Origin: an uncultured candidate division Zixibacteria bacterium
Lineage (GTDB): Bacteria; Zixibacteria; MSB-5A5; GN15; FEB-12
NCBI GenBank assembly: GCA_963735035.1
Contig: CAVTJJ010000004.1
Span: 1,056,001-1,120,000, forward strand
Length of the DNA: 64,000 nucleotides
Reading direction: 5' to 3'
Numbering within the stretch: the first letter of the stretch is position 1; each line of letters begins with the position of its first letter. Positions 1-64,000 of the stretch are shown here, in pieces. The notes beneath the pieces were generated by a model. The model worked only from the letters and a program-made list of their open reading frames with translations. It did no database searches and was not told the DNA's origin. Made by a program: the position numbers and the translations under genes.

Positions 1-1
1 C

Positions 2-352
2 GAACGTGTCTCCAGTGAAGACGCTCTACTAGATACCATGATTGCGTTGGAAGCGCTTGTACTAAGTGGAAAGGGCGATTCGAAATATCGTGGCGAACTC
101 AGGTTCAGACTTTCGCTTTATGTAGCTCGGCTTCTTGCCGAACACGAGAATGAACGAAAGCGTTTGTTCGAGCTTGTACGAGGGGCCTATGATTTGCGAA
201 GCAAAGTCGTGCACGGCGATACGCTGGACAGGCATGAAGAGGCAAGAGTAGGTGAGATTTCAGAAATAGCCCGCAAGGTTGCCTTGGAACTCCTCAGGAG
301 GACGGCTGCGAACGAATCTCCTCCTGACTGGGATTCGCTGACTCTGAAATGA
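2..352 (+). CDS. HEPN (Apea-like) domain protein, 5'-truncated by window edge
   Basis: Frame is open from base 2; IALEAL motif, ELRFRL and YDLRSKVVHG (HEPN Rx4H motif). Confidence 0.75.
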   Translation, partial: ERVSSEDALLDTMIALEALVLSGKGDSKYRGELRFRLSLYVARLLAEHENERKRLFELVRGAYDLRSKVVHGDTLDRHEEARVGEISEIARKVALELLRRTAANESPPDWDSLTLK

Positions 353-381
353 GCCCTTAACGCTACCCCCTCACTAAGTGA

Positions 382-410
382 TTGTCCCGCCGATTCGTAA
401 CCCCTATATT
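382..410 (+). promoter_or_regulatory. sigma70-type promoter of rarA, probably leaderless
   Basis: TTGTCC-17 nt-TATATT, with ATG at 417 six nt downstream and no SD sequence. Confidence 0.5.
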
Positions 411-416
411 CCCCGC

Positions 417-1784
417 ATGGATTTCTTCGAAGAGGAGCAACCCGAACATAAGCGCGCCTCCGTCGCGCCCCTCGCCGACCGCATGCGGCCCCGCTCATTC
501 GATGAGTTCGTCGGCCAGCAGAAAATTGTCGGCAAAGGCGCCCCGTTGCGCAAAGCGATCGAAGAAGACCGGGTGCCATCGATAATTTTCTGGGGCCCCC
601 CCGGCACCGGCAAGACCACTCTCGCACACCTGATCGCCGCCCACACCAAAGGGCAGTTCGTGCCGTATTCGGCAGTTACGTCCGGCATCAAAGAAATCAA
701 GGCGCTCATCAGCAAGTCGGGCGACTACTACAAGATGTCCGGCCGTCGCACCTACGTGCTCGTCGACGAAATCCACCGCTTCAACAAGGCGCAGCAGGAC
801 GCGTTCCTGCCGTATGTCGAGAAGGGGGACATCGTCCTGATAGGAGCCACCACCGAGAACCCGTCGTTCGAAGTCAACGCGGCGCTCCTCTCACGAATGA
901 AAGTGTACGTGCTCGACCGTCTCGCGCCCGAAGATATCGCGCATGTCATAACGACCGCGCTCAAAGACGACGAGCGCGGGCTCGGCAAGGCGGGCATCGA
1001 AATCGACGCGGACGCGCTCGAACTAATCTCAGTCGCGGCGGACGGCGATGCACGGCGGGGCCTTTCGTTGCTCGAAGCGGTAGCGTCGTTTGTCGGCAAG
1101 GAGCACAAGATCACGCTCGACGCCGCACGCGAGGTGCATCAGAAGGGGACGTTCGTTTACGACAAAGTGGGGGAAGAGCATTACAACCTAATTTCGGCGT
1201 TGCACAAAACTTTGCGCGACGGCGATCCCGACGCGGCGCTCTACTGGCTGGCGCGGATGCTCGAATCGGGGGAAGACCCGCTCTATGTAGTGCGGCGGTT
1301 GATTCGGTTCGCGACCGAAGATATCGGCCTGGCTGATTCGTACGCGCTGACACTCGCGCTCAACGCCCGCGACACGTACCACTTTCTCGGTTCACCTGAA
1401 GGAGAGTTGGCCATCGCGCAGTTGGTGATCTACATGGCCTGTGCACCGAAATCGAATTCGGCCTATATCGCGTTTGACAAGGCCAAGAAGGACGCCGCCG
1501 AATTTGGTTCGCTGCCGGTCCCGCTGTGGATTCGGAACGCTCCGACCGGGTTGATGAAAGAGCTCGGCTACGGCAAGGGGTACAAATACGCGCACGAATT
1601 CGAGGGGGCGCTGGTCGAGCAGGAGCATTTCCCCGATCAGCTTAAGGGGCGAATCTACTATGAGCCCAAGGGCGTCGGGCGGGAAGACCGGCTGGCGGAG
1701 TATGTTCAGAAGTATCGCGCCTTCCGTCACCAGGCGGAGAAAAACCCCAAGCCGAACCCAAAACCGACCGATAAGACTGAATGA
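417..1784 (+). CDS. rarA: Replication-associated recombination protein A (RarA/MgsA AAA+ ATPase)
   Basis: APLADRMRP, Walker A WGPPGTGKTT, DEIHRFNKAQQD, GATTENPSF, HYNLISALHK, KSNS, GYGKGYKYAH. Confidence 0.95.
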   Translation: MDFFEEEQPEHKRASVAPLADRMRPRSFDEFVGQQKIVGKGAPLRKAIEEDRVPSIIFWGPPGTGKTTLAHLIAAHTKGQFVPYSAVTSGIKEIKALISKSGDYYKMSGRRTYVLVDEIHRFNKAQQDAFLPYVEKGDIVLIGATTENPSFEVNAALLSRMKVYVLDRLAPEDIAHVITTALKDDERGLGKAGIEIDADALELISVAADGDARRGLSLLEAVASFVGKEHKITLDAAREVHQKGTFVYDKVGEEHYNLISALHKTLRDGDPDAALYWLARMLESGEDPLYVVRRLIRFATEDIGLADSYALTLALNARDTYHFLGSPEGELAIAQLVIYMACAPKSNSAYIAFDKAKKDAAEFGSLPVPLWIRNAPTGLMKELGYGKGYKYAHEFEGALVEQEHFPDQLKGRIYYEPKGVGREDRLAEYVQKYRAFRHQAEKNPKPNPKPTDKTE

Positions 1785-1816
1785 ACCGACCATCCGTTCG
1801 AGGGTTTAATAGAATT

Positions 1817-3079
1817 ATGCGCCGATTCCTGCTCAGCCTTGCTGTCTTGCTCGTCCTGCCCTGGTCAACCCGGGCGGCCAGTATACTCATCCCGATGGAT
1901 TCGACTCAGACCAATCATCTCAAGGCGTACGGCGTCGTTTTCAAATCCCTGCAGAAGGGGTACAAGTCGGAATGGCTGCTCAACTATCGCGGGGGATCGT
2001 TTCTGATCGATGAGACCCAGGACGTGCCGAACATGTGTCTGCTGATGGGGGTCTCGTACGAAAGCGCCGATCAGGGCAAGATCGCGGACATCTATCGCAC
2101 GATCGAGGTCGAAAACATGGAGCGGGTGGAACTGGAGAAGGCGCCGTCGATTGCGGTCTATGTCCCGCCGTCGAATCGACCCTGGGACGATGCGGTCACA
2201 CTCGCACTGACTTACGCCGAGATCAAGTACGATGTCATCTGGGACGAGGATATCCTGACCGGCAAACTGAACGATTACGACTGGTTGCATTGCCACCACG
2301 AGGATTTTACCGGGCAGTACGGCAAGTTCTACGGCGCGTTTCGGAACGAGCTCTGGTACCAGGCCGACGTGAAAGCGAACGAGGCGATGGCGGCCAAGAT
2401 GGGGTACACGAAAGTCTCGGAGCTCAAGCGTGACGTAGTTAAGACGATTTACGACTTCGTGCGCCGGGGCGGGTTCCTCTTCTCAATGTGTTCTGCGCCG
2501 GAGACAATGGATATCGCGCTGGCCGCCGACGGAGTTGATATCGTGCCGCGCGAGTTCGACGGCGACCCGGTCGATCCGGGATGCCAGGAGAAACTCGATT
2601 TCAGCAAGACGTTTGCCTTCGAGAATTTCAAGATTAATACCGACCCGCTGGTGTATGCCCGGTCGGATATTGACACCTACCCGGACCGGATTGTCAGATT
2701 TCCGTCCCCTGAGTTGGATTACTTCTTGCTGTTCGAGTTCTCGGCCAAGCTCGATCCGGTGCCAACTATGTTGGTGCAGGATCATGTCAACACGATCAAC
2801 GGCTTCATGGGGCAGGTGACCGGGTTCCGCAAGTCGCTCCTGAAGAAATACGTGACAGTTCTGGCGCAGCCGGAGAATTTCGACGAAGTTCGGTACATCC
2901 ACGGCAATCTCGGTCGCGGGACGTTTACGTTTTTGTCGGGGCACGATCCGGAGGATTACCGTCACATGGTGCACGATCCGCCGACCGACTTGAGTTTGCA
3001 TCCGAATTCGCCGGGGTATCGGTTGATTCTCAACAACGTCTTGTTTCCCGCCGCGAAGAAGAAAGAGCGGAAGACGTAG
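1817..3079 (+). CDS. Conserved secreted protein (FCB-group family often labelled 'asparagine synthetase B'; class I glutamine amidotransferase-like fold)
   Basis: Signal peptide; ILIPMD..Q.NHLKAYG, WLLNYRGGSF, WDDAVTLALTYAEI, DWLHxHHEDFTGQYGKFY, GHDPEDY, NSPGYRLILNNVLFPAA. Confidence 0.7.
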   Translation: MRRFLLSLAVLLVLPWSTRAASILIPMDSTQTNHLKAYGVVFKSLQKGYKSEWLLNYRGGSFLIDETQDVPNMCLLMGVSYESADQGKIADIYRTIEVENMERVELEKAPSIAVYVPPSNRPWDDAVTLALTYAEIKYDVIWDEDILTGKLNDYDWLHCHHEDFTGQYGKFYGAFRNELWYQADVKANEAMAAKMGYTKVSELKRDVVKTIYDFVRRGGFLFSMCSAPETMDIALAADGVDIVPREFDGDPVDPGCQEKLDFSKTFAFENFKINTDPLVYARSDIDTYPDRIVRFPSPELDYFLLFEFSAKLDPVPTMLVQDHVNTINGFMGQVTGFRKSLLKKYVTVLAQPENFDEVRYIHGNLGRGTFTFLSGHDPEDYRHMVHDPPTDLSLHPNSPGYRLILNNVLFPAAKKKERKT

Positions 3080-3108
3080 GGGAGAGGCTCTGCCGGCTTT
3101 GATCTCTT

Positions 3109-4401
3109 CTACAGAAGCAGGTCGAAATGCAGACCAAGAGTCAGGTACAGGCGCTCCACCAGGTTATCCTTTTTCATGTTGTAGAACAGGGACACTTCCG
3201 AGCTGACACCGAACTTGCTGGTCGGAGTAGGCACAAACTGGAGGCCTAATGAAGTCGTCCCGATAGCAGTGCTGCCGCTACGAGCATCCAGGACATAGCG
3301 ATTGGGGATGTCCGCCTCAGAAGTATCTGCAGATGGTGTCAGCACTACGCATTGTGCTTCTTTCTGGCTGTATCCTCTAAGCCCCACACCCAAATCAACA
3401 TACGGACGGAGGCCTATGGACGAACGAAACAGATACCGTCCGCTCACCGAGGCATACCAGTGACGGACATCGAAGGCGGTCGAGAATGAACGCGGATCGA
3501 GTTTCGTCGTGAACGAATATTTGACTGTGTACAGCGTTACCCCGGCCTGGAATTTCTCGCTCAGGCTTCGCCAGACTTGAATTCCTATCGCGAAAGGAAA
3601 ACGGGTTTCCTGCTCGGACAAAGTGACCCGAAGGGTCGACGTGTCGTTGTGGATCGACAGCGGCATCGGTGTGCCGGGCGTCTGGACGGCGAGGTGGGTA
3701 ATGAGCGAGAAGGCATATGATGACTGTACAACCTCGTGTTGCTGCCAGAGATATTTTCGCTGCTCGATCCGCGCCAGGGCCCGGTTAACTTTTCCGCTTA
3801 GCGCATTCAGGGAGTCGGCCAGACCGGGCTCGGTCAGTCGATGTTCCGGATCCCAGGTTATGGAATATAGCTCTTTAGCGGCCCGGTTGAGATCGTTTTG
3901 ATCGAAGGAGCGACTGGCATCCGCCATCAAGCGTCGAGTGTTAGACAAGGTTCGATCAGTGTAGATTATTTTGAGCATGCGCGCAATGCGGAGAAACTTG
4001 GTCGCCTCGACCGAAGGCCCGGACTTAGAGAGCGCTTCGAATTTCGAATAAGCGGCGGCCGCACTTCTCCCGGCGCGGCTTTCGGTATAGAGATGAGCCG
4101 ACTTCCTGCCGTCTTCGGCTATAAGAGATAGAGCCGCAGGCTGTGCTTGGCCGGCCTGGGCAACGTACTGGACCAGGTCATTGAAGAGCACCCGGTACTT
4201 TCCGAGTTCCTTCAGTTGTAGGGAATCGGGAGGGTTGCTGGTGAATTCAACTTCAGTACTCTTCAAAATAGAATCAACTTGTTCCAACCTACCCAGAACA
4301 AGCAGCGAGTCAGCGGTCCGAAAGTCGGGGGATTGTCCCAGGGCTATGACTGGAGAAGACATCGCAACGCCGAGAACGAATGAGACCGTGATGATCTTCA
4401 T
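3109..4401 (-). CDS. Hypothetical exported protein: helical N-terminal half plus a C-terminal outer-membrane beta-barrel-like domain
   Basis: AGGAG RBS, signal peptide MKIITVSFVLGVAM..., RPYVDLGVG and alternating beta strands ending LGLHFDLLL. Confidence 0.6.
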   Translation of the reverse strand: MKIITVSFVLGVAMSSPVIALGQSPDFRTADSLLVLGRLEQVDSILKSTEVEFTSNPPDSLQLKELGKYRVLFNDLVQYVAQAGQAQPAALSLIAEDGRKSAHLYTESRAGRSAAAAYSKFEALSKSGPSVEATKFLRIARMLKIIYTDRTLSNTRRLMADASRSFDQNDLNRAAKELYSITWDPEHRLTEPGLADSLNALSGKVNRALARIEQRKYLWQQHEVVQSSYAFSLITHLAVQTPGTPMPLSIHNDTSTLRVTLSEQETRFPFAIGIQVWRSLSEKFQAGVTLYTVKYSFTTKLDPRSFSTAFDVRHWYASVSGRYLFRSSIGLRPYVDLGVGLRGYSQKEAQCVVLTPSADTSEADIPNRYVLDARSGSTAIGTTSLGLQFVPTPTSKFGVSSEVSLFYNMKKDNLVERLYLTLGLHFDLLL

Positions 4402-4601
4402 GAGAGTCTCCTGTACTGATTGTCGATTTTCTTCCCGTAGCACCATGCCGTAAAGTCGATGGAAGAAATCAACCACTTGTTGAACAGAATCCTTAGCTAT
4501 ATTATTCGGATCAATGCTTCGGATCAAGTGAAAATCTTGGTTTCGGGATTTTCTATCGTTAGTGCAGGTTTAGTCGTGCGCAAATCGGGCCGTATTTATT
4601 T

Positions 4602-4630
4602 TTGACAACGGCCGGTGTGTCGCGTACCTT
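4602..4630 (+). promoter_or_regulatory. sigma70-type promoter of ruvX, probably leaderless
   Basis: TTGACA-17 nt-TACCTT, with ATG at 4638 seven nt downstream. Confidence 0.55.
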
Positions 4631-4637
4631 TTCGCGC

Positions 4638-5063
4638 ATGGCCGAAAGCACACGTACATTTCTCGCCATCGACTACGGCGTCCGCCGGATCGGGTTGGCC
4701 AAGAGCGATCCGTCGGGGATCATCGCCACGGCGCTCGAAACGCTGCAGGTTAAATCGGACGACGAAGCGATTGGCAAGCTCAAACGTACAATATCCGAGA
4801 TACAACCGTCGGCGCTCGTAATCGGATATCCGGTCAACGCCAACGGGACGATGGGTGAGGCCTGTCGGAAAGTCGATGCGTTTGTGCTTCGGCTGACGAA
4901 AATATTCGATGGGCCGATTCACAAAGTGGACGAGTATGGGACGTCCGAGGAAGCCGCTGATGTTGTCCACGCCCACGGCATGAAGATCGGCAAGAAGAAG
5001 GCCCGGATCGACCGTCTTGCCGCGGTCATTATTCTTCGGAGGTTTCTCGATGAGCAGCAGTGA
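4638..5063 (+). CDS. ruvX: Holliday junction resolvase-like / pre-16S rRNA nuclease RuvX (YqgF)
   Basis: LAIDYGVRRIGLAKSD, VIGYP, VDEYGTS, IDRLAAVIIL; lies next to mltG as commonly seen. Confidence 0.92.
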   Translation: MAESTRTFLAIDYGVRRIGLAKSDPSGIIATALETLQVKSDDEAIGKLKRTISEIQPSALVIGYPVNANGTMGEACRKVDAFVLRLTKIFDGPIHKVDEYGTSEEAADVVHAHGMKIGKKKARIDRLAAVIILRRFLDEQQ

Positions 5064-5208
5064 TACCGGAATGCGAGTGCGCCTGTGGGAATATCCGGTC
5101 TGGCTGTTGGTCACAGTTCCGCTGTTGTTAATTGGCATTGTGTTGTGGATATTTGGGCGATTGTTTGGTTTAGTAAGCATGATTGGAAAGCGCCGTACTG
5201 ATGGTTAG
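5050..5208 (+). CDS. Small (52 aa) membrane protein
   Basis: Fills the ruvX-mltG gap exactly and overlaps both genes; long hydrophobic stretch followed by KRR. Confidence 0.5.
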   Translation: MSSSDTGMRVRLWEYPVWLLVTVPLLLIGIVLWIFGRLFGLVSMIGKRRTDG

Positions 5209-6184
5209 GGCTGTCTTCATAACGATCGTTCTCTTGGTCTTGATCGCTGCGGTCTGGGGCTATGTGTCGTACGTTACGACCGTCGATCTGGGTGATCGGG
5301 TTGTCTCGGTCATTATCGCTCCCGGCGACAGTTTCGAGAAGATTGCTTCCTACCTGGTCGATAGTGGAGTGGTCCGTTCAGGGGTCGTGCTAAGGTACGT
5401 GGCACAACGGCGCGGACTCGATCGGAAACTCATCCCCGGTCGGTACGATTTCATGGGGAAGAACTCCTGCCGCTCAGTGCTCGGCAAGCTGGAGCGCGGT
5501 GACGTGGTCACCATTCGAGTAACCATCTACGAGGGCGCCCCGATCTGGAAAGTGGCGTCGATTTTGTCACGTCGGATGTCGGTTGACTCGGCCGAAGTCG
5601 TTCGCCTCAATCGCGATTCGGCCTGGCTGGCCGAACTGGGCGTGCCTTCACTCGAAGGGTATCTCTTTCCCGAAACGTATTTCTTTCTCTGGGGGACGAG
5701 TATCCACGGCATGCTCAGGACCATGGTCGAGATGTACCACACCAAGACCGATACGATATGGCCGCCGACACTTCCCGATGGCCTCACTCGGCAGGATGTG
5801 ATCGTGCTGGCGTCGATAGTTGAGTCCGAAGCGCTTCTTGACGCCGAGAAACCGCAGATAGCGTCTGTCTATCATAACCGGATCAGAGAGAAGATGAAAC
5901 TGGATGCCGATCCGACTATCATCTATGCGCTCGGTGGGCTGGCCCGTCCCCTTACCAAACGAGATCTCGAAATCGAATCGCCCTACAATACTTACCGAAG
6001 GCGCGGCCTTCCGCCCACACCAATCAATTCACCCGGACTGTCCGCCATTCGCGCGGCACTGAATCCGGGCCTGACAGATTATTTCTTCTTCGTGGCTGAC
6101 GGGAGCGGTGGTCATCGGTTCTCTCGCACCAACGACGAGCACAATCGGGTACGTCAGGAGCTACGACGGGCTTTGCGAAAGTGA
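5201..6184 (+). CDS. mltG: Endolytic transglycosylase MltG
   Basis: N-terminal TM helix, LEGYLFPETY, LASIVESEA, KLDADPTIIY, SPYNTYRRRGLPPTPINSPG. Confidence 0.95.
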   Translation: MVRAVFITIVLLVLIAAVWGYVSYVTTVDLGDRVVSVIIAPGDSFEKIASYLVDSGVVRSGVVLRYVAQRRGLDRKLIPGRYDFMGKNSCRSVLGKLERGDVVTIRVTIYEGAPIWKVASILSRRMSVDSAEVVRLNRDSAWLAELGVPSLEGYLFPETYFFLWGTSIHGMLRTMVEMYHTKTDTIWPPTLPDGLTRQDVIVLASIVESEALLDAEKPQIASVYHNRIREKMKLDADPTIIYALGGLARPLTKRDLEIESPYNTYRRRGLPPTPINSPGLSAIRAALNPGLTDYFFFVADGSGGHRFSRTNDEHNRVRQELRRALRK

Positions 6185-6186
6185 CC

Positions 6187-6290
6187 GTAGGGCAGAATCC
6201 GCCGCCGTTTCGGTGGCGTGATTCTGCCGACACCAAGACATGCTGAGCTTGTCGAAGCATGGCAGAACCGCTCACCCGCCGTGGTGGGCG
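6187..6290. repeat. REP-like palindrome cluster between convergent genes
   Basis: GTAG followed by the hairpin GGCAGAATC...GATTCTGCC (6187-6228) and CATGCTGAGCTTGTCGAAGCATG (6239-6261); related motifs recur at 55061-55257. Confidence 0.65.
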
Positions 6291-6336
6291 CAAGACCTAA
6301 CGCAACGACGTTCGTGCGTTTCAGCCCCACATTTTT

Positions 6337-6888
6337 TCAGATAGGAGAGTGTTCTGTTTGCCGGCGACCGATTACCGCCGCTAATTGATCGAACGCTGCG
6401 TCGAGCTGACCTGATTCAACAGTTGCGAACGCTTCAGGAACGTCGGAACTATATCCCAACATGCCTACAAGCTGACCGTCGTGCTTCAGCGGCCGAAGCA
6501 TGAATGAAACCGTGTCGTCATCGAACAAGAGCCGGCGCTCGATCGAGTTGCCGTCGAAGAATTGGGTGATGCTTTCGGAGTAGAGTTGGCCGTGCTCGGC
6601 AACTTTCTCGAAAAACGAAGGAGTTTGCGGGAGTCGGAGTGATAGAGTCTTGTGGGTGCCGTCGTTCTTCCAACTGGCGATGGCCAGGAATCGTGTCCGG
6701 TCACCTTCGCGCAAGGCCAGAAATCCTTTGCGGATTTCCAGGAAACGTTCCAACAGACGGGAAAATTGCACGAAAGCGTTCCCCGGATCAGCCGCGCCCT
6801 CGAGAGATTGGCCTAGTTCCGAGAGCACTCGCACGGCGGGATCGTTATTGGCGTTCCTCGCCTGCTCGCTATGCTTCCACCGGTTCAT
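6337..6888 (-). CDS. Stand-alone GAF-domain-like protein
   Basis: GGAGG RBS, overlaps the upstream regulator; SFMLRPLKHDGQLVGMLGYSS..PEAF is a typical GAF C-terminal pattern. Confidence 0.6.
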   Translation of the reverse strand: MNRWKHSEQARNANNDPAVRVLSELGQSLEGAADPGNAFVQFSRLLERFLEIRKGFLALREGDRTRFLAIASWKNDGTHKTLSLRLPQTPSFFEKVAEHGQLYSESITQFFDGNSIERRLLFDDDTVSFMLRPLKHDGQLVGMLGYSSDVPEAFATVESGQLDAAFDQLAAVIGRRQTEHSPI

Positions 6889-8311
6889 CGACCTCCTGCA
6901 TAGGCGATCCATCCGGCTGCCGGTTGAGATCGTACCTCTTGATCTTGCGCCAAAGAGTCGTGCGACCGATTCCGAGGTCGCTGGCCGTTCTGGTATAGTT
7001 CCAGTCGTTTTCGTTCAGAGCCTGAACGATCAATTGACGCTGATTATTGTCGAGCAGATTCCCCTTCAGTCGGAGGGTGGTGCGAGTCGGGCCGATCGGT
7101 TGTACCAGATGATTGTTATCTGTGGCCACGAACATTATATCCGTCGCCTCGAGATGGTTCGACGGACAAAGCGCCGCAGCTCTCTTGAGGGTGTTTTCCA
7201 ATTCCCTGATGTTACCCGGCCAGGTGTGGGCGAGCAGTTTGTCCACCGCGTCCCGACCAATAGTCAGGCTGGGGCGGCCGATTTCGGAAGCGATCCGACG
7301 GAGGAAATAATCGGTCAATATTTCGACATCCTCGGCTCTCTCTTTCAAGGTAGGCAGGTAGAGCGGGATGACATTCAGCCGGTAGTAAAGGTCTTCGCGA
7401 AATTTCCCTTCGGCCACCATGCTGCCCAGGTCGCGGTTGGTGGCGGCCACGATACGGACCTCGACTTTGCGGGAGGTTGAAGCGCCCACGCGTCGAATCA
7501 CCGAATCCTGAATGAAGCGCAGCAGTTTGACCTGAATGCCGGGCGGAATATTGCTCACTTCGTCAAGGAATAACGTGCCGGTGTCGGCTTCTTCAAACAA
7601 GCCGGCCCGGTTCTGAGAGGCCGACGTAAATGATCCCTTCGTATGTCCAAAGAGCTCGGACTCCATCAGAGCTTCCGGGATTGCGCTGCAGTCGACTGCG
7701 ACAAACGGCTTGTGACGACGATTGGAGTGATGGTGGATGGCTCGGGCGAAAAGCTCCTTGCCGGTACCGGATGCGCCTGTGATCAGGACCGTGATGTCGG
7801 TGGGGGCGATCCGACGCGCGGTTTCTTTTATCTGCGCCAGTTGCTTGGATATCCCCACGATATTGTCGAATCCGTAGTTCATGGCGACACGCTGCCGAAG
7901 AGAGACGATTTCCTGTTTGAGCTGTCGGCGTTCGAGCGCTTTGGAAACTCGAAGGAGGAACTCGTCGTTGCTGAAAGGCTTCGTCACGTAATCGAACGCG
8001 CCCGCTTTCATAGCGGCCACCGAACTTTCGATCGTGCCGTAACCGGTCAGCAGAATAGCCTCGGTGTCGGGGTGTCTTTCTTTTACAAGGCGGATAAGGT
8101 CGATGCCGTCTTCGTCACCCAGTCTGAGATCGACTATGACCAGATCGACCGATTGTTCTCCGAGCAACTGTGCGGCCTGACGGATGTTGTCCGCGTCCAG
8201 TACCCGGTAATGCACGCGGCGCAACAAGACCGTCATGGTGCTGCGCACAGCCGGGTCGTCGTCTACGATCAGTATGGTGCCTTCGGCCTTGTTGTTGACA
8301 ATTTCAGACAT
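6869..8311 (-). CDS. Sigma54-dependent response regulator (NtrC/AtoC family; REC-AAA-Fis HTH)
   Basis: ILIVDDD receiver, GASGTGKE, ESELFGHTKGSFTSA, GTLFLDEV, FREDLYYRL, WPGNIREL, LGIGRTTLWRK. Confidence 0.95.
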   Translation of the reverse strand: MSEIVNNKAEGTILIVDDDPAVRSTMTVLLRRVHYRVLDADNIRQAAQLLGEQSVDLVIVDLRLGDEDGIDLIRLVKERHPDTEAILLTGYGTIESSVAAMKAGAFDYVTKPFSNDEFLLRVSKALERRQLKQEIVSLRQRVAMNYGFDNIVGISKQLAQIKETARRIAPTDITVLITGASGTGKELFARAIHHHSNRRHKPFVAVDCSAIPEALMESELFGHTKGSFTSASQNRAGLFEEADTGTLFLDEVSNIPPGIQVKLLRFIQDSVIRRVGASTSRKVEVRIVAATNRDLGSMVAEGKFREDLYYRLNVIPLYLPTLKERAEDVEILTDYFLRRIASEIGRPSLTIGRDAVDKLLAHTWPGNIRELENTLKRAAALCPSNHLEATDIMFVATDNNHLVQPIGPTRTTLRLKGNLLDNNQRQLIVQALNENDWNYTRTASDLGIGRTTLWRKIKRYDLNRQPDGSPMQEVDEPVEA

Positions 8312-9710
8312 GAGTCGGTTTTCCTTCGACAGGGATGCTTATGGTTGTAGTCAGGTTGCCGTCTTCCAGGGCCTCATACGAGCAGGCGAATCCGAGTCGA
8401 TCGGCCAGCCGGGTCGCATATGTTTTCCACTGAGAGTGAAACTTGGTGGTCTGGGAGCCGTCGCCCAGAGTTGCGACGTCCACTACGATGTTGTCGTCTT
8501 CCTGACGCAATCTTATGCGACTTGAGGCGCCGATGCCCTGAACGGTGTGCGAACGCAATACCGCCTCTGCCAGCGTGGACAAGGAAGATCCGGGAGCGGC
8601 CAAGGTAGTCTGTTCGGTCATTTCGTCGGGAACGATAGTAATGGGTCGGTTCAAGCGAGATCGGGCCAGCTTTACGGCGCCACTGATCTCACCGACCAGC
8701 GAGACATGTCGCCGGGCAGGGCGTTGGCCGCCGGCGAGCAGATCGAGACCGTCAACCAATCGATCCAGCTCACCCGTTTCGGATGAGATTATCTCAGCGA
8801 GTTTGCGCCTGTCTGAAGCCGCGTCTTTGCCCGTCAGCCCTTCCAATTGACTGGAAGCGGTGGTGATTACCGAGATCTTGTTTCGCATGGCATGAACAAA
8901 GAATTCTGAGAAGAAGTTGTCGCCGGCTTCGCGGGCCTGGCGGCGTCGCTCCGGAAGCAAGGTCATCACGGCCAGATGGGTCTCACCTATGGTGACATTT
9001 TCCAGATGCAGACCGCGGGTATTCACAATTTGGTGCAACTCGTCGGAAAGGGTCGAGAATTCCTTATCGACCACGGTTGTGTTGTCTCCGCCCAGCAGTC
9101 GGCACAACTGTTCGTCGGCAGCTACGACTCGGCCGGAGGCGCGGTTTACCACCAGATACGGATTCCCTTGATTCAAATGGGAGTGCAGTTCCGTGAATGT
9201 CCGAGCGGCCGATTTGAGGGCGGTCCGCCATTCCGCTATTTGTGATTCGAACCCTGTAACTCGCACTGAACGATCCCACTGGCGATCAGGTTCGGCCAGC
9301 CCCAGCATCAGTTCGCAGCCGCCGATCGTGCCGATTCGAGCCGTGTGCATCTCACACGGAACGGTATCCGGTCCACCGAATCGAACCCTATGTGTGAACA
9401 CTGCGTCGGGATGATGCAGAATCGAGGGGGCGAAATCCGGGACACACAACGCCTCAGTCTCGGTAGGAAACAGCATGTGATCGTCAGCCATGAGCAGGAT
9501 TCGGCCAGGAGCCAACCACCTCAGAAAGCGCTGGTCGCTCTCAGTCAGCCAGTCACGGAAATGCAGACCCAGCAACAGAGTCTCCAGGGCAGGTCGTGAA
9601 TCTGTGTGGACCGAGAATTCAGGATTTGTCACACAGATTGTGTGGGGCACGTCCGCCTGAGTCGGTTCAGTATGAAACCTGGGATGTGGCACGAAGGGCT
9701 CCTGTTTCAA
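8304..9710 (-). CDS. Degenerate histidine-kinase-like protein (PAS-like plus HisKA-like, eroded HATPase domain)
   Basis: H-box-like FVHAMRNKISVI followed by a DHp helix; no recognisable N, G1 or G2 boxes; overlaps the response regulator; TTG start uncertain. Confidence 0.6.
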   Translation of the reverse strand: MKQEPFVPHPRFHTEPTQADVPHTICVTNPEFSVHTDSRPALETLLLGLHFRDWLTESDQRFLRWLAPGRILLMADDHMLFPTETEALCVPDFAPSILHHPDAVFTHRVRFGGPDTVPCEMHTARIGTIGGCELMLGLAEPDRQWDRSVRVTGFESQIAEWRTALKSAARTFTELHSHLNQGNPYLVVNRASGRVVAADEQLCRLLGGDNTTVVDKEFSTLSDELHQIVNTRGLHLENVTIGETHLAVMTLLPERRRQAREAGDNFFSEFFVHAMRNKISVITTASSQLEGLTGKDAASDRRKLAEIISSETGELDRLVDGLDLLAGGQRPARRHVSLVGEISGAVKLARSRLNRPITIVPDEMTEQTTLAAPGSSLSTLAEAVLRSHTVQGIGASSRIRLRQEDDNIVVDVATLGDGSQTTKFHSQWKTYATRLADRLGFACSYEALEDGNLTTTISIPVEGKPTHV

Positions 9711-9807
9711 TATGGGACATCATGTCAATCTTATCGGTTTCGATTCAGAACACTTTAGGCCACACCCGAGGAATGTGGTGAAACTGACCCGCGGATTCTT
9801 TTCAACC

Positions 9808-9836
9808 TTGACGCCGCCCACGCGCCGGCGTATCTT
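9808..9836 (+). promoter_or_regulatory. sigma70-type promoter upstream of kdsB-pyrG
   Basis: TTGACG-17 nt-TATCTT. Confidence 0.5.
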
Positions 9837-10022
9837 GGTCAATGCCGCTAGGTTTTCTAAATTCTGTCGCTGCTTGTGAGCGGATTTCCGACCATCGGGA
9901 GGTCACATTGACCACTCTTGCCGTCAGTGAGTCGTACGGCACCTTCTCGTATCTCTCGGCTACACAGATAGTTACGAGGCGATTTCGATTTAGCCTGTCG
10001 GCCGTTCTTGAAGGGATTCGGA

Positions 10023-10757
10023 ATGAAGACTGACGTTGTTGCGGTGATTCCGGCCCGGCTCGGCTCTACGCGATTTCCAGGCAAGCTTTTGTACCGGCAT
10101 CGCGGGAAACCGCTGCTATTCTATGTCTGGCGGCAGGTTACCAAAGCGAAGTTGGTTGATCGGGTCGTGATCGCTACGGACAGCTTCGAAATCGCCTCTG
10201 CAGCAGAATCGTTTGGGGCCGAAGTTGTTAAGACGTCGAACCGTCCCAAAAGCGGCACTGACCGGGTTGCAGAAGCGGTAGCTTCTATAAGCGGCAATAT
10301 TATTGTCAATGTTCAAGGAGATTGCTTCGGTCTGAATCCCGCACTTCTGGATCGGGTCATACAGGCCATGAAGAAGGAATCTCGTATCAAGTATGCTACT
10401 TTGGCCCGCCCCGTTGCTTCCGACGAAGAACTGTTCAATCCCTCCGTTGTCAAGGTGGCGGTGGGACGGGACGGCCGTGCGCTCTGGTTTTCGCGGTTCC
10501 CGATCCCGTATTTGCAGCGGCCCGACGAAAAACCCCGGTGCAAGCAGTTTGATTTTCTCGCCCATATCGGGGTCTATTTCTTCCGCCGCGCGGGTCTGGA
10601 ATCTTTCGCGGGCTGGAAACAATCCCCGTTCGAGAAAGCCGAGTCTTTGGAACAACTTCGGATTCTTGACAACGGCGGAATAATTCAGGTCTTTACGACG
10701 CGCGCGGCTATTTTTTCCGTGGACACGCCCGCCGATTTGAATAAGATAGGCAAGTAA
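10023..10757 (+). CDS. kdsB: 3-deoxy-manno-octulosonate cytidylyltransferase
   Basis: VIPARLGSTRFPGK, SGTDRVAEA, VNVQGD, ALWFSRFPIP, HIGVY, ESLEQLR, SVDTPADL. Confidence 0.93.
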   Translation: MKTDVVAVIPARLGSTRFPGKLLYRHRGKPLLFYVWRQVTKAKLVDRVVIATDSFEIASAAESFGAEVVKTSNRPKSGTDRVAEAVASISGNIIVNVQGDCFGLNPALLDRVIQAMKKESRIKYATLARPVASDEELFNPSVVKVAVGRDGRALWFSRFPIPYLQRPDEKPRCKQFDFLAHIGVYFFRRAGLESFAGWKQSPFEKAESLEQLRILDNGGIIQVFTTRAAIFSVDTPADLNKIGK

Positions 10758-12458
<1,701 letters not shown>

Positions 12459-12508
12459 ACACCGCCAACCCCGCAACCTGGGGCATTGCAGGCCTTTTAT
12501 CATTCCGG

Positions 12509-12537
12509 TTGACAACGATCAACCTCAGGGCTATCGT
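12509..12537 (+). promoter_or_regulatory. sigma70-type promoter of the polysaccharide cluster
   Basis: TTGACA-17 nt-TATCGT. Confidence 0.45.
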
Positions 12538-12568
12538 GCCATCTACTAACGCAAGGTATTGGAATACA

Positions 12569-13912
12569 GTGAATTCGCAGATACGATTGATGCTGTTAGC
12601 CGCCTCCGCGGCAATTCTGTTCTTGGCCACCCCAGCCGTGACCGCCCAGATCAGACTTGATACCGGTTTTGTGACTACCGGAGCTCCTCCTTTTGACGAA
12701 CCGATCAATCCCGATCGATACTTGATAAGACCTGGGGAGCGTCTGGAAGTCACTTTCATCGACGTGAATCTTCCACCCCTGACTCTCACCGTCAATCCGG
12801 AAGGCCAGGTTGTTTATAGCGGGTTGGGTGTGATTGAGCTGTCCGGTTTGACCCTCAACGAGGCCAGAAAGCTGCTTATTGATGATCTGAAGAAGCTCTA
12901 CAACACGAAAGAAGTAGCGATTTCTGTGAGCTTGATCTATCCGGTTCAGGTGCAGGTTCTCGGCATGGTGAATCGTCCTGGCATCTACCGAGGATATACG
13001 TCGCAGCGCGTGAGAGACATAATCGACTCCGCCGCCGGGATAGCTCCCGGAGGATCATCGCGTAGGATTCTCTTCCGTGGCGGCCCCAACGACCTTCAGG
13101 CTGACATAGATTTAACCACCTACACTGAAAAAGCCGGGTTCAACCCGTATCTATATGGCGGTCGCAAAGTAATCGTCCCGGAACTGACCGATGTTCCGGT
13201 GACCGTGATTGGTGCGGTAGTTAACCCGCGCGATATCGAGCTGTTGCCCGGCGAAGGTCTGGCCGACCTGGTCACGCTTGCCGGCGGTCTCAAGAGTGGG
13301 GCCGATACAGCCTCTGCCGTGGCCGTCAACGAACCGTCCCGTGATATCCATCGGCCCGGCGGCATCAAACCGGGCGATCAAATTTCAGTTCCGTTCGCAG
13401 GCCGCAGCGCGGATGGGGGCGCGGTTGTGATTGTCGGCGCCGTAGCAAATTCTTCCCTTCGCGCTCCCATCGGCAGTGTTGTTACCGTGGCGGACGTGAT
13501 AGCCAAGGCCGGCGGCGTGACTCCTGAAGCAAATCGCGATCGTATTGCCGTCTTTCGGCTCATACAGCTTGAAGCGGCAACATCTGCTCCACCCCAACGT
13601 TTTCCGATCTGGATCACTCCCGGCTCGGAGACGACTTTTCATTTGAAAGCCTCCGATTCGGTTTTTGTGCCTGTCCGACTGGGGTTCGTCGAACTAAGCG
13701 GCTCAGTAGTGCGTCCAGGATTGTACCCGTACTCTGACGGTCTCAAGGTGGTCGACTGTATGACCATGGCCGGAGGACAGGTGGCTGGAATAGTGCGGGT
13801 ATCTTTTGAAATTACTGATCATGTTACGGGCGTCACCCGTTTGGTGACCGCATCGACTCCGGTAAGCGACGGCGACAAGGTGATGGTTAAATCGCTGGCG
13901 GAGGAACAATGA
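12569..13912 (+). CDS. Polysaccharide export protein with multiple SLBB domains (Wza/KpsD-like)
   Basis: Signal peptide, YLIRPGERL poly_export domain, repeated V.V.G.V..PG.Y SLBB motifs; start codon uncertain (GTG at 12569). Confidence 0.8.
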   Translation: MNSQIRLMLLAASAAILFLATPAVTAQIRLDTGFVTTGAPPFDEPINPDRYLIRPGERLEVTFIDVNLPPLTLTVNPEGQVVYSGLGVIELSGLTLNEARKLLIDDLKKLYNTKEVAISVSLIYPVQVQVLGMVNRPGIYRGYTSQRVRDIIDSAAGIAPGGSSRRILFRGGPNDLQADIDLTTYTEKAGFNPYLYGGRKVIVPELTDVPVTVIGAVVNPRDIELLPGEGLADLVTLAGGLKSGADTASAVAVNEPSRDIHRPGGIKPGDQISVPFAGRSADGGAVVIVGAVANSSLRAPIGSVVTVADVIAKAGGVTPEANRDRIAVFRLIQLEAATSAPPQRFPIWITPGSETTFHLKASDSVFVPVRLGFVELSGSVVRPGLYPYSDGLKVVDCMTMAGGQVAGIVRVSFEITDHVTGVTRLVTASTPVSDGDKVMVKSLAEEQ

Positions 13913-15114
13913 ACGGCGAATCCAAGACAAATGTGTGGGTGTTCCTGGAACTGCTCGCACGCCGTCGCGGCTTGATTCTTTCGCTCGTTCTTGTAGTTAC
14001 AATCGGCGCCGCTATCATCTCGTTCCTGCTGCCGCAATGGTTCCTGGCTACGGCACTTCTCTTGCCGCCACCGGATGAATCCACCCGCGGGGGGCTGAGC
14101 CAGCTCACTGAGATCGCCACCTATACAGGCGGTGTAAGACTCCCCGGTTTGGTCACTCCGAACGATGTCTACGCGCGGATGCTGCGCAGTCGACGCGTCG
14201 CTGACAAGATCGTCGAGAAGTTCAATTTGATGGAGCGTTACGAAGCTCCTAACGCCACCGCGCTCTATCTGGTGTTAGGCCAGCGAACGGTGGTAGGTGT
14301 AACCGAAGAAGGTCTGCTGAGCATTTCGGTGGAAGATCGCGATCCGAAGATGGCCGCCGACATGGTAACCGCCTATGTCAACGAGCTCATCCAATTGAAT
14401 CGTGAGTTGCTCTCATCGACCGCGCGACAGAAACGCGAATTTATCGAAGCCCGTCTGAATGAAATAAAGGGCCAGCTCGATTCCGCCCGGAAGGAACTTG
14501 AGAGCTTCCAACTCGAAAATCGGACGGTCAATCTGGATGAGCAGGCCAGCATGGCGCTCAATCAGGCGGTGCAGTTGAAAATTCAGCAGGCGAGCCTTGA
14601 ACTCGATATCAATATGAACCTCAAGGTGCTCGGCGAGCATCATCCGAGTCTGATTGAAAAGCGTCAGCGACTCAGTCTCATAAACCAACAGTTGGCCAAA
14701 TTGGAATGGGGTGGCGGGCGCGACAGCTCGTTTTTCTCGGTTCCGATTTCGGCCATTCCAGAACTTCGGGGACGTTATGAATCGCTCTTCGCCCGGGTGC
14801 AAGTGAATGAATCGCTCTACTCGACCTTGCTGGAACTGTACGAACAGGCGCGCATACAAGAACAGGAAAACAGCCCGACGATTGCGGTGCTCGATTGGCC
14901 GCGCGTACCGGATATCCGCTATCGGCCACAGCGGACGGTGATTGTTCTCGCCGCTTTCATTTGCTCGTTGATACTCGCCGTCTTTCTGGCGGCCTGGCTC
15001 GAGTTCGTGAAACGTATGAAAGAATCGCAGCCCCGCGACTACGACCGACTGACAATTTTCTACCGGGCGTTTTTCGGCTGGCTGCCGGGCGTCCGACGAG
15101 CCCCAAGGTTATAG
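13909..15114 (+). CDS. Polysaccharide chain-length determinant / co-polymerase (Wzz/GumC, no kinase domain)
   Basis: Two terminal TM helices, long periplasmic coiled coil, [16 protein letters not shown] motif. Confidence 0.85.
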
Positions 15115-15161
15115 CGACAGCGATTATCGCTTCAGGTACTGACAGAACAGGGAAGACCGAC

Positions 15162-15920
15162 GTGACCAACTCTTCGATATCAAAAACGGCATTTCTGGGT
15201 GAGAACACCCACCTGGGCGAATTCTGCCGCATCGGCGATAATGTCGTCATCGGCCAGGGCTGCGAAATCGGACACAATGTCGTAATCCACGACGGCACCA
15301 CGATAGGTGATCAGGTTCGAATCGACGACGGCGCTGTGATCGGAAAGCAGCCGATGCGGGCCGCCAATTCGGCCGTCACCAAAGATCAACAATTGCAGCC
15401 CGCCCGGATCGGCCCCAATTGCATCATTGGCACTGGGGCAGTGATCTATCGCGGCTGCGATATCGGTCGTAAGGTTCTGGTGGCTGACCTGGCCACTATA
15501 CGAGAAAATGTCACGGTCGGCGACTTTACTATTGTGGGGCGCGGCGTGGCGATTGAAAACTACTGCCGCATCGGCCGGTACGTTAAACTCGAAACCAATT
15601 CCTATATCACGGCGTACTCGGAACTTGATGATCGCGTGTTCATTGCCCCCTGTGTGGCGACGTCCAACGACAATTACATCGGGCGCACCGAAGAACGATT
15701 CAAGCATTTCAAAGGCATCACAGTCAGGCGAGGCGGACGCATCGGGGTCAACGCTACTATCCTTCCCGGTATCGTCATCGGCGAGGATGCCCTGGTGGCA
15801 GCGGGTGCGTTGGTCACCAAAGACGTGCCGGCGCGCAAGATCGTTGCCGGGGTACCGGCCAAAGTGTTTCGTGATGTTCCGCCCGAACAGCTTCTGGAAA
15901 ATCAAAACTGGAAAGACTGA
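15162..15920 (+). CDS. Hexapeptide-repeat sugar N-acetyltransferase (WbpD-like)
   Basis: Left-handed beta-helix repeats, [41 protein letters not shown] start inferred. Confidence 0.85.
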
Positions 15921-15931
15921 GGTTTCGTTCG

Positions 15932-17041
15932 ATGGGTATTCCTCTTCTTGATCTACATAGACAATACGAAAAGATCCGGCCCGAAATGGATCGGGCGGTT
16001 CTGGCTGTGCTCGAAAGCTGTCATTTCATACTCGGCCCTGAAGTCAAGCAACTGGAACAACGGATGATCGAATTGTGCCGGACGAAATACGCTATCGGCA
16101 CCGCGTCCGGCACCGATGCCCTTCTGCTGGCTCTTCGCGCTGTGGGTGTGAAGCCGGGCGACGAGGTCATCACAAGTGATTTTTCATTCTTTGCCTCGGC
16201 TGGAGTGATTTCCCGTCTGGGAGCCCGACCGGTTTTTGTCGACATCGAGCCCGACTCCTACAATATCGATCCGAAACTCATCGAGGCCGCTATCACACCG
16301 CGCACCCGGGCGATTGTTCCGGTGCACTTGTACGGTCAAATGGCCGACATGGATCCGATCATGGAGATCGCGCGTCGTAGAGGCATCAAAGTAATTGAAG
16401 ACGCTGCGCAGGCGATTGGCGCTGAGTACAAGGGACACAGGGCCGGTTCGATCGGTGACCTGGGCTGTTTCTCATATTATCCGTCGAAAAACCTCGGAGC
16501 GGGAGGGGACGCTGGTATGATCGTTACCAATGACGATCAGTCCGAGAAAGATTGTCGCTCTCTGCGTGTCCACGGCGAAAGCCCGAAATATTTCCATCAC
16601 ACCGTCGGCTACAACTCGCGCCTCGATACACTTCAGGCGGCCATGTTGCTCGTTAAGTTTCCCTATTTGCAGGAATGGTCGGAAAAGCGGATCGAGCACG
16701 CACGTATATATGATAAGAGTTTCGCGGGCGTGCCTAATCTGACGGTACCGGTGGTCAAACCGTACACGACCTTCCACATCTTCAATCAGTACACTCTGGC
16801 CTCGCCGAAACGGGACCATATCATTGACGGTCTCAACAAGGCCGGCATCGGCAATTGCATCTACTACCCGCTGCCGTTCCACAGCCAGAAGTGTTTCGCC
16901 AATCTCGACTATGCTCTGGATGAATTCCCGGTTTCGACTCGGGCCTCCCAGCAGGTGTTCTCCATACCGGTCTATCCCGAACTGACTCCTGCAGAACAGC
17001 AGGAAGTGATCGCCACTGTGAGTCGACTGGCATCCGAATGA
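15932..17041 (+). CDS. DegT/DnrJ/EryC1/StrS nucleotide-sugar aminotransferase (WbpE-like)
   Basis: SGTDALLLAL, VHLYGQMAD, IEDAAQAIGA, SYYPSKNLGAGGDAG, GYNSRLDTLQAA. Confidence 0.92.
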   Translation: MGIPLLDLHRQYEKIRPEMDRAVLAVLESCHFILGPEVKQLEQRMIELCRTKYAIGTASGTDALLLALRAVGVKPGDEVITSDFSFFASAGVISRLGARPVFVDIEPDSYNIDPKLIEAAITPRTRAIVPVHLYGQMADMDPIMEIARRRGIKVIEDAAQAIGAEYKGHRAGSIGDLGCFSYYPSKNLGAGGDAGMIVTNDDQSEKDCRSLRVHGESPKYFHHTVGYNSRLDTLQAAMLLVKFPYLQEWSEKRIEHARIYDKSFAGVPNLTVPVVKPYTTFHIFNQYTLASPKRDHIIDGLNKAGIGNCIYYPLPFHSQKCFANLDYALDEFPVSTRASQQVFSIPVYPELTPAEQQEVIATVSRLASE

Positions 17042-17086
17042 AGAAATCTCCTCCCGACCCTTCAACGAATTGCCCGGAGTAACGGC

Positions 17087-18136
17087 ATGCCGGGTCGGGT
17101 GGTCATCTTTGGCTGGTCAGTATCAATTCACGTTCGTCGTTGGGTCGCTGGTCTGACCGAGCGGGGTTGGAGTATCCGTCTGATTTCCCAGGGGGGAAGC
17201 CCGATACCGGGAGTCGAGACCTTCAATCTCGGAGAGTACGGGAAATTCTCATACCTAAGACATGCCGCCGAAGCCGCTCGGCTCGCCCGAGAATACAAGC
17301 CCGATCTAGTACACGTTCATTACGCCGGTGGCTTTGGCTGGTGGGGACTGAAGTGTGATTTCGCACCGAAGCTCGTATCGGCCTGGGGATCGGATGTCGT
17401 CGGATTGGAACGAAATCTGTTGCAGCGGTTTCTGGTCCGGCGAGTCCTTCGAAAGGCTGAAGCAATTTCTGTAACCAGCGAGTTTCTTCGACGGGCGTGC
17501 AACAATCTGAGCGATGACCTGGATAGCAAGATTACCGTTATTCCTTTCGGGGTGTCGATTCCAGAGACCGTGACCCCGCTGCCACCCCCGCCCCTGAAGA
17601 TTTGTTTCATCAAATTGCATCGCCCACAGTACGGACCGGATATTCTCCTGCAAGCCATGGCGAAGGTTCGGGGTCATATTCCCGATGTCCATCTGACGAT
17701 GGCGGGTGACGGAATCATGACTTCTCGACTAAAGCGGATGTGTGCGGAGTTGGGCCTGGAATCTAACGTCGATTTTGTTGGTTTCATTCCGAACGAGCGG
17801 ATATATTCGCTGTTGAGCGCACACCATGCGATGGTGATGCCGTCGCTGGCAGAGTCGTTCGGCGTAGCGGTGCTCGAGGCCGGCGCCTGTGGACGACCGG
17901 TCATCGCCAGCCGCGTCGGCGGAGTGCCCGAAGTGATGCGTGATGGTGAAACCGGGCTGCTGGTTCCGCCGGGCGATCCGAACGCACTGGCGGACGCGAT
18001 TATCAAGCTTGCCGGTGATCGGGCGCTCTGTGCGCGCCTGGGTGAAGCCGGACGCAACTTCGTGGCCGCCCACTACCTGTGGAAGAACTCGCTGGATCGG
18101 ATGCAGGCCCTGTACGAGAGTATGATTAATGGCTGA
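17087..18136 (+). CDS. Glycosyltransferase family 4
   Basis: SAWGSDV, MPSLAESFGVAVLEAGACGRPVIASRVGGVPE. Confidence 0.9.
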   Translation: MPGRVVIFGWSVSIHVRRWVAGLTERGWSIRLISQGGSPIPGVETFNLGEYGKFSYLRHAAEAARLAREYKPDLVHVHYAGGFGWWGLKCDFAPKLVSAWGSDVVGLERNLLQRFLVRRVLRKAEAISVTSEFLRRACNNLSDDLDSKITVIPFGVSIPETVTPLPPPPLKICFIKLHRPQYGPDILLQAMAKVRGHIPDVHLTMAGDGIMTSRLKRMCAELGLESNVDFVGFIPNERIYSLLSAHHAMVMPSLAESFGVAVLEAGACGRPVIASRVGGVPEVMRDGETGLLVPPGDPNALADAIIKLAGDRALCARLGEAGRNFVAAHYLWKNSLDRMQALYESMING

Positions 18137-19286
18137 GAAACATATCCCTCTTTTTGATCTTCAACTGCCGGCCGCGTCTTTACGCGGCGTGCAGGATGTC
18201 CTGAAATCGGGCTGGCTCAATACCGGACCGAAGGTGGCCGAGTTCGAAAAAGCCATAGGGTCGCTGGTCAAAGAGAAATACGCTGTAGCAGTCAACTCGG
18301 CGACCGCCGGGCTGCAGGCGACTCTCGAGGCTCTTGGCGCCGGGCCGGGTCGCGAGGTCATTACCACATCATTCACTTTTGCCGCCACCGCAGCGTCGAT
18401 CATCCGCTCCGGGGCGATGCCGGTGCTGGCCGATATCGACCCCGCCACTTTGAATATTGATCCCGACGAAGTCGCGCGCAAAGTGACCCCACAGACTATG
18501 GCTATCCTGGCGGTCGATATCGCCGGGCATCCGGCCCAGTATCCGTCACTGTTGGCTATCAGCGCTAAACGACGCCTGCCGCTTATAGCCGATGCCGCCC
18601 ACTCACTGGGGGCGACATACGCCGGGAAATCTATCGCCCAGTTGACCGATGCCGCAATTTACTCGTTTCAGGCAACCAAGAATCTGACCACGGCCGACGG
18701 TGGCATGGTAGTCACACGCCATAAGCTTATTGCCGAGCGGGCCCGTCTGCTCACTCAGCACGCCATGACCTCGAACGCCTATCAGAGGCGCAAAGATAAT
18801 CGTTGGGAATACGATGTACTTGCGCCCGGTCTGAAAGCTAATCTAACCGATGTACATGCCGCGATTGGTCTAGGCCAGCTTGCCGGTTTCGAGGCGACTC
18901 AGAAACGCCGCCAGAAAGTCGCCGACCGGTATCTCCGTAACCTGGCCGACCTGTCCGACTATCTGGCGATTCCGGAAGTGCGGCCGGGGTGCCAGCATGC
19001 CTGGCATTTGTTCATTATTCGACTTCACCTGTCCCGTCTTAGAATCGGTCGGACCAAGCTAATGGCACTTATGTCCGAAGCTGGGATCGAATGCGGTGTC
19101 CATTATAAGCCGTTGTTCGAGATGAGTTTCTATCGTGAGCTCGGGTTCGAGGCGAAGCATTTCCCGAACGCCGTCTACGCCGGACGAAGGGTTGTCAGCC
19201 TGCCCATGTATCCTCACTTGAAACCGGCCCAGATCGACCGGGTTTGCGATGTCTTGCGCGATCTGGTCGTGCGGCACCGGCGGTAG
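18129..19286 (+). CDS. DegT/DnrJ family aminotransferase (ArnB/PseC-like)
   Basis: SGWLNTGPKV, VNSATAGL, DAAHSLGA, YSFQATKNLTTADGG, GVHYKPL. Confidence 0.9.
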   Translation: MAEKHIPLFDLQLPAASLRGVQDVLKSGWLNTGPKVAEFEKAIGSLVKEKYAVAVNSATAGLQATLEALGAGPGREVITTSFTFAATAASIIRSGAMPVLADIDPATLNIDPDEVARKVTPQTMAILAVDIAGHPAQYPSLLAISAKRRLPLIADAAHSLGATYAGKSIAQLTDAAIYSFQATKNLTTADGGMVVTRHKLIAERARLLTQHAMTSNAYQRRKDNRWEYDVLAPGLKANLTDVHAAIGLGQLAGFEATQKRRQKVADRYLRNLADLSDYLAIPEVRPGCQHAWHLFIIRLHLSRLRIGRTKLMALMSEAGIECGVHYKPLFEMSFYRELGFEAKHFPNAVYAGRRVVSLPMYPHLKPAQIDRVCDVLRDLVVRHRR

Positions 19287-19341
19287 CGACCGGGATATTC
19301 TCAGACTTGTAAAATCGGGCGGGAGTGATTATTAATCCGGT

Positions 19342-20337
19342 ATGCCTGCCAACCTTCCGCCACAATATTACGAACTCGAGCGCGAGTTCAGCAAAGAGAA
19401 GGACCCCAAAGAGCGTCTTCGGATGGCCGAGGAACTTCTCCGCATCATGCCCAAACACAAGGGGACGTCGCATCTTCAGGCCGACATGAAGACCAAGATT
19501 GCGAAACTCAAGCAGATGGTCGAGGCTCCCAAAAAAGCGGGCGGTACGAGGCAGGCGACACTTGAGGATCACATCGAACGGGAAGGCGCAGGACAAGTTA
19601 TTCTTATAGGTCCGCCCAATACCGGCAAGTCATCACTGTTAGACGTACTTACGAACGCCCACCCACTTATCGGTGACTATCCTTTCACCACGCGCGAGCC
19701 CGAGGCCGGTATGATGGAATTTGAGACAGTCCAGATACAGCTTATCGACACCCCGCCGATTTCTGTGGATCACTACGAAAATTACCTCGGCAATCTAATC
19801 CGCAACGCCGATCTCGCAGTGCTAGTCTGCGACTTGACCGATGCGGGGATGCTGGACAATGTCAAGATTCTCATCGATGTTTTGGAGACGAAACATATCA
19901 TCCTCAAGCCGGATGTTACGGAGCTTCCCGAAGACCCCAAGTACAAGTACCAGAAGACCTTGATCTGCGCCCACAAGGGGGAAGAGGACAGTTCTGGGGA
20001 GCGCCTCACAATGCTCAAGGCCCGATTCCCTGGCTTTCCAGTGACGCCGACTTCGGTGCTGGACGATGCCAGCTTGCAGGAGTTCAAGCGGGCGGTGTTC
20101 AACGGCCTGGGCATTATGCGGGTCTACACCAAGCAGATCGGGAAAGAAGTTGATCGCCACGATCCGGTAGTGCTGAAGACCGGCGGCACGGTTGAAGACG
20201 CCGCTAATTCAATTCACAAGGATTTCGGGCAGAGACTCAAGTTTGCTAAGATTTGGGGCGAGGGGAAGTTCGATGGCCAGCGAGTCAAGTCCGACTATGT
20301 GCTAAGCGACGGGGATGTGGTGGAATTTCACATCTGA
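19342..20337 (+). CDS. DRG/OBG-family GTPase with C-terminal TGS domain
   Basis: MPANLPPQY, PKHKGT, GPPNTGKSSL, DYPFTTREP, QLIDTPP, MRVYTK, IHKDF, AKIWG, DGDVVEFH. Confidence 0.9.
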   Translation: MPANLPPQYYELEREFSKEKDPKERLRMAEELLRIMPKHKGTSHLQADMKTKIAKLKQMVEAPKKAGGTRQATLEDHIEREGAGQVILIGPPNTGKSSLLDVLTNAHPLIGDYPFTTREPEAGMMEFETVQIQLIDTPPISVDHYENYLGNLIRNADLAVLVCDLTDAGMLDNVKILIDVLETKHIILKPDVTELPEDPKYKYQKTLICAHKGEEDSSGERLTMLKARFPGFPVTPTSVLDDASLQEFKRAVFNGLGIMRVYTKQIGKEVDRHDPVVLKTGGTVEDAANSIHKDFGQRLKFAKIWGEGKFDGQRVKSDYVLSDGDVVEFHI

Positions 20338-20441
20338 CGTTACTATTCTCTTTGGTGGCTTTCGCGCTATAGCTTCGTCCCTTCTGGGACGCGTGCAATA
20401 AATGCTTGACATTGAAGCAGTTCCGGGAGAAATTCATTCCT

Positions 20442-21572
20442 ATGGAGCATCCGCCCCACTTCAATTTCAAAGATGTGCTTAGAGCTCCGGCTGTAGCTCT
20501 GTCGGCCAAGCAGATTCTGGTGATGAGTCTGGCGATCCTTGCGTCGCTGGTCGTCTATGACTTTGTGGCCTATATCGCGATGATGGCTCAGGGGGAACCG
20601 CTGTTTGATTCGATTGGCGCCTATGGCCTATTCCCGTTCGAGAGTCAGCCGATCGATACATTTCTGTCCGCCGCAATCTACTGGATCGGAGTAGGTCTGG
20701 CGGTGCTGACCTTGATGCTCGGTTTCTTCGCGGTTTCGGCCATCAACATCGAGGCAGTTCGGGGCAACCGGTTCCTTTCTCCCGGCCAGGCGATTCGATT
20801 CGCGTTACAACGTTTGCCGCAGATCTTCCTGGCCGAATTGTCAATCATCCTGTTTGTCGGGTTGATCGTACTGGTGTTTGCCCTGCTGGGCCTGGTCAGC
20901 CGCTTACCGTTGATCGGTGAGTGGTTGTATGTCCTGCTGTTTGCCGTCCCGAATTTCATCATCGCCCTCTTTGCGATCTTCGTAATCTTCGTGCTGACTC
21001 TGTCGGTGTTGTTGATGCCGGCCGTGGCCGCCGCGGAACGTCGCGGCGAGACCTTTACTGCTATCCTGGAAACGTTCTCGACCATCATCCTGCAGCCCTT
21101 TCGCTGGTTCGGATATACGCTCTACTCGCTGAGCGCGGCCAAGATATGCGGATTCATCTTCGCCTACTTTGCCTATCGAGGGGTCGAATTCCTCGTTTGG
21201 TCGGCTTCGCTGGGCGGAGGCGGACGCATCGTCAATATGGCCCGTTCCAGCCTGACCCATCTTCCGGTCAGGTCGGAGTTCGTCCACGAGATCCTAAACA
21301 TCTTCCCCTGGATTCCATTCGGGTTCGATCTTCGCACTCAGGTCGGCTATCCTTCCGGGAGTGTGATCTCCTATGTGATGGCTTTCATGTTGTTCCTGAT
21401 CTTTGTTGCGGTCCTCGGGTACATTTTCTCGGTAGTAGCGGCCGGACAGGCGCGGGGGTATGTCGCCCTCAAGTTCATCAAGGACAAGTATTCGATCGCG
21501 GCCGAAGAGTCGCTCTTCTTTAAGGATGAGCCGATCAACGACCCGGTCGATCAGAGTCCCGAAAATCAATAA
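20442..21572 (+). CDS. Hypothetical polytopic membrane protein
   Basis: About 6-7 hydrophobic helices; ATG at 20442 chosen over TTG at 20406. Confidence 0.7.
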   Translation: MEHPPHFNFKDVLRAPAVALSAKQILVMSLAILASLVVYDFVAYIAMMAQGEPLFDSIGAYGLFPFESQPIDTFLSAAIYWIGVGLAVLTLMLGFFAVSAINIEAVRGNRFLSPGQAIRFALQRLPQIFLAELSIILFVGLIVLVFALLGLVSRLPLIGEWLYVLLFAVPNFIIALFAIFVIFVLTLSVLLMPAVAAAERRGETFTAILETFSTIILQPFRWFGYTLYSLSAAKICGFIFAYFAYRGVEFLVWSASLGGGGRIVNMARSSLTHLPVRSEFVHEILNIFPWIPFGFDLRTQVGYPSGSVISYVMAFMLFLIFVAVLGYIFSVVAAGQARGYVALKFIKDKYSIAAEESLFFKDEPINDPVDQSPENQ

Positions 21573-21741
21573 ATCGAATTGCCGGCAGTCTCATCGTTAT
21601 CGACTGACTCGACCCACTTTTACACGTTTGACATTTCTGTTATCTTAATGAAATTTGGTAAGTTACGCATGTGGTACAAGACCGGCCTGAGCAGCCGTGT
21701 AATCAACTGAAAAAAACTTCCAACCTAAGACCAGTTAGAGC

Positions 21742-21770
21742 TTGACTTTAGCGGCCTTCTTGTCTAATAT
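21742..21770 (+). promoter_or_regulatory. sigma70-type promoter of the giant surface protein gene
   Basis: TTGACT-17 nt-TAATAT in an AT-rich intergenic region. Confidence 0.55.
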
Positions 21771-21950
21771 AGAACATCTGACAATTGGTCTAACGCACGT
21801 TTTACGCGAATAAATACACATGAAGCCGTTCTTGGCTAGTTTTATAAGTTGGACAGGAAAATCGGGACCGCCCTAGACGTATGTCTTTGGTTGCCCGTTT
21901 TCTATGGACGAGAAAACAGGTAACGCACAAGAGAGTAACACGGAGTGCAC

Positions 21951-24900
21951 ATGTATCAGCCCAAACTTTTCCGGTTTGCGTTCCAGCCCCTCTGCGCCAC
22001 ATCGAATTTCACAAGACCAATCAAGACGCTGTTCTTGCTTGGTCTTTTTGCTGTGGTATTGGGTGCCGGTTCCTCGGTTAATGCCGCGGCAACTATTCGA
22101 ACTGATTCGCTGGCCTATGAACCGGGTTCGACCGTCGGGATCATCGGCACCAGCTTCATGGCCGGTGAAAACGTTAACCTGGTCGTGACCTACATTGACG
22201 GAACCCCGCTTGCTCCGGAAGTCCAGAGCAGCTGGACCGTCGTGGCCAGCGGCACCGGCACGATTGAAACCGGTGGTACATCCGGTTACAGCGGTCTGGA
22301 CGGAGGAGAGTTCAAGGGGTTTTCCACTTTCTGGACGATGTTCACGGGTGCGGCACCGGGGGATTCACTCCTGCTGACCGCCACGGGCGGAACCTCGGGA
22401 TACGTGGCAACTACGACGCTCCTTTGTCCGTCAAGCAACTTCGACCAGCTTCAAAATGGCACTCCAACGAACCCGTCGTGGGCAAATGGCAACATCAACC
22501 AGAATAATTCCTGCTATACTGAGGGAAACTCAGTCCCGTTCCGATTCTTCGTGCAAAGCCTCAGTTCCAATTCCACGCATACATTCCAGATATCGTTTGC
22601 TGCCACGAACGGTGGAAAGCACGCTTACGACTATCTTACCCAGTACAACCTGAGCGAGTCGGGGGCGATCATCACGGTGGGCGGTGAATGTAGTTCGGTA
22701 AGCCAGGCAGCGCCGGGTGATTGTGCGACCCCGGTCGCCGTGGTGGCGCTTCGTGATCCTCGTCTAAGCGCCAACTACAACTCCACACCCGGACCGGAGT
22801 TGTCGGGTATCCTTAATCTCTCGTTCCCGATCGACGGCCCTGGCAGTCTGTTTGCCTACAACGCCACCAACGTTACGATCAGCAAGTTCACGATCGGAGG
22901 AACGGTCTCCAATCGCACCTTGACGGCGACCGTTACCTTCAAGACCCTTCATAGCGGCAGTGCCGGTTTCTTCTGGGGCGGGCACATGGCTGAAGGTGTG
23001 ACTCCCGGCTGGGGTGTCAACATGGGGGCCGGTTCGATCACCGGTTCTTCATGGCATATGGATGCCGGTAAGGTCGACGGGTCCGGCGGGATGGTTGGCC
23101 GATCCGTTCAGAAGGGTACTATTTGTGTCGCCCCGACGGTTACTCTTTCCTGCAGTGCCGGTCCTTATTGTACCAACACCACCCAGACCTGCTCTGCGAC
23201 GGCCGGAGCTGGGACTTACTTCTGGACGATCACCGGTGGTACGCTTCTCACCGGCCAGGGTACCAATTCGATCACTTATAAGATTACCGCCTTGGCCGGA
23301 AGCCCGGTTACCGTCGCGGTGAACGCGAGCAACAATAACGGTGGCTGTGCCGGGAGTACTTGCAGCACCGACGCGAGCACACAGTTTACGGCCGAGGACT
23401 GCTGTACCGTGGCGATTACGTGCCCTCCGACCGCTACCGTTGCTTGCAATCAATCCATCAATCCCAGCAATACCGGAACGGCTACTTTCACGACTACCGG
23501 TTCCTGCCCGCTTCCGATAACTGTAAGTTACACCGATACCGAGACCGCCGGTGCCTGCCCGCAAGCGAAGACTGTTTCCCGTCTGTGGAAGGCCACCGAC
23601 GCCAACGGCCAGGTACGTGCTCAGTGCACCCAGACGATCAATGTTATTGATAATGTCGCGCCGGTGCTTTCCAGCGCTCCGGCCAATGTGACGGTTGAAT
23701 GCAGCAGCATTCCGGCTCCGGCCACTCTGACCGCCACCGACAACTGCGATCCGTCGCCGACCGTTGCAATGACGCAGACCACGACTCCTGGTTCCTGCGC
23801 CCAGCGGTATACTTTGACCCGCACCTGGACCGCGACCGATCACTGCGGCAACGCTTCGTCACGCTCGCAGGTCATTACGGTACAGGACACGCAGGCTCCT
23901 ACCATTACGTGTCCGCAGACAGTCACGGTGCAATGCGCCAGTCTGGTGCCGGCGCCTAATACGGCCCTGGTAGTAGTGAGCGACAACTGTGATCCGGCTC
24001 CGGTGGTTGCGTTTGTGAGCGACGTTTCCAACAATCTGACCTGCCCCGAGACGATCACCCGCACCTATCGGGCGACCGATGCCTGTGGCAACTCGGCCAC
24101 TTGCACCCAGCAAATCGTCGTTCATGATACGACCGCGCCGGTTGTGACTTGCCCTGCTCCTGTTTCGGTGCAGTGTCTGGCCGACGTGCCCGCTCCGAAT
24201 CTGGCTTTAGTGAGTGTGACCGACAATTGCGATCCGAACCCGGTCAAGGCCTGGGTGAGCGATCAACTTGGCACCACTACCTGTCCCAAGACCATTACCC
24301 GGACTTACAAAGCTACCGACGCCTGTGGTAACATCGGAAGCTGCACGCAGACTATTACAATAGATGATACTACGCCGCCGGCGATTACCTGCCCGGCTAA
24401 TACGTCGGTGTTGTGCGGCCAGTCCAGCGATCCTGCCCACACCGGCTATGCGACTGCAACCGACAACTGTACCCCCACTGGCAGTATCGTGATTACATAC
24501 GCAGACGTAGCCAACGGCGTAATTACCCGCACCTGGACTGCGACCGATGCCTGTGGCAACCAATCGACTTGCGTTCAAACTATCAACACTCCTCCGGATA
24601 CGGCTCCGCCGGTAATTACATCCTGTGCGGCGCCGGTAACGGTTGACTGCTTCGCCGATGTTCCCGCGCCGAACCCGGCGCTGGTCGTGGCCACTGATGC
24701 CTGTGACCCGAATCCGGTGACTACTTTTGTAAATGACGTACAAACCGGTTCGAGCTGTCCGTATACGGTTACCCGGACTTATCGCGTAACGGACGCTTCG
24801 GGCAACTCGTCAACCTGTACTCAGACAATTACAATCGACGACAACACGCCGCCAGTATTGGTCGGCACGCCGGCCAATGTAACGGTGAGCTGCGATGCTA

Positions 24901-27900
24901 TCCCGGCCCCGGCGACAGTGACGGCGACCGACAATTGCGCCGGAGTGACGGTCAACTATGACCAGTCCGATACTCCCGGCGCCTGTGCTCAGGCCAAGAC
25001 GATCACGCGCACCTGGACCGCGACCGATTTCTGCGGCAACCAGACGGCCTACTCGCAGACTATCACGGTTGTAGACAACACCGCGCCGGTGATTACGAGC
25101 TCTCCGGGTGCTGTCTCAGTACAGTGTGTAGCGAATATCCCGGTTCCTAATACTACCCTGGTAACGGCCACCGACAATTGCGATCCTGCTCCTGTGATTT
25201 CGTTCGTGAGCGATGTTTCCAACGGCCTGACTTGTCCGGAGACTTTCACGCGCACCTACAAGGCCCTGGATGCCTGTGGCAATGTGTCGTTCTGTACGCA
25301 GACGATAACGGTTCACGATACCACGCCGCCGACGATTTCCGGTCCGGCACCGGTCTCAGTTCAGTGTCTGACAGCAGTCCCGACACCCAACCCGGCTCTG
25401 TGCTCGGCGAGCGACAACTGTGACCCGACGCCCACTATCACCTTCGTGAGCGATGTGCCGAACGGTTCCGGCTGCCCGATAACCATCACTCGCACCTACA
25501 ATGCGACTGACGATTGCGGCAACTCGGTGACTTGTACTCAGACAATTACGGTTCACGACCAGACCGCGCCGCAGATCACCGACCCCGCGCCGGTCTCCGT
25601 ACAGTGTATGGGAGAAGTGCCTCAGCCGAATCCGACCCTGTGCACGGCTACTGACAACTGCGACCCGACCCCGACCGTCACGTTTGTGAGCGACGTCCCG
25701 AACGGCTCCGGTTGCCCTATGACTATCACTCGCACCTACAAGGCGACCGACGATTGCGGCAATGAGGCGACCTGTACGCAGACGATCACGGTGAATGACC
25801 AGACGCCGCCGCAAATTACCTGTCCGGCGCCGGTTTCGGTCCAGTGTCTGTCTCAGGTGCCGACACCTAACCCGGCTTTGTGTGTGGCGACCGACAACTG
25901 TGATCCGAATCCGACCGTTGCTTTTGTGAGCGACGTTCCGAATGGCACCGGTTGCCCGATGACCATCACTCGTACTTACAAGGCGACGGATGATTGCGGC
26001 AACGAGGCGACCTGTACGCAGACAATCACGGTCAATGATCAGACCCCCCCGCAGGTAACTTGTCCCGCGCCGATATCGGTACAGTGCGCGTCGCTGGTGC
26101 CGGCTCCGAACACGGCTCTGTGTATGGCGACCGACAACTGTGACCCGAATCCGGTTATCGCTTTCGTGAGCGACGTCTCCAACGGTCTGTCGTGTCCGGA
26201 GACGATCACCCGTACTTACAAGGCGACCGACGATTGCGGCAACGTCGCGACCAGCACTCAGACGATTACGATACATGATTTGACTGCGCCGCAGTTGACC
26301 TGCCCGGCGCCGGTAACGGTTCAGTGTATGTCGGCGGTTCCGCAGCCGAACCCGACACTGTGCACGGCCACTGACAATTGCGATCCGACTCCGACCGTTA
26401 CTTTTGTAAGCGATGTTCCGAACGGTTCCGGTTGTCCTCTGACCATCACGCGTACCTACAAGGCGACCGATGATTGCGGCAACGAGACATTCTGCACGCA
26501 GACGATTACGGTGAACGACCAGACCCCGCCGCAGATTTCCTGTCCGGGTCCTCTTGCTTTCTCCTGCGTAGGCGACGTGCCGCAGGCGAATCCGGCTCTT
26601 TGCACTGCCACCGACAATTGTGATCCGAATCCGGTGGTGGTGTGGGTGAGCGATGTGCCTCTGGGCTCGTGCCCGATGACCATAACTCGCACTTACAAGG
26701 CTACTGATAATTGCGGCAATCAGGCTACCTGTCAGCAGATCATCACGGTGCATGACCAGACGCCACCACAAATGGTGGGATGTCCGGCCAACGTGACCGT
26801 GGAATGCAACAATATCCCGGCGCCGGCCAATGTGACGGCCACGGACAACTGTTCCGGTGTAACGGTTGCCATGGTGGAGACCACCATTCCCGGTGCGTGC
26901 GCTCAGTTCTACACTATCACTCGCACATGGACGGCTACCGACGGCTGTAACAATCATGCTTCATGCCAGCAGACCATAACGGTCCATGACACCACGCCGC
27001 CGCAAGTTACCTGTCCCGATGCGATTACGGTTAACTGTCTTGGCGAGGTGCCGTCGCCAAATACGGCGCTTGTCATAGCCAACGACAATTGCGATCCCAA
27101 TCCCACGATCACTTTCGTGTCCGACGTTCGCGAAGGGACCGGCTGCCCGATGTACGTCGCTCGCACTTACCGTGCGGTCGATGCCTGTGGCAATGCGGCT
27201 ACCTGCACGCAGATGATTACTATAGATGATCGGTTGGCGCCGCAATTGTCCGGTTGCCCGCAGAATGTCACAGTGAGCTGTGGCCAGATTCCGCCGGTCG
27301 CTACCGTGACGGCCACCGACAACTGTGACGGTACGGTGAGCGTCACTCTCAACGAGGTTACTACTCCCGGGAGCTGTACTTACAACTACACGGTAACTCG
27401 TACCTGGACCGCGTCGGACATCTGTGGGAACCAGGCGCAGTGTCAACAGGTCATTACGGTTCGTGACGACACCGACCCTGAGATGACCTGCCCGGCCCCG
27501 CTCACGGTACAGTGTATCGGCGAAGTGCCACAGCCGAATCCGGCATCGGTGACCGTGTCCGACAACTGCGATCCGCATCCGGTCGTCTCGTTCGTGAGCG
27601 ACGTGCGCGGGCCTCAAAGCTGTTCGACCCTGATCATGCGTACTTATCGGGCCGTGGATGCCTGTGGCAACGAGGCCACTTGCACGCAGATGATTACGCT
27701 GAACGATGAGACACCGCCTGTCTTTACAACTTTCCCAACCGATCAGAACTTGTCCCAGTGTCAACCGACTCAGATTTGTTTGCCGGTGGTGGCTTCCGAC
27801 AATTGCCTTGGCAGTGTGGTCTATTCCGTGACGGCCGGTCAGGGCGCCATAGCCAACGGGCAATGGTGTTTCACACCGACCGCTTCGACCTCATTCGCGG

Positions 27901-30026
27901 TTACCGTCAGAGCGGCTGATACCTGCGGCAATTTTGTAGAGAGAACCTTTAACCTGGCCGTTCAAGTCAACCGGGTGCCGTCGTTCACCAATTGTCCGAC
28001 CAATGCCCAGGTTCACTGGGGTCAGACTTACACGGTTGATCTTGATGCGACCGATCTGGATGCCGGTCAGACTTTGACCTACAGCCTCTGTCCGAGCGCT
28101 CCGGCCGGAGCGTCGATAAACCCGACCACCGGCGTGCTGACATTTGCCGCGACCGCGCACGACATCTGCGATCCGAGCCTGTGTGTCATCGTCAAGGACA
28201 ACTGCAATTCGGCCGATACCTGCTCGTTCGACATCTGTGTCACCAACGATCCGCCGGTGATCACGTGTCCGGAATCGCAGACCCTTTGCTACGGCTATCC
28301 GCTCGAGACCCAGGTGACTGCGACGGATCCCGACCACGGCCCGTACCAGTTCTTCCATCTGGTCAACGGTCCGGCCGGTCTGCAGGTCAACGCCACTACG
28401 GGTCAGGTGACCTGGCCGAATCCGGTTCCCGGTTCGTACCAGGTGTGCGTCACGGTTACCGACAGTGCTGCGGTCTGTTCGCCGTGCAGCCCGTCGAATT
28501 CCGATACTTGCTGTTTTGCGGTGAACATTGTATCGCTCGACCTGGTCATCGAAAAACTTCACGATCAGATTCAGGGTCAATACACTGACGTCAGCATTGA
28601 TTTCAAGAACCAGGGCACGAACTGGCCGATAGCCGGTTTCGACCTGCTCATACAGTATGACGGCACGGCGCTGAGCTTCCAGATGGCGACCGAAGGCAAG
28701 TTCTTCACCGACTGTGCCTGGGAGTATTTCACCTATCGCTTTGGCGCCAATGGCAACTGCGGCGGTGGCGCATGTCCGTCGGGTATAGTACGCATCGTCG
28801 GGATGGCCGAAACTTCGGGCGGCAACATGGCCAACCACCCGGACTGCTATTCCAACGACGGCATTCCGAATCCAGGCCCCGGATCGACGACCTCAACCGA
28901 AATGGCGAATCTCAGATTCCTGGTCTCGGATAACCGTACGCTGGAATGTCAGTACGTTCCGATTCGTTTTGTCTGGTACGATTGCGGCGACAACGCCCTT
29001 TCGAACGTGCGTGGCGATACCATGTACGTATCACACTTCGTCTATGACTACGCCGGCGAGACCGGCCTTCCCCCGGTGGTGCAGTGGAACGACATTACCG
29101 GTCTGGACAATGACATGCCGACATTCACCGGTGCTCCGTCGCCGCAGTGTGATACCAGGTTTAAGTTCTGGCCGGTACGTTGTGCCAACTTCTACAACGG
29201 CGGTGTGGATATAATTTGCGCCGATTCGATCGACGCTCCTGGCGACATCAACCTGAACAACGTGGCGTATGAAATCGCCGACGCCGTAATGCTGACCAAT
29301 TACTTCACCATCGGCATGTCGGCTTTCGAAGGACACATTGAAGGCTCAATTGCGGCGTCCGATGTCAACCGTGACGGTCTCACGCTGTCAGTCGCCGACC
29401 TGGTTCTGCTGATTCGGGTGGTGGTAGGTGACTGCCTGCCGTACGCCAAGGAAATGCCGATGGCGCCTGTGGCCGCGGGATATTCCGTCGACGACGGAGT
29501 GGTGGCGGTATCGACCGACGTTGATATAAGCGGCGCTGCTCTCGTGGTGCGCGGAAACGTGGCGCCGGAGCTGCTGGCTACCGGTATGGACATGGCTTAC
29601 GCGTACGACGGCACGGTCACACGGATCGTTGTAACACCGCCGGTCAACGCGACTTCGATGCATTCCTTCCGCGGGGCCTTCATAAAGGGTATATACGGCG
29701 ACATCGTGTCGCTTGAGTTGGCCACGGCTCAGGGTGTCCCGGTGACGGCTCGAAACGTACCCGCGCGGTACTCGCTGAGCCAGAACTATCCGAACCCGTT
29801 CAACCCGATGACGACAGTCGAGTTTGCCTTACCGGCGGCCGGAGACTACCGTCTGACGATCTACAACATTGAAGGTCGCCAGGTGGATGTGTTCGAAGGA
29901 CGCGCGGACGCGCCGGGTGTATTCCGGATTGACTGGAATGCAGTTGACCGGGCCAGCGGTGTGTACCTGTACCGACTTGATGCCGGGAAGTTCTCACAGA
30001 CCCGCAAGATGTTGCTCTTGAAGTAG
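21951..30026 (+). CDS. Giant (~2690 aa) Cys-rich secreted protein: HYR-like repeats, Ig/cadherin-like domains, cohesin-like domain, dockerin, C-terminal sorting (T9SS/FlgD-like) tail
   Basis: GGAG RBS and signal peptide; 18 repeats of ~80 aa (TDNCD...TRTY.ATD.CGN...CTQTITV.D..PP); dockerin GDINLNN...IADAV / SDVNRDG...VADLV; tail LSQNYPNPFNP...ASGVYLYRL...RKMLLLK. Confidence 0.9.
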   Translation: MYQPKLFRFAFQPLCATSNFTRPIKTLFLLGLFAVVLGAGSSVNAAATIRTDSLAYEPGSTVGIIGTSFMAGENVNLVVTYIDGTPLAPEVQSSWTVVASGTGTIETGGTSGYSGLDGGEFKGFSTFWTMFTGAAPGDSLLLTATGGTSGYVATTTLLCPSSNFDQLQNGTPTNPSWANGNINQNNSCYTEGNSVPFRFFVQSLSSNSTHTFQISFAATNGGKHAYDYLTQYNLSESGAIITVGGECSSVSQAAPGDCATPVAVVALRDPRLSANYNSTPGPELSGILNLSFPIDGPGSLFAYNATNVTISKFTIGGTVSNRTLTATVTFKTLHSGSAGFFWGGHMAEGVTPGWGVNMGAGSITGSSWHMDAGKVDGSGGMVGRSVQKGTICVAPTVTLSCSAGPYCTNTTQTCSATAGAGTYFWTITGGTLLTGQGTNSITYKITALAGSPVTVAVNASNNNGGCAGSTCSTDASTQFTAEDCCTVAITCPPTATVACNQSINPSNTGTATFTTTGSCPLPITVSYTDTETAGACPQAKTVSRLWKATDANGQVRAQCTQTINVIDNVAPVLSSAPANVTVECSSIPAPATLTATDNCDPSPTVAMTQTTTPGSCAQRYTLTRTWTATDHCGNASSRSQVITVQDTQAPTITCPQTVTVQCASLVPAPNTALVVVSDNCDPAPVVAFVSDVSNNLTCPETITRTYRATDACGNSATCTQQIVVHDTTAPVVTCPAPVSVQCLADVPAPNLALVSVTDNCDPNPVKAWVSDQLGTTTCPKTITRTYKATDACGNIGSCTQTITIDDTTPPAITCPANTSVLCGQSSDPAHTGYATATDNCTPTGSIVITYADVANGVITRTWTATDACGNQSTCVQTINTPPDTAPPVITSCAAPVTVDCFADVPAPNPALVVATDACDPNPVTTFVNDVQTGSSCPYTVTRTYRVTDASGNSSTCTQTITIDDNTPPVLVGTPANVTVSCDAIPAPATVTATDNCAGVTVNYDQSDTPGACAQAKTITRTWTATDFCGNQTAYSQTITVVDNTAPVITSSPGAVSVQCVANIPVPNTTLVTATDNCDPAPVISFVSDVSNGLTCPETFTRTYKALDACGNVSFCTQTITVHDTTPPTISGPAPVSVQCLTAVPTPNPALCSASDNCDPTPTITFVSDVPNGSGCPITITRTYNATDDCGNSVTCTQTITVHDQTAPQITDPAPVSVQCMGEVPQPNPTLCTATDNCDPTPTVTFVSDVPNGSGCPMTITRTYKATDDCGNEATCTQTITVNDQTPPQITCPAPVSVQCLSQVPTPNPALCVATDNCDPNPTVAFVSDVPNGTGCPMTITRTYKATDDCGNEATCTQTITVNDQTPPQVTCPAPISVQCASLVPAPNTALCMATDNCDPNPVIAFVSDVSNGLSCPETITRTYKATDDCGNVATSTQTITIHDLTAPQLTCPAPVTVQCMSAVPQPNPTLCTATDNCDPTPTVTFVSDVPNGSGCPLTITRTYKATDDCGNETFCTQTITVNDQTPPQISCPGPLAFSCVGDVPQANPALCTATDNCDPNPVVVWVSDVPLGSCPMTITRTYKATDNCGNQATCQQIITVHDQTPPQMVGCPANVTVECNNIPAPANVTATDNCSGVTVAMVETTIPGACAQFYTITRTWTATDGCNNHASCQQTITVHDTTPPQVTCPDAITVNCLGEVPSPNTALVIANDNCDPNPTITFVSDVREGTGCPMYVARTYRAVDACGNAATCTQMITIDDRLAPQLSGCPQNVTVSCGQIPPVATVTATDNCDGTVSVTLNEVTTPGSCTYNYTVTRTWTASDICGNQAQCQQVITVRDDTDPEMTCPAPLTVQCIGEVPQPNPASVTVSDNCDPHPVVSFVSDVRGPQSCSTLIMRTYRAVDACGNEATCTQMITLNDETPPVFTTFPTDQNLSQCQPTQICLPVVASDNCLGSVVYSVTAGQGAIANGQWCFTPTASTSFAVTVRAADTCGNFVERTFNLAVQVNRVPSFTNCPTNAQVHWGQTYTVDLDATDLDAGQTLTYSLCPSAPAGASINPTTGVLTFAATAHDICDPSLCVIVKDNCNSADTCSFDICVTNDPPVITCPESQTLCYGYPLETQVTATDPDHGPYQFFHLVNGPAGLQVNATTGQVTWPNPVPGSYQVCVTVTDSAAVCSPCSPSNSDTCCFAVNIVSLDLVIEKLHDQIQGQYTDVSIDFKNQGTNWPIAGFDLLIQYDGTALSFQMATEGKFFTDCAWEYFTYRFGANGNCGGGACPSGIVRIVGMAETSGGNMANHPDCYSNDGIPNPGPGSTTSTEMANLRFLVSDNRTLECQYVPIRFVWYDCGDNALSNVRGDTMYVSHFVYDYAGETGLPPVVQWNDITGLDNDMPTFTGAPSPQCDTRFKFWPVRCANFYNGGVDIICADSIDAPGDINLNNVAYEIADAVMLTNYFTIGMSAFEGHIEGSIAASDVNRDGLTLSVADLVLLIRVVVGDCLPYAKEMPMAPVAAGYSVDDGVVAVSTDVDISGAALVVRGNVAPELLATGMDMAYAYDGTVTRIVVTPPVNATSMHSFRGAFIKGIYGDIVSLELATAQGVPVTARNVPARYSLSQNYPNPFNPMTTVEFALPAAGDYRLTIYNIEGRQVDVFEGRADAPGVFRIDWNAVDRASGVYLYRLDAGKFSQTRKMLLLK
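23404..27719 (+). repeat. Intragenic tandem repeat array, ~240-bp period, 18 units
   Basis: Units counted from the translation; those at ~25315-26770 are visibly the most similar at DNA level (e.g. recurring gtgagcgacgt..ccgaacggttccgg, tacaaggcgaccga.gattgcggcaa). Confidence 0.9.
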
Positions 30027-30063
30027 ACGTTCGATCTCGTCCTATGAAGGACGGCTGAAATAG

Positions 30064-30096
30064 AAGGCCCCTCGGTCACGGCAACCGAGGGGCCTT
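30064..30096. terminator. Intrinsic terminator between convergent genes
   Basis: Perfect 13-bp stem AAGGCCCCTCGGT / ACCGAGGGGCCTT with a 7-nt loop. Confidence 0.8.
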
Positions 30097-30158
30097 TATC
30101 TTGCTTACACTGTTCGAGGACGAATTAGAGACGGCGGCAACCGGAAGATTCCCTGCGT

Positions 30159-32870
30159 TTACATTATCACCACCAGCTTGCCGATCTGGACGTTACCTTT
30201 GTCGTCCTCGACGGTCCAGTAATAGAGTCCCGCGACCACCAATTGGGCGTTGCGGTTGATAAGATCCCAGGTGTCGTGGTTGGCGAGATAATCATCGGCA
30301 TCCCGTTCGTGATGCAATTCTCTGATCAAGTCGCCGTCGAGTGAGAAGATGCGAATGTCGCATTTGGGCGGAAGGTTAGCGAAGTGTATCAGCCGGGTCT
30401 TGTCTTCGGGTACCGTCATGTGCCCCCGACCCTCGTAGCCGGTCGCGCGATAGTCGTCATCTATACGATACGGATTCGGATACACGAATGCCTTCAGGTC
30501 CTGGTTCGCGATGTCGTCCGAAGAAGCGAGAGGGAAGACCGCCTTGGGGAGCAGCGCCGGGCTTGTCTCAAGACCGGGCAGGTCCAATTCAGGAAAGCCA
30601 TAGTCAAAGGCCGTTACGTTGACATAATAGGATACTGTCGGAAGCAGATCGTCGAAAGTGTACTCGTATTCATAGTACTTAAGATAGCCGTCGGGTGTGA
30701 AGTAGAGCGTGTCACCGCGATCGGGGAAGTAGTGTTGGAGAGAATCGGGATTGACGTACGGCGGTTTGGGCGAATAAGGATATACCTTTCGGATCTGGGT
30801 CGTGGCGATTGACGGGTCGTCCGACATGACCGAGCGATTGTCGCTCTGCGGAGTGAAGAAGTAGACCGCGTCTTTGCCCTTGGGGCCTCCGAGAATAACG
30901 AGCGGTCGGGTCCGGGGATAGTTGTCCGGGTGCCAGGTAACGTCATTGCACGAGTCTCCGTAAATGCAGCGAAGTTCCTGGAGGGTGAACGGGGGATCGG
31001 TCAGAACGAATCGTTTCGACGCGCTGTCCCAGCGCCAGCGATTGTAGTCTTCGCGATCGTACGAATCAACCAGCGAGAAGCTGGAAGGGCGGTCGTCTCT
31101 CGCGATGTAAACGCGATAACCTTCGAAGTCATATTCGCGGGTAAACGGGTCGGCGGTGTTTTCGGCCATAACGCCGTTCCAGACTAGTCTTATGCTCCCA
31201 ACTTCGGGATAAACCCTCAATCCGCGCAAGGTATCGCCCTGCGCATTTATGAACGTGTAGGTCGACGGATTGGGCGGGGGGGAAGCGCCGCGCAAATCAG
31301 GAATGCCGTCACCCTTGCGCCAGACCGTGTCCACCGCGGCGTAGGCCCAGTGACACTCAACATAATTGGTGTCCGGGGTGGCGTTCGTATCTACAAGGGT
31401 ATCGCAGACCAGCACGGAGTCGTCGCCCAGGTTGCAGAGCGTATACTCACCGGCGTAGCCGTCGCTGTCAGTGTCCACGCCCGGATTGTCGTACACCCAC
31501 TCCGCCCAGGTAGAGCTGGTGAAAAGGGAGTCGAAGTGGACGTTCTTGTACCACTGCTCAGGGTTATCGGGGAGATTCTCGATGTTGTCCGGGTCGCGAT
31601 GAAACTTCATGCCCGCGACATAAGCGAATGCCAGCGGTAGAGTTTGCCCCGGGTCCAGGGCAAACGGACCAAAAGACAACAGGTAGCGGGAGTCCAACCC
31701 CGAGACCACCGAGTCTATCCATTGCGGTGGAGGAGTCACCCAGGTGCCGTCAAGAAATTGAATCTTACCGATCATGACCTGATCGTAGTCGTGTTCGCCG
31801 TTGCGAAGAAAATGGTACGAGTTGCGGTCACCCCACGGCGTGCCCAGGTTTCCGAAGCCGAGATCGCGGTAGCTGGCGATCGCCTGAGGTCCGAAATCCC
31901 GATAAGGGGTTGACCAGTCTGTCGACCACCAGTTGAAGGAAACTCGGAGCGAGTCCACGGGGGTGCGGATAATTCTGGCTCCGGTTATGTTCGGCATCCA
32001 TGCAAAGTCCTGTGGTCGCTTCAAGTCGCCGTCGTTGTCGGCCATCCAGGCCAGGTTTACGAGATCACTGTCGGGGGCACACGGTTCCTTGAGATATTGG
32101 GCCGGCTGGTATTCCTTGAATCCGCAGAGATCATCGCGACCGTAGTCGGCCTTGCTTATTGGTAGATTGACAAACACATCGGCGTCGATGTAGAGACCAA
32201 TGTACACCTGTCGCAGTCGTTCTTCCCCAATGTTCTTGATGTCGCAATCGAACAGCACGAAATCCTGGGCATACGAATACGACCAGGAATAGGAACGCTG
32301 GGTAACCTCCACGTTCAGCGGTTGATGGGGCCGATAGTCGAATGCGTCAGGTCGCACACCCGGACAACGATGGCAGGTGTCAGAATAAGTCGCAATGAAG
32401 TCCTGCTCCGAGATTGCTCCTTCAAAGCGGGGGCTGGTCGGATCGAGCGTCGAACGGGCGATAAGATTTCCGTACGGGGCTTCTGCCGGATGAAATTCGC
32501 TGCTGCGCCCGGAGGCGTCAATTCCGGTAGAAACCAGCGTATCACGCCCCACGACCGCACCCACCCAGAGCGCTCCGGTCGAAAGATAGATCGCGTACGA
32601 ACCTTTCGGGTAAACACACATCGAAATGATATGACCGGTAAAACAGTCCCGCGTGAACATGCCATCGTGACCATGGCCGAAATATCCGGCATTGGTGATC
32701 GGAAGCGCCAGACGGCCGACATCGTGAATCGACGAACAGTATGAGGGTGACGAGAACAAGGCGCTTCCCTGAGTCCCTCTGGCCCCCCCCGATTGCGCAT
32801 TTGCGAGCGTTGTCATACCAAAAAATGCAGCGAGTATGCTGCCAATCGTCTTCGAGGTGAATATCTTCAT
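30159..32870 (-). CDS. Large secreted protein with C-terminal sorting-like domain, paralog 2
   Basis: Signal peptide MKIFTSK...ANAQ; WVYDNPGVDTDSDGYAG, DFEGYRV, VTAFDYG, VYPNPYR, FANLPP, GLYYWTV, GKLVVIM. Confidence 0.8.
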   Translation of the reverse strand: MKIFTSKTIGSILAAFFGMTTLANAQSGGARGTQGSALFSSPSYCSSIHDVGRLALPITNAGYFGHGHDGMFTRDCFTGHIISMCVYPKGSYAIYLSTGALWVGAVVGRDTLVSTGIDASGRSSEFHPAEAPYGNLIARSTLDPTSPRFEGAISEQDFIATYSDTCHRCPGVRPDAFDYRPHQPLNVEVTQRSYSWSYSYAQDFVLFDCDIKNIGEERLRQVYIGLYIDADVFVNLPISKADYGRDDLCGFKEYQPAQYLKEPCAPDSDLVNLAWMADNDGDLKRPQDFAWMPNITGARIIRTPVDSLRVSFNWWSTDWSTPYRDFGPQAIASYRDLGFGNLGTPWGDRNSYHFLRNGEHDYDQVMIGKIQFLDGTWVTPPPQWIDSVVSGLDSRYLLSFGPFALDPGQTLPLAFAYVAGMKFHRDPDNIENLPDNPEQWYKNVHFDSLFTSSTWAEWVYDNPGVDTDSDGYAGEYTLCNLGDDSVLVCDTLVDTNATPDTNYVECHWAYAAVDTVWRKGDGIPDLRGASPPPNPSTYTFINAQGDTLRGLRVYPEVGSIRLVWNGVMAENTADPFTREYDFEGYRVYIARDDRPSSFSLVDSYDREDYNRWRWDSASKRFVLTDPPFTLQELRCIYGDSCNDVTWHPDNYPRTRPLVILGGPKGKDAVYFFTPQSDNRSVMSDDPSIATTQIRKVYPYSPKPPYVNPDSLQHYFPDRGDTLYFTPDGYLKYYEYEYTFDDLLPTVSYYVNVTAFDYGFPELDLPGLETSPALLPKAVFPLASSDDIANQDLKAFVYPNPYRIDDDYRATGYEGRGHMTVPEDKTRLIHFANLPPKCDIRIFSLDGDLIRELHHERDADDYLANHDTWDLINRNAQLVVAGLYYWTVEDDKGNVQIGKLVVIM

Positions 32871-32946
32871 GGTGCCTGTTTCGGTCATTATGGTGCGGGT
32901 GGCCTCAGCGTGAGTACGGTTCGCAGGGCCGGGCAATTCCCGTTCA

Positions 32947-35640
32947 TCACATGATTAATACGAGTTTGCCGATCTGAGTGTTGCCCGCATCGTCTTCAAC
33001 CGTCCAATAATATAGTCCGGAGACGGCCTGCTGGGAATTGCGGGTTATGATATCCCAGGTGTCGTGAGTGGAAAGCGGGTCGGACGGGTCGAACCGGTGC
33101 TCGATCTCTCGCAGAAGATCACCGTCGAGCGAGAATATCCTGATCAGGCAGTTGGGCGGCAGGTTGGCGAAATGGATTAGGCGAGTGCGATCGACCGGAA
33201 ATCCGGAGCGAACAGGATCTTCGAAACCGCTCTCACGGTAGTCTTCATCCACCCGATACGGATTGGGGTACACGAAGATGTCGAGTTTTCTTGCATCAAC
33301 TTCAGCGCGGCCGGGGAGGGCGTAGGTATTGAGCGGCAATAAAGTGGGGCTCGTCTCCAGGGCTCCGAGACCAGACTTGGGAGAACCATAATCAAAGGCC
33401 GTGACTCCGACCCAGTAAGGTACTGAAGGTAAGAGATTGTCTATGGTCAACTCGTACTCATAGTACTTGATGAACCCCTCCGGCGTCAGATAGATCGAGT
33501 CGGCGCCGTTGGGGAACTGCGCCCGGATGGAATCTGGGTCCAGCACCGTGGGGCGGAGAGCGTCGGGGAAGACTTTCTTTATGTTGGTCGTGGCATTATT
33601 CGGATCGTTACCCAGAATAGAACGGTTGTGATCCTGAGGCACGAAATAGTACACTCGCTCCGGTTCACCGCCGGCCGCCGGAATGATGAGCGGATGGGTG
33701 CGGGTATAACGCTCCGGAAACCAGGTCGAATCAGTGCACGTGTCGGCGTAGAGACAGCGTAATTGCTCGAGCGTGAACGGGCTATGGACCAGCACGAAAC
33801 TGCCGGTGAGCTCGGACCACTCCCAGCGGTTGTAGTCTTCCAGGTCGTAGGAAGCAATCACCGAGTAGCTAAGCAAGCGTTCGTCGCGAGCAATCCAGAC
33901 GCGATATCCTTCAAAATCAAATTCCCGCGAGAAGATGTCCCGGGTAGTTTCCGAAAGAACGCCGTTCCATCTGATCCGTACTCGACCGGTTTCAGGTTCT
34001 ACTCTGAAGCCCCGGACCCGATTCCCGTAGGCATCGGAGATCGAATAGGCGGCCGGGCTGGGTGGCGGGGCGGCTCCTCGAAAATCCGGAACGCCGTCAC
34101 CCTTGCGCCAGACCGTGTCTGCCAGCTCGTACACCCAACGGCACGAAATAGTCGCGGTATCGGGATTGGCAACGGTGTCGATACCCGTATCGCATACCCA
34201 TTCCGAATCTCCCCCCAGGTTGCACAGAGTGAACACTCCGGCGTAACCATCACTGTCGGTGTCCACTCCCGGATTGTCGTACACCCAGTCAGCCCAGGTG
34301 GAGTTGACGCCCAGCGAGTCGAAATTGACACCTTCATACCAACTGTCCGGGTTGTTCGGAAGGTTGGCAAAATTGCTGGGATTCTTGTGGAAGTTCTTCC
34401 CGCACACATAAGCCAGTGAAACGGGCAGAGTCTGCCCCGGATCGATGTCAAACGGTCCAAAGGAGATCAGATAACGGACATCCAAACCGGTCGCCCAGGC
34501 GCCGACCCGATCACGCGGCGGTGGCAGCCAGATACTGTCCATCTCGGTGATTGTCGCGACCCTGGGCTGGTCATAATCTATTTCGCCGTTTCTCAGGAAA
34601 TGATACATGTTGCGATCACCCGAAGGCTGGCCGATGCCACCGGTCCGAAGAGGACGGAAAGTCTTTCTGGCCTGCGGGCCAAATTCGAGCGCCGGATTGG
34701 AGTTTCGAATCCACCAATTGTAGGATACTACCAGGCTGTCGGAAGGAGTGCGGATGATCCGAAGCGCCGCGGCATGAGGGACAGGCGCAAATACCGTGTT
34801 CCTGAGATCGCCGTCGTTGTCCACCGTCCAGGCCAGGTTGACTTCATCGCTGTCGGGCGGGCAGGGTGGTTTCAGATATAGCGCCGGAACCTTCTTCTTG
34901 AATCCGCTCAGATCGTCTTCGTAACCGTTGTCCATATTGGCCAGCGAATGCACGTCGGCGTCCACATAGAAGCCCATGTAGACCTGGCGAAGGCGGTTGT
35001 CGCCGATGTTCTTGATCCCGTAATCCATCAGAATGAAATCCTGAGCGTATGAATACGACCAGGCAAAGGATCTCTGGGTCACCTCTATTCCCAGGGGAAT
35101 GTGAGGTCGGTTATCCAGATAATCGGTACCCATTCCCTCGCAGCGGGTGCAGGTATCAAAATAGACGGCGACAAAATCCTGTTCTGAGACGGCTCCCTCG
35201 TACTCAGGTTTGGCGGGATCAATCGTGGATCGATACCGCATACTGCCTTCCGGGGCTTTGTCAGGATGAAATTCGTGCCCACCCATACCGCAGGTCGAGA
35301 CCAGTGTGTCGCGATCGCGTACGGCGCCTACCCAGAGATCAGCTCCCCACAAGTAGGTGGTAAAGCTACCCTTGGGATATTCACAGGACTTGAGCGTGAG
35401 ATGAGTGAAGCAGTCGGTGTAGCCGCCCAACGACCAACCGTTTCCGAACGATCCGTCGTTGCTGACCGACATGACAATATTGCCAACGTCGTGCTGGGCA
35501 TTACAATAAGCCGGGCCACCGGCGCTTGCCGAGGGAAGTGGGGCGGTGACGTTTTCAAACGACCGGGCTTCTACCAATACTGAGCAGAGTACTACCAGAA
35601 AGGCGGTCAGACTCGAAATGATTCGGGAGGGGTTAGTCAA
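32947..35640 (-). CDS. Large secreted protein with C-terminal sorting-like domain, paralog 1
   Basis: Colinear with the downstream paralog over its whole length, with the same motifs; TTG start at 35640 inferred from the signal peptide. Confidence 0.8.
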   Translation of the reverse strand: MTNPSRIISSLTAFLVVLCSVLVEARSFENVTAPLPSASAGGPAYCNAQHDVGNIVMSVSNDGSFGNGWSLGGYTDCFTHLTLKSCEYPKGSFTTYLWGADLWVGAVRDRDTLVSTCGMGGHEFHPDKAPEGSMRYRSTIDPAKPEYEGAVSEQDFVAVYFDTCTRCEGMGTDYLDNRPHIPLGIEVTQRSFAWSYSYAQDFILMDYGIKNIGDNRLRQVYMGFYVDADVHSLANMDNGYEDDLSGFKKKVPALYLKPPCPPDSDEVNLAWTVDNDGDLRNTVFAPVPHAAALRIIRTPSDSLVVSYNWWIRNSNPALEFGPQARKTFRPLRTGGIGQPSGDRNMYHFLRNGEIDYDQPRVATITEMDSIWLPPPRDRVGAWATGLDVRYLISFGPFDIDPGQTLPVSLAYVCGKNFHKNPSNFANLPNNPDSWYEGVNFDSLGVNSTWADWVYDNPGVDTDSDGYAGVFTLCNLGGDSEWVCDTGIDTVANPDTATISCRWVYELADTVWRKGDGVPDFRGAAPPPSPAAYSISDAYGNRVRGFRVEPETGRVRIRWNGVLSETTRDIFSREFDFEGYRVWIARDERLLSYSVIASYDLEDYNRWEWSELTGSFVLVHSPFTLEQLRCLYADTCTDSTWFPERYTRTHPLIIPAAGGEPERVYYFVPQDHNRSILGNDPNNATTNIKKVFPDALRPTVLDPDSIRAQFPNGADSIYLTPEGFIKYYEYELTIDNLLPSVPYWVGVTAFDYGSPKSGLGALETSPTLLPLNTYALPGRAEVDARKLDIFVYPNPYRVDEDYRESGFEDPVRSGFPVDRTRLIHFANLPPNCLIRIFSLDGDLLREIEHRFDPSDPLSTHDTWDIITRNSQQAVSGLYYWTVEDDAGNTQIGKLVLIM

Positions 35641-35922
35641 AGCTCTTATTCTCAATCGCGGACGGGCGGCTGGTATTGGGCATCCTCCAACCGCGCACAC
35701 CGACAAGAAAGGGTCTTCGACCCGGTTTGGTCAAGTTCTATCTATTCTGAGACGGACAGCCGGCCGAATTCGTTGATAGTCTGGATCGACCCACTTGGGC
35801 CATAATCGGCGGCTCTTGGCGCGACTGCGAATCGCACTTGATCCGGGCCCGGCGTAGATATTATCTTCATGTAGCCCAAGCTGAGCGTACTCTGAAGTTC
35901 TTTTCCACGTTAGGAGCTGTTC

Positions 35923-37104
35923 ATGCGACGCTTGATTCTTCTCTCGGTTCTGGTTTGTATCCTTGCGGCGTGTAGCGCCAATGATCCCAACAAGTATATG
36001 TCGTTGCATCGTGACGCCCTGGTGGTCGATTTGCACAGCGATGCCGTCCTCAGGATGATGCAGGGAGCCGATTTCGGTATCCGCGATACGGTCGGGGATA
36101 TGGACCTTCCGCGTCTGCGCGACGGCGGGGTCGATCTGCAGGTAATGGCCTGCTGGATTTCGACCGAGACACCCAAAGCAGAGTGTCGCCCCATGGTTGA
36201 TCAGATGATCGATTCAATCCAGGCCCAGGTTGGTCGCTACGGTGATCAGGCCGGTATTTGTCTGACTGCCGCGCAGGCCGAGAAGATCATCGCGGATAAG
36301 AAGCTGGCTGTCTTCATCGGAATCGAAAACGGTGTGGCGCTCGCCGATGACATAACGAACCTCAAGCATTTCTATGACCGGGGAGTCCGCTACCTGACGC
36401 TGACCCACACCGGCTCAAGCGACTGGTGCATTTCGTCGGCCGATACCGCTCCGGCTTTCCCGGGGCTGACCGATTTCGGCCGGGACGTCGTGCGCAAGAT
36501 GAACGGGCTCGGCATGATTATCGATGTCTCACACGCTTCTCCGTCCGCTGTCGAGGAAGTCCTGAAAACCTCCACCGATCCGGTCATTGCGTCGCATTCG
36601 TGCGTACACGCTCTCTGTCAGCATGACCGCAATCTCACCGATGATCAGATTCGCGCCATCGCCGCCAAGGGAGGCGTGATCGGCATCAATTTCTACAATG
36701 GTTATCTATCACAGGCGTGGAATCTGGCGGCCGATTCACTTTTCAAATTCTACGGACCGACGTTTGATTCTATCGATCAGGTCTATGCCGATGACAAGGC
36801 CAAGCGGCATGAGGCCAAGGGATCGATCATGGCCGAAATCGACCGCGAACTCAAGAAGTGTAATGTCAATGTCGCGACCGTGGTTGATCACATCGATTAC
36901 ATTGCGAAACTAGTCGGTCCTGATTACGTCTGCTTCGGCTCCGATTTCGACGGTGTCTTCAGCCTGCCCGAGGGGCTGAAAGATTGCACTTATGTTCCGA
37001 ATATCACCAAAGAGTTGGTGACGCGAGGGTATTCCGATGAAGATATCCGCAAGATTCTCGGCGGCAACTTTATGAGGGTGTTCAGGAAAGTCTGCGATAG
37101 TTAG
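35923..37104 (+). CDS. Membrane dipeptidase (peptidase M19) lipoprotein
   Basis: Lipobox LAAC, DLHSD, GIENG, RYLTLTH, IDVSH, ASHS, RNLTDDQ, GSDFDG, ILGGNFMRV. Confidence 0.93.
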   Translation: MRRLILLSVLVCILAACSANDPNKYMSLHRDALVVDLHSDAVLRMMQGADFGIRDTVGDMDLPRLRDGGVDLQVMACWISTETPKAECRPMVDQMIDSIQAQVGRYGDQAGICLTAAQAEKIIADKKLAVFIGIENGVALADDITNLKHFYDRGVRYLTLTHTGSSDWCISSADTAPAFPGLTDFGRDVVRKMNGLGMIIDVSHASPSAVEEVLKTSTDPVIASHSCVHALCQHDRNLTDDQIRAIAAKGGVIGINFYNGYLSQAWNLAADSLFKFYGPTFDSIDQVYADDKAKRHEAKGSIMAEIDRELKKCNVNVATVVDHIDYIAKLVGPDYVCFGSDFDGVFSLPEGLKDCTYVPNITKELVTRGYSDEDIRKILGGNFMRVFRKVCDS

Positions 37105-38789
37105 GACTTCTGAAGAGCTGCCGGTTTCCGGCGGTCCCGCTCCAGAAGTATCTGGTTGGACGACGAGCGCGATTCGCCCACTGATGTAATGTAGATCGCC
37201 TTCCGGTCATTGACGGGGCAGGCGAACTCACAGGCGCCGCAGCCGGTACACAGTGAAGCGTCAATGTAAGGTCGCTTCACCTTGACCTGCCGCCCGTGAC
37301 TATCGACCGCCACTTCCTCGATGAGATATACAGACTTGGGAGCGGTGGGGCACCATTCTTCACACACTATGCATGGGGTGGCCATCGCCCAGGGGAGGCA
37401 GCGGCCCCGATCAACAAAAGCGGTGCCGATACGATTCGGCGGCGTTTCTTTGTCGCCTACCTTTTGTTGTAGTGTCAGCCTTTGAATCGCTCCGGTCGGG
37501 CAGACCTGCCCGCATAGAGTGCAGGTAGGTTCGCAGTAGCCTATCCTGGCGATTAGATACGGTGTCCAAAGTCCCTCGAAACCGGCCTCAGAGAGAGTGG
37601 GATGCAGGGCATTGTTGGGGCAGACCCGCATGCACTGGCCGCAACGAATACATCGACTCAGAAAATCGCCCTCGGGCTGAGCGCCGGGTGGGCGAATCAG
37701 AATTGCAGACGGATTCACTTCGAACGAGTCGCCCGCGCGAAGCATCGGTATCAACGCGACTCCACCGACAACCGAGGCCACCACTTTGCGCCGGGTCACG
37801 TCGAGTGACGAAGTCCCGGCTGGATTTTCGACCGATGCGATTTGATCGGGGAAGAATTTGAAACTCAGCGAACCTTTGGGGCACGAAGCCTGACAGTTCA
37901 GGCACATGTGACATTCGGCCTGTCGCCAGACGGCTCCGATATCGGGATTGTCTGCTCCCTGACACGATTGCAGGCACAGGTTGCAGTGGTCGCAGTGTGA
38001 GGTGTCCTTCCTCAGTCCGAAAATGGCGTATCGGGAGAAGATGCCCAGCATCGCCCCGAGCGGGCAGATCGCTCGACACCAAAAACGGGTGAACACCCGG
38101 TTGAGCACCAGTATCAAAACGAAAAGCAACCCTATCAACAGTATGCCGTGAAAATGAGCCTGGCGGAAAGTCAGCAGGACCGGTGCAATGAGATCATAGA
38201 AGAATTGTGCCAGCCAGGCCAACGGCAGGATGCCGGTAGATCCTGTCCACGAAACCATGCCAGCCATGGCTGAATGAAAAGCCGGGAGTACTGCCGTGCC
38301 TATCGACCGGGCCAGGAGTGGCAATGGATCCAGAAGTCCGGCCTGCAACGAGCCAAGTACCGCCGCTCCCACACATACAAAGAAGACGTAGTACTTGATG
38401 CGTTGATATGGCCGGTACCGATTGGTCTCCATCTTCCCTTTGCCACGGAAACTTCTTCGTTCAGACTTCACTTCGGAAAGCCAGTGATTCAAGCTTCCGA
38501 GCGGGCAGACCCAGCCGCAGAAGAACCGGCCAATAAATATCGTTGGAATGAGGATTACCAACGACCAGAGCATTCCTTTATAGACAGTCCCGCTGGCCAG
38601 CAGAGCCATCAGAGCGGCCAGTGGATCGAATTCGAGAGCCACTGAAACCGGATAGGGGAGGGTAATCTCAGACGCGCTGGCGCCGCCGAACGAAACTTCA
38701 AAAGTTGTCTTCAGGATCAGCCAGAAGAATATGATGAAGAATATGATTTGAGAGAGGCGACGAAGATTTCTGACGACCCGGATCGTCAT
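37101..38789 (-). CDS. Membrane-bound polyferredoxin (NapH/MauN-like membrane domain fused to a NapG/MauM-like domain)
   Basis: TM helices, FFCGWVCPLG and FWCRAICPLG, two CxxCxxCxxxC motifs, internal TRR plus TM, then IRPPGA...CIRCGQCMRVCP, CEPTCTLCGQVCP, CIVCEEWCP, CTGCGACEFACP. Confidence 0.9.
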   Translation of the reverse strand: MTIRVVRNLRRLSQIIFFIIFFWLILKTTFEVSFGGASASEITLPYPVSVALEFDPLAALMALLASGTVYKGMLWSLVILIPTIFIGRFFCGWVCPLGSLNHWLSEVKSERRSFRGKGKMETNRYRPYQRIKYYVFFVCVGAAVLGSLQAGLLDPLPLLARSIGTAVLPAFHSAMAGMVSWTGSTGILPLAWLAQFFYDLIAPVLLTFRQAHFHGILLIGLLFVLILVLNRVFTRFWCRAICPLGAMLGIFSRYAIFGLRKDTSHCDHCNLCLQSCQGADNPDIGAVWRQAECHMCLNCQASCPKGSLSFKFFPDQIASVENPAGTSSLDVTRRKVVASVVGGVALIPMLRAGDSFEVNPSAILIRPPGAQPEGDFLSRCIRCGQCMRVCPNNALHPTLSEAGFEGLWTPYLIARIGYCEPTCTLCGQVCPTGAIQRLTLQQKVGDKETPPNRIGTAFVDRGRCLPWAMATPCIVCEEWCPTAPKSVYLIEEVAVDSHGRQVKVKRPYIDASLCTGCGACEFACPVNDRKAIYITSVGESRSSSNQILLERDRRKPAALQKS

Positions 38790-39742
38790 CAAGCCACCTC
38801 AAGGTATCCGGCCGCTCTGTAGTCGAGATTGCCAAGGCCGGATTGCGCCGCCAGAACAATGTGCTCGACTGCATCGCCCCTGAGACCGAGGAATTCCGCC
38901 GCCCGCGAGTCGGCGGCGACCAGATCGGTAGCGCACATTACTGTGTTTTCAATCGCGACATCATCGAGGGATCCCCCGGTGGGCCCCCCTCTGAGCAGTA
39001 CGCGGGTGGCATCGACCACCGTTAAGGTCGGTTTGCAGAAAGCGGCCAGATCGACAATCGCCTGATCGATCTGTTGATGCAACTGATTGCGTCGTCCGCC
39101 GATGATGCCGTACAGATTCTTCATCCCAATCGTACAGCGTGACAACGAATGCTGTTTGACAATCGGCATGTTGATAAAACGATCCGTTTCGATGAAACAC
39201 TTCGCCACCGGCCAGCGGGTAAGCACTTTGCCGTTAAGTTCGATCTCGACCAGATCTTCTTCGGCCGGAAGAATTACGCGTGCACCCGCCTTCTCGGCCG
39301 CTTCTCGAATACCGGAGCGAAGAAAACAGCGGCGGGGATCGTTGCAGGTGATATCGGCAACCACAACTTCTTTTGCTCCCGCTTCCAGGCAGAGCCGGAT
39401 CATTTTAGCGACCAGTTCGGGGTTCGTATTGGCCGCCTGGGCGGGGGTACGGTCCCAACCGACATTTGGCTTTATTGTTACCCGTTCTCCCGATTTGACA
39501 AATCTGGAAATGCCACCGATAGCATCCAGCGATGCCAAGAGAGCTTGGCGAGGATCTTCGCGCTTGGCGAGGGTTAGTTTGGGCAACTGCGATGCGGGGT
39601 CGACCTCGAAACTCGCTTTGCGGGCCAAAACCGGCCGGTAAACTATGCTCTCGCGGTTGTGGAATAACCAGCCTGTTCCACCCGTTAGGGCGGCCAGAGC
39701 TGCTGCCTGACCGGTTCTTTTGAGAAATTCACGTCGTTGCAT
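38789..39742 (-). CDS. Tat-exported DUF362 family protein
   Basis: MQRREFLK twin-arginine signal; LDAIGGISRFVKSGERVTIKPN, NTNPELV, INMPIVKQH, TIGMKNLYG, DLVAADS. Confidence 0.88.
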   Translation of the reverse strand: MQRREFLKRTGQAAALAALTGGTGWLFHNRESIVYRPVLARKASFEVDPASQLPKLTLAKREDPRQALLASLDAIGGISRFVKSGERVTIKPNVGWDRTPAQAANTNPELVAKMIRLCLEAGAKEVVVADITCNDPRRCFLRSGIREAAEKAGARVILPAEEDLVEIELNGKVLTRWPVAKCFIETDRFINMPIVKQHSLSRCTIGMKNLYGIIGGRRNQLHQQIDQAIVDLAAFCKPTLTVVDATRVLLRGGPTGGSLDDVAIENTVMCATDLVAADSRAAEFLGLRGDAVEHIVLAAQSGLGNLDYRAAGYLEVA

Positions 39743-39901
39743 TACATATTCCGACCGCTTGCTTCGTTTAGAATACTACTGGACTTAGTCTGATGCAAGA
39801 TAGTATATGACGAATAGGTGGAACCTGACATACCATCAATACTGTATTAGTTGAGGTGGACAATAAGAAGCGGACGCGTTTCTAAGAATGGTATTCTGAC
39901 A

Positions 39902-40750
39902 ATGACCGAAACTGAACTGTTAAATGCAAGTGAGCGAAAACTTACCGATTTAAGGGCCCGGCTCAAATCGATGGGGCGGGTTCTAGTTGCCTATTCAGGC
40001 GGCGTGGACAGTGCCTTCCTGCTCAAGGCTGCGGTGGATGAACTCGGCGCCAACACCCTGGCGGTCACGGCTGATTCGCCCACAATCCCGCGTATGGAAC
40101 TCGAAGCGGCAGCCAGTCTGGCGCGCCAACTGGGCGCGAAGCACCTCGTGGTGAAGACCGACGAGATGGCCAACCCCGCCTTTATTGAAAATACTGCCGA
40201 TCGCTGCTACCACTGCAAGACGACCCTGTTTTCGACCCTGACCAACCTGGCGAATGAGAAGGGATTCGGCTGTGTGCTCGAAGGCTCCAATGTCAGCGAT
40301 CTGGCCGACTACCGTCCCGGCATGAAAGCGGTCAAACAATTCAACGTCCGAAGCCCCTTGCGTGAAGTCGGTCTCACCAAAGACGAGATTCGGCTTCTGT
40401 CGAGACAGGCTGGACTTCCGGTGTGGGACAAGCCGGCCGCACCCTGTTTGTCGTCGCGCATCCCGTATGGTTCGCCGATCACTCTGGAGAGACTGCACCG
40501 TATCGAAGCGGCGGAGGGGTTCGTTCGGCAATTGGGCTTCCCGATTCTCCGTGTACGGGATCATGGCCAGGTGGCCCGCATCGAGGTGCCGTCGGTTGAT
40601 ATCACGAAATTGCTCGATCCGGATGTGGCCGCACAAATACAAGAGCGTCTCAAGTTGCTCGGTTTCCAATATGTTACGATCGATATGGCTGGTTTCCGCT
40701 CCGGCAGTATGAATGAGGTGCTGGGGAAGGCGACCGATGGACCGCGCTAG
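39902..40750 (+). CDS. larE: ATP-dependent sulfur transferase LarE (three-Cys, [4Fe-4S]-type)
   Basis: PP-loop AYSGGVDS, RCYHCK, DYRPG, WDKPAAPCLSSRIPYG, LRVRDHG..ARIEV, GFRSGSMN. Confidence 0.93.
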   Translation: MTETELLNASERKLTDLRARLKSMGRVLVAYSGGVDSAFLLKAAVDELGANTLAVTADSPTIPRMELEAAASLARQLGAKHLVVKTDEMANPAFIENTADRCYHCKTTLFSTLTNLANEKGFGCVLEGSNVSDLADYRPGMKAVKQFNVRSPLREVGLTKDEIRLLSRQAGLPVWDKPAAPCLSSRIPYGSPITLERLHRIEAAEGFVRQLGFPILRVRDHGQVARIEVPSVDITKLLDPDVAAQIQERLKLLGFQYVTIDMAGFRSGSMNEVLGKATDGPR

Positions 40751-41495
40751 CCTCCGTCGACTTCTCGAAGAGGTTCAATCCGGCAAGATGGAAGTCGGCG
40801 CGGCGCTCGAACGTCTCAGGACCTTTCCGAGCGAGGACCTCGGTTTTGCTAAACTAGATACCCATCGGGCCCTTAGGCGCGGCTTCCCCGAAGTGATCTT
40901 CTGTACGGGGAAGACGGTCGAACAGATCGTGACGATTTTCGGGTCGCTCGCTCGTGACGGTCACCAGGTGATGGCCACCAGAGCCGGTGCTGATGTCTTC
41001 GAGGCGGTCAAACAACATCATCCCGGCGCGGTGTACCGGAGCGAAGCGCGAATTGTCCTGGCTTTGGAACCGTTGCCGCCGCGAACGGAAAAGAGGGTGG
41101 CGGTGGTTTCCGCGGGAACATCGGATATCCCGGTCGCCGAAGAAGCTGCAGTCACGGCTGAAGTAATGGGCTGCCCGGTGGACCGGATCTACGATGTCGG
41201 TGTGGCGGGGATTCATCGTCTGCTTGGCGAGCGCGACAAGCTCGCGACTGCCAACGTGCTCATAGTAGTGGCCGGTATGGAAGGGGCGCTGGCGTCGGTG
41301 GTTGGCGGCCTGGTCAGCCGCCCAATAGTCGCGGTACCAACTTCGGTGGGATACGGCGCCAGTTTTGAAGGTCTGGCGGCGCTCCTGGCGATGCTCAACA
41401 GTTGCTCGCCGGGCGTGGCGGTCATGAATATTGACAACGGCTTCGGCGCCGGCTACTTTGCCGCGACTGTCAATCTCGATAAGAACGAATTATGA
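40737..41495 (+). CDS. larB: Nickel-pincer cofactor biosynthesis carboxylase/hydrolase LarB
   Basis: FAKLDTHRALRRGFPEVI, SAGTSDIPVAEEA, DVGVAGIHRL, AGMEGALASV, VPTSVGYG, NIDNGFGAG. Confidence 0.95.
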   Translation: MDRASLRRLLEEVQSGKMEVGAALERLRTFPSEDLGFAKLDTHRALRRGFPEVIFCTGKTVEQIVTIFGSLARDGHQVMATRAGADVFEAVKQHHPGAVYRSEARIVLALEPLPPRTEKRVAVVSAGTSDIPVAEEAAVTAEVMGCPVDRIYDVGVAGIHRLLGERDKLATANVLIVVAGMEGALASVVGGLVSRPIVAVPTSVGYGASFEGLAALLAMLNSCSPGVAVMNIDNGFGAGYFAATVNLDKNEL

Positions 41496-42679
41496 AACTA
41501 CTCTATTTCGACTGCTTCTCCGGCATCAGCGGGGACATGATTCTCGGCGCCTTGATCGACGCCGGTGTTTCTCTGGACAAGCTGAAAGCCGAACTGGCGA
41601 AACTCAATCTCGCCGGATTCTCCATCACGGCCGAGAAGTGTGTCAAGAACGGCATCTCCGGGACGAAGGTGACCGTCCACACCGAAGACCAGAAAGTGCA
41701 TCGCCACCTCAAACATATTCACGAGATAATTGAGCCGAGCGGGCTGTCTGATAAGGCGAAGAAGACCAGCCTCAGAGTATTTCAGACGCTGGCCGAAGCC
41801 GAAGCCAGGATTCACAACACCAGCCCCGAGAAAATTCATTTTCACGAAGTAGGTGCACTCGACGCGATAGTCGATGTGGTCGGTTCAGTGGTAGGGCTGC
41901 AACTTCTGGGCATTGATCAAGTGTGGGCCTCGCCGGTACATGTCGGGACCGGTTTTGTCGACTGCCAGCACGGCCGCATACCTTTGCCGGCACCGGCCAC
42001 AGTCGAAATCCTCAAGGGAACGCCAGTATATTCCACCGGCCTCGACGCCGAATTGGTCACACCTACGGGAGCGGCGTTACTGAAGACTCTGGCCGACAGT
42101 TTCGGGCCGTTGCCTCCGATGCAACTCGAGACTATCGGCTACGGTGCGGGCACACAGGACCTGCCCATTCCGAATCACCTTCGCGTCATAGTTGGAACGA
42201 CGCAAGGTCAATTCGAATTCGATCAGGTCGATTTGATCGAGACCAACATCGATGACATGCCGCCGGAACATCTCGACTACGTTGTCGAACGCTTGATGAA
42301 AGCCGGTGCGCTGGATGTCTCGATGACACCACTGATCATGAAGAAGAGCCGTCCGGCCGTCTGCCTGGGGGTGCTAGTCATGCCGCAGGATACATCGCGT
42401 CTCCTGACAATCATATTCTCAGAAACGACGACTCTGGGTGTGCGCATTCAGAAAGTAGAGCGACGGAAACTCCCGCGTGAGATACGTACGGTGAAGACAC
42501 GTTTCGGCGATATTAGGGTCAAAGTCTCGTGGCTTGAAGGTTCCGTCAGAGACATGTCTCCCGAATATGAAGATTGCCGTCGATTGGCCCTTGAACACAA
42601 TGTACCACTTCATGAGGTCTACCGGGCGGCTAGTCACGCAGCGGAGCAGGAATGGCCGGATGATTCGCGGAAAGGATAG
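41492..42679 (+). CDS. larC: Nickel insertase (cyclometallase) LarC, single ORF
   Basis: DCFSGISGDMILGAL, HFHEVGALDAIVD, HGRIPLPAPAT, ELVTPTGAA, ETNIDDM, MKKSRP, ETTTLGVR, PEYEDC. Confidence 0.95.
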   Translation: MKLLYFDCFSGISGDMILGALIDAGVSLDKLKAELAKLNLAGFSITAEKCVKNGISGTKVTVHTEDQKVHRHLKHIHEIIEPSGLSDKAKKTSLRVFQTLAEAEARIHNTSPEKIHFHEVGALDAIVDVVGSVVGLQLLGIDQVWASPVHVGTGFVDCQHGRIPLPAPATVEILKGTPVYSTGLDAELVTPTGAALLKTLADSFGPLPPMQLETIGYGAGTQDLPIPNHLRVIVGTTQGQFEFDQVDLIETNIDDMPPEHLDYVVERLMKAGALDVSMTPLIMKKSRPAVCLGVLVMPQDTSRLLTIIFSETTTLGVRIQKVERRKLPREIRTVKTRFGDIRVKVSWLEGSVRDMSPEYEDCRRLALEHNVPLHEVYRAASHAAEQEWPDDSRKG

Positions 42680-42683
42680 TCGG

Positions 42684-43584
42684 ATGATTCGCTTCGGTGT
42701 GGTGTTTGGATCAGTGTTCCTCTTGGGCGTGCTTCTCGTTGGATGCGGCGGAACAAAATCTTCTCAGGCCGATGATCTGACAGGATACTTCCCAGACAAG
42801 ATCGACGATAGTCTCCAGAAGACTTCCGAAATCCGTACTTTCGTGGGCGATTCGCTCTGGCAGTACATCGACGGTGGCGCCGAGCTCTATCACACCTACG
42901 GTTTCGTCAAGGTCTCCACCGCGGACTATCGAAGTGGTGGAACGGAACTAGTGCTCGATCTGTACCAGTTCAAGACTCCCGAAGGGGCTTACGGACTCTA
43001 CAGTGCGCTTCGGCCGGATGAGCCATCGCTGGTAACATTGGGGGTAGAAGGGTACGTCACCGGGGCGAGTCTCGAATTTGTTAGTGGTAACATCATGGCA
43101 CGAGTCATGGGGTATGAGGCAACAGAAGCGGTCGGGAAAGCGCTTCGCGCCCTGGCCGGACAGATGGCGAGACGTTCTCCCCGGGACCACCCAGCGCCCG
43201 GCGATGTTTTCACTCTTCCCAGACGATCATGTCGTGGCCAATACCGACAAGATCATTGGCGCTTCGTTCCTGGGGCAATCATTTTTCAACATGATCTACA
43301 CCCGCGACTATCAGTTTGAGAATGAAAAGCTGACGCTGTTTATGGTAACGGATACTGCAGGGGCGGCCTTCGCCAACTGGGTGTTGGCGACAAGCGATGC
43401 CGACAAGGCCGCCGGTAAGGCTACGGGATTGCCGTTCGACGAGAACTACTGTCTCCTGGTGGCCAATAATTTCTACGGCAAGGTTCTCGCCGGTCTACGA
43501 AACGGCAAACTCGCCGGAGTCGTAAACTACAGCGAGCTACATCGCGACTTCATAACTGCCTGGCTCAACAGCCTTACCAAGTAG
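42684..43584 (+). pseudogene. Lipoprotein (DUF6599-like) interrupted by a +1 frameshift near 43170 (pseudogene or sequence error)
   Basis: Lipobox LVGC; FVGDSLWQYIDGGAELYHTYGF, AYGLYS; the plausible reading continues in the next frame as DVLPGTTQRPAMFSLFP...FLGQSFF to the stop at 43584; family name recalled from memory. Confidence 0.65.
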
Positions 43585-43594
43585 AACTCGCTAA

Positions 43595-44830
43595 TCAACC
43601 GTAGATCAGCTTAAGCTCACCGATCTTTCTCGGAATATTCACCGAGTTTGCACACCGGGCGACACAGGTGTCGCACGATGAACAGGTCTTGACCGACCGG
43701 CGATTGTCTATTTCATCCAGAGTCTGACGTGCAAGCTGAAAGTCGGCGTACTGTACGGCATACATGTGTGTCCGCATCAGGCTGGGGACGTCGGCGTTGC
43801 GTGGACAACTGGCCAGGCACTTGCGGCATTGGCGGCAGAATTCCATACCGAGCGTGATCTGATTGTCGGCCAGAAAACGTGATTCCTCGTCGGTCAGATT
43901 CAGATTACTCGCAATGGGGAAATTGGCCCGAAGGTGATCGAAATTACCTGTGCCCGGAATCGCAGTGCCGACACTTTCATTTCGCAAGACCCATTTGAGG
44001 GCGGCTGAATTGACGACCGTGCCCGGGTACTGTCTGAGCGTTTCCGGATTGGGAAACCGCGCTCCTCCCGCCAGCACTTTCATCGCGATTATGCCCACAC
44101 CGTGCGACGCGGCGTTGGCGATCGCGCCCATCATGGCGGTGTCGGAAGCCATCGTGAAATTGAACGAAGTCAGGATGACATCGTAAATACCTGTCTCGAC
44201 CGCGGCGTTGATGACATTGGCCATGTCCTGATGAGTGGAGAGGCCGACAAACCGCGCCTTGCCTTCCTTCTTCAGCGCTACCAGGGCATCATTAGTGGCC
44301 TGATTCTTAACCGTGGCGGGCTCACGGACATCGTACAACTGCAGAACATCAACGTAGTCCATCTTCAATCGTTTCAGGCTGGCCTGCACGGATGTATCAA
44401 TGGCCGCCTTTACTTTTTCGGGGGCAGTGGCGTTGCGCTGTGGTGGGCCGAAAGCCTTGGTGACGATAATCACTTTGTCGCGAACTTTCATTTGCTGCAT
44501 GACCGCACCGATCATCTGCTCGTTGCGGCCGTAGGCGTAGGTGTCCGACGTATCAAACAGCCTCATGCCGGCGTCATAGCAGGCTTGCACCAATGTCGGG
44601 TCATTGCAGGCTCCCGCGCCCATGCTGACAATCGGCACTTCGATTCCGGACCGTCCCAGCTTGCGGGTGATTGTCTTGCCGGTCGTGGTTGATTTAGGTG
44701 CGGCTTTTTCTTCGGCCCGGACCAAACTGGGAGTGACGGTCGTAAGGCCGGCGGTCGCCAGACCGGCTGTCGCCAGGCTGGCGAGCGAAGTCGTTACAAA
44801 TTCTCTCCGACTGAATTCCTTGTTTTCCAT
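43595..44830 (-). CDS. Aldo/keto reductase with twin-arginine signal and C-terminal Fe-S domain
   Basis: SRREFV signal, RKLGRSG, FDTSDTY, SLKRLKMDYVD, RFVGLSTH, IAMKVLAGG, CRQCRKCLASCP and CSSCDTCVARC. Confidence 0.88.
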   Translation of the reverse strand: MENKEFSRREFVTTSLASLATAGLATAGLTTVTPSLVRAEEKAAPKSTTTGKTITRKLGRSGIEVPIVSMGAGACNDPTLVQACYDAGMRLFDTSDTYAYGRNEQMIGAVMQQMKVRDKVIIVTKAFGPPQRNATAPEKVKAAIDTSVQASLKRLKMDYVDVLQLYDVREPATVKNQATNDALVALKKEGKARFVGLSTHQDMANVINAAVETGIYDVILTSFNFTMASDTAMMGAIANAASHGVGIIAMKVLAGGARFPNPETLRQYPGTVVNSAALKWVLRNESVGTAIPGTGNFDHLRANFPIASNLNLTDEESRFLADNQITLGMEFCRQCRKCLASCPRNADVPSLMRTHMYAVQYADFQLARQTLDEIDNRRSVKTCSSCDTCVARCANSVNIPRKIGELKLIYG

Positions 44831-44902
44831 TGTATTCAATAACTCCTTTCGGTCATTGGCAGCGTCGTTCGAAATTCTTCTTCGATGTTCAATCGGGAAA
44901 TC

Positions 44903-46528
44903 TCACTTGCTCTCACCTGCGGGTTTGCCCTGCGCGGCAATTTCCTGCTCGAGTCTTTGTATGTTGGCCGGGATGCTGGTCTCGAGTTGCGTGCGCATGG
45001 CCGGCATTAGCTGAGTGTCATTCGGCAAGATCTCCAGAGCTTTCCGGTAGTTAGCCAGGCCGGTTGCCAGATCGCCGCTGGCCGCGCAGGCTTCGCCGTA
45101 ACTGTCCCAGGCGTTGGCTGAAGTAGGCCAGGCGGCTACACCCCACGCGAAGATTTGCACCGCCGATGGCAGGTCGCCGCGCTGCAAGAACTGATAGCCC
45201 AGTTGGGTCCAGGCACCGTCGGCCAGAAGAGGTGTCTCCACAGTGGGAATCTTGAAACTCTCACACAACTCTCTGGCATGTGTAAGGCCGTGGGTTTGTA
45301 TTATATTGAGGAATTGATCTCCGGTCGGGGGGAGGTCCTCCGCATCCCTGCGATAAAACACAGTGCCCTCTCCGACCTGGCCTACGGAGCCGGGTCGAGG
45401 GCCCAACCAGTCAAGGCTGGCTTGATTATCGTTCAACGTGGCGTCGAAAAATCGCCGCAGGTACTCACCAAGGACGGCCTGCGCCTTACTTGCCTCCTCA
45501 ATCGTGCGAGTAGTGTCAATCCCAGCGACGGCGCTGATGATGCCATAGACGCTGAATTCGGCCGGTCTGACCGAAGGTACGTAGGCCGAATAGAGTCGGC
45601 AATAGCGCATCCCACCGTCTGGGTTCGGATCGGGATTTACCACAAATTGGCTTGGCCAGAGCTGAAGCCAGGGAACCCTCATGCGCTTTGGATCATAGCT
45701 GTTGCTCTTGTACAGAGCTGCCCACTCACCGTCACCTACAACTTCCTTACCATGGAGAGTTGCGACCGCATTAACCGCAAAATTCCGCATCTGATGGATA
45801 AATGCCGTAGTGACACCGTAGTTGTATCCGATCAAGCCCAGCTTTTCGGTATTTACGAATTCGAGGCCGCGCATGGTCGCGACCGCCTGCTCCTTGTCGC
45901 GTGTGACAGCTTCGACATCCGATGCTTGTTCGGTAGCGTTGACCGTCGCCCCGCCGACCGTGTGAGTCGTGGCCACTACAAACCCGTGAGTGGCCAGGTA
46001 CTCACAAAGCACTACGTTCTGGTTGTAACCGCCGTTCTCGCTCCCGTGATAAACTATCAGAGGGAAGACCCCTCTCGCCGGGGAAGCGTCACGGATAGCT
46101 CTCAATTCGTAATTCATAATTTGAGAGGCCAATCCCTGGTTGTTGCCGATCCTTGCATATATTGACCCTATGTCGCGATTTTGGAGACTTGACAGTAACG
46201 CGAAGAGTCTCGAATCGGCCGGATATGGGAATGAGTATTCTCCGTAGGTCATGGCCGTGCCGTTTGTGTCGACCGCCGGGTACCAATAACAAATCTGTAT
46301 CGGTCGGGCGGTTTCTCCTTCGATCGGAGTCCCGAAATAGTCTCGTGCCGGTTGAAAAGTCCGCGAGTAGTCAAAGAGCTCGATCGTTTTGAAGCCCACG
46401 CCGTACGGCCCCGGCTCCAATCCACCCCAGAGAGGCGGCTTCTCGCCAAACGTCGATGTCGCCGTCAGCAGGAACGCGAACCCAACGAGCAGCATCGTCT
46501 TACGAACGGTTGCAGTAGATTTGGTCAT
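44903..46528 (-). CDS. Secreted alpha/beta-hydrolase-fold protein (PAF-AH/dienelactone hydrolase-like) with C-terminal TPR
   Basis: PGPYGVG, RPIQICYWYPA, FPLIVYHG, EYLATHGFVV, elbow GYNYG, TPR SANAWDSYGEA. Confidence 0.75.
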   Translation of the reverse strand: MTKSTATVRKTMLLVGFAFLLTATSTFGEKPPLWGGLEPGPYGVGFKTIELFDYSRTFQPARDYFGTPIEGETARPIQICYWYPAVDTNGTAMTYGEYSFPYPADSRLFALLSSLQNRDIGSIYARIGNNQGLASQIMNYELRAIRDASPARGVFPLIVYHGSENGGYNQNVVLCEYLATHGFVVATTHTVGGATVNATEQASDVEAVTRDKEQAVATMRGLEFVNTEKLGLIGYNYGVTTAFIHQMRNFAVNAVATLHGKEVVGDGEWAALYKSNSYDPKRMRVPWLQLWPSQFVVNPDPNPDGGMRYCRLYSAYVPSVRPAEFSVYGIISAVAGIDTTRTIEEASKAQAVLGEYLRRFFDATLNDNQASLDWLGPRPGSVGQVGEGTVFYRRDAEDLPPTGDQFLNIIQTHGLTHARELCESFKIPTVETPLLADGAWTQLGYQFLQRGDLPSAVQIFAWGVAAWPTSANAWDSYGEACAASGDLATGLANYRKALEILPNDTQLMPAMRTQLETSIPANIQRLEQEIAAQGKPAGESK

Positions 46529-46615
46529 TTGTTTATCCAACCTGATTAAGGGTGCCCTATAGCAACTGAGACGGACGGAACGGACTTCCCGTGCAATCGT
46601 CGATCAGCAAATATA

Positions 46616-48985
46616 CTAATGCTTCGATTCCGAACGCCGCAGGTCTGAAAGCTCGTCATATTTCATAACCAGAGCCGTGGCAACGGTTTTCGTTAGACCA
46701 TTCTTTATCGCCAGACGATACGCTCGCACCGCCAATTCCCGCTGTTTTCTAAACGAGTAGCGGTCGCCCAGGAGCCGCAGTTCGTCGGCGGAAATGTCTT
46801 TCATAGATTCCAGCGCGTTCAAATAGACCACTGAACTGTCAATGCGACCCACAAACAACTGAATTGAGGCCAGTTCAATCAACGCCTCAGACTGCTTTGG
46901 ATCCATCTCAAGAGCTCTTTGAAGATACTTCTCGGCTGTGGCAAACGAAACGTTGGATCGAGCCTGATCCGTATTCACCTGGTCATAACCTTCACTCGCC
47001 CACGCCCGGCCCAGACGGCATAACACCAGCGGATCGTCCGGGTGCAAACTTACCGCTCTGGCAAGATAGTACCGCGACGAATCAGGGAAACTCAACTTCT
47101 CATAAGCGAACGCCATGTTGACGTAGACACGGGACTGCGTACTGTCCAGGCTCAACGCCTGTTTGAGCGGGGCAAGTGCCGAATCAGCTTTGTCGGTTCG
47201 CGTGAGACTTTCACCAATGCGGTTGAGCATTGAATAAGTGAACGGCTGCATCTTGCCGTGGACGATGCGATCGACCCAAAACTGTTCGGTTTCTTTGATT
47301 TCCTCAGTCGAGATTTCGTACTCGCGACGGATGAAGGCGGCCGACTGGTTCGCGACCATACCGTAGTTGAGCGAGAACGATTCCAGATACCACTGTGGCG
47401 GCATGCGGTCGTGAGCCATGTAGCGCATGTGGCGCGGACGCTCTGGATTGCGGGCGATGACATAATCGTTCAGCCCGAACGCATCTAGAATAGCCACCTT
47501 CGGAAACACCCAGCCCGGCACCCCGACCGATTGAAAGGCCGCGATCGGGTGCTCCCCGGCGCCCGGGGGTACATCCATCGACCGAGAGGGATAGTGCTGC
47601 ACCATGAATTCGTAAAAAACCTTGTGCTCCTGATGACGCATGCAGACGTGATGCTCAATCAACCAGAACTGCAGCTCGTCAAATGCGCTCGCGTACCAGC
47701 GGACCGGGGCCGGGAATTCCGGAGCGACTGGGACCCGCATGATCCAGGTATCTCCACGGCCGACATAATCCCGGGTCATAAGCCAGTGCGTCCATTGAAT
47801 AGGCCACGACAACACCACAAAGAACGCCAGCACACAGGCGGCGAGGTAGATGTCGGTGAAAAGTCGATTCAACAACCAGAGCGATGACAAGAATATCAGT
47901 GGAATGAGGTAGCTGAAGACACGGTATTCGAAATGGTCGCCGCCTATCAAGATTGTGTAATACCCTATGTGGGCCACGACAGTGCCAATGATAACCAGCA
48001 GAGCGAAGTGGCGACCAGATTCGCTTTCCTGTGGAGGAAACATCAGGCTGCGCAATGACCGCATCGGTCCAAGCAGCGACCTGCCTTCTCTCCGCTGTCT
48101 ACGGACCCACAGCGCAATTACCCACCCAAGCCCCAGCACCCAAACCCACAGACCGTACTCCAATATGAGTGACGCCAGATAGCGCCATCCGGACTCCGGC
48201 CAGGCAGCCAGATATTTGGCATAGTAGGTATTGGGCAGCCACTCTCCATAGAATGACCGCCGCCAAGCTAGATGAATCACCGGTATTATTACGGGCGAGA
48301 TCGAAATCAGTCGGGACGGCGCGAGCTGGCCCGCCCGCCTGAGTTCCACAAGGCGATGTATTACCAGTACGGCGGTGCTGAGAAGTATCAGCAGGCCGTC
48401 GGGACGGGTCAGATGCGTCAACGCGGCAATCGCTGTCAGTCCGAACAGCCAGAGACTTTCACGACGTTTCGGGAAGACCGCCACGAAGATCCAAAGCGTG
48501 ACGAAAAAATTAAACATCGCCGTTTCCAGGCCGGAACTGGTCCACGCCAGGAAGGTTCGATTGGTAAGTATCCCGAGTAACCCCAGCGACACGAGCAACA
48601 GGCGATAACGCGCCAGACGCTCGTTGAGCGATATCCGCATGAACATCCAAACCGTTAGGAACAGTGTGGCATAAGAAAATACTAGCGCCACGGTATTCGC
48701 GATAGAAGGCGGCTCGGTTCCGAACAGCCGCCAGATACCCTCCATCAGGACGACCCATAAGAAGCTGGTGTAACCTTCGACCGGCCGGAATGGTGGGGGA
48801 TTCCAGACATAACCGTAGCCGAGCAGACTGTTGCTGGCGTACCGGAAAGCAATCATGGCGTCATCGGTCATGAACCAGAAGAGCTTCCACCCCAGATAAA
48901 GTAGTACGGCAGCCAGGGCTACAATTATCGCCAACCAGATGGTTCTCGAATTGTCGCGCAGGCCAGGTTGTTCCGTCATAGTCAT
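46616..48985 (-). CDS. GT-C-like polytopic membrane glycosyltransferase with C-terminal TPR repeats
   Basis: TDDAMIAFRYA..G.GYVWN, VEGYTSFLW, SGLET, LTRPDG, LPNTYYAK, GGDHFEYR, D.FGLND; TPR helices in the last ~200 aa. Confidence 0.7.
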   Translation of the reverse strand: MTMTEQPGLRDNSRTIWLAIIVALAAVLLYLGWKLFWFMTDDAMIAFRYASNSLLGYGYVWNPPPFRPVEGYTSFLWVVLMEGIWRLFGTEPPSIANTVALVFSYATLFLTVWMFMRISLNERLARYRLLLVSLGLLGILTNRTFLAWTSSGLETAMFNFFVTLWIFVAVFPKRRESLWLFGLTAIAALTHLTRPDGLLILLSTAVLVIHRLVELRRAGQLAPSRLISISPVIIPVIHLAWRRSFYGEWLPNTYYAKYLAAWPESGWRYLASLILEYGLWVWVLGLGWVIALWVRRQRREGRSLLGPMRSLRSLMFPPQESESGRHFALLVIIGTVVAHIGYYTILIGGDHFEYRVFSYLIPLIFLSSLWLLNRLFTDIYLAACVLAFFVVLSWPIQWTHWLMTRDYVGRGDTWIMRVPVAPEFPAPVRWYASAFDELQFWLIEHHVCMRHQEHKVFYEFMVQHYPSRSMDVPPGAGEHPIAAFQSVGVPGWVFPKVAILDAFGLNDYVIARNPERPRHMRYMAHDRMPPQWYLESFSLNYGMVANQSAAFIRREYEISTEEIKETEQFWVDRIVHGKMQPFTYSMLNRIGESLTRTDKADSALAPLKQALSLDSTQSRVYVNMAFAYEKLSFPDSSRYYLARAVSLHPDDPLVLCRLGRAWASEGYDQVNTDQARSNVSFATAEKYLQRALEMDPKQSEALIELASIQLFVGRIDSSVVYLNALESMKDISADELRLLGDRYSFRKQRELAVRAYRLAIKNGLTKTVATALVMKYDELSDLRRSESKH

Positions 48986-49082
48986 TCCGGTTAGAATTCT
49001 TCGTCGGATTATACTCATATCGGGGCTGGGGAGCAACCGGACTTACGGACCTTGCCAATCAGCCCATTTACACTTATGAATC

Positions 49083-49111
49083 TGGACGTGTGCCCGCCCG
49101 TTTAGTATTGT
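49083..49111 (+). promoter_or_regulatory. sigma70-type promoter of dpaL, probably leaderless
   Basis: TGGACG-17 nt-TATTGT, with ATG at 49117 five nt downstream and no SD sequence. Confidence 0.45.
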
Positions 49112-49116
49112 AGACC

Positions 49117-50310
49117 ATGCGCCACGCCGTACTGAATCGATTTCATCAGATACGACCCTCATGGGACGGGTCGATCACCGACCCTTTTCTAGTGCCCGAT
49201 ATCACGCCGTTGCATCGTTCGATTGACGGTTATGCGCCTACGCCGCTGATCGAATTGCCTTCCTTGGCTGAGCGTTTAGGTGTGAAGCGAATTCTCGTGA
49301 AAGATGAATCCCATCGATTCGGATTGAAAGCCTTCAAAGCCCTCGGAGCTTCTTACGCCGCCTATCGATTCGTGAGGGAATACCTCGAAAGCAAGGGACG
49401 GCGCTGTCCCGAAGCGAGTGAATTCTATCGCCAGGGCGGGGTCCTGGGCCCGTCGGAATTCACATACTGTACGGCAACCGACGGCAACCACGGCCGTGGG
49501 GTGGCCTGGACTGCGCGGCAGTTGGGACAGCAGGCGGTAATATATATGCCGGCTGGATCAGTCACGGCCAGGGTCGAAAATATCCGCCGGGAAGGTGCTC
49601 GCGTAGTTCTGGTAGATGGCACCTATGACGACGCGGTTCGACAGTGCGCCCACGATGCCCGGACCGAAGGCTGGCAGGTGATCTCCGATACTTCCTGGCC
49701 AGGATACGAACAGATCTCGCGCTGGATCATGGCCGGTTATCTGACTCTGTTCCGTGAGATTGAGGAAGTTCTTCCCGACGCCAAAGTCGATTGTGTCATA
49801 ATTCAAGGCGGGGTGGGGGCGTTGGCAGGAACGGCTGCGTGGTATATTCGTCAATCGTCACCCTGGCCCGAGGCGAAACTTGTCTCGGTTGAACCGGTCG
49901 AGGCGGCCTGCCTTCTGGAATCTATCGATTCGCCGACGGGCGAACCGGTACAAAGCAAAGGTCGACAGGACAGCATCATGGCCGGGCTCAATTGCGGGTA
50001 TCCGTCACCGGCGGCCTGGCCCCTTATTAAGCCGGCTTTTGACCTGTTTCTGGCTGTACTGGACGCGGCCTGTGTACGGGCCATGCGGCAGTACTTCTAC
50101 CCCGTGGACTCGGATCCGAGAATCATATCGGGCGAATCGGGAGCTGCCGGCCTGGCCGCGCTCATGAGTCTCATGCAGGACAAGGCGTTCGAGACTTCCC
50201 GAAAGCAGGTTCGGCTCGGTCCGGAATCCACCGTTCTGTTGGTCAACACCGAGGGAGATACCGATCCGGCCGGGTTTGAGGCCGTTGTAAAGTCTGGCGA
50301 TTCGTGGTGA
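49117..50310 (+). CDS. dpaL: Diaminopropionate ammonia-lyase (PLP-dependent)
   Basis: KDESHRFGLKAFKALG, ATDGNHGRG, ISDTSWPGY, SIMAGLNCG, SGESGAAG, NTEGDTDP. Confidence 0.9.
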   Translation: MRHAVLNRFHQIRPSWDGSITDPFLVPDITPLHRSIDGYAPTPLIELPSLAERLGVKRILVKDESHRFGLKAFKALGASYAAYRFVREYLESKGRRCPEASEFYRQGGVLGPSEFTYCTATDGNHGRGVAWTARQLGQQAVIYMPAGSVTARVENIRREGARVVLVDGTYDDAVRQCAHDARTEGWQVISDTSWPGYEQISRWIMAGYLTLFREIEEVLPDAKVDCVIIQGGVGALAGTAAWYIRQSSPWPEAKLVSVEPVEAACLLESIDSPTGEPVQSKGRQDSIMAGLNCGYPSPAAWPLIKPAFDLFLAVLDAACVRAMRQYFYPVDSDPRIISGESGAAGLAALMSLMQDKAFETSRKQVRLGPESTVLLVNTEGDTDPAGFEAVVKSGDSW

Positions 50311-50457
50311 CCGGGATATACAAGTGGGCAAAAATACCGCTTTTCAGGATCGAATAGCGGCTATATCCTTGGGCCATGTTCTACTCGTTCTACAAGAGGT
50401 TGGTCTCATCATTATGATCCGGGTTCCCGCAGCCGGGTCGCTTTATCCCAAGGAGTA

Positions 50458-52470
50458 TTGTCGTTGAATCGCTTCCCCGATAGTCTTGCTACCGAGACCC
50501 CAATGCAAAGCTGCAAAGAGACTTATGAAGCCTCACGTCGCCGGGTGGGCTATGTGCCCCGGTCCGAGGCCGTTTCGGAGACTTATTCAGCCCTGGGTTT
50601 CAAGAGTGGGTTGGAAATCCACCAGCAGTTGCTGACCGCGAAGAAGTTGTTTTGTCATTGTCCGGCCGGACTTTATCAGCACGGTGAGTACGATGCCGAA
50701 GTTGTCCGTCACATGCGCCCGACTCTCAGCGAGATGGGGGAGTACGACGGCACCGCCCTTATGGAAAAGCGCACGCGCAAGACGATCATATATCGCATCA
50801 AGAAAGAAACCGCCTGCACCTACGATATCGATGACACGCCGCCGTTCAAGATTGACCGCACCGCGGTTGATATCGCGTTGGAAGTCGCCCTCATGCTGGG
50901 CTGCAATCTTGTGGGCGAATTGCACGTGGCTCGAAAGCAATATCTCGACGGCAGTATTCCAACCGGATTCCAGCGGACCGGTATCGTTGGAATTGAAGGC
51001 CAGATTCCGCTCAGCCACAAGAAGGTCCGCATCATCCAGCTTAGCATCGAAGAAGATTCCTGCCGGGAAGTCTCCGATATCGGTCATCTCCGGATATACA
51101 CTACCGACCGCCTCGGCATGCCGCTGATCGAGACCGTCACATACCCCGACATGCTTACCCCTGACGAAGTGGCAGAAGCGGCTCACTATCTCCGCCTGCT
51201 GGTAAGAACTTCCGGTAAAGTGCGAACCGGGATTGGCGCTGCCCGCGAAGATGTCAATGTCAGTATCACCGGTGGCACGCGAGTGGAAATAAAGGGCGTT
51301 TCGCACATTCGCTTGATTCCGGAATTGACCCACAACGAAGCTTTCCGGCAAAAGGCGCTTCTGCAAATCAAAGATATCGTCAGGGAGAAGCTGGGCGATC
51401 CCAAGAACTGGAAGGTGAGATCAAAAGAAATCACGCCCGGTCAATTCGAAAGCCTTCCGACCGTCATCTCCGAGCATCTCAAACCGAACGATCATGTGGT
51501 AGCCGTCAATCTCCCGGGGTTCCTGGGTCTGCTCTCGTATTTCACTCAACCGGGGAAGTGCTTCGCGAATGAGATCAGTGAGCGCCTGAAAGTTATTGCG
51601 TGTATCGAAAGACCCAATCTGGTTCATAGCGAATCGGAAGGCTGGTTTGATGATCGTGACGCATCGGAGATCAAACGCCTGCTCAACGCCGGTGACGCCG
51701 ATTCACAGATCGTCTATTGGGGGCCGGCCGACGATATGACTACCGCTACGGAGACGATCGAAGAACGCTGCAAGATGGCTTTCGACGGCGTTCCTAACGA
51801 AACCCGCAAGTCATTCCCCGACGGTACTACCATTTTCGAGCGGGTGTTGCCGGGTCCTGACCGCATGTACCCCGACACGGACTCGGCGCCGATTTCGATT
51901 CCAGCCGAGCATATCGAAACCATCCGAAAGCGCATGGTGAAAGTCCTGCCGGATTGGATCGAGCGGCTTCATCGCTGGAAGGTGCCGGTCGATACGCATC
52001 GCTATTTGATCCGGGGCAATCTGGTTCCGCTTATAGAAAAGATCGCTCTGACTACTGGATGGACTGAGAAGTATGTGGCATTGCTCTTCGGACATACATT
52101 GAAAGGCCTCGAACGTCGTCGGCCACGCGATGAGCGCTTCAAGCCGGAATTGCTCGCGTCACTCTGCGAGACTGTCCAGGCTTGCGGATGCGATCGCGCC
52201 TTGGTGAAAGAAGCGCTGTCGATTCTCTATGACGATATTTCCCGTTCACCCGAGGAAATCGTGAAGACGCTGTACGCTGACAAGCGTTCACTCCCCGACG
52301 CTATTGGCGGTGTGAAGACGCTGTCAGAGGAGTTCGACCGCATCAGTAAATCGCGGCATCCGGAAGCGCGACAGCGCTGGATTGTCGGAGCGCTACGACC
52401 GGCGGTGCTGGGGAAGGCCGATCTTAGACAACTGGCCGAGGCGGTCACCAGGGAGTTGAGTCATGTCTGA
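50458..52470 (+). CDS. gatE: Glu-tRNA(Gln) amidotransferase subunit E (archaeal type)
   Basis: GLEIHQQL, KLFCHCP, DGSIPTGFQRT, EEDSCR, DRLGMPLIE, REDVNVSI.GG.RVEIKGV, AspRS-like insertion, VPNETR, LPGPDRMYPDTD; start is TTG at 50458 or 50464. Confidence 0.92.
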   Translation: MSLNRFPDSLATETPMQSCKETYEASRRRVGYVPRSEAVSETYSALGFKSGLEIHQQLLTAKKLFCHCPAGLYQHGEYDAEVVRHMRPTLSEMGEYDGTALMEKRTRKTIIYRIKKETACTYDIDDTPPFKIDRTAVDIALEVALMLGCNLVGELHVARKQYLDGSIPTGFQRTGIVGIEGQIPLSHKKVRIIQLSIEEDSCREVSDIGHLRIYTTDRLGMPLIETVTYPDMLTPDEVAEAAHYLRLLVRTSGKVRTGIGAAREDVNVSITGGTRVEIKGVSHIRLIPELTHNEAFRQKALLQIKDIVREKLGDPKNWKVRSKEITPGQFESLPTVISEHLKPNDHVVAVNLPGFLGLLSYFTQPGKCFANEISERLKVIACIERPNLVHSESEGWFDDRDASEIKRLLNAGDADSQIVYWGPADDMTTATETIEERCKMAFDGVPNETRKSFPDGTTIFERVLPGPDRMYPDTDSAPISIPAEHIETIRKRMVKVLPDWIERLHRWKVPVDTHRYLIRGNLVPLIEKIALTTGWTEKYVALLFGHTLKGLERRRPRDERFKPELLASLCETVQACGCDRALVKEALSILYDDISRSPEEIVKTLYADKRSLPDAIGGVKTLSEEFDRISKSRHPEARQRWIVGALRPAVLGKADLRQLAEAVTRELSHV

Positions 52471-53845
52471 AGCACTTAAGGGATATAAGGGACCCGCCCT
52501 CAAAATGCTGGAGAAGCTGGGCGCATCGGTCTGGGACAACTGTACGGTAAAGACGACCCGCGGCGAGTTTAAAGGAATCGTCCTGCCTCGCTCGGAAAAC
52601 GACGATGACGGTCATCTGGTACTCAAGTTGATCAGTGGATACAATGTCGGGATCGCAGTTGACAGCATCACTTCTATCGACGTCGGTGGCCGAAAGGAAG
52701 CCCACTACAAGATTCCGGAAAAGGAATTCCCGAGTTCACCGAACAAGCCGAACGTGAGGCTGCTCGGCACCGGCGGCACGATTGCCTCGCGGCTTGACTA
52801 TCGCACCGGGGCAGTCATCCCGGCGTTCTCTCCGGGCGAATTGTACGGCGCTGTTCCGGAACTGGCCGACATCTGCAATCTGACCACCGAGAAACTGTTT
52901 GCGGTCTTCAGTGAAAACATGGGCCCGGAGCAGTACAAGAAACTGGCTATTCAAATCGGCCAGGAAATCGAGAAGGGCGTTGACGGCATCGTCATAGGCC
53001 ATGGCACCGATACCATGCACCACACCGCGGCGGCGCTGTCCTTCATGGTGCAGAATTCGCCCGTGCCGATTGTGCTGGTGGGTTCGCAACGGTCGTCGGA
53101 TCGGCCGTCTTCTGATGCCGCCCTTAATCTGATTCATGCCACGAAGACCGCAGCCGATTCGGATATCGCCGAAGTAGTCGTCTGCATGTTCGGACCAACT
53201 TCGGATGAATACGGCCTTCTGCACCGGGGCACCCGGGTGCGCAAGATGCACTCATCGTATCGTTCTACTTTCCGGACGGTCGGAGATATTCCCCTGGCGA
53301 TGGTCAATCGGGAGAAAGTCACGCCGCTGCACGACAACTACAACAAGCGGCGCAACGACCGTAAAGCGACCATTCTTCCGTATTTCGAGGAACGGGTAGC
53401 GATGGTGTACTACTACCCGAATATGCACCCCGACATGATCGATTCGCTGATTCAGAACGGCTACCGTGGGATTATCATCGCCGGCACCGGCCTGGGACAT
53501 ATCAACAAGCCGCTCTATCCAGCTATCGAGCGTGCCGCCGCGGCGGGCATCGCCGTCTACATGACCGTGCAGACCCTGTGGGGATACGTCCACATGTTTG
53601 TATATGACACGGGACGCGATCTTATGGCCAAGGGGATTATCCCGGCGGAGAACATGCTCCCGGAAGTGGCCTATATCAAGCTCGCCTGGGCGCTGGGCCA
53701 GACCGACGATCTCGACAAAGTCAAAGATATTATGCTCACTCCTATCTGCGGCGAAACCACCGAGCGCGAACCGTACAACGGCTACCTGATTCTCCAGGGC
53801 GGCGTACCCGAAGTTGAGGCGTTCTTACATACGATTCACAAGTAA
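52463..53845 (+). CDS. gatD: Glu-tRNA(Gln) amidotransferase subunit D (archaeal type)
   Basis: GatD N-terminal domain LVLKLISGYNVGI, TGGTIASRLDYRTGAV, HGTDT, GSQRSSDRPSSDA, RKMHSS, GTGLGH, MLPEVAYIKL.WALG; overlaps gatE. Confidence 0.94.
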   Translation: MSEALKGYKGPALKMLEKLGASVWDNCTVKTTRGEFKGIVLPRSENDDDGHLVLKLISGYNVGIAVDSITSIDVGGRKEAHYKIPEKEFPSSPNKPNVRLLGTGGTIASRLDYRTGAVIPAFSPGELYGAVPELADICNLTTEKLFAVFSENMGPEQYKKLAIQIGQEIEKGVDGIVIGHGTDTMHHTAAALSFMVQNSPVPIVLVGSQRSSDRPSSDAALNLIHATKTAADSDIAEVVVCMFGPTSDEYGLLHRGTRVRKMHSSYRSTFRTVGDIPLAMVNREKVTPLHDNYNKRRNDRKATILPYFEERVAMVYYYPNMHPDMIDSLIQNGYRGIIIAGTGLGHINKPLYPAIERAAAAGIAVYMTVQTLWGYVHMFVYDTGRDLMAKGIIPAENMLPEVAYIKLAWALGQTDDLDKVKDIMLTPICGETTEREPYNGYLILQGGVPEVEAFLHTIHK

Positions 53846-53874
53846 CGACGGAGTCTATTCGCGACAGATCGACC

Positions 53875-55010
53875 ATGCCCTGCAATTTTCAATACATAGA
53901 CACCGGGGACGCCCTTGAGGCGCTGGTCAAGCGTTTGGGGTCGGTCGAGAATGTGGCGGTCGATACCGAAGCGGACAGCCTGCATCACTATTATGAGAAG
54001 GTCTGTCTGATACAGCTTACGGTCGATCATGAAACGTACATTGTCGATCCTCTGGTTGAAATGCGGCTTGGCCCATTCCTTGACCTACTGTCCGGAAAGA
54101 GACTCCTGTTCCACGGCGCCGAATATGATCTCCGGATGTTGCGTGCATCCTATGGATTCAAACTCCAGGGCGAGGTCTTTGACACCATGCTCGCCGCGCA
54201 ACTGGTTGAAGGCAAGGCGTGCAGCCTGGTCGCGCTGGCCAAGAGCTATCTCGGAATCGAACTGACCAAACAGAAACAGCGTTCCGACTGGTCGCGCCGT
54301 CCGTTGAGTGACGAGCAATTGGTGTACGCCTGCAATGATACGTGTCATCTGGCCGCGATCACGGCCCATCTGGAAGGCGAGCTGGAAGCGACTGGGCCGT
54401 ATGGACTGGCATCGTGAATCTTGCCGTCGCATGGTGAAGGGCTACCAGTAAGGACAAATCACCGGTCGATCCGCAGCGCGAATGGCGCATCAAGGGCCTG
54501 AGTGAACTCGAACGCCATCAACTCGCGTTCGTGCGGGAAATCTGGTACTGGCGCGAACACGAGGCCCAGCAAGCCGATGTACCTCCGTTCAAAGTCGCCG
54601 GTAATCAGTTGATTCTCGATTTGGCGATGTGGGCTTCGGAAAAGCGGGGTGGTTCGACCACCGCTCGACCCAGGCTTCCGCGCAACTGTGTGGGGGGGAG
54701 ACTGGCCGGCCTTGAAGACGCCATCAAGCGCGCTCGCTACATGCGGGAGCCCGAGTGGCCGCCGCTTCGAACCGGTAATGGGATCATCTTGCCGGAACAC
54801 GGACCCGAAGTTGACCGCCTGCGCGCTGACAGCGCCGTCATTGCCGAGAAGCTGGGCATAGAGGCGTCGTTGCTGGCCTCGCGGCGACAACTCGAGGCGG
54901 TCTCGATTGCCCGCCCCACCACGGCTGCGGCGCTTCAGAAAGCCGGCAGCTTCATGGACTGGCAGACCGAGCTGCTGCTGCCGGTGGTCAAGAAGATATT
55001 TGGTTCCTGA
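53875..55010 (+). pseudogene. rnd: Ribonuclease D (exonuclease plus HRDC) with two +1 frameshifts at ~54388 and ~54440
   Basis: AVDTEADSLHHYYEKVCLIQL, FDTMLAA, SDWSRRPL..EQLVYA; bridging frame RLGRMDWHRESCRRMV; third frame WRIKG...WREHEAQQADVPPFKV. Confidence 0.85.
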
Positions 55011-55060
55011 TTCCTAAGCACAAAAAGTACATTCCCTGTCCGGGCGAGTAGAAAGTAAAC

Positions 55061-55257
55061 GTGCCCGGCAGATGCCCACATCTGCCGGGCACCCCATTAA
55101 ATCACCCTTGCCCCACTACGTCACCCTGAGCTTGTCGAAGGGTTACACTCTACCTTAAATGATGCTTCGACCCTTCGGCAAGCTCAGAGCAGGCGTAGCT
55201 AAGCATGACTTTCGGGTGGCAGAACCACCCGCCCAAGGGACGGGGGTTCTGCCCTAC
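55061..55257. repeat. REP-like palindrome cluster between convergent genes
   Basis: Perfect 14-bp stem GTGCCCGGCAGATG / CATCTGCCGGGCAC (55061-55092); CCTGAGCTTGTCGAAGG (~55125) with an inverted copy (~55171-55188); GGCAGAACC...GGTTCTGCC-CTAC (55218-55257). Confidence 0.7.
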
Positions 55258-55315
55258 GAAGGTCACTCTATTGTACTGTGGCTGGTGGACGTCCTCGTCC
55301 ACCAGCCCGAGCTCT

Positions 55316-57115
55316 CTACGCCTGGCCGACTTCTTCTGCCAATTGATAGCGCCGATATATCTTCGAATACTGACCACCCTGATCGATCAACTCCTTGTGC
55401 GTGCCGGATTCGACAAGACAGCCATCCTCAAGCACATAGATCCGATCAGCCAGTGCTAGCGTGCCCGGTCGATGCGTTATCAGCACCGCCGTCAGTCCGG
55501 GCATGACTTCATGCAGTCGACCCCACAGCGCTGCCTCGGTGTGCGAGTCGAGCGCCGACGTGCAATCGTCCAGCAGGAGAATCTGCGGCTTGCCGACCAG
55601 CGCCCGCGCCAGGGCGAGGCGTTGTTTCTGGCCGCCGGAGAGCATCATACCGTGCGTACCCACCGGAGTATCGAGCCCTTTCGGGAACGATGCGATCTCG
55701 TCTTTCAACTGAGCAATTTCGACCGCCCAGTCAAGAACGTCCTCGCTGATTTCATCACGTCCGAGCAGAATATTATTCCTGATCGTATCGCTGAACAGTA
55801 TCGGCTCCTGTGGAACATAGCCGATCTGTCGCCGCAGGTCTTCGAGACGGAACTGCCGAAGCTCTCGGCCGTCCAGCTTGATGATGCCGCCGCTCGGGTC
55901 GACCAGCCGTGGAATCATGTTCACGAGCCAACTCTTGCCCGAGCCAACCCGTCCCACCAGCGCGACCGTCTGTCCCGCATCGAACTCAAGGCTGACATCG
56001 TTCAGCACCTTCCGTTCCGAAGGCGGAAACGAAAGACTTACCCCACCCAGCGCGATCTGTCCTGCCGGAGTTTCAGTCATTGCCTCGGCGCCGTCATCGC
56101 CGACCATCGCGGGCACATCTTCCATAGCGCGAAGACGATCAATCGACACCGCCGATTGGCGCGACTTGACCAGGAACTGGCCGACATCGAACATCGGGAA
56201 GACCAGCCATGAAACATAGTAGATGAACGTCGCCAGTGAACCGATCGACAAGTTTGACGTGATGACCTTATAGCCGCCCAGAATAAGCACCGTCACCAAA
56301 GCGATCTGCCAGATGTACTGGTACATCGATTCGACTACCGCGGTCAATCGGACTGTCGCTATTTCGGCATTCCGTCGGTCTACCGCCGCCTTTTCGAACT
56401 TCGATTTCTGAGCCTCATTGCGCACGTAAGCTTTCACAACCCGGATGCCGGAAAAGCAGGCTTCCATGACATCGTTGAAGCGCGAGATGCGCGTTTGCAG
56501 ATGTTCGTATCGTTTGTCGAGCGCCGACGAAGTCTTAAAGAAGATGAACACCAGAATCGGCAGCGGTCCTGCCGCCCAGAGTGTCAATCCCGGATCGAGG
56601 CTGATCATCATCAGGGTGATGAAGATGATGTAAAGCGTCGCTTCGTACAGGCGAAAGATACCCGAGCAGGCAAACCAGGACAGTTTCTCTGCAACGTCGT
56701 CGGTCAACCGCGTGACAATATCACCGGTGCGGAACTTATTGAAGAAGTCCGGCCCCTTGGTCGTGATCTGGTCGAACGCCTCCTGGCGGAACTCCCATTC
56801 CAGCCGGCAGTTCATCCAGGCGCGGTTCGACTGCACGAACACGTAGAAGGCGCTGGAGAAGATGCCGATCAGGATGAACGCCACGCCGTAGCTGGTCGCA
56901 GGCGACAGTCCAAACGATGCCCCCACACTGGTGACCCAGCGGGACACCAGGTGATCCGAGACATTTCCCGTACTCAGATTGTCGACCGCGAACCCGAACA
57001 ACTGCGGAACCGTCACGCCGACTATCGCCTGCGCCGGAGTTAGTAGAACAAGAACCGCCAGCACCCAGGGGTGGCGCTTATAGTATTTCCATAACCATTT
57101 TATCTTACTTAGCAT
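55316..57115 (-). CDS. ABC exporter, fused permease/ATPase (heterodimer subunit with degenerate Walker B; BmrC/YheI-like)
   Basis: Six-TM domain, GRVGSGKS, LSGGQKQR, LLLDDCTSALD (catalytic Glu replaced by Asp). Confidence 0.9.
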   Translation of the reverse strand: MLSKIKWLWKYYKRHPWVLAVLVLLTPAQAIVGVTVPQLFGFAVDNLSTGNVSDHLVSRWVTSVGASFGLSPATSYGVAFILIGIFSSAFYVFVQSNRAWMNCRLEWEFRQEAFDQITTKGPDFFNKFRTGDIVTRLTDDVAEKLSWFACSGIFRLYEATLYIIFITLMMISLDPGLTLWAAGPLPILVFIFFKTSSALDKRYEHLQTRISRFNDVMEACFSGIRVVKAYVRNEAQKSKFEKAAVDRRNAEIATVRLTAVVESMYQYIWQIALVTVLILGGYKVITSNLSIGSLATFIYYVSWLVFPMFDVGQFLVKSRQSAVSIDRLRAMEDVPAMVGDDGAEAMTETPAGQIALGGVSLSFPPSERKVLNDVSLEFDAGQTVALVGRVGSGKSWLVNMIPRLVDPSGGIIKLDGRELRQFRLEDLRRQIGYVPQEPILFSDTIRNNILLGRDEISEDVLDWAVEIAQLKDEIASFPKGLDTPVGTHGMMLSGGQKQRLALARALVGKPQILLLDDCTSALDSHTEAALWGRLHEVMPGLTAVLITHRPGTLALADRIYVLEDGCLVESGTHKELIDQGGQYSKIYRRYQLAEEVGQA

Positions 57116-58904
57116 TGGCTAACGCTCCATTCGTGTTCTTGTACTGCAGATGGAACAGCTTGGTATAGTAGCCATTCATCAGCAGCAGATCGCTGTGCTT
57201 GCCGCGCTCGACAATCTCGCCGTCGCGGATCACGAGGATCTGATCGACATCGAGAATGGTCGACAGACGATGGGCGATAATCAGCGACGTTCGCCCGGTC
57301 ATCAGCTTGTGCAGCGATTCCTGAATCGCGCGTTCGGTTTCCGGGTCGACTGAGCTGGTAGCTTCGTCGAGCACGAGTATCTCCGGGTCGAACGCCAGAG
57401 CCCGTGCAAACGAAAACAACTGCCGCTCGCCCCGGCTGAAATTGGCGCCCTTCTCGGAAACCTCCGTCTGGTACTTCTGCGGCAGACGTTCGATGAACTT
57501 GTCCGCGGCTACAGTGCGCGCCGCCTCGGCGGTACGTTCGAGCGAGACTCCCTCGGCTTCGAGACTGATGTTTTCCGCCACGCTTCCGGGGAACAGGAAA
57601 ATATCCTGAAGCACCAGCGCAAAACGTTTGCGGAGTTCCGAGACCGCGATTTCGCGAATGTCGATACCGTCGATCGTTATGCGCCCCTTCTGCGGATCAT
57701 AGAAGCGCAACAAGAGGGATATTACGGTACTCTTGCCGCCGCCGGTAACACCCGCGAGAGCCACCCGCTGACCGACCTTGATTTCGAAATTCACATCCTT
57801 CAAGACCCACTGATGGTCATCGCCGTAAGAGAACCAGACGTTCTCAAACCGGATTGATGACTTCATGCCGTTCCATGCCAACGGTCGGGGCGAATCGAGA
57901 ATCTTCGGTTTCGTTTCGAGCAGTGCGAATATCCGCCGCGCGCCGGCTATTCCTTTCTGGAAACTGGACAACTGCTCCGACATGCGGAAGATCGGGTCAA
58001 ACGACCGCCAGACGTTGACCAGAAAGAGCACCATGAGACCGGCCGTCAGTCCAAATTTAGCCCCAAATAGGAGGATCAGGCCGATCTTGATGTATTCGAA
58101 CATAAAGGCGGTATTGAAGAACACGCATACCGCCACGTTGACGAACGCATCCTGGGTAAATTTCGCCTCACTGACCCGATAGAACCGCTTCCGGGCATAT
58201 TCGCCCCGGTGGAATATCTGTATGATAGACATCCCTTGCAGAAATTCGGTGGCGGTCGCAGTCACTTCGGCCATGAGCTTGCGCACGGCCAGAAAGCGGT
58301 GCGAGGTCAGCCGATGGAATATCCAGACCAGCAACGCAATCACCGGGATCAGTGACGCCAGTATTGCCGCCAATCTCCAATTGTAATAGAACAGGACGCT
58401 GTACAGCCCGACCACCAGCAGGAAGTCGGCAATAACCATTAATACAGTGTTGGTGAACAGCATCCGAAGCGATTCGGTGTCGGATTCAACTCGCGCCATG
58501 AGCCGACCGACCGGGTTCCGATCGAAGAACGACACGTCCAGCGACAGGATGTGATCAAACAATCGTCGCTTCAAATCTAACATGAAGTCCTGAGCGATCG
58601 TCTCCAGACGGATGCGTAGCGTATATTGGGCGCCAATGGTCACGATCTGGATGACGGCTATTCCCGCGGCGAGGAATATCAGCCCGCGGACATCTTCGCC
58701 CGCCAGGGGAACGTCTATGGCCCGCTTGAGCAGAATCGGCCACAGCAGCGACAACAGCGTGGCGGCGACCAGAAGAGCCAGGCAGCCGGCCAAGCGCCGA
58801 CGGTGCGGCTGCAAGAGCGGCAGCAGATATCCAATAGCCTTGCGGCCTCCGACTTCGGATGCCGAACCGGTAGTCTTTTCGTCTTCGTAAAAGGAGCTAG
58901 TCAT
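57105..58904 (-). CDS. ABC exporter, fused permease/ATPase (heterodimer subunit with degenerate signature; BmrD/YheH-like)
   Basis: FFDRNPVGRLM, GVTGGGKST, FSRGERQL, VLDEATSSVD, IAHRLST. Confidence 0.9.
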   Translation of the reverse strand: MTSSFYEDEKTTGSASEVGGRKAIGYLLPLLQPHRRRLAGCLALLVAATLLSLLWPILLKRAIDVPLAGEDVRGLIFLAAGIAVIQIVTIGAQYTLRIRLETIAQDFMLDLKRRLFDHILSLDVSFFDRNPVGRLMARVESDTESLRMLFTNTVLMVIADFLLVVGLYSVLFYYNWRLAAILASLIPVIALLVWIFHRLTSHRFLAVRKLMAEVTATATEFLQGMSIIQIFHRGEYARKRFYRVSEAKFTQDAFVNVAVCVFFNTAFMFEYIKIGLILLFGAKFGLTAGLMVLFLVNVWRSFDPIFRMSEQLSSFQKGIAGARRIFALLETKPKILDSPRPLAWNGMKSSIRFENVWFSYGDDHQWVLKDVNFEIKVGQRVALAGVTGGGKSTVISLLLRFYDPQKGRITIDGIDIREIAVSELRKRFALVLQDIFLFPGSVAENISLEAEGVSLERTAEAARTVAADKFIERLPQKYQTEVSEKGANFSRGERQLFSFARALAFDPEILVLDEATSSVDPETERAIQESLHKLMTGRTSLIIAHRLSTILDVDQILVIRDGEIVERGKHSDLLLMNGYYTKLFHLQYKNTNGALANAK

Positions 58905-58961
58905 TTCATTGCCCTTGATAGAAAGTGTAACAACGCTCGGACCGATTCCCGGCGGACAATG

Positions 58962-58998
58962 AAAAAAGCCCGCCAGGTTCTATCGGACCGTGGCGGGC
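58962..58998 (-). terminator. Leader (attenuator) terminator upstream of the ABC exporter operon
   Basis: Minus strand GCCCGCCA-C-GGTCC-GATA-GAACC-TGGCGGGC followed by TTTTTT, ~57 nt before the ATG at 58904. Confidence 0.75.
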
Positions 58999-59023
58999 AT
59001 CGCTTTCGCGCTTGGGTGTGTCG

Positions 59024-59098
59024 CTATCCGGACATACCCGTCCCGCCACCCGGTACCAATACCGGCATATTCGAAATACGATTCTGGAGGCTGATCAT
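59024..59098 (-). CDS. Putative 24-aa leader peptide MISLQNRISNMPVLVPGGGTGMSG
   Basis: AGGAG 11 nt upstream; contains GTGGCGGG, complementary to the 5' arm of the terminator. Confidence 0.45.
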   Translation of the reverse strand: MISLQNRISNMPVLVPGGGTGMSG

Positions 59099-59329
59099 CG
59101 AATCATATACTCCTGTGCAGCGGGTTAAATATATCTAAAGCTATTTCAGCATTATTCAAATTATTGGGAACAAGTATAATTGGCGGCCATTGTTTGTCAA
59201 CACATTTTCTTTGTCCTTTTGACGAGGCTTATCGAATAAGTGCCACTCCAAGTCATTGCGAGTGGAGATGCCCGCCGCGAGGTGGGTGTCGTAGCGCGGC
59301 AATCCCAATTCGACGGTATCGATACGAGT

Positions 59330-59356
59330 CGGCAGATGTGGACATCTGCCGGGCAC
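59330..59356. repeat. REP-like palindrome, sister of 55061-55092
   Basis: CGGCAGATGT-GG-ACATCTGCCG-GGCAC. Confidence 0.6.
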
Positions 59357-59486
59357 TTGTACTCCCGTTTCTGTGGCCGGCCCGGCGCGGCGGGTCCCCG
59401 TCTGCCGCTCCAGAAACTGCTTCCGCGAAGTTGCGCGGTTGCCTATGTTTCCAGTCCTGAATTGTGGAAAGCGGAGTATAACGATC

Positions 59487-61844
59487 ATGTTCAATAGTTC
59501 GACTTTGCGATGGCTGTGGCTCGGATTGGTAATAGGTGTTTCTACTGTTACGGTTCGAGCCGAAACCCGTACCTTCCGGGTGGGTTTCTTCGAAGGCGGC
59601 CCTTATGAGGCACACGCTGAATTCAGAAATGCTTTCCGCGCCCAGATTAAAGCCATGACGCCGCCGGGAGTCCAGATTGTCTTCGAGCCGGATGCTTTCT
59701 ATTCGGCGGAATGGAACCGCGAAAAATCGAAGAGCATGGCTCGCGAAATTGCCGCCTTCAAGAACCTTGATCTCATTGTTGCCACCGGTCCCTGGACTGT
59801 GGAAGACCTTCTGGCCGCCGGGTTTGATAGACCCATCGTGGCCGCGTTTCGTTTCGATCCGGTAGCCGAGGGACTGGTGAACGCCAAGGGAAGACCCATT
59901 ATCGACAACCTGACCGTCCGTGTCCGCCCCAAGAAAGTCGAATCTGATTTGCTCTATCTGGCCAACCTGGTTCATCCGGATACGGTGGGGGTCCTGTATT
60001 TCCCGTCGGGCGATGAATCCGCGAAGGCTCTGGATTCGATGCGGGTCATCGGACGCAGACTCGGTTTCGAAATCGTCACGGCACAGGGATTCGACACCGA
60101 CGGCGCGTACGCCTATTTCAAAGCTTATCGGCAGCTGAGCCGAAGCGCTGACGCAGTCTATTTATTACCGCTTTGGGGATGCGAGGGAGAAAAGATCAAG
60201 AGTTTCTATCAAATGATCGAGCGCGATCGGAAGGCCGCTTTCTCTTCGGAAGGAATGTATCATGTGGAGCGCGGCGCGCTCGCGTCGGGCTCGGCCGAGA
60301 CCGCGATGGTCGAGGCGCATCTCCAGGCCTGGAAAGTCATGCGGATCATTCAGGGAATGGTTCCGGCCGATCTGCCGATTACGCTGGACGACGATCCGGT
60401 CCTGACCCTTAACGACCAGGTGGCACGAAGTGTGCAGGTAAGAGTACCGTCGGGGTTGCACTACGACATGGTGGTTGTCGAAGGTCTGATGCCGGACAGT
60501 GTGGAGCGCGTGACCCTGGTCGATGCGATTTCAGTGGCTGTCAACCAGAACCCCGGCTTTCAGGCGACCTATCAGACCATGGCGGCCGCGGGACAGGCTG
60601 CGAAGGAAGCTCGTTCGTCTTATCTGCCTCAACTCGAGTTGAACGGATCGGCGGCATACTTCAACAACAACGCCGTCAACAATGATCCTCGGTATGACAA
60701 CAATCGTCTGCAAGCTCATCTGAGCCTGCGTCAGGACCTGTTTGCGCTCGATGCCATCAGGGACATCCGCACTGCGGCGCTTCAGCGGGATCAGAGCGGT
60801 GTCGATCAGAAACGCGCCCAGCTCGACCTGGAACTGGCCGTCACACTGGCCTATCTTGATCTGGCAGCCGCTGATCGGGAGCGACTTATCGAGCAGGCCA
60901 ACCGGAGCCAGGCGAACGAGTGTCTGGAGATTGCGCGTGTACGCCTGAGTCTGGGCGAGACCGAGGCCGTCGATGTCTGGCGTGCCGAGCAGGAATTGAT
61001 GTCGTCCCTTCAGGCGTTGCGCGCAGTGGAAAGTCGCCGACAAATCGCCAGAACCCTGTTCAACACTCTGCTTGGACGGCCGCCTGACTATCCCTTTGTC
61101 GCTGACCTGGGGCAATTCTCAGACGAGCGATTTGCTAACGAGCAATCTCTCATTGAGCAGCTCACCGGAAGCTCTGCGAAACGTGAGAGACTCAACCAGC
61201 TCATTGATAGCCTGGCGTCCGCTAATAGTCCCGAGGCGAAAGCATCGGACCTCGACGTTGCCGTACAGAAATCACAACTTTCTCGCACCAACGCCGGTTT
61301 CTGGCCCCGTATCGGTTTCTTCGCCGATTTCGGTGTGACCGATCAGTTGTCCGACAAAGTGGGGTACGATGAAGCCAATCCGAGTTGGACGATCGGTGCC
61401 GAAATCAAGCTGCCGCTCTTTCTCGGTGGGCGACGTCTGCACGAACGGAGCCGGATGCGGCTGCTGATCGATCAAGAGACTTTCAAGAAGGATCAGGTTT
61501 CATTCGAGACGGTCGCAAGAGTCCGAGTGGCGCTTGAGAAGGCTTTGAGCAGCGCCGATGAATTCGCGCCCGCCGCGCGGGCGGATGAGCTCGCCAAACA
61601 GGTTTATCCCGAAATGATTTCGCGTTATTCGAACGGGGAGGAACGAATGACGGATTTGCTTGACGCGATTCGAACTGATCGTGAGGCATCTCTTCGGGCC
61701 GTGACCGCTCAGATCAACTATTATAGAGCGGCGGCAGAGGCTGTACGGGCCGCTGGAATCTCGACCTACGAGTCGGGGAAGAACGCTTTTGACGAAATGA
61801 TACGTGTGTTGGCGTCGATCACACCCCAACCAGCGAAGCAATGA
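59487..61844 (+). CDS. Fusion of an ABC-type substrate-binding-like domain with a TolC-family outer-membrane efflux protein
   Basis: Signal peptide; N-terminal half with DLIVATG and RIIQGMVPADLPI...LTLN (ABC_sub_bind-like); C-terminal half with ARSSYLPQL, AGFWPRIG, WTIGAEIKLPLFLGG, RYSNG...DLLDA (OEP repeats). Confidence 0.8.
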   Translation: MFNSSTLRWLWLGLVIGVSTVTVRAETRTFRVGFFEGGPYEAHAEFRNAFRAQIKAMTPPGVQIVFEPDAFYSAEWNREKSKSMAREIAAFKNLDLIVATGPWTVEDLLAAGFDRPIVAAFRFDPVAEGLVNAKGRPIIDNLTVRVRPKKVESDLLYLANLVHPDTVGVLYFPSGDESAKALDSMRVIGRRLGFEIVTAQGFDTDGAYAYFKAYRQLSRSADAVYLLPLWGCEGEKIKSFYQMIERDRKAAFSSEGMYHVERGALASGSAETAMVEAHLQAWKVMRIIQGMVPADLPITLDDDPVLTLNDQVARSVQVRVPSGLHYDMVVVEGLMPDSVERVTLVDAISVAVNQNPGFQATYQTMAAAGQAAKEARSSYLPQLELNGSAAYFNNNAVNNDPRYDNNRLQAHLSLRQDLFALDAIRDIRTAALQRDQSGVDQKRAQLDLELAVTLAYLDLAAADRERLIEQANRSQANECLEIARVRLSLGETEAVDVWRAEQELMSSLQALRAVESRRQIARTLFNTLLGRPPDYPFVADLGQFSDERFANEQSLIEQLTGSSAKRERLNQLIDSLASANSPEAKASDLDVAVQKSQLSRTNAGFWPRIGFFADFGVTDQLSDKVGYDEANPSWTIGAEIKLPLFLGGRRLHERSRMRLLIDQETFKKDQVSFETVARVRVALEKALSSADEFAPAARADELAKQVYPEMISRYSNGEERMTDLLDAIRTDREASLRAVTAQINYYRAAAEAVRAAGISTYESGKNAFDEMIRVLASITPQPAKQ

Positions 61845-61882
61845 TGTAGACCGAATCGGGCTTGATATTGCTGGGCTCTTGG

Positions 61883-62533
61883 TTACCTGAGGAACTCGAC
61901 CCAGAACATCCAGAAATGGGCCGCCGCCACAACAACGCAAAGCGATATTCGGGCCAGCTTCAGGCTGGCCCGATCTTTGAACGGGGTCACCGTCTCACCG
62001 TGCCACAATCGCAGGAAGTTGCGCGCATACACAACCAGCGAAGCTATCCACAGAACCGTCACAATCGGCGTCATGAGTGAGATGCTGAAGTCAAATCGGA
62101 TCATGTGAGCCCCCAGCAGCACGACTAGTGACGCGAAGGCCCATTTGCCGGTCAGATTCGACGGCAGGGTCAGGTTACGACGCGCTCGGATAAGAAGAGC
62201 GCCGCCGATCAGAATGAGAAGATCCCGGCCTATGACCAGAGCCGCCAGCCACCAGGGGAAGTCGCGGAAAAATATCAGACCGACTACCAGAAGGGCTGCA
62301 AAGAGTTTATCCGCTACCGGGTCGAGGGCGATGCCGATCGGGGTGACCTGCTTCATGCGCCGGGCCAGATATCCGTCCAGGCCGTCAGTGATGGCCGCCA
62401 GAATCACCAGTCCAATGGCTGCTCCCGTAGCCCAGTTCTCCGGTCGCCACAGCAGATAACATACGAACGGGGCAAGGGCCACCCTCGACAGGCTGAACAA
62501 ATTGGGCAAGTAGCGCAATTCTCGAAGGTTCAT
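61883..62533 (-). CDS. pgsA: CDP-alcohol phosphatidyltransferase (PgsA-like)
   Basis: LPNLFSLSR, TDGLDGYLARRMKQVT.IG..LDPVADK, IGRDLLI, GKW. Confidence 0.8.
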   Translation of the reverse strand: MNLRELRYLPNLFSLSRVALAPFVCYLLWRPENWATGAAIGLVILAAITDGLDGYLARRMKQVTPIGIALDPVADKLFAALLVVGLIFFRDFPWWLAALVIGRDLLILIGGALLIRARRNLTLPSNLTGKWAFASLVVLLGAHMIRFDFSISLMTPIVTVLWIASLVVYARNFLRLWHGETVTPFKDRASLKLARISLCVVVAAAHFWMFWVEFLR

Positions 62534-62699
62534 GTTCGGTTTTTCGGGTACGATCATTCTTCGGCTAACGTACAACTTCAAATGCTGTCGTGCAACTTGA
62601 TCAATCCCGTGCAGACACTTGCTGATGAATTGGCGAAAACAGATTCGGGCAGCCCGAATGTCCACAGGGATAGACAAACACGGCTGCCCGAATACCTTT

Positions 62700-62772
62700 T
62701 AGCGGTACGGGGAATCGAACCCCGGTTTGATGGCTGAGAACCATCCGTCCTAGGCCACTAGACGATACCGCC
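62700..62772 (-). tRNA. tRNA-Glu (anticodon CUC), CCA not encoded
   Basis: GGCGGTATCGTCTAGTGGCCTAGGACGGATGGTTCTCAGCCATCAAACCGGGGTTCGATTCCCCGTACCGCTA folds as a cloverleaf; anticodon stem GATGG/CCATC, loop TT-CTC-AG. Confidence 0.93.
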
Positions 62773-63345
62773 GATTCAATGCGCAATGCTAAAGGGTAGC
62801 ATCGGCCAACATGATCACACATTCCTCAAATACTGTCAAGCTAATTTAATGTATTGGCCCACAAGACGTTACGGCGACAATCTTAGGTAATACTATGACT
62901 GCTAAAGGCTTACTTGGGACTCTTTTTTCCACATTTTTTTTGATCCAGGTGGCAAATGTGAGACAACAAGACCTCCTATTGCATCGGCCATATTGGCGGT
63001 TGCGTGTGCCATTTAGGCTTATTTTCTGAATCTTCGGCTTAAGCTAATCTGGTCTATCCCAATGCGAGCAACAGGTTATGACGACCAACTCACACCCAAT
63101 CTGTTGCGTCGAATATCGGCGGACGCACCAAATGAGCACTGGTCGGGTTATTCAGATATGTGTGAACGGATCGCTGATACACGCCCAACACCGGATTACT
63201 GTGTGTCAGACCAAGAATTGGATTCCTGGTCGCAGTCAGGTCCCGCGTGTGGGAAAAGCGCCAGCAATCGCCCGGCCTTTTTAGTTTTCGCGCCGTCGGG
63301 CCGCCTCTATATTCCAATTCAGAACAAGCAGGCGATGGAGGATTG

Positions 63346-64000
63346 ATGCCGAAAAGCCGCACTACTCGCACCAGAACGCTACGTGAACTTACTGCCAAAG
63401 AGCTCGAATACACGGTCAGTTATGCGCCGGGGAAAAAGGCCGGCTCCGATGATTTCGAAGCGTGTGAAGATATTATCGGCCAACAGCGAGCTATCGACGC
63501 CATCCGGGTCGGTCTGGCCGTCCACAGCCGGGGCTACAACATTTTTGTCACCGGTGTCGCCGGTACCGGCCGTACGGCTACTATCAGCCTTCTGCTCAAA
63601 CAGCTCGAGCACGACGATCCGAGGTTGTCTGACGTTTGCTACGTCAACAATTTTCGCAAAGTCGACAATCCGCTGGTGTTGACTTTTCCGGCCGGTGACG
63701 GCAAGCACTTCAAGAAAGACATGGAGTACCTGATTCATTCACTCCGCAAGGTGGTCCCCAAAATATTCATGTCCGAGGATTATAAGGACCGTCAGAACCG
63801 GGTAATGCGCGAATTCGAGAATCGGCAGAAGGAGCTAATCGGGGTATTCGAAGGCCGGTTGAACGTGGCCGGGTTCGTGATGGTCCAGATTCAGGGCGCC
63901 AACTCGGTACGCAATGAGATTCACCCCTTGATTGACGGTGAACCGGTTTCGATCGAGCGGATCGAGCGTCTGACGAAAGAAGGGAAATTCGCCGAGGCGC
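63346..64000 (+). CDS. Lon-like (LonC/AAA_32-type) protease, 3'-truncated by window edge
   Basis: GGAGG RBS; my translation gives MPKSRTT...IIGQQRAIDAIRVGL...GYNIFVTGVAGTGRT...DVCYVNNF...P.G.G..FKKDM; not in the ORF track because it has no stop codon in the window. Confidence 0.85.
   Translation, partial: MPKSRTTRTRTLRELTAKELEYTVSYAPGKKAGSDDFEACEDIIGQQRAIDAIRVGLAVHSRGYNIFVTGVAGTGRTATISLLLKQLEHDDPRLSDVCYVNNFRKVDNPLVLTFPAGDGKHFKKDMEYLIHSLRKVVPKIFMSEDYKDRQNRVMREFENRQKELIGVFEGRLNVAGFVMVQIQGANSVRNEIHPLIDGEPVSIERIERLTKEGKFAEA

Follow-up and report, generated by a model that had tools for sequence, protein, structure and literature searches.

Which protein uses the nickel-pincer cofactor whose biosynthetic genes, larE, larB and larC, are found here in the midst of genes for exported redox proteins? 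The stretch of DNA that raises the question (the window: 64,000 nt from an uncultured candidate division Zixibacteria bacterium, on a contig called C4) had been interpreted in an earlier note as encoding an extracytoplasmic nickel-pincer redox system with a DUF362 protein as its novel client. The idea of such a system remains alive, but a likelier client was overlooked: judged by sequence, the likeliest nickel-pincer user in the cluster is the exported aldo-keto reductase (AKR), which carries the His/Lys motif of the nickel-pincer enzyme NphT, rather than DUF362.

Gene organization of the cluster

Pfam and NCBIfam scans assign the genes as follows:

37101..38792, minus strand: PFD-type polyferredoxin, NapH/NapG-fused (NCBIfam NapG, 104 bits; NapH, 73-76 bits)
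38789..39742, minus strand: DUF362 protein with Tat signal, 317 aa (PF04015, 165 bits; N-terminus MQRREFLK)
39743..39901: divergent DUF362/larE intergenic region (from ORF coordinates)
39851..40750, plus strand: larE (TIGR00268, 336.9 bits, cut-off 150; likely start ATG 39902)
40713..41495, plus strand: larB (NF033503, 297.6 bits, cut-off 175; likely start 40737)
41492..42679, plus strand: larC (PF01969, 518 bits; TIGR00299 and NF052512 both above cut-off)
42684..43584, plus strand: DUF6599 lipoprotein gene, frameshifted (PF20244, 89 bits; lipobox LLVGC)
43595..44839, minus strand: Tat aldo-keto reductase (PF00248, 122.5 bits, cut-off 24; also Fer4_17; likely start 44830)
44903..46540, minus strand: dienelactone-hydrolase-like and TPR protein with signal peptide (PF01738 and TPR families; N-terminal hydrophobic segment)

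The map agrees with the arrangement described in the earlier note: larEBC is divergent from the DUF362 gene, and the latter overlaps the start of the polyferredoxin (PFD) gene by 4 nt, the two being translationally coupled. The divergent gap, previously put at about 160 bp, measures 159 bp from the likelier larE start at ATG 39902 (108 bp from the first TTG); a consensus promoter scan of this intergenic region did no better than shuffled controls. The AKR gene converges, as had been noted, on the larEBC-DUF6599 operon, and its product is indeed a Tat/Fe-S protein: residues 10-14 read SRREF, and a C-terminal 2x[4Fe-4S] domain is made up of two CxxCxxCxxxC motifs.

An exported module and the larEBC insertion

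AKR, DUF6599, DUF362, PFD and the hydrolase-TPR protein constitute an exported redox module that is conserved across phyla (the Tat-DUF362/polyferredoxin/lipoprotein/Tat-AKR set is thus a real cluster, as had been supposed), and larE-larB-larC is a lineage-specific insertion into it, between DUF362 and DUF6599. The PFD gene follows DUF362 in 71/80 genome loci and 69/80 metagenome loci; DUF6599 lies near DUF362/PFD or AKR in 32/80 genome, 41/80 metagenome and 35/78 AKR loci; the hydrolase-TPR gene is the usual neighbor upstream of AKR (43 of 78 AKR loci). A DUF6599-DUF362-PFD-AKR cluster is found in six AKR loci, four of them co-directional, and every one of the 30 AKR-positive genomes in a sample of the window's phylum also encodes a Tat-DUF362. 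The insertion is seen most directly by comparing two loci: L229, whose DUF362 is 79% identical, has the window's gene order minus larEBC, while L228 has the same order plus larEBC. Other close relatives (L230, L231 and L249) likewise keep the module without larEBC.

The proximity of larEBC to DUF362 is exceptional. Among close relatives of DUF362, none of the 80 genome loci and one of the 80 metagenome loci show it, so that the enrichment of larBCE near this DUF362 subfamily anticipated in the earlier note did not materialize; two further instances are the same-genus genome G014 and one Acidobacteriota genome. Direct adjacency of lar genes to the AKR gene is also rare (1/78 AKR loci), and a LarA homologue adjoins AKR in 8/78. 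There are three lineages in which lar genes do adjoin AKR: that of the window; genus g12 (G036 loci L088 and L154; G086, by coordinates); and G187.

The lar genes and a distant LarA homologue

The three biosynthetic enzymes are those of the Lactiplantibacillus plantarum lar operon (larA, larB, larC, larE), from which the window's cluster differs in having no larA and in encoding LarC in a single frame: LarC1 (227.9 bits, cut-off 90) and LarC2 (156.8 bits, cut-off 50) both exceed their curated equivalog cut-offs within one full-length reading frame. A further difference is that the window's LarE, with SGGxDS and CxxC-C type motifs in its translation, belongs by sequence to the [4Fe-4S]-dependent class, as defined in PMC9283937 and like that of Thermotoga maritima.

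That the window contains no larA holds, because PF09861 (Lar_N) matches only once in the entire genome, on another contig, C6. The C6 match, which does not support the earlier interpretation, is a LarA homologue of 411 aa in which all four cofactor residues are intact (H97, H164, K174 and H190 align to LarA H108, H174, K184 and H200, as mapped on 5huq). Homologues of this protein also occur in 66 genomes of the phylum that have no LarB, with the cofactor residues intact in all eight that were checked; missing lar genes are therefore no proof, in this phylum, of independence from the cofactor. In most of the phylum larB-larC sits amid housekeeping genes (Dus, ETF-like, Ppx) with no client adjoining.

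The exported aldo-keto reductase

That the nickel-pincer cofactor is used by some AKRs was shown in a 2026 paper (PMC13524815); the NphT-type AKRs (NphT, PDB 9YEB) are found beside larBCE without larA, and in them Lys200 is the covalent tether of the cofactor and His144 a ligand of the nickel. The window's AKR resembles NphT in several respects. 1) It has the AKR fold: pLDDT exceeds 90 over most of the model's core (residues 52-325), and the best Foldseek matches are all AKRs, with E of about 1e-17. 2) A phmmer alignment to 9yeb_A (whose chain numbering is the paper's +3) places H203 on NphT H144, the nickel ligand, and K254 on K200, the tether; both residues are missing from three canonical L-galactose dehydrogenases that the search also returned. 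3) Of the AKR tetrad Asp-Tyr-Lys-His, the first three are present as D96, Y101 and K128. 4) larB, larE and larC adjoin and larA is not close by, which is the neighborhood by which the NphT family was discovered. The His and Lys are tenaciously retained: H203, M253 and K254 are invariant in 28/28 AKR orthologues, and the pair is kept in 44/44 Tat-AKRs from DUF362/PFD or AKR loci, at identities down to 24%.

There are also differences from NphT. Identity is low (53 bits across residues 58-264 of the window's AKR); the fourth tetrad position is Tyr169, although most orthologues have His there; and the window's AKR has a twin-arginine export signal, the C-terminal 2x[4Fe-4S] domain and a tie to the DUF362/polyferredoxin/DUF6599 module. 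In the main text of PMC13524815 one finds none of the words periplasm, iron-sulfur and ferredoxin.

DUF362 and the polyferredoxin

Might DUF362 instead, alone or together with the AKR, hold the cofactor, attached through Lys208 within a pocket like that of LarA and opposite an iron-sulfur cluster of PFD, and function as a quinone-linked oxidoreductase? The case begins with its fold. DUF362 and LarA are placed in one Pfam clan (CL0471) in PMC11770544, and the kinship to the LarA N-domain that the earlier note had put forward is supported by superposing the model (pLDDT 95), with Z values of 15-18: VIA-align gives Z 17.8/17.4/17.1 against LarA N-domains (PDB 5HUQ, 7S91 and 9EIA represent LarA and its homologues), at rmsd 2.8-2.9 Å over 205-207 residues (DUF362 60-289 on LarA 34-269), with the next unrelated fold at Z 5.5; the best 19 Foldseek matches are all LarA-family. 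In 64 diverse relatives N93, K196, H198, K208, H222 and D244 are invariant, and conservation of R3 and R4 reaches 90% or more. By hhalign, H198 falls on LarA H174, K208 on K184 and N93 on a conserved Asn, all at the LarA cofactor site; the same alignment is weak (E 0.08, probability 0.7), leaves H222 off LarA H200 and puts Cys133 at the position of His108. DUF362 also matches only PF04015, not PF09861, lacks the LarA C-terminal domain, and differs from LarA in being Tat-exported and in having an iron-sulfur partner.

That partner, PFD, is by its sequence a dual Sec/Tat polyferredoxin, a NapH-NapG fusion of the kind described for the delta proteobacterium MLMS-1 PFD (PMC5449189). Like the latter and the NapGH quinol dehydrogenases, its membrane part is NapH-like, with four helices and a pair of CxxCxxCxxxC motifs on the cytoplasmic side (starting at C267 and C294), and its NapG-like four-cluster domain lies outside the membrane (residues 331-536 by NCBIfam; four Cys clusters in ~355-563). 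Hydropathy shows a fifth, weakly hydrophobic helix at ~335-352 (338-359 in MLMS-1 PFD), preceded by a twin-arginine, R334-R335, of which R335 does not vary across 33 sequences. In contrast to these systems, PFDs of the window's type are always paired with a Tat-DUF362 gene rather than a nitrate reductase.

DUF362 is predicted to dock on the periplasmic domain of PFD, with a model score of 0.83 (best of three controls, 0.00), at least 98% agreement of contacts between runs and partner pLDDT of at least 93; that score is reached by 116/157 solved complexes and 2/215 mismatched pairs, counts that calibrate only roughly because custom alignments were used for the docking. In the predicted interface DUF362 C133-D135, H198-L200, H222-Q225 and loop 252-258 face PFD Cys 474, 477 and 481, which would set the candidate LarA-like pocket against an iron-sulfur loop of PFD.

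Co-occurrence among genomes

Within the phylum to which the window belongs, the distribution of these genes gives an equivocal picture of each candidate. LarB and LarC are both missing from 34 of the 57 genomes that have a DUF362 orthologue (at least 60% identity), which does not support the earlier note's reading; larBCE accompanies DUF362 in 22/57. They are also missing from 11/30 AKR genomes, including the single-contig G034 and G137, which counts against the AKR as client; the AKRs of such genomes keep the His and Lys all the same. For LarA itself the figure in the same sample is 74/140. In same-genus G014, larCBE adjoins DUF362-PFD and there is no AKR match at E<=1e-30, an arrangement that favors DUF362.

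In Acidobacteriota, LarC is found in 21/21 genomes with AKR against 68/100 without, though LarC is common in this sample overall (89/121) and related genomes are not independent and are of unstated completeness; other AKR-carrying genomes have LarC in 13/15 (the Acidobacteriota sample shares two of these genomes) and 4/5. For DUF362 the Acidobacteriota figures are 38/42 with and 51/79 without, near those for LarA (50/54), and one of the four LarC-less DUF362 genomes has LarB; the other three have neither LarB nor LarC. When LarA- or AKR-carrying genomes are excluded, the contrast shrinks to just 9/12 against 24/49. Among 14 control genomes LarB and LarC occur in 4/5 with DUF362, two of these being without LarA, but Bacteroides thetaiotaomicron has a DUF362 match with no LarB (E<=1e-20) and no LarC. 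Weighing these figures with the weak profile alignment and the scarcity of larEBC beside its close relatives, we consider it doubtful that DUF362 carries the cofactor in the manner outlined above; as a second client beside the AKR it is possible.

A proposed mechanism

Returning to the AKR, one can outline how it might work. The nickel-pincer nucleotide would be made in the cytoplasm by LarB, LarE and LarC and attached at AKR Lys254, with the nickel ligated by His203, as in NphT; the loaded and folded AKR would then be exported via Tat. NAD(P)H is not expected in the periplasm. The bound hydride cofactor would stand in for it, allowing the AKR to oxidize or reduce a periplasmic alcohol or carbonyl, possibly an aldose, and the neighboring hydrolase may open a lactone product. 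Electrons would run from the [4Fe-4S] clusters of the AKR to the NapG-like periplasmic domain of the polyferredoxin and on to the quinone pool, and the outcome would be net redox chemistry, unlike the disproportionation of NphT. DUF362 would be the constant periplasmic partner sitting on the polyferredoxin, and the cytoplasmic LarA homologue would share the same cofactor. For this proposal taken whole (cofactor made by LarBEC, carried out on the Tat-AKR, wired through the polyferredoxin to the quinone pool, and also serving LarA) the case for and the case against are about evenly balanced.

A wider version, in which the Tat-AKR and the LarA-like DUF362 both use the cofactor, each receiving it in the cytoplasm before export and then being connected by Fe-S clusters, via the polyferredoxin, to the quinone pool, is rather improbable. 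If true, it would have three consequences: 1) these would be the first nickel-pincer enzymes outside the cytoplasm; 2) it would be the first case of a nickel-pincer cofactor trading electrons with iron-sulfur clusters, for net redox; 3) DUF362, a large family whose function is unassigned, would be the third protein scaffold for this cofactor.

Is the adjacency simply fortuitous, larEBC serving only the LarA homologue on C6, with the AKR and DUF362 using other cofactors or none and the His/Lys pair having another role? We think this unlikely: it can draw on that homologue's four intact cofactor residues, on the housekeeping neighbors of larB-larC in most of the phylum, on the modules kept without larEBC and on the many phylum genomes with AKR and DUF362 and no LarB or LarC, but the LarA homologue is itself often without LarB, lar genes lie beside parts of the module in three separate lineages, LarC accompanies every AKR of the Acidobacteriota sample, and the His/Lys pair corresponds to a site proven biochemically, in NphT (PMC13524815), to hold the cofactor.

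The DUF6599 gene

The lipoprotein gene was said to start 4 nt after larC, and both the spacing from the larC stop and the lipobox bear this out; the gene is not intact, however. In this assembly it has one frameshift, near 43165-43190, after which the +1 frame runs on to 43584. Its orthologues, of 299-321 aa, are uninterrupted and align to the window's gene across the two frames.

Organization of the locus

The earlier note's gene map is confirmed by an ORF listing and family scans; the features of this part of the window are these:

32947-35706, minus strand: 919-aa ORF, hydrophobic near its N-terminus and matching no Pfam family
35923-37104, plus strand: M19 membrane dipeptidase, its N-terminus resembling that of a lipoprotein, converging on the PFD gene
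37101-38792, minus strand: NapH/NapG-fused polyferredoxin (PFD), 563 aa
38789-39742, minus strand: DUF362 protein with a Tat signal, its gene overlapping the start of the PFD gene by 4 nt
larE, larB, larC, divergent from the DUF362 gene after 108-159 bp, all scoring above the curated NCBIfam cut-offs
DUF6599 lipoprotein gene, starting 4 nt past larC
43595-44839: aldo-keto reductase (AKR) with a Tat signal and two CxxCxxCxxxC motifs, its gene converging on the DUF6599 gene

In translation, the window's LarE shows both motifs of the [4Fe-4S]-dependent class defined in PMC9283937, SGGxDS and CxxC-C. The DUF6599 gene carries one frameshift, near 43165-43190, while its orthologues (299-321 aa) are uninterrupted: the frame change may be a sequencing error or may mark a true pseudogene. 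A promoter and terminator scan of 39600-44950 is uninformative (5 + 4 sites vs 2.8 + 4.6 in shuffled sequence).

The PFD is a fusion of NapH and NapG, NapGH being a quinol dehydrogenase (PMC5449189), and the window's copy shares the dual Sec/Tat architecture described there. Its NapH-like membrane part has two cytoplasmic clusters, as read from hydropathy, positive charges and Cys motifs; a twin-arginine pair, R334-R335 (R335 is invariant in 33 sequences), precedes a weakly hydrophobic helix; and a NapG-like domain with four clusters follows.

A conserved module and an inserted larEBC

Is the company that DUF362 keeps with the lar genes general? Among 80 genome loci of close DUF362 relatives (52-76% identity), PFD comes directly after DUF362 in 71, DUF6599 is nearby in 32 and an AKR homologue in 13, with LarE, LarB or LarC in none, even at E 1e-3. 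The figures for 80 metagenome loci are 69, 41, 10 and one (locus L228). The pairing of DUF362 with a polyferredoxin on which the earlier note drew is accordingly a feature of the subfamily; the enrichment of larBCE near it, which its proposal of DUF362 as an exported client of the nickel-pincer cofactor would predict, is not. A second metagenome locus, L229 (79% identity), has the genes TPR, hydrolase-TPR, AKR, DUF6599, DUF362, PFD and M19 peptidase in the window's exact order without lar genes, and L228 has the same order with lar genes included. Therefore larEBC has been inserted into a pre-existing cluster.

The M19 dipeptidase is the same neighbour in L228 and L229; in L229, as in L155 and L162, relatives of the 919-aa ORF lie close to the module.

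In 20 other lar loci of the phylum, DUF362-PFD adjoins lar only in a genome of the same genus (G014), and AKR and the hydrolase-TPR gene adjoin lar in a genome of genus g12 (G036). A search of these 20 loci for another client beside larB-larC returned recurrent Dus, ETF-like, Ppx, FHA, phosphoesterase and CHASE2 kinase genes, none of them an obvious candidate. The conserved block in most of the phylum is Dus, LarB, LarC and an ETF-alpha-like gene, in some loci with Ppx/GppA. Divergent from this whole block (L086, L089-L095, L098, L100-L103) are genes for a metallophosphoesterase, a protein with an FHA domain and a Ser/Thr kinase of the CHASE2 type, and larE is not adjacent.

Farther afield, an Acidobacteriota locus (L308; contig C26 of G187) has all its genes on one strand: larB and larC1 come first, followed by an FG-GAP/TPR gene, two uncharacterized genes and larE, then an uncharacterized 409-aa gene, DUF362, PFD and lastly a Tat-AKR with the His and Lys residues discussed below.

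The aldo-keto reductase as a proposed client

AKRs that adjoin larBCE without larA can use the nickel-pincer cofactor (PMC13524815, Nat Chem 2026). In the one so described, NphT (PDB 9YEB), Lys200 tethers the cofactor and His144 is on nickel; both residues are found in 34% of larBCE-adjoining, larA-less AKRs (PMC13524815). The window AKR matches 9yeb_A at E 1.5e-13, and alignment over residues 170-270 places GLSTH203 on GITGH144 and IIAMK254 on MTIK200. Neither the His nor the Lys is present in the canonical L-galactose dehydrogenases that this search also returned. H203, M253 and K254 are invariant among 28 orthologues. The His and Lys are present in all 44 Tat-AKRs drawn from loci of DUF362/PFD or of the AKR, where identity falls as low as 24%; all but one of these (cut at a contig end) have the twin-arginine signal, and they carry 8-11 C-terminal Cys.

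The His/Lys motif, the biochemical precedent of NphT, three separate juxtapositions with lar genes and co-occurrence with LarC in 21 of 21 Acidobacteriota genomes together incline us to regard the AKR as a client of the cofactor. Electrons might then pass from the AKR clusters through PFD to quinone. The substrate of the exported module could be a sugar or lactone, a suggestion prompted by the hydrolase neighbour, by the action of NphT on aldoses, and by fusions of DUF362 to CBM9 and dockerin (PMC5742341).

Across 78 AKR loci, the hydrolase-TPR gene is upstream in 43, DUF6599 is nearby in 35, larEBC is present in one, a LarA homologue is adjacent in eight, and a DUF6599-DUF362-PFD-AKR cluster is found in six (co-directional in four). 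The LarA homologue adjoins one or two His/Lys Tat-AKR genes in L195, L199, L200, L202, L204-L206 and L213, from records titled Krumholzibacteria and others, and LarC is present in seven of these eight genomes.

A literature search found nothing joining aldo-keto reductase, twin-arginine and 4Fe-4S, and for DUF6599, PF20244 and PF04015 the only pertinent paper it turned up was PMC11770544. The terms PF04015, DUF362, PF00248, PF20244 and DUF6599 have no occurrences in 12 supplementary files of PMC13524815. Before 2026 the nickel-pincer cofactor was not known outside cytoplasmic LarA racemases. If the reading of the AKR is right, the Tat-AKR family places this cofactor outside the cytoplasm: a His/Lys site, an export signal, an iron-sulfur domain of its own and a constant membrane polyferredoxin/DUF362 partner would couple hydride chemistry to respiratory electron transfer. 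NphT, the one AKR added in 2026, is cytoplasmic and carries hydride from sugar to sugar (PMC13524815). The finding supplies concrete proteins and point mutants for testing.

DUF362 and its partner

DUF362 and LarA belong to one Pfam clan (PMC11770544). The DUF362 model (pLDDT 95) strongly matches LarA-family N-domains only (Z 15-18 vs 5.5 for the next fold). A weak hhalign alignment with 15 LarA homologues (E 0.08) puts N93, H198 and K208 on LarA Asn, His174 and Lys184, and Cys133 at the position of His108.

Modeled together, DUF362 (residues 40-317) and the PFD periplasmic domain (355-563) score 0.83, vs 0.00 for the best of three controls. That mark is reached by 116 of 157 solved pairs and two of 215 mismatched pairs, a calibration that applies only roughly here, because the model was run on alignments of our own. 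At least 98% of contacts agree between runs, with partner pLDDT of at least 93. The predicted interface joins residues 133-135, 198-200, 222-225 and 252-258 of DUF362 to the Cys-ligand loops 421-424, 472-482 and 524-526 of PFD. The model is unlikely to be reproducing a complex already solved, because a 64-sequence DUF362 profile run against all PDB chain sequences gave chance-level matches only (best E 0.31) and so no solved DUF362 structure. The widespread DUF362-polyferredoxin pair acquires in this way a predicted interface and a predicted active face. That DUF362 is itself a second client of the cofactor strikes us as possible but rather doubtful.

Co-occurrence, and the conventional client

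The window holds no LarA, as the earlier note had it: the sole PF09861 match in the 3.6-Mb genome is on contig C6. The same match supplies a larA homologue elsewhere in the genome, which tells against its proposal. This 411-aa LarA homologue (L001:1327-2562) has malate dehydrogenase, ndk and a 2-oxoacid:ferredoxin oxidoreductase subunit as neighbors, and its H97, H164, K174 and H190 align with H108, H174, K184 and H200 of LarA (5huq_A). With the cofactor residues in place, this protein gives larEBC a conventional client, encoded outside the window.

Among 151 genomes of the phylum, LarB is above cut-off in 82 (plus one with LarB split over contig ends) and LarC is found in 86, the two sets nearly coinciding. 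Tat-DUF362 orthologues (at least 60% identity) occur in 57: 22 with LarB and 35 without it, 34 of the latter also lacking LarC. AKR occurs in 30, all with Tat-DUF362, 19 with Lar genes and 11 without. Taken at face value, the 35 of 57 would dispose of DUF362 as a client. It is not decisive, because LarA homologues with intact residues behave likewise: the ~410-aa LarA homologue is present in 140 genomes, 66 of them without LarB (single-contig genomes included), with the four cofactor residues kept in all eight Lar-negative genomes checked. Absence of lar therefore does not separate clients from non-clients in this phylum. For the LarA homologue in LarB-less genomes, the pattern points to salvage of the cofactor or to a role that does not need it. 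The many genomes with apparent clients and no biosynthesis genes raise the question of cofactor supply.

In 121 Acidobacteriota genomes of unstated completeness (G214 is flagged as unpublished), LarC is present in 89 overall: in 50/54 with LarA and 39/67 without, in 21/21 with AKR and 68/100 without, and in 38/42 with Tat-DUF362 and 51/79 without. LarB is present in one of the four genomes with Tat-DUF362 but no LarC. Where both LarA and AKR are absent, LarC is found in 9/12 genomes with DUF362 vs 24/49 without it. Fisher values for both samples overstate significance, related genomes not being independent.

The window's genome has no second larB or larE that we could find; it does have a second LarC-like gene (L307:1452-2550, at the start of contig C2). 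Over residues 142-372 this is 39.5% identical to the window LarC, and the N-terminal portion is read in another frame. This gene adjoins folate C1 genes (FTHFS, FTCD_C, FolD) and NuoE/F-like genes. Two more DUF362 paralogues are encoded on contigs C4 and C6 (L003 and L004; 83 and 67 bits to PF04015).

Follow-up and report, generated by a model that had tools for sequence, protein, structure and literature searches.

A GatDE-type amidotransferase operon beside GlnRS and GatCAB in a Zixibacteria genome

In the relevant passages of reviews up to 2022 (PMC9499178, PMC8007984), GatDE is stated to occur in archaea only, and from this premise the same passages argue for its co-evolution with the archaeal tRNA-Gln and explain why archaea never took up GlnRS. 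The window analysed here (a stretch of 64,000 nucleotides from contig CAVTJJ010000004.1 of an uncultured Zixibacteria bacterium) holds an intact gatE-gatD pair. GatDE in bacteria that also have GlnRS and/or GatCAB raises a testable question, namely, what purpose is served by one more route to Gln-tRNA, be it the second or the third.

Both open reading frames are intact in the ORF list of the window, and the 3' end of gatE and the ATG of gatD overlap by 8 nt. The initial annotation of this DNA had described an overlapping gatE-gatD operon with hallmark motifs, flanked by bacterial genes, in a window that also holds kdsB and mltG; the two products scored above their family cut-offs (see below), the flanking ORFs were bacterial, and kdsB and mltG were both located. 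The features are as follows:

5183..6181, within the window: mltG
10008..10754, within the window: kdsB
49117..50310, + strand: PLP enzyme of the diaminopropionate (DAP) ammonia-lyase family, upstream of gatE (NF006058, 420.1 bits)
50450..50455, + strand: Shine-Dalgarno-like AAGGAG read from the sequence, upstream of TTG 50458 by 2 nt and of TTG 50464 by 8 nt; putative ribosome-binding site
50458..52470, + strand: gatE, 670 aa from the longest ORF; predicted tRNA-binding kinase/amidotransferase subunit
50932..50979, + strand: GatE motif RKQYLDGSIPTGFQRT, residues 159-174; signature of the bacterial and Asgard-type GatE group
52463..53845, + strand: gatD, 460 aa, ATG start; predicted asparaginase-type amide-donor subunit
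53875..55010, + strand: RNase D (rnd), downstream of gatD (Pfam DNA_pol_A_exo1 and HRDC, TIGR01388)

The start of gatE is uncertain (candidates; TTG 50458, TTG 50464 and ATG 50503). Note that rnd lies in two frames here (53875..54417 and 54531..55010) and in a single frame in the congener G014. The scan of the locus for promoters and terminators gave results at chance level (promoter-like sites; 3 versus 3.1 expected).

As for GatE, the product scored 379.3 bits against TIGR00134 (cut-off, 319.55) and, by a narrow margin, 461.7 bits against the curated NCBI profile NF003107 (cut-off, 456). Its closest structures were those of archaeal GatE, 1zq1_C (9.6e-82) and 2d6f_C, and GatB chains reached about 1e-20 at best in the structure-sequence search. 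Assignment to GatB (the GatCAB subunit) was rejected: the best GatB model gave just 126.5 bits (cut-off, 338), and five GatB rows were split from all GatE rows with 100/100 support. Residues 42-668 align without interruption to residues 9-628 of 1zq1_C, and the alignment had no group-specific gap of four or more columns between GatE of the clade and archaeal GatE. H55, E198 and E225 align to His15, Glu157 and Glu184, which are given as the Mg2+ ligands of the M. thermautotrophicus enzyme in a review (PMC2330236), and they are invariant in all 110 aligned rows. An insertion domain and a YqeY-like tail are predicted to be present; the tail matched Pfam GatB_Yqey weakly (18.4 bits; cut-off, 27), and the insertion domain is assigned solely from the continuous alignment to the GatE structures, the Pfam scan of that region giving no separate match. 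Of the two domains named in the initial annotation, the GatD N-terminal domain was recovered as a Pfam domain and the GatE insertion domain by alignment.

GatD scored 517 bits against NF003217 (cut-off, 310), and the GatD models (517 and 511 bits) exceeded TIGR00519 (382.7 bits). Pfam assigned GatD_N (PF18195, 50.3 bits), Asparaginase and Asparaginase_C; the match to 2d6f_A (1.8e-118) was far better than those to plain asparaginases (about 1e-37), and the stretches TGGTIAS, HGTDT and RKMH are exactly those of 2d6f_A. The protein is therefore predicted to have GatD_N and a type I asparaginase core with the Thr nucleophile and the Thr-Lys-Asp triad, the role of each catalytic residue being as described in the review (PMC2330236). 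A plain type I L-asparaginase (AnsA type) was rejected, because GatD_N is present and the GatD models and structures score better. The profiles, the structure matches and the GatE tree were all against a grouping of the two proteins with GatB or with type I asparaginases.

Phylogenetic analysis covered GatE. In the trees obtained, bacterial GatE formed one clade (support, 100/99), and a Heimdallarchaeota-labelled GatE, the nearest named archaeal relative, was sister to all bacterial GatE (100/98); the Asgard labels come from the cluster members TET29438.1 (Candidatus Heimdallarchaeota) and MFW9855810.1 (Candidatus Thorarchaeota), and each of these labels depends on a single named metagenome-assembled genome. 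The crown clade containing the window GatE has a long stem branch (0.44-0.45), and the closest relatives of the window GatE, among the matches listed and in the tree, are Zixibacteria sequences. The trees support the placement of the window GatDE in a bacterial clade of the family that originated from archaea, in line with the interdomain transfer or bacterial GatDE clade that had been suggested earlier.

The motif RKQYLDGSIPTGFQRT is identical in 28/28 crown-clade rows of the GatE alignment, column by column, the residue agrees in 39 to 46 of the 46 remaining rows of the bacterial clade, and the Heimdallarchaeota-labelled representative carries this motif too. In classical archaeal GatE, position 162 is V in 20 of 20 rows, position 167 is N in 20 of 20 and position 168 is T in 18 of 20; GatB resembles the bacterial form at the motif (Y and P). 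The divergence from the archaeal RKxVxDGSNTxGFQRT to which the initial annotation drew attention is thus real and marks the bacterial clade. Ten alignment columns are fixed differently in the bacterial clade and in classical archaeal GatE, among them Y for V, I for N and P for T within the RK...GFQRT motif; three of the ten are specific to bacteria, and the Heimdallarchaeota-labelled sequence has the bacterial residue in seven. GatE of the crown clade is extended by 17 residues at its N-terminus, and otherwise its domains are those of archaeal GatE, with no gain or loss.

GatE was above the cut-off in 96/151 sampled Zixibacteria genomes, and GatDE was found in many other bacterial phyla too (at least 577 stretches encoding relatives in a species-level genome collection). 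The best 80 of the at least 577 related loci all have bacterial titles; the GatDE holders include a cultured strain, Marinifilum flexuosum DSM 21950 (locus L087). These counts do not bear out a view of the present GatDE as a rare case: it is not exceptional in Zixibacteria, and the window case is ordinary within the phylum.

As for the other routes to Gln-tRNA and Asn-tRNA, the genome encodes GlnRS (729.8 bits), GatB (519 bits), GatC, AsnRS, a single GluRS and AsnB. The gene gatA is present and frame-broken in the assembly, as are asnS, aspS, both glnA copies and rnd; the breaks are not at long homopolymers, and we infer that they are assembly indels (real breaks would alter the route inventory). 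The two tRNA-Gln genes both have U1-A72 with G73 and are of bacterial type; the 1-72 pairs were taken from drawn ARAGORN structures only, the automated reading over 49 tRNAs being unreliable since the ARAGORN ends vary. The host tRNA-Gln thus has the bacterial U1-A72, not A1-U72, the identity element that archaeal GatDE reads according to PMC2330236; this difference concerns the host tRNA and not the proteins. Since GlnRS and GatCAB are both encoded, Gln decoding does not depend on GatDE and is probably unchanged here; nothing in this inventory, the ordinary tRNA-Gln genes included, points to a different encoding of Gln in this organism.

Of the 110 GatE-bearing genomes examined, 103 had GlnRS and the remaining seven had GatB, so that none was without both. 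Within the phylum, GatE occurred in 89/127 GlnRS-positive and 7/24 GlnRS-negative genomes, a comparison that is only suggestive because related genomes are not independent. Among GlnRS-positive genomes, GatB was found in 49/89 with GatE and 15/32 without GatE; GatDE and GatCAB show no complementarity in this set. GatDE was the only amidotransferase found in 40 phylum genomes, all of which have GlnRS, and AsnRS matches were obtained in 151/151. At the position that corresponds to Arg358 in the GluRS of T. thermophilus (mapped via T. elongatus Gly366, a residue number that we assume to be correct), 41/41 phylum GluRS have Arg, including 20 fetched from GlnRS-less genomes. This position does not separate genomes with and without GlnRS, and its use as a GluRS discrimination marker, as described in a passage of PMC2978374, was dropped.

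On balance, we consider it somewhat probable that the locus encodes a resident, functional GatDE of the bacterial branch, which serves as an accessory route beside GlnRS/GatCAB and acts most likely on Glu-tRNA(Gln). By homology, the asparaginase-type GatD would free ammonia from Asn or Gln, and GatE would contact the acceptor arm and the D-loop of tRNA-Gln, use ATP to phosphorylate the glutamate on Glu-tRNA(Gln), and then amidate it to give Gln-tRNA(Gln). The single GluRS would make the Glu-tRNA(Gln) that GatDE converts, and the route may be used as a second supply of Gln-tRNA under scarce free glutamine or for the clean-up of mischarged tRNA. The activity of GatDE, the use of U1-A72 tRNA-Gln as substrate and the mischarging of tRNA-Gln by GluRS are all presumed in this scheme. 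Against it stand the host tRNA-Gln, which has U1-A72 and not the A1-U72 read by archaeal GatDE, and the absence of any genome without both GlnRS and GatB among the 110; the higher frequency of GatE where GlnRS is present (suggestive, as noted above) speaks against a supply role in particular.

These same observations (GatDE always accessory, GatE more frequent with GlnRS, and tRNA-Gln without A1-U72) would suit a changed substrate or role, in which the chemistry is kept and the target is not Glu-tRNA(Gln) for decoding but maybe Asp-tRNA(Asn) or a non-translation tRNA, or in which GatD acts mainly as a regulated asparaginase; we regard this as conceivable and rather unlikely. The 40 genomes with GatDE as the only amidotransferase found, despite GlnRS and with AsnRS in all 151, the long stem branch to the crown clade, and the unusual conservation of GatD (66-81% identical to GatD of 74 related loci from other phyla, versus 45-72% for GatE) are also in its favor. 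However, the catalytic and Mg2+ residues are all retained, the domains besides the N-terminal extension are as in archaeal GatE, and just three of the ten signature columns are bacteria-specific. For Asp-tRNA(Asn) in particular, AsnRS and AsnB are encoded and tRNA-dependent Asn synthesis is therefore not needed, and the GatE insertion domain is predicted to clash with AspRS (a modelling prediction given in PMC2330236). A tRNA-Gln gene (U1-A72) lies directly before gatE in one of the best 80 related loci (L037), and this coupling also argues against a changed role. We regard as conceivable, though rather unlikely, the joint reading that bacterial GatDE derives from an Asgard-type (Heimdallarchaeota-like) enzyme, is now accessory and never the sole source of Gln-tRNA, and has changed its role, either to another aminoacyl-tRNA or to a conditional bypass (e.g., under nitrogen limitation, on U1-A72 tRNA-Gln, with asparagine as amide donor). 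If this is true, the role of bacterial GatDE would differ from the archaeal one.

The neighborhood of the genes bears on whether the accessory GatDE favored above is resident and in use. The gene order DAP ammonia-lyase, gatE, gatD and rnd is the same in G014, a congeneric genome whose assembly was made independently, and the GC content of the locus (0.556-0.565) lies inside the window range (0.528-0.589). The matches obtained for 37 flanking ORFs of the window included no mobile-element family. Because the gene order is common to the congener and the GC is flat, the GatDE locus is native to the bacterial chromosome. In the best 80 of the at least 577 related loci, gatE is followed by gatD in 74, neither DAP ammonia-lyase nor RNase D was found in any (tblastn with seven flanking window proteins), and de novo clustering gave no recurring neighbor family in more than ten; the conserved unit is gatE and gatD, and DAP ammonia-lyase and RNase D are outside it. 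Identity to the copies of the congener is 88% for GatD, 71% for GatE and 60-71% for the flanking genes. A decaying relic, inherited and unused while GlnRS and GatCAB do the work, would agree with a route that is redundant on paper, but we think it very improbable: both ORFs are intact although several housekeeping genes are frame-broken in the assembly, GatD is closer to the copy of the congener than the flanking genes are, the catalytic residues are invariant, and roughly two thirds of the phylum genomes sampled retain the operon. A foreign origin of the genes, by recent import, by contamination or through a chimeric contig (a chimera being one of the refutations named in the initial annotation), has only the textbook expectation of archaeal GatDE in its favor (as worded in PMC2330236, PMC9499178 and PMC8007984); it is refuted by the gene order kept in the congener and is highly implausible also from the GC content, the bacterial flanks with no mobile-element family among the matches, the 96 GatE-positive genomes of the phylum, and the Zixibacteria sequences as the closest relatives among the matches listed.

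The large bacterial GatDE clade contradicts the archaea-only premise of the reviews; bacterial GatDE was always beside GlnRS and/or GatCAB, with U1-A72 tRNA-Gln where examined, and since Marinifilum flexuosum DSM 21950 is cultured, enzymology is within reach. Archaeal GatDE (Methanothermobacter thermautotrophicus 2D6F and Pyrococcus abyssi 1ZQ1) has the same two subunits, whose domains follow one another alike in the full-length alignments, and shares with the present enzyme the GatE Mg2+ ligands, the GatD asparaginase motifs and gatE-gatD in one operon. Unlike the archaeal case, the host is bacterial and has GlnRS, AsnRS, GatCAB and U1-A72 tRNA-Gln, the ten columns are fixed otherwise, the crown clade has the N-terminal extension, and GatDE is never the sole Gln-tRNA route in the 110 GatE-bearing genomes. 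Asgard GatE is the nearest named archaeal relative and (in the Heimdallarchaeota-labelled sequence) shares seven of the ten signature residues, whereas Asgard hosts are presumed to be without GlnRS, from the statement on archaea in one passage of PMC9499178. The closest bacterial parallel in retention is the GatCAB of Thermus, Deinococcus and Bdellovibrio, a tRNA-dependent amidotransferase that is kept beside both direct synthetases, GlnRS and AsnRS, and there serves tRNA-dependent amino-acid synthesis and is not the sole decoding route (PMC4206432). It differs from the present system in that it consists of the GatA amidase and GatB, not GatD and GatE, and in that the retained role involves Asp-tRNA(Asn), whereas the window genome has AsnB.

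The window carries an intact gatE-gatD operon that is native to its genome and a normal representative of a large GatDE clade of bacteria. The initial annotation had described an archaeal-type GatDE operon here, and this was borne out by two intact, overlapping open reading frames (ORFs) that scored over the cut-offs of the GatE and GatD models:

50458..52470, + strand: gatE, 670-aa ORF
52463..53845, + strand: gatD, 460-aa ORF, 8-nt overlap with gatE

In the profile search, the GatE ORF scored 461.7 bits with NF003107 (cut-off, 456) and 379.3 bits with TIGR00134 (cut-off, 319.55), and the best GatB model gave 126.5 bits, below its cut-off of 338. Structure-sequence comparison aligned GatE residues 42-668 with P. 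abyssi GatE (1zq1_C; 9.6e-82) and matched GatB chains at approximately 1e-20. H55, E198, and E225 were aligned to the Mg2+ ligands His15, Glu157, and Glu184 of M. thermautotrophicus GatE, as given in the consulted part of a 2008 review (PMC2330236). The gatE start is uncertain (candidates: TTG at 50458; TTG at 50464, with AAGGAG 8 nt upstream; ATG at 50503). The GatD ORF, single-copy in the genome (3.6 Mb, 6 contigs, rated 96.9% complete), scored 517 bits with NF003217 (cut-off, 310), contained the Pfam domains GatD_N, Asparaginase, and Asparaginase_C, and matched 2d6f_A at 1.8e-118, versus approximately 1e-37 for plain asparaginases; its asparaginase motifs were identical to those of archaeal GatD.

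GC content was flat throughout the window, and the flanking genes were bacterial (mltG and kdsB, as the initial annotation had noted, pyrG, a sigma-54 response regulator, larBCE, MsbA-like ABC exporters, and TolC). A chimeric contig was ruled out because G014, a congener genome assembled separately, has DAP ammonia-lyase, gatE, gatD, and RNase D in the same order, with amino acid identities to the window of 64%, 71%, 88%, and 60-71%, respectively. The 88% of GatD, against 60-71% for its neighbours, shows a tighter constraint on GatD. The window also contained a 2693-aa ORF (21945..30023, + strand), of which the sole family match was a weak OmpL47-like surface-protein stretch, and the nickel-pincer cofactor cluster larE-larB-larC (39851..42676, + strand).

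When a single genome of each species was scanned, at least 577 stretches encoded relatives of the window GatE. The best 80 of these loci all had bacterial titles (among them Zixibacteria, Ignavibacteria, Bacteroidales, Aminicenantes, Cloacimonadota, Calditrichota, and Bacteriovoracaceae) and included the cultured Marinifilum flexuosum DSM 21950; the best match among the relatives listed was from Zixibacteria (72%). gatD was located downstream of gatE in 74 of the 80 (within 360 nt in 69, at 1.6-4.8 kb in five), and in the remaining six the contig ended 0-720 nt past gatE. The five wide gaps (loci L096, L023, L053, L057, and L059) leave room for inserted passenger genes. Clustering of the 80 loci gave no neighbour family other than gatD in more than 10 loci, and the window's own flanking genes recurred in none. 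GatE was over the cut-off in 96 of 151 sampled genomes of the window's phylum (fragments in seven more) and in 11 of 201 of the phylum around Marinifilum. GatDE in the window is ordinary within its phylum, and bacterial proteins of this kind already carry the name GatE at NCBI. A paper describing bacterial GatDE was not found in the literature searched.

A HMMER search against 1.84 billion representatives yielded 600 proteins at E <= 1e-30. Three GatE trees rooted on bacterial GatB were reconstructed with FastTree (195 rows), IQ-TREE in quick mode (110 rows), and IQ-TREE under LG+G4 with 1000 ultrafast bootstraps (69 rows). The rows known to be bacterial came from the phylum sample (20), from named loci (up to 69), and from three named representatives (two Deltaproteobacteria MAGs and one CSSED10-310 bacterium). 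All of them formed one clade in every tree (100/99 in the 69-row tree), so that the bacterial clade suggested by the initial annotation was recovered for GatE. Its sister (100/98) was a representative with a member named Candidatus Heimdallarchaeota in its cluster, followed outward by a group with a Thorarchaeota-named protein (84/54); representatives named Thermoprotei, Acidilobaceae or Desulfurococcaceae, and Methanofastidiosa formed a separate clade (99/96). Note that the archaeal labels come from single metagenome-assembled genomes, many rows carry no taxon name, and this reading of the origin is from GatE alone, under a simple model with heterogeneous composition. In the 110-row tree, GatE sequences of the window's phylum were placed at several points within the bacterial clade, and the crown clade, which holds the window gatE, mixed phyla; therefore, gatE has probably moved between bacteria, or bins have been wrongly labelled. 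L018 and L020, titled Ignavibacteria and Zixibacteria, had almost identical GatE (end branches, 0.008 and 0.013), reflecting either a mislabelled bin or a very recent transfer. The phylum has two kinds of GatE, which fell in separate regions of the bacterial clade of this tree: the crown type (TIGR00134, 377-433 bits; families f1, f2, f4, f5, and f7) and one closer to the archaeal form (444-514 bits; f8, f9, f13, f14, f15, and f18).

The GatE motif RKQYLDGSIPTGFQRT was identical in all 28 crown rows, and, column by column, 39 to 46 of the 46 other bacterial-clade rows had the same residue. Its divergence from the archaeal form, pointed out initially, was confirmed: classical archaeal GatE has V, N, and T at three sites where RKQYLDGSIPTGFQRT differs, whereas GatB has Y and P at differing sites, as in bacterial GatE. 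The Heimdallarchaeota-labelled row has RKQYLDGSIPTGFQRT itself and, at the 10 columns where bacterial and classical archaeal GatE are fixed for different residues, shows the bacterial state in seven. This distribution fits one bacterial clade with a Heimdallarchaeota-labelled sister.

Routes to Gln-tRNA(Gln) across the 151 genomes sampled from the phylum of the window
GatE+ GlnRS+ GatB+: 49 genomes, including that of the window
GatE+ GlnRS+ GatB-: 40 genomes
GatE+ GlnRS- GatB+: 7 genomes
GatE+ GlnRS- GatB-: 0 genomes
GatE- GlnRS+ GatB+: 15 genomes
GatE- GlnRS+ GatB-: 17 genomes
GatE- GlnRS- GatB+: 16 genomes
GatE fragment only, any GlnRS, any GatB: 7 genomes

Outside the phylum, all 14 further GatE-bearing genomes had GlnRS, and 10 also had GatB (G154 and G034 are one genome, counted once). 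Since no GatE-bearing genome of the phylum lacked both GlnRS and GatB, GatDE was never alone: another route was present in 110 of 110 GatE-bearing genomes (96 in the phylum and 14 outside). GatE was commoner with GlnRS (89/127) than without it (7/24), and no GatE-GatB complementarity was seen among GlnRS-positive genomes (GatB in 49/89 with GatE and 15/32 without); both comparisons are descriptive, as related genomes are not independent. AsnRS was matched in all 151 phylum genomes, over the cut-off in 148. The Arg358-equivalent (T. thermophilus numbering) was rejected as a marker of GluRS discrimination because all 41 GluRS compared, with those of 20 GlnRS-less genomes among them, have Arg there. 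Seven GlnRS-less genomes of two genera (G011, G012, G027, G020, G025, G046, and G030; loci L113-L118 and L131) share a divergent GluRS (464-473 bits versus approximately 500-570 elsewhere) in which a local motif reads LIQPRIEKFSQI or closely resembles it.

The glnS, gatCAB, gltX, and asnS genes were all found in the genome of the window, gatA and asnS over several frames: GlnRS (729.8 bits), GatB (519 bits) with GatC directly upstream, GatA, AsnRS, one GluRS, one bacterial-type AspRS, AsnB, and two GlnA loci. The frame-broken genes were as follows (C2, C3, C4, and C6 are contigs of this genome, and the window is C4:1056001-1120000):

Window 53875..55010: RNase D, split over two frames (one frame in G014)
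C2:10574-11951: gatA, split over two frames
C4:470739-472111: asnS, three frames with two breaks
C4:1134231-1136013: aspS, split over two or three frames
C3:387048-388434 and C6:299148-300447: glnA (two loci), each frame-broken

None of these breaks was at a long homopolymer. As many housekeeping genes are broken in a 97%-complete genome, the breaks look like assembly indel errors. A full-looking pyrrolysine gene set (L178) lies outside the window at C2:17943-23981, approximately 4.5 kb downstream of gatC-gatA-gatB:

C2:21792-21864: tRNA-Pyl (ARAGORN call), anticodon CUA
Within C2:17943-23981: PylS catalytic domain (TIGR02367, 314 bits; cut-off, 178)
Within C2:17943-23981: PylD (PF21455, 97.8 bits)
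Within C2:17943-23981: radical-SAM ORF
Within C2:17943-23981: 423-aa ORF

Because a tRNA-SeC (UCA) gene is present at C6:279330-279426, UGA is probably also read as selenocysteine at some sites.

In the consulted parts of two reviews, GatDE is an "archaeal signature protein" (2008; PMC2330236) and found "only in archaea" (2021; PMC8007984); bacterial GatDE as a class was absent from the literature searched and is experimentally approachable. A changed substrate, one of the two proposals of the initial annotation, is a possibility to which the always-accessory distribution lends some further plausibility. The other, a changed encoding of Gln, is not supported in this genome, which has GlnRS, the GatCAB genes, and two tRNA-Gln genes (UUG and CUG) that are both of bacterial type (U1-A72 and G73), whereas archaeal GatDE is reported, in the part of PMC2330236 consulted, to read A1-U72 and the D-loop of tRNA-Gln.
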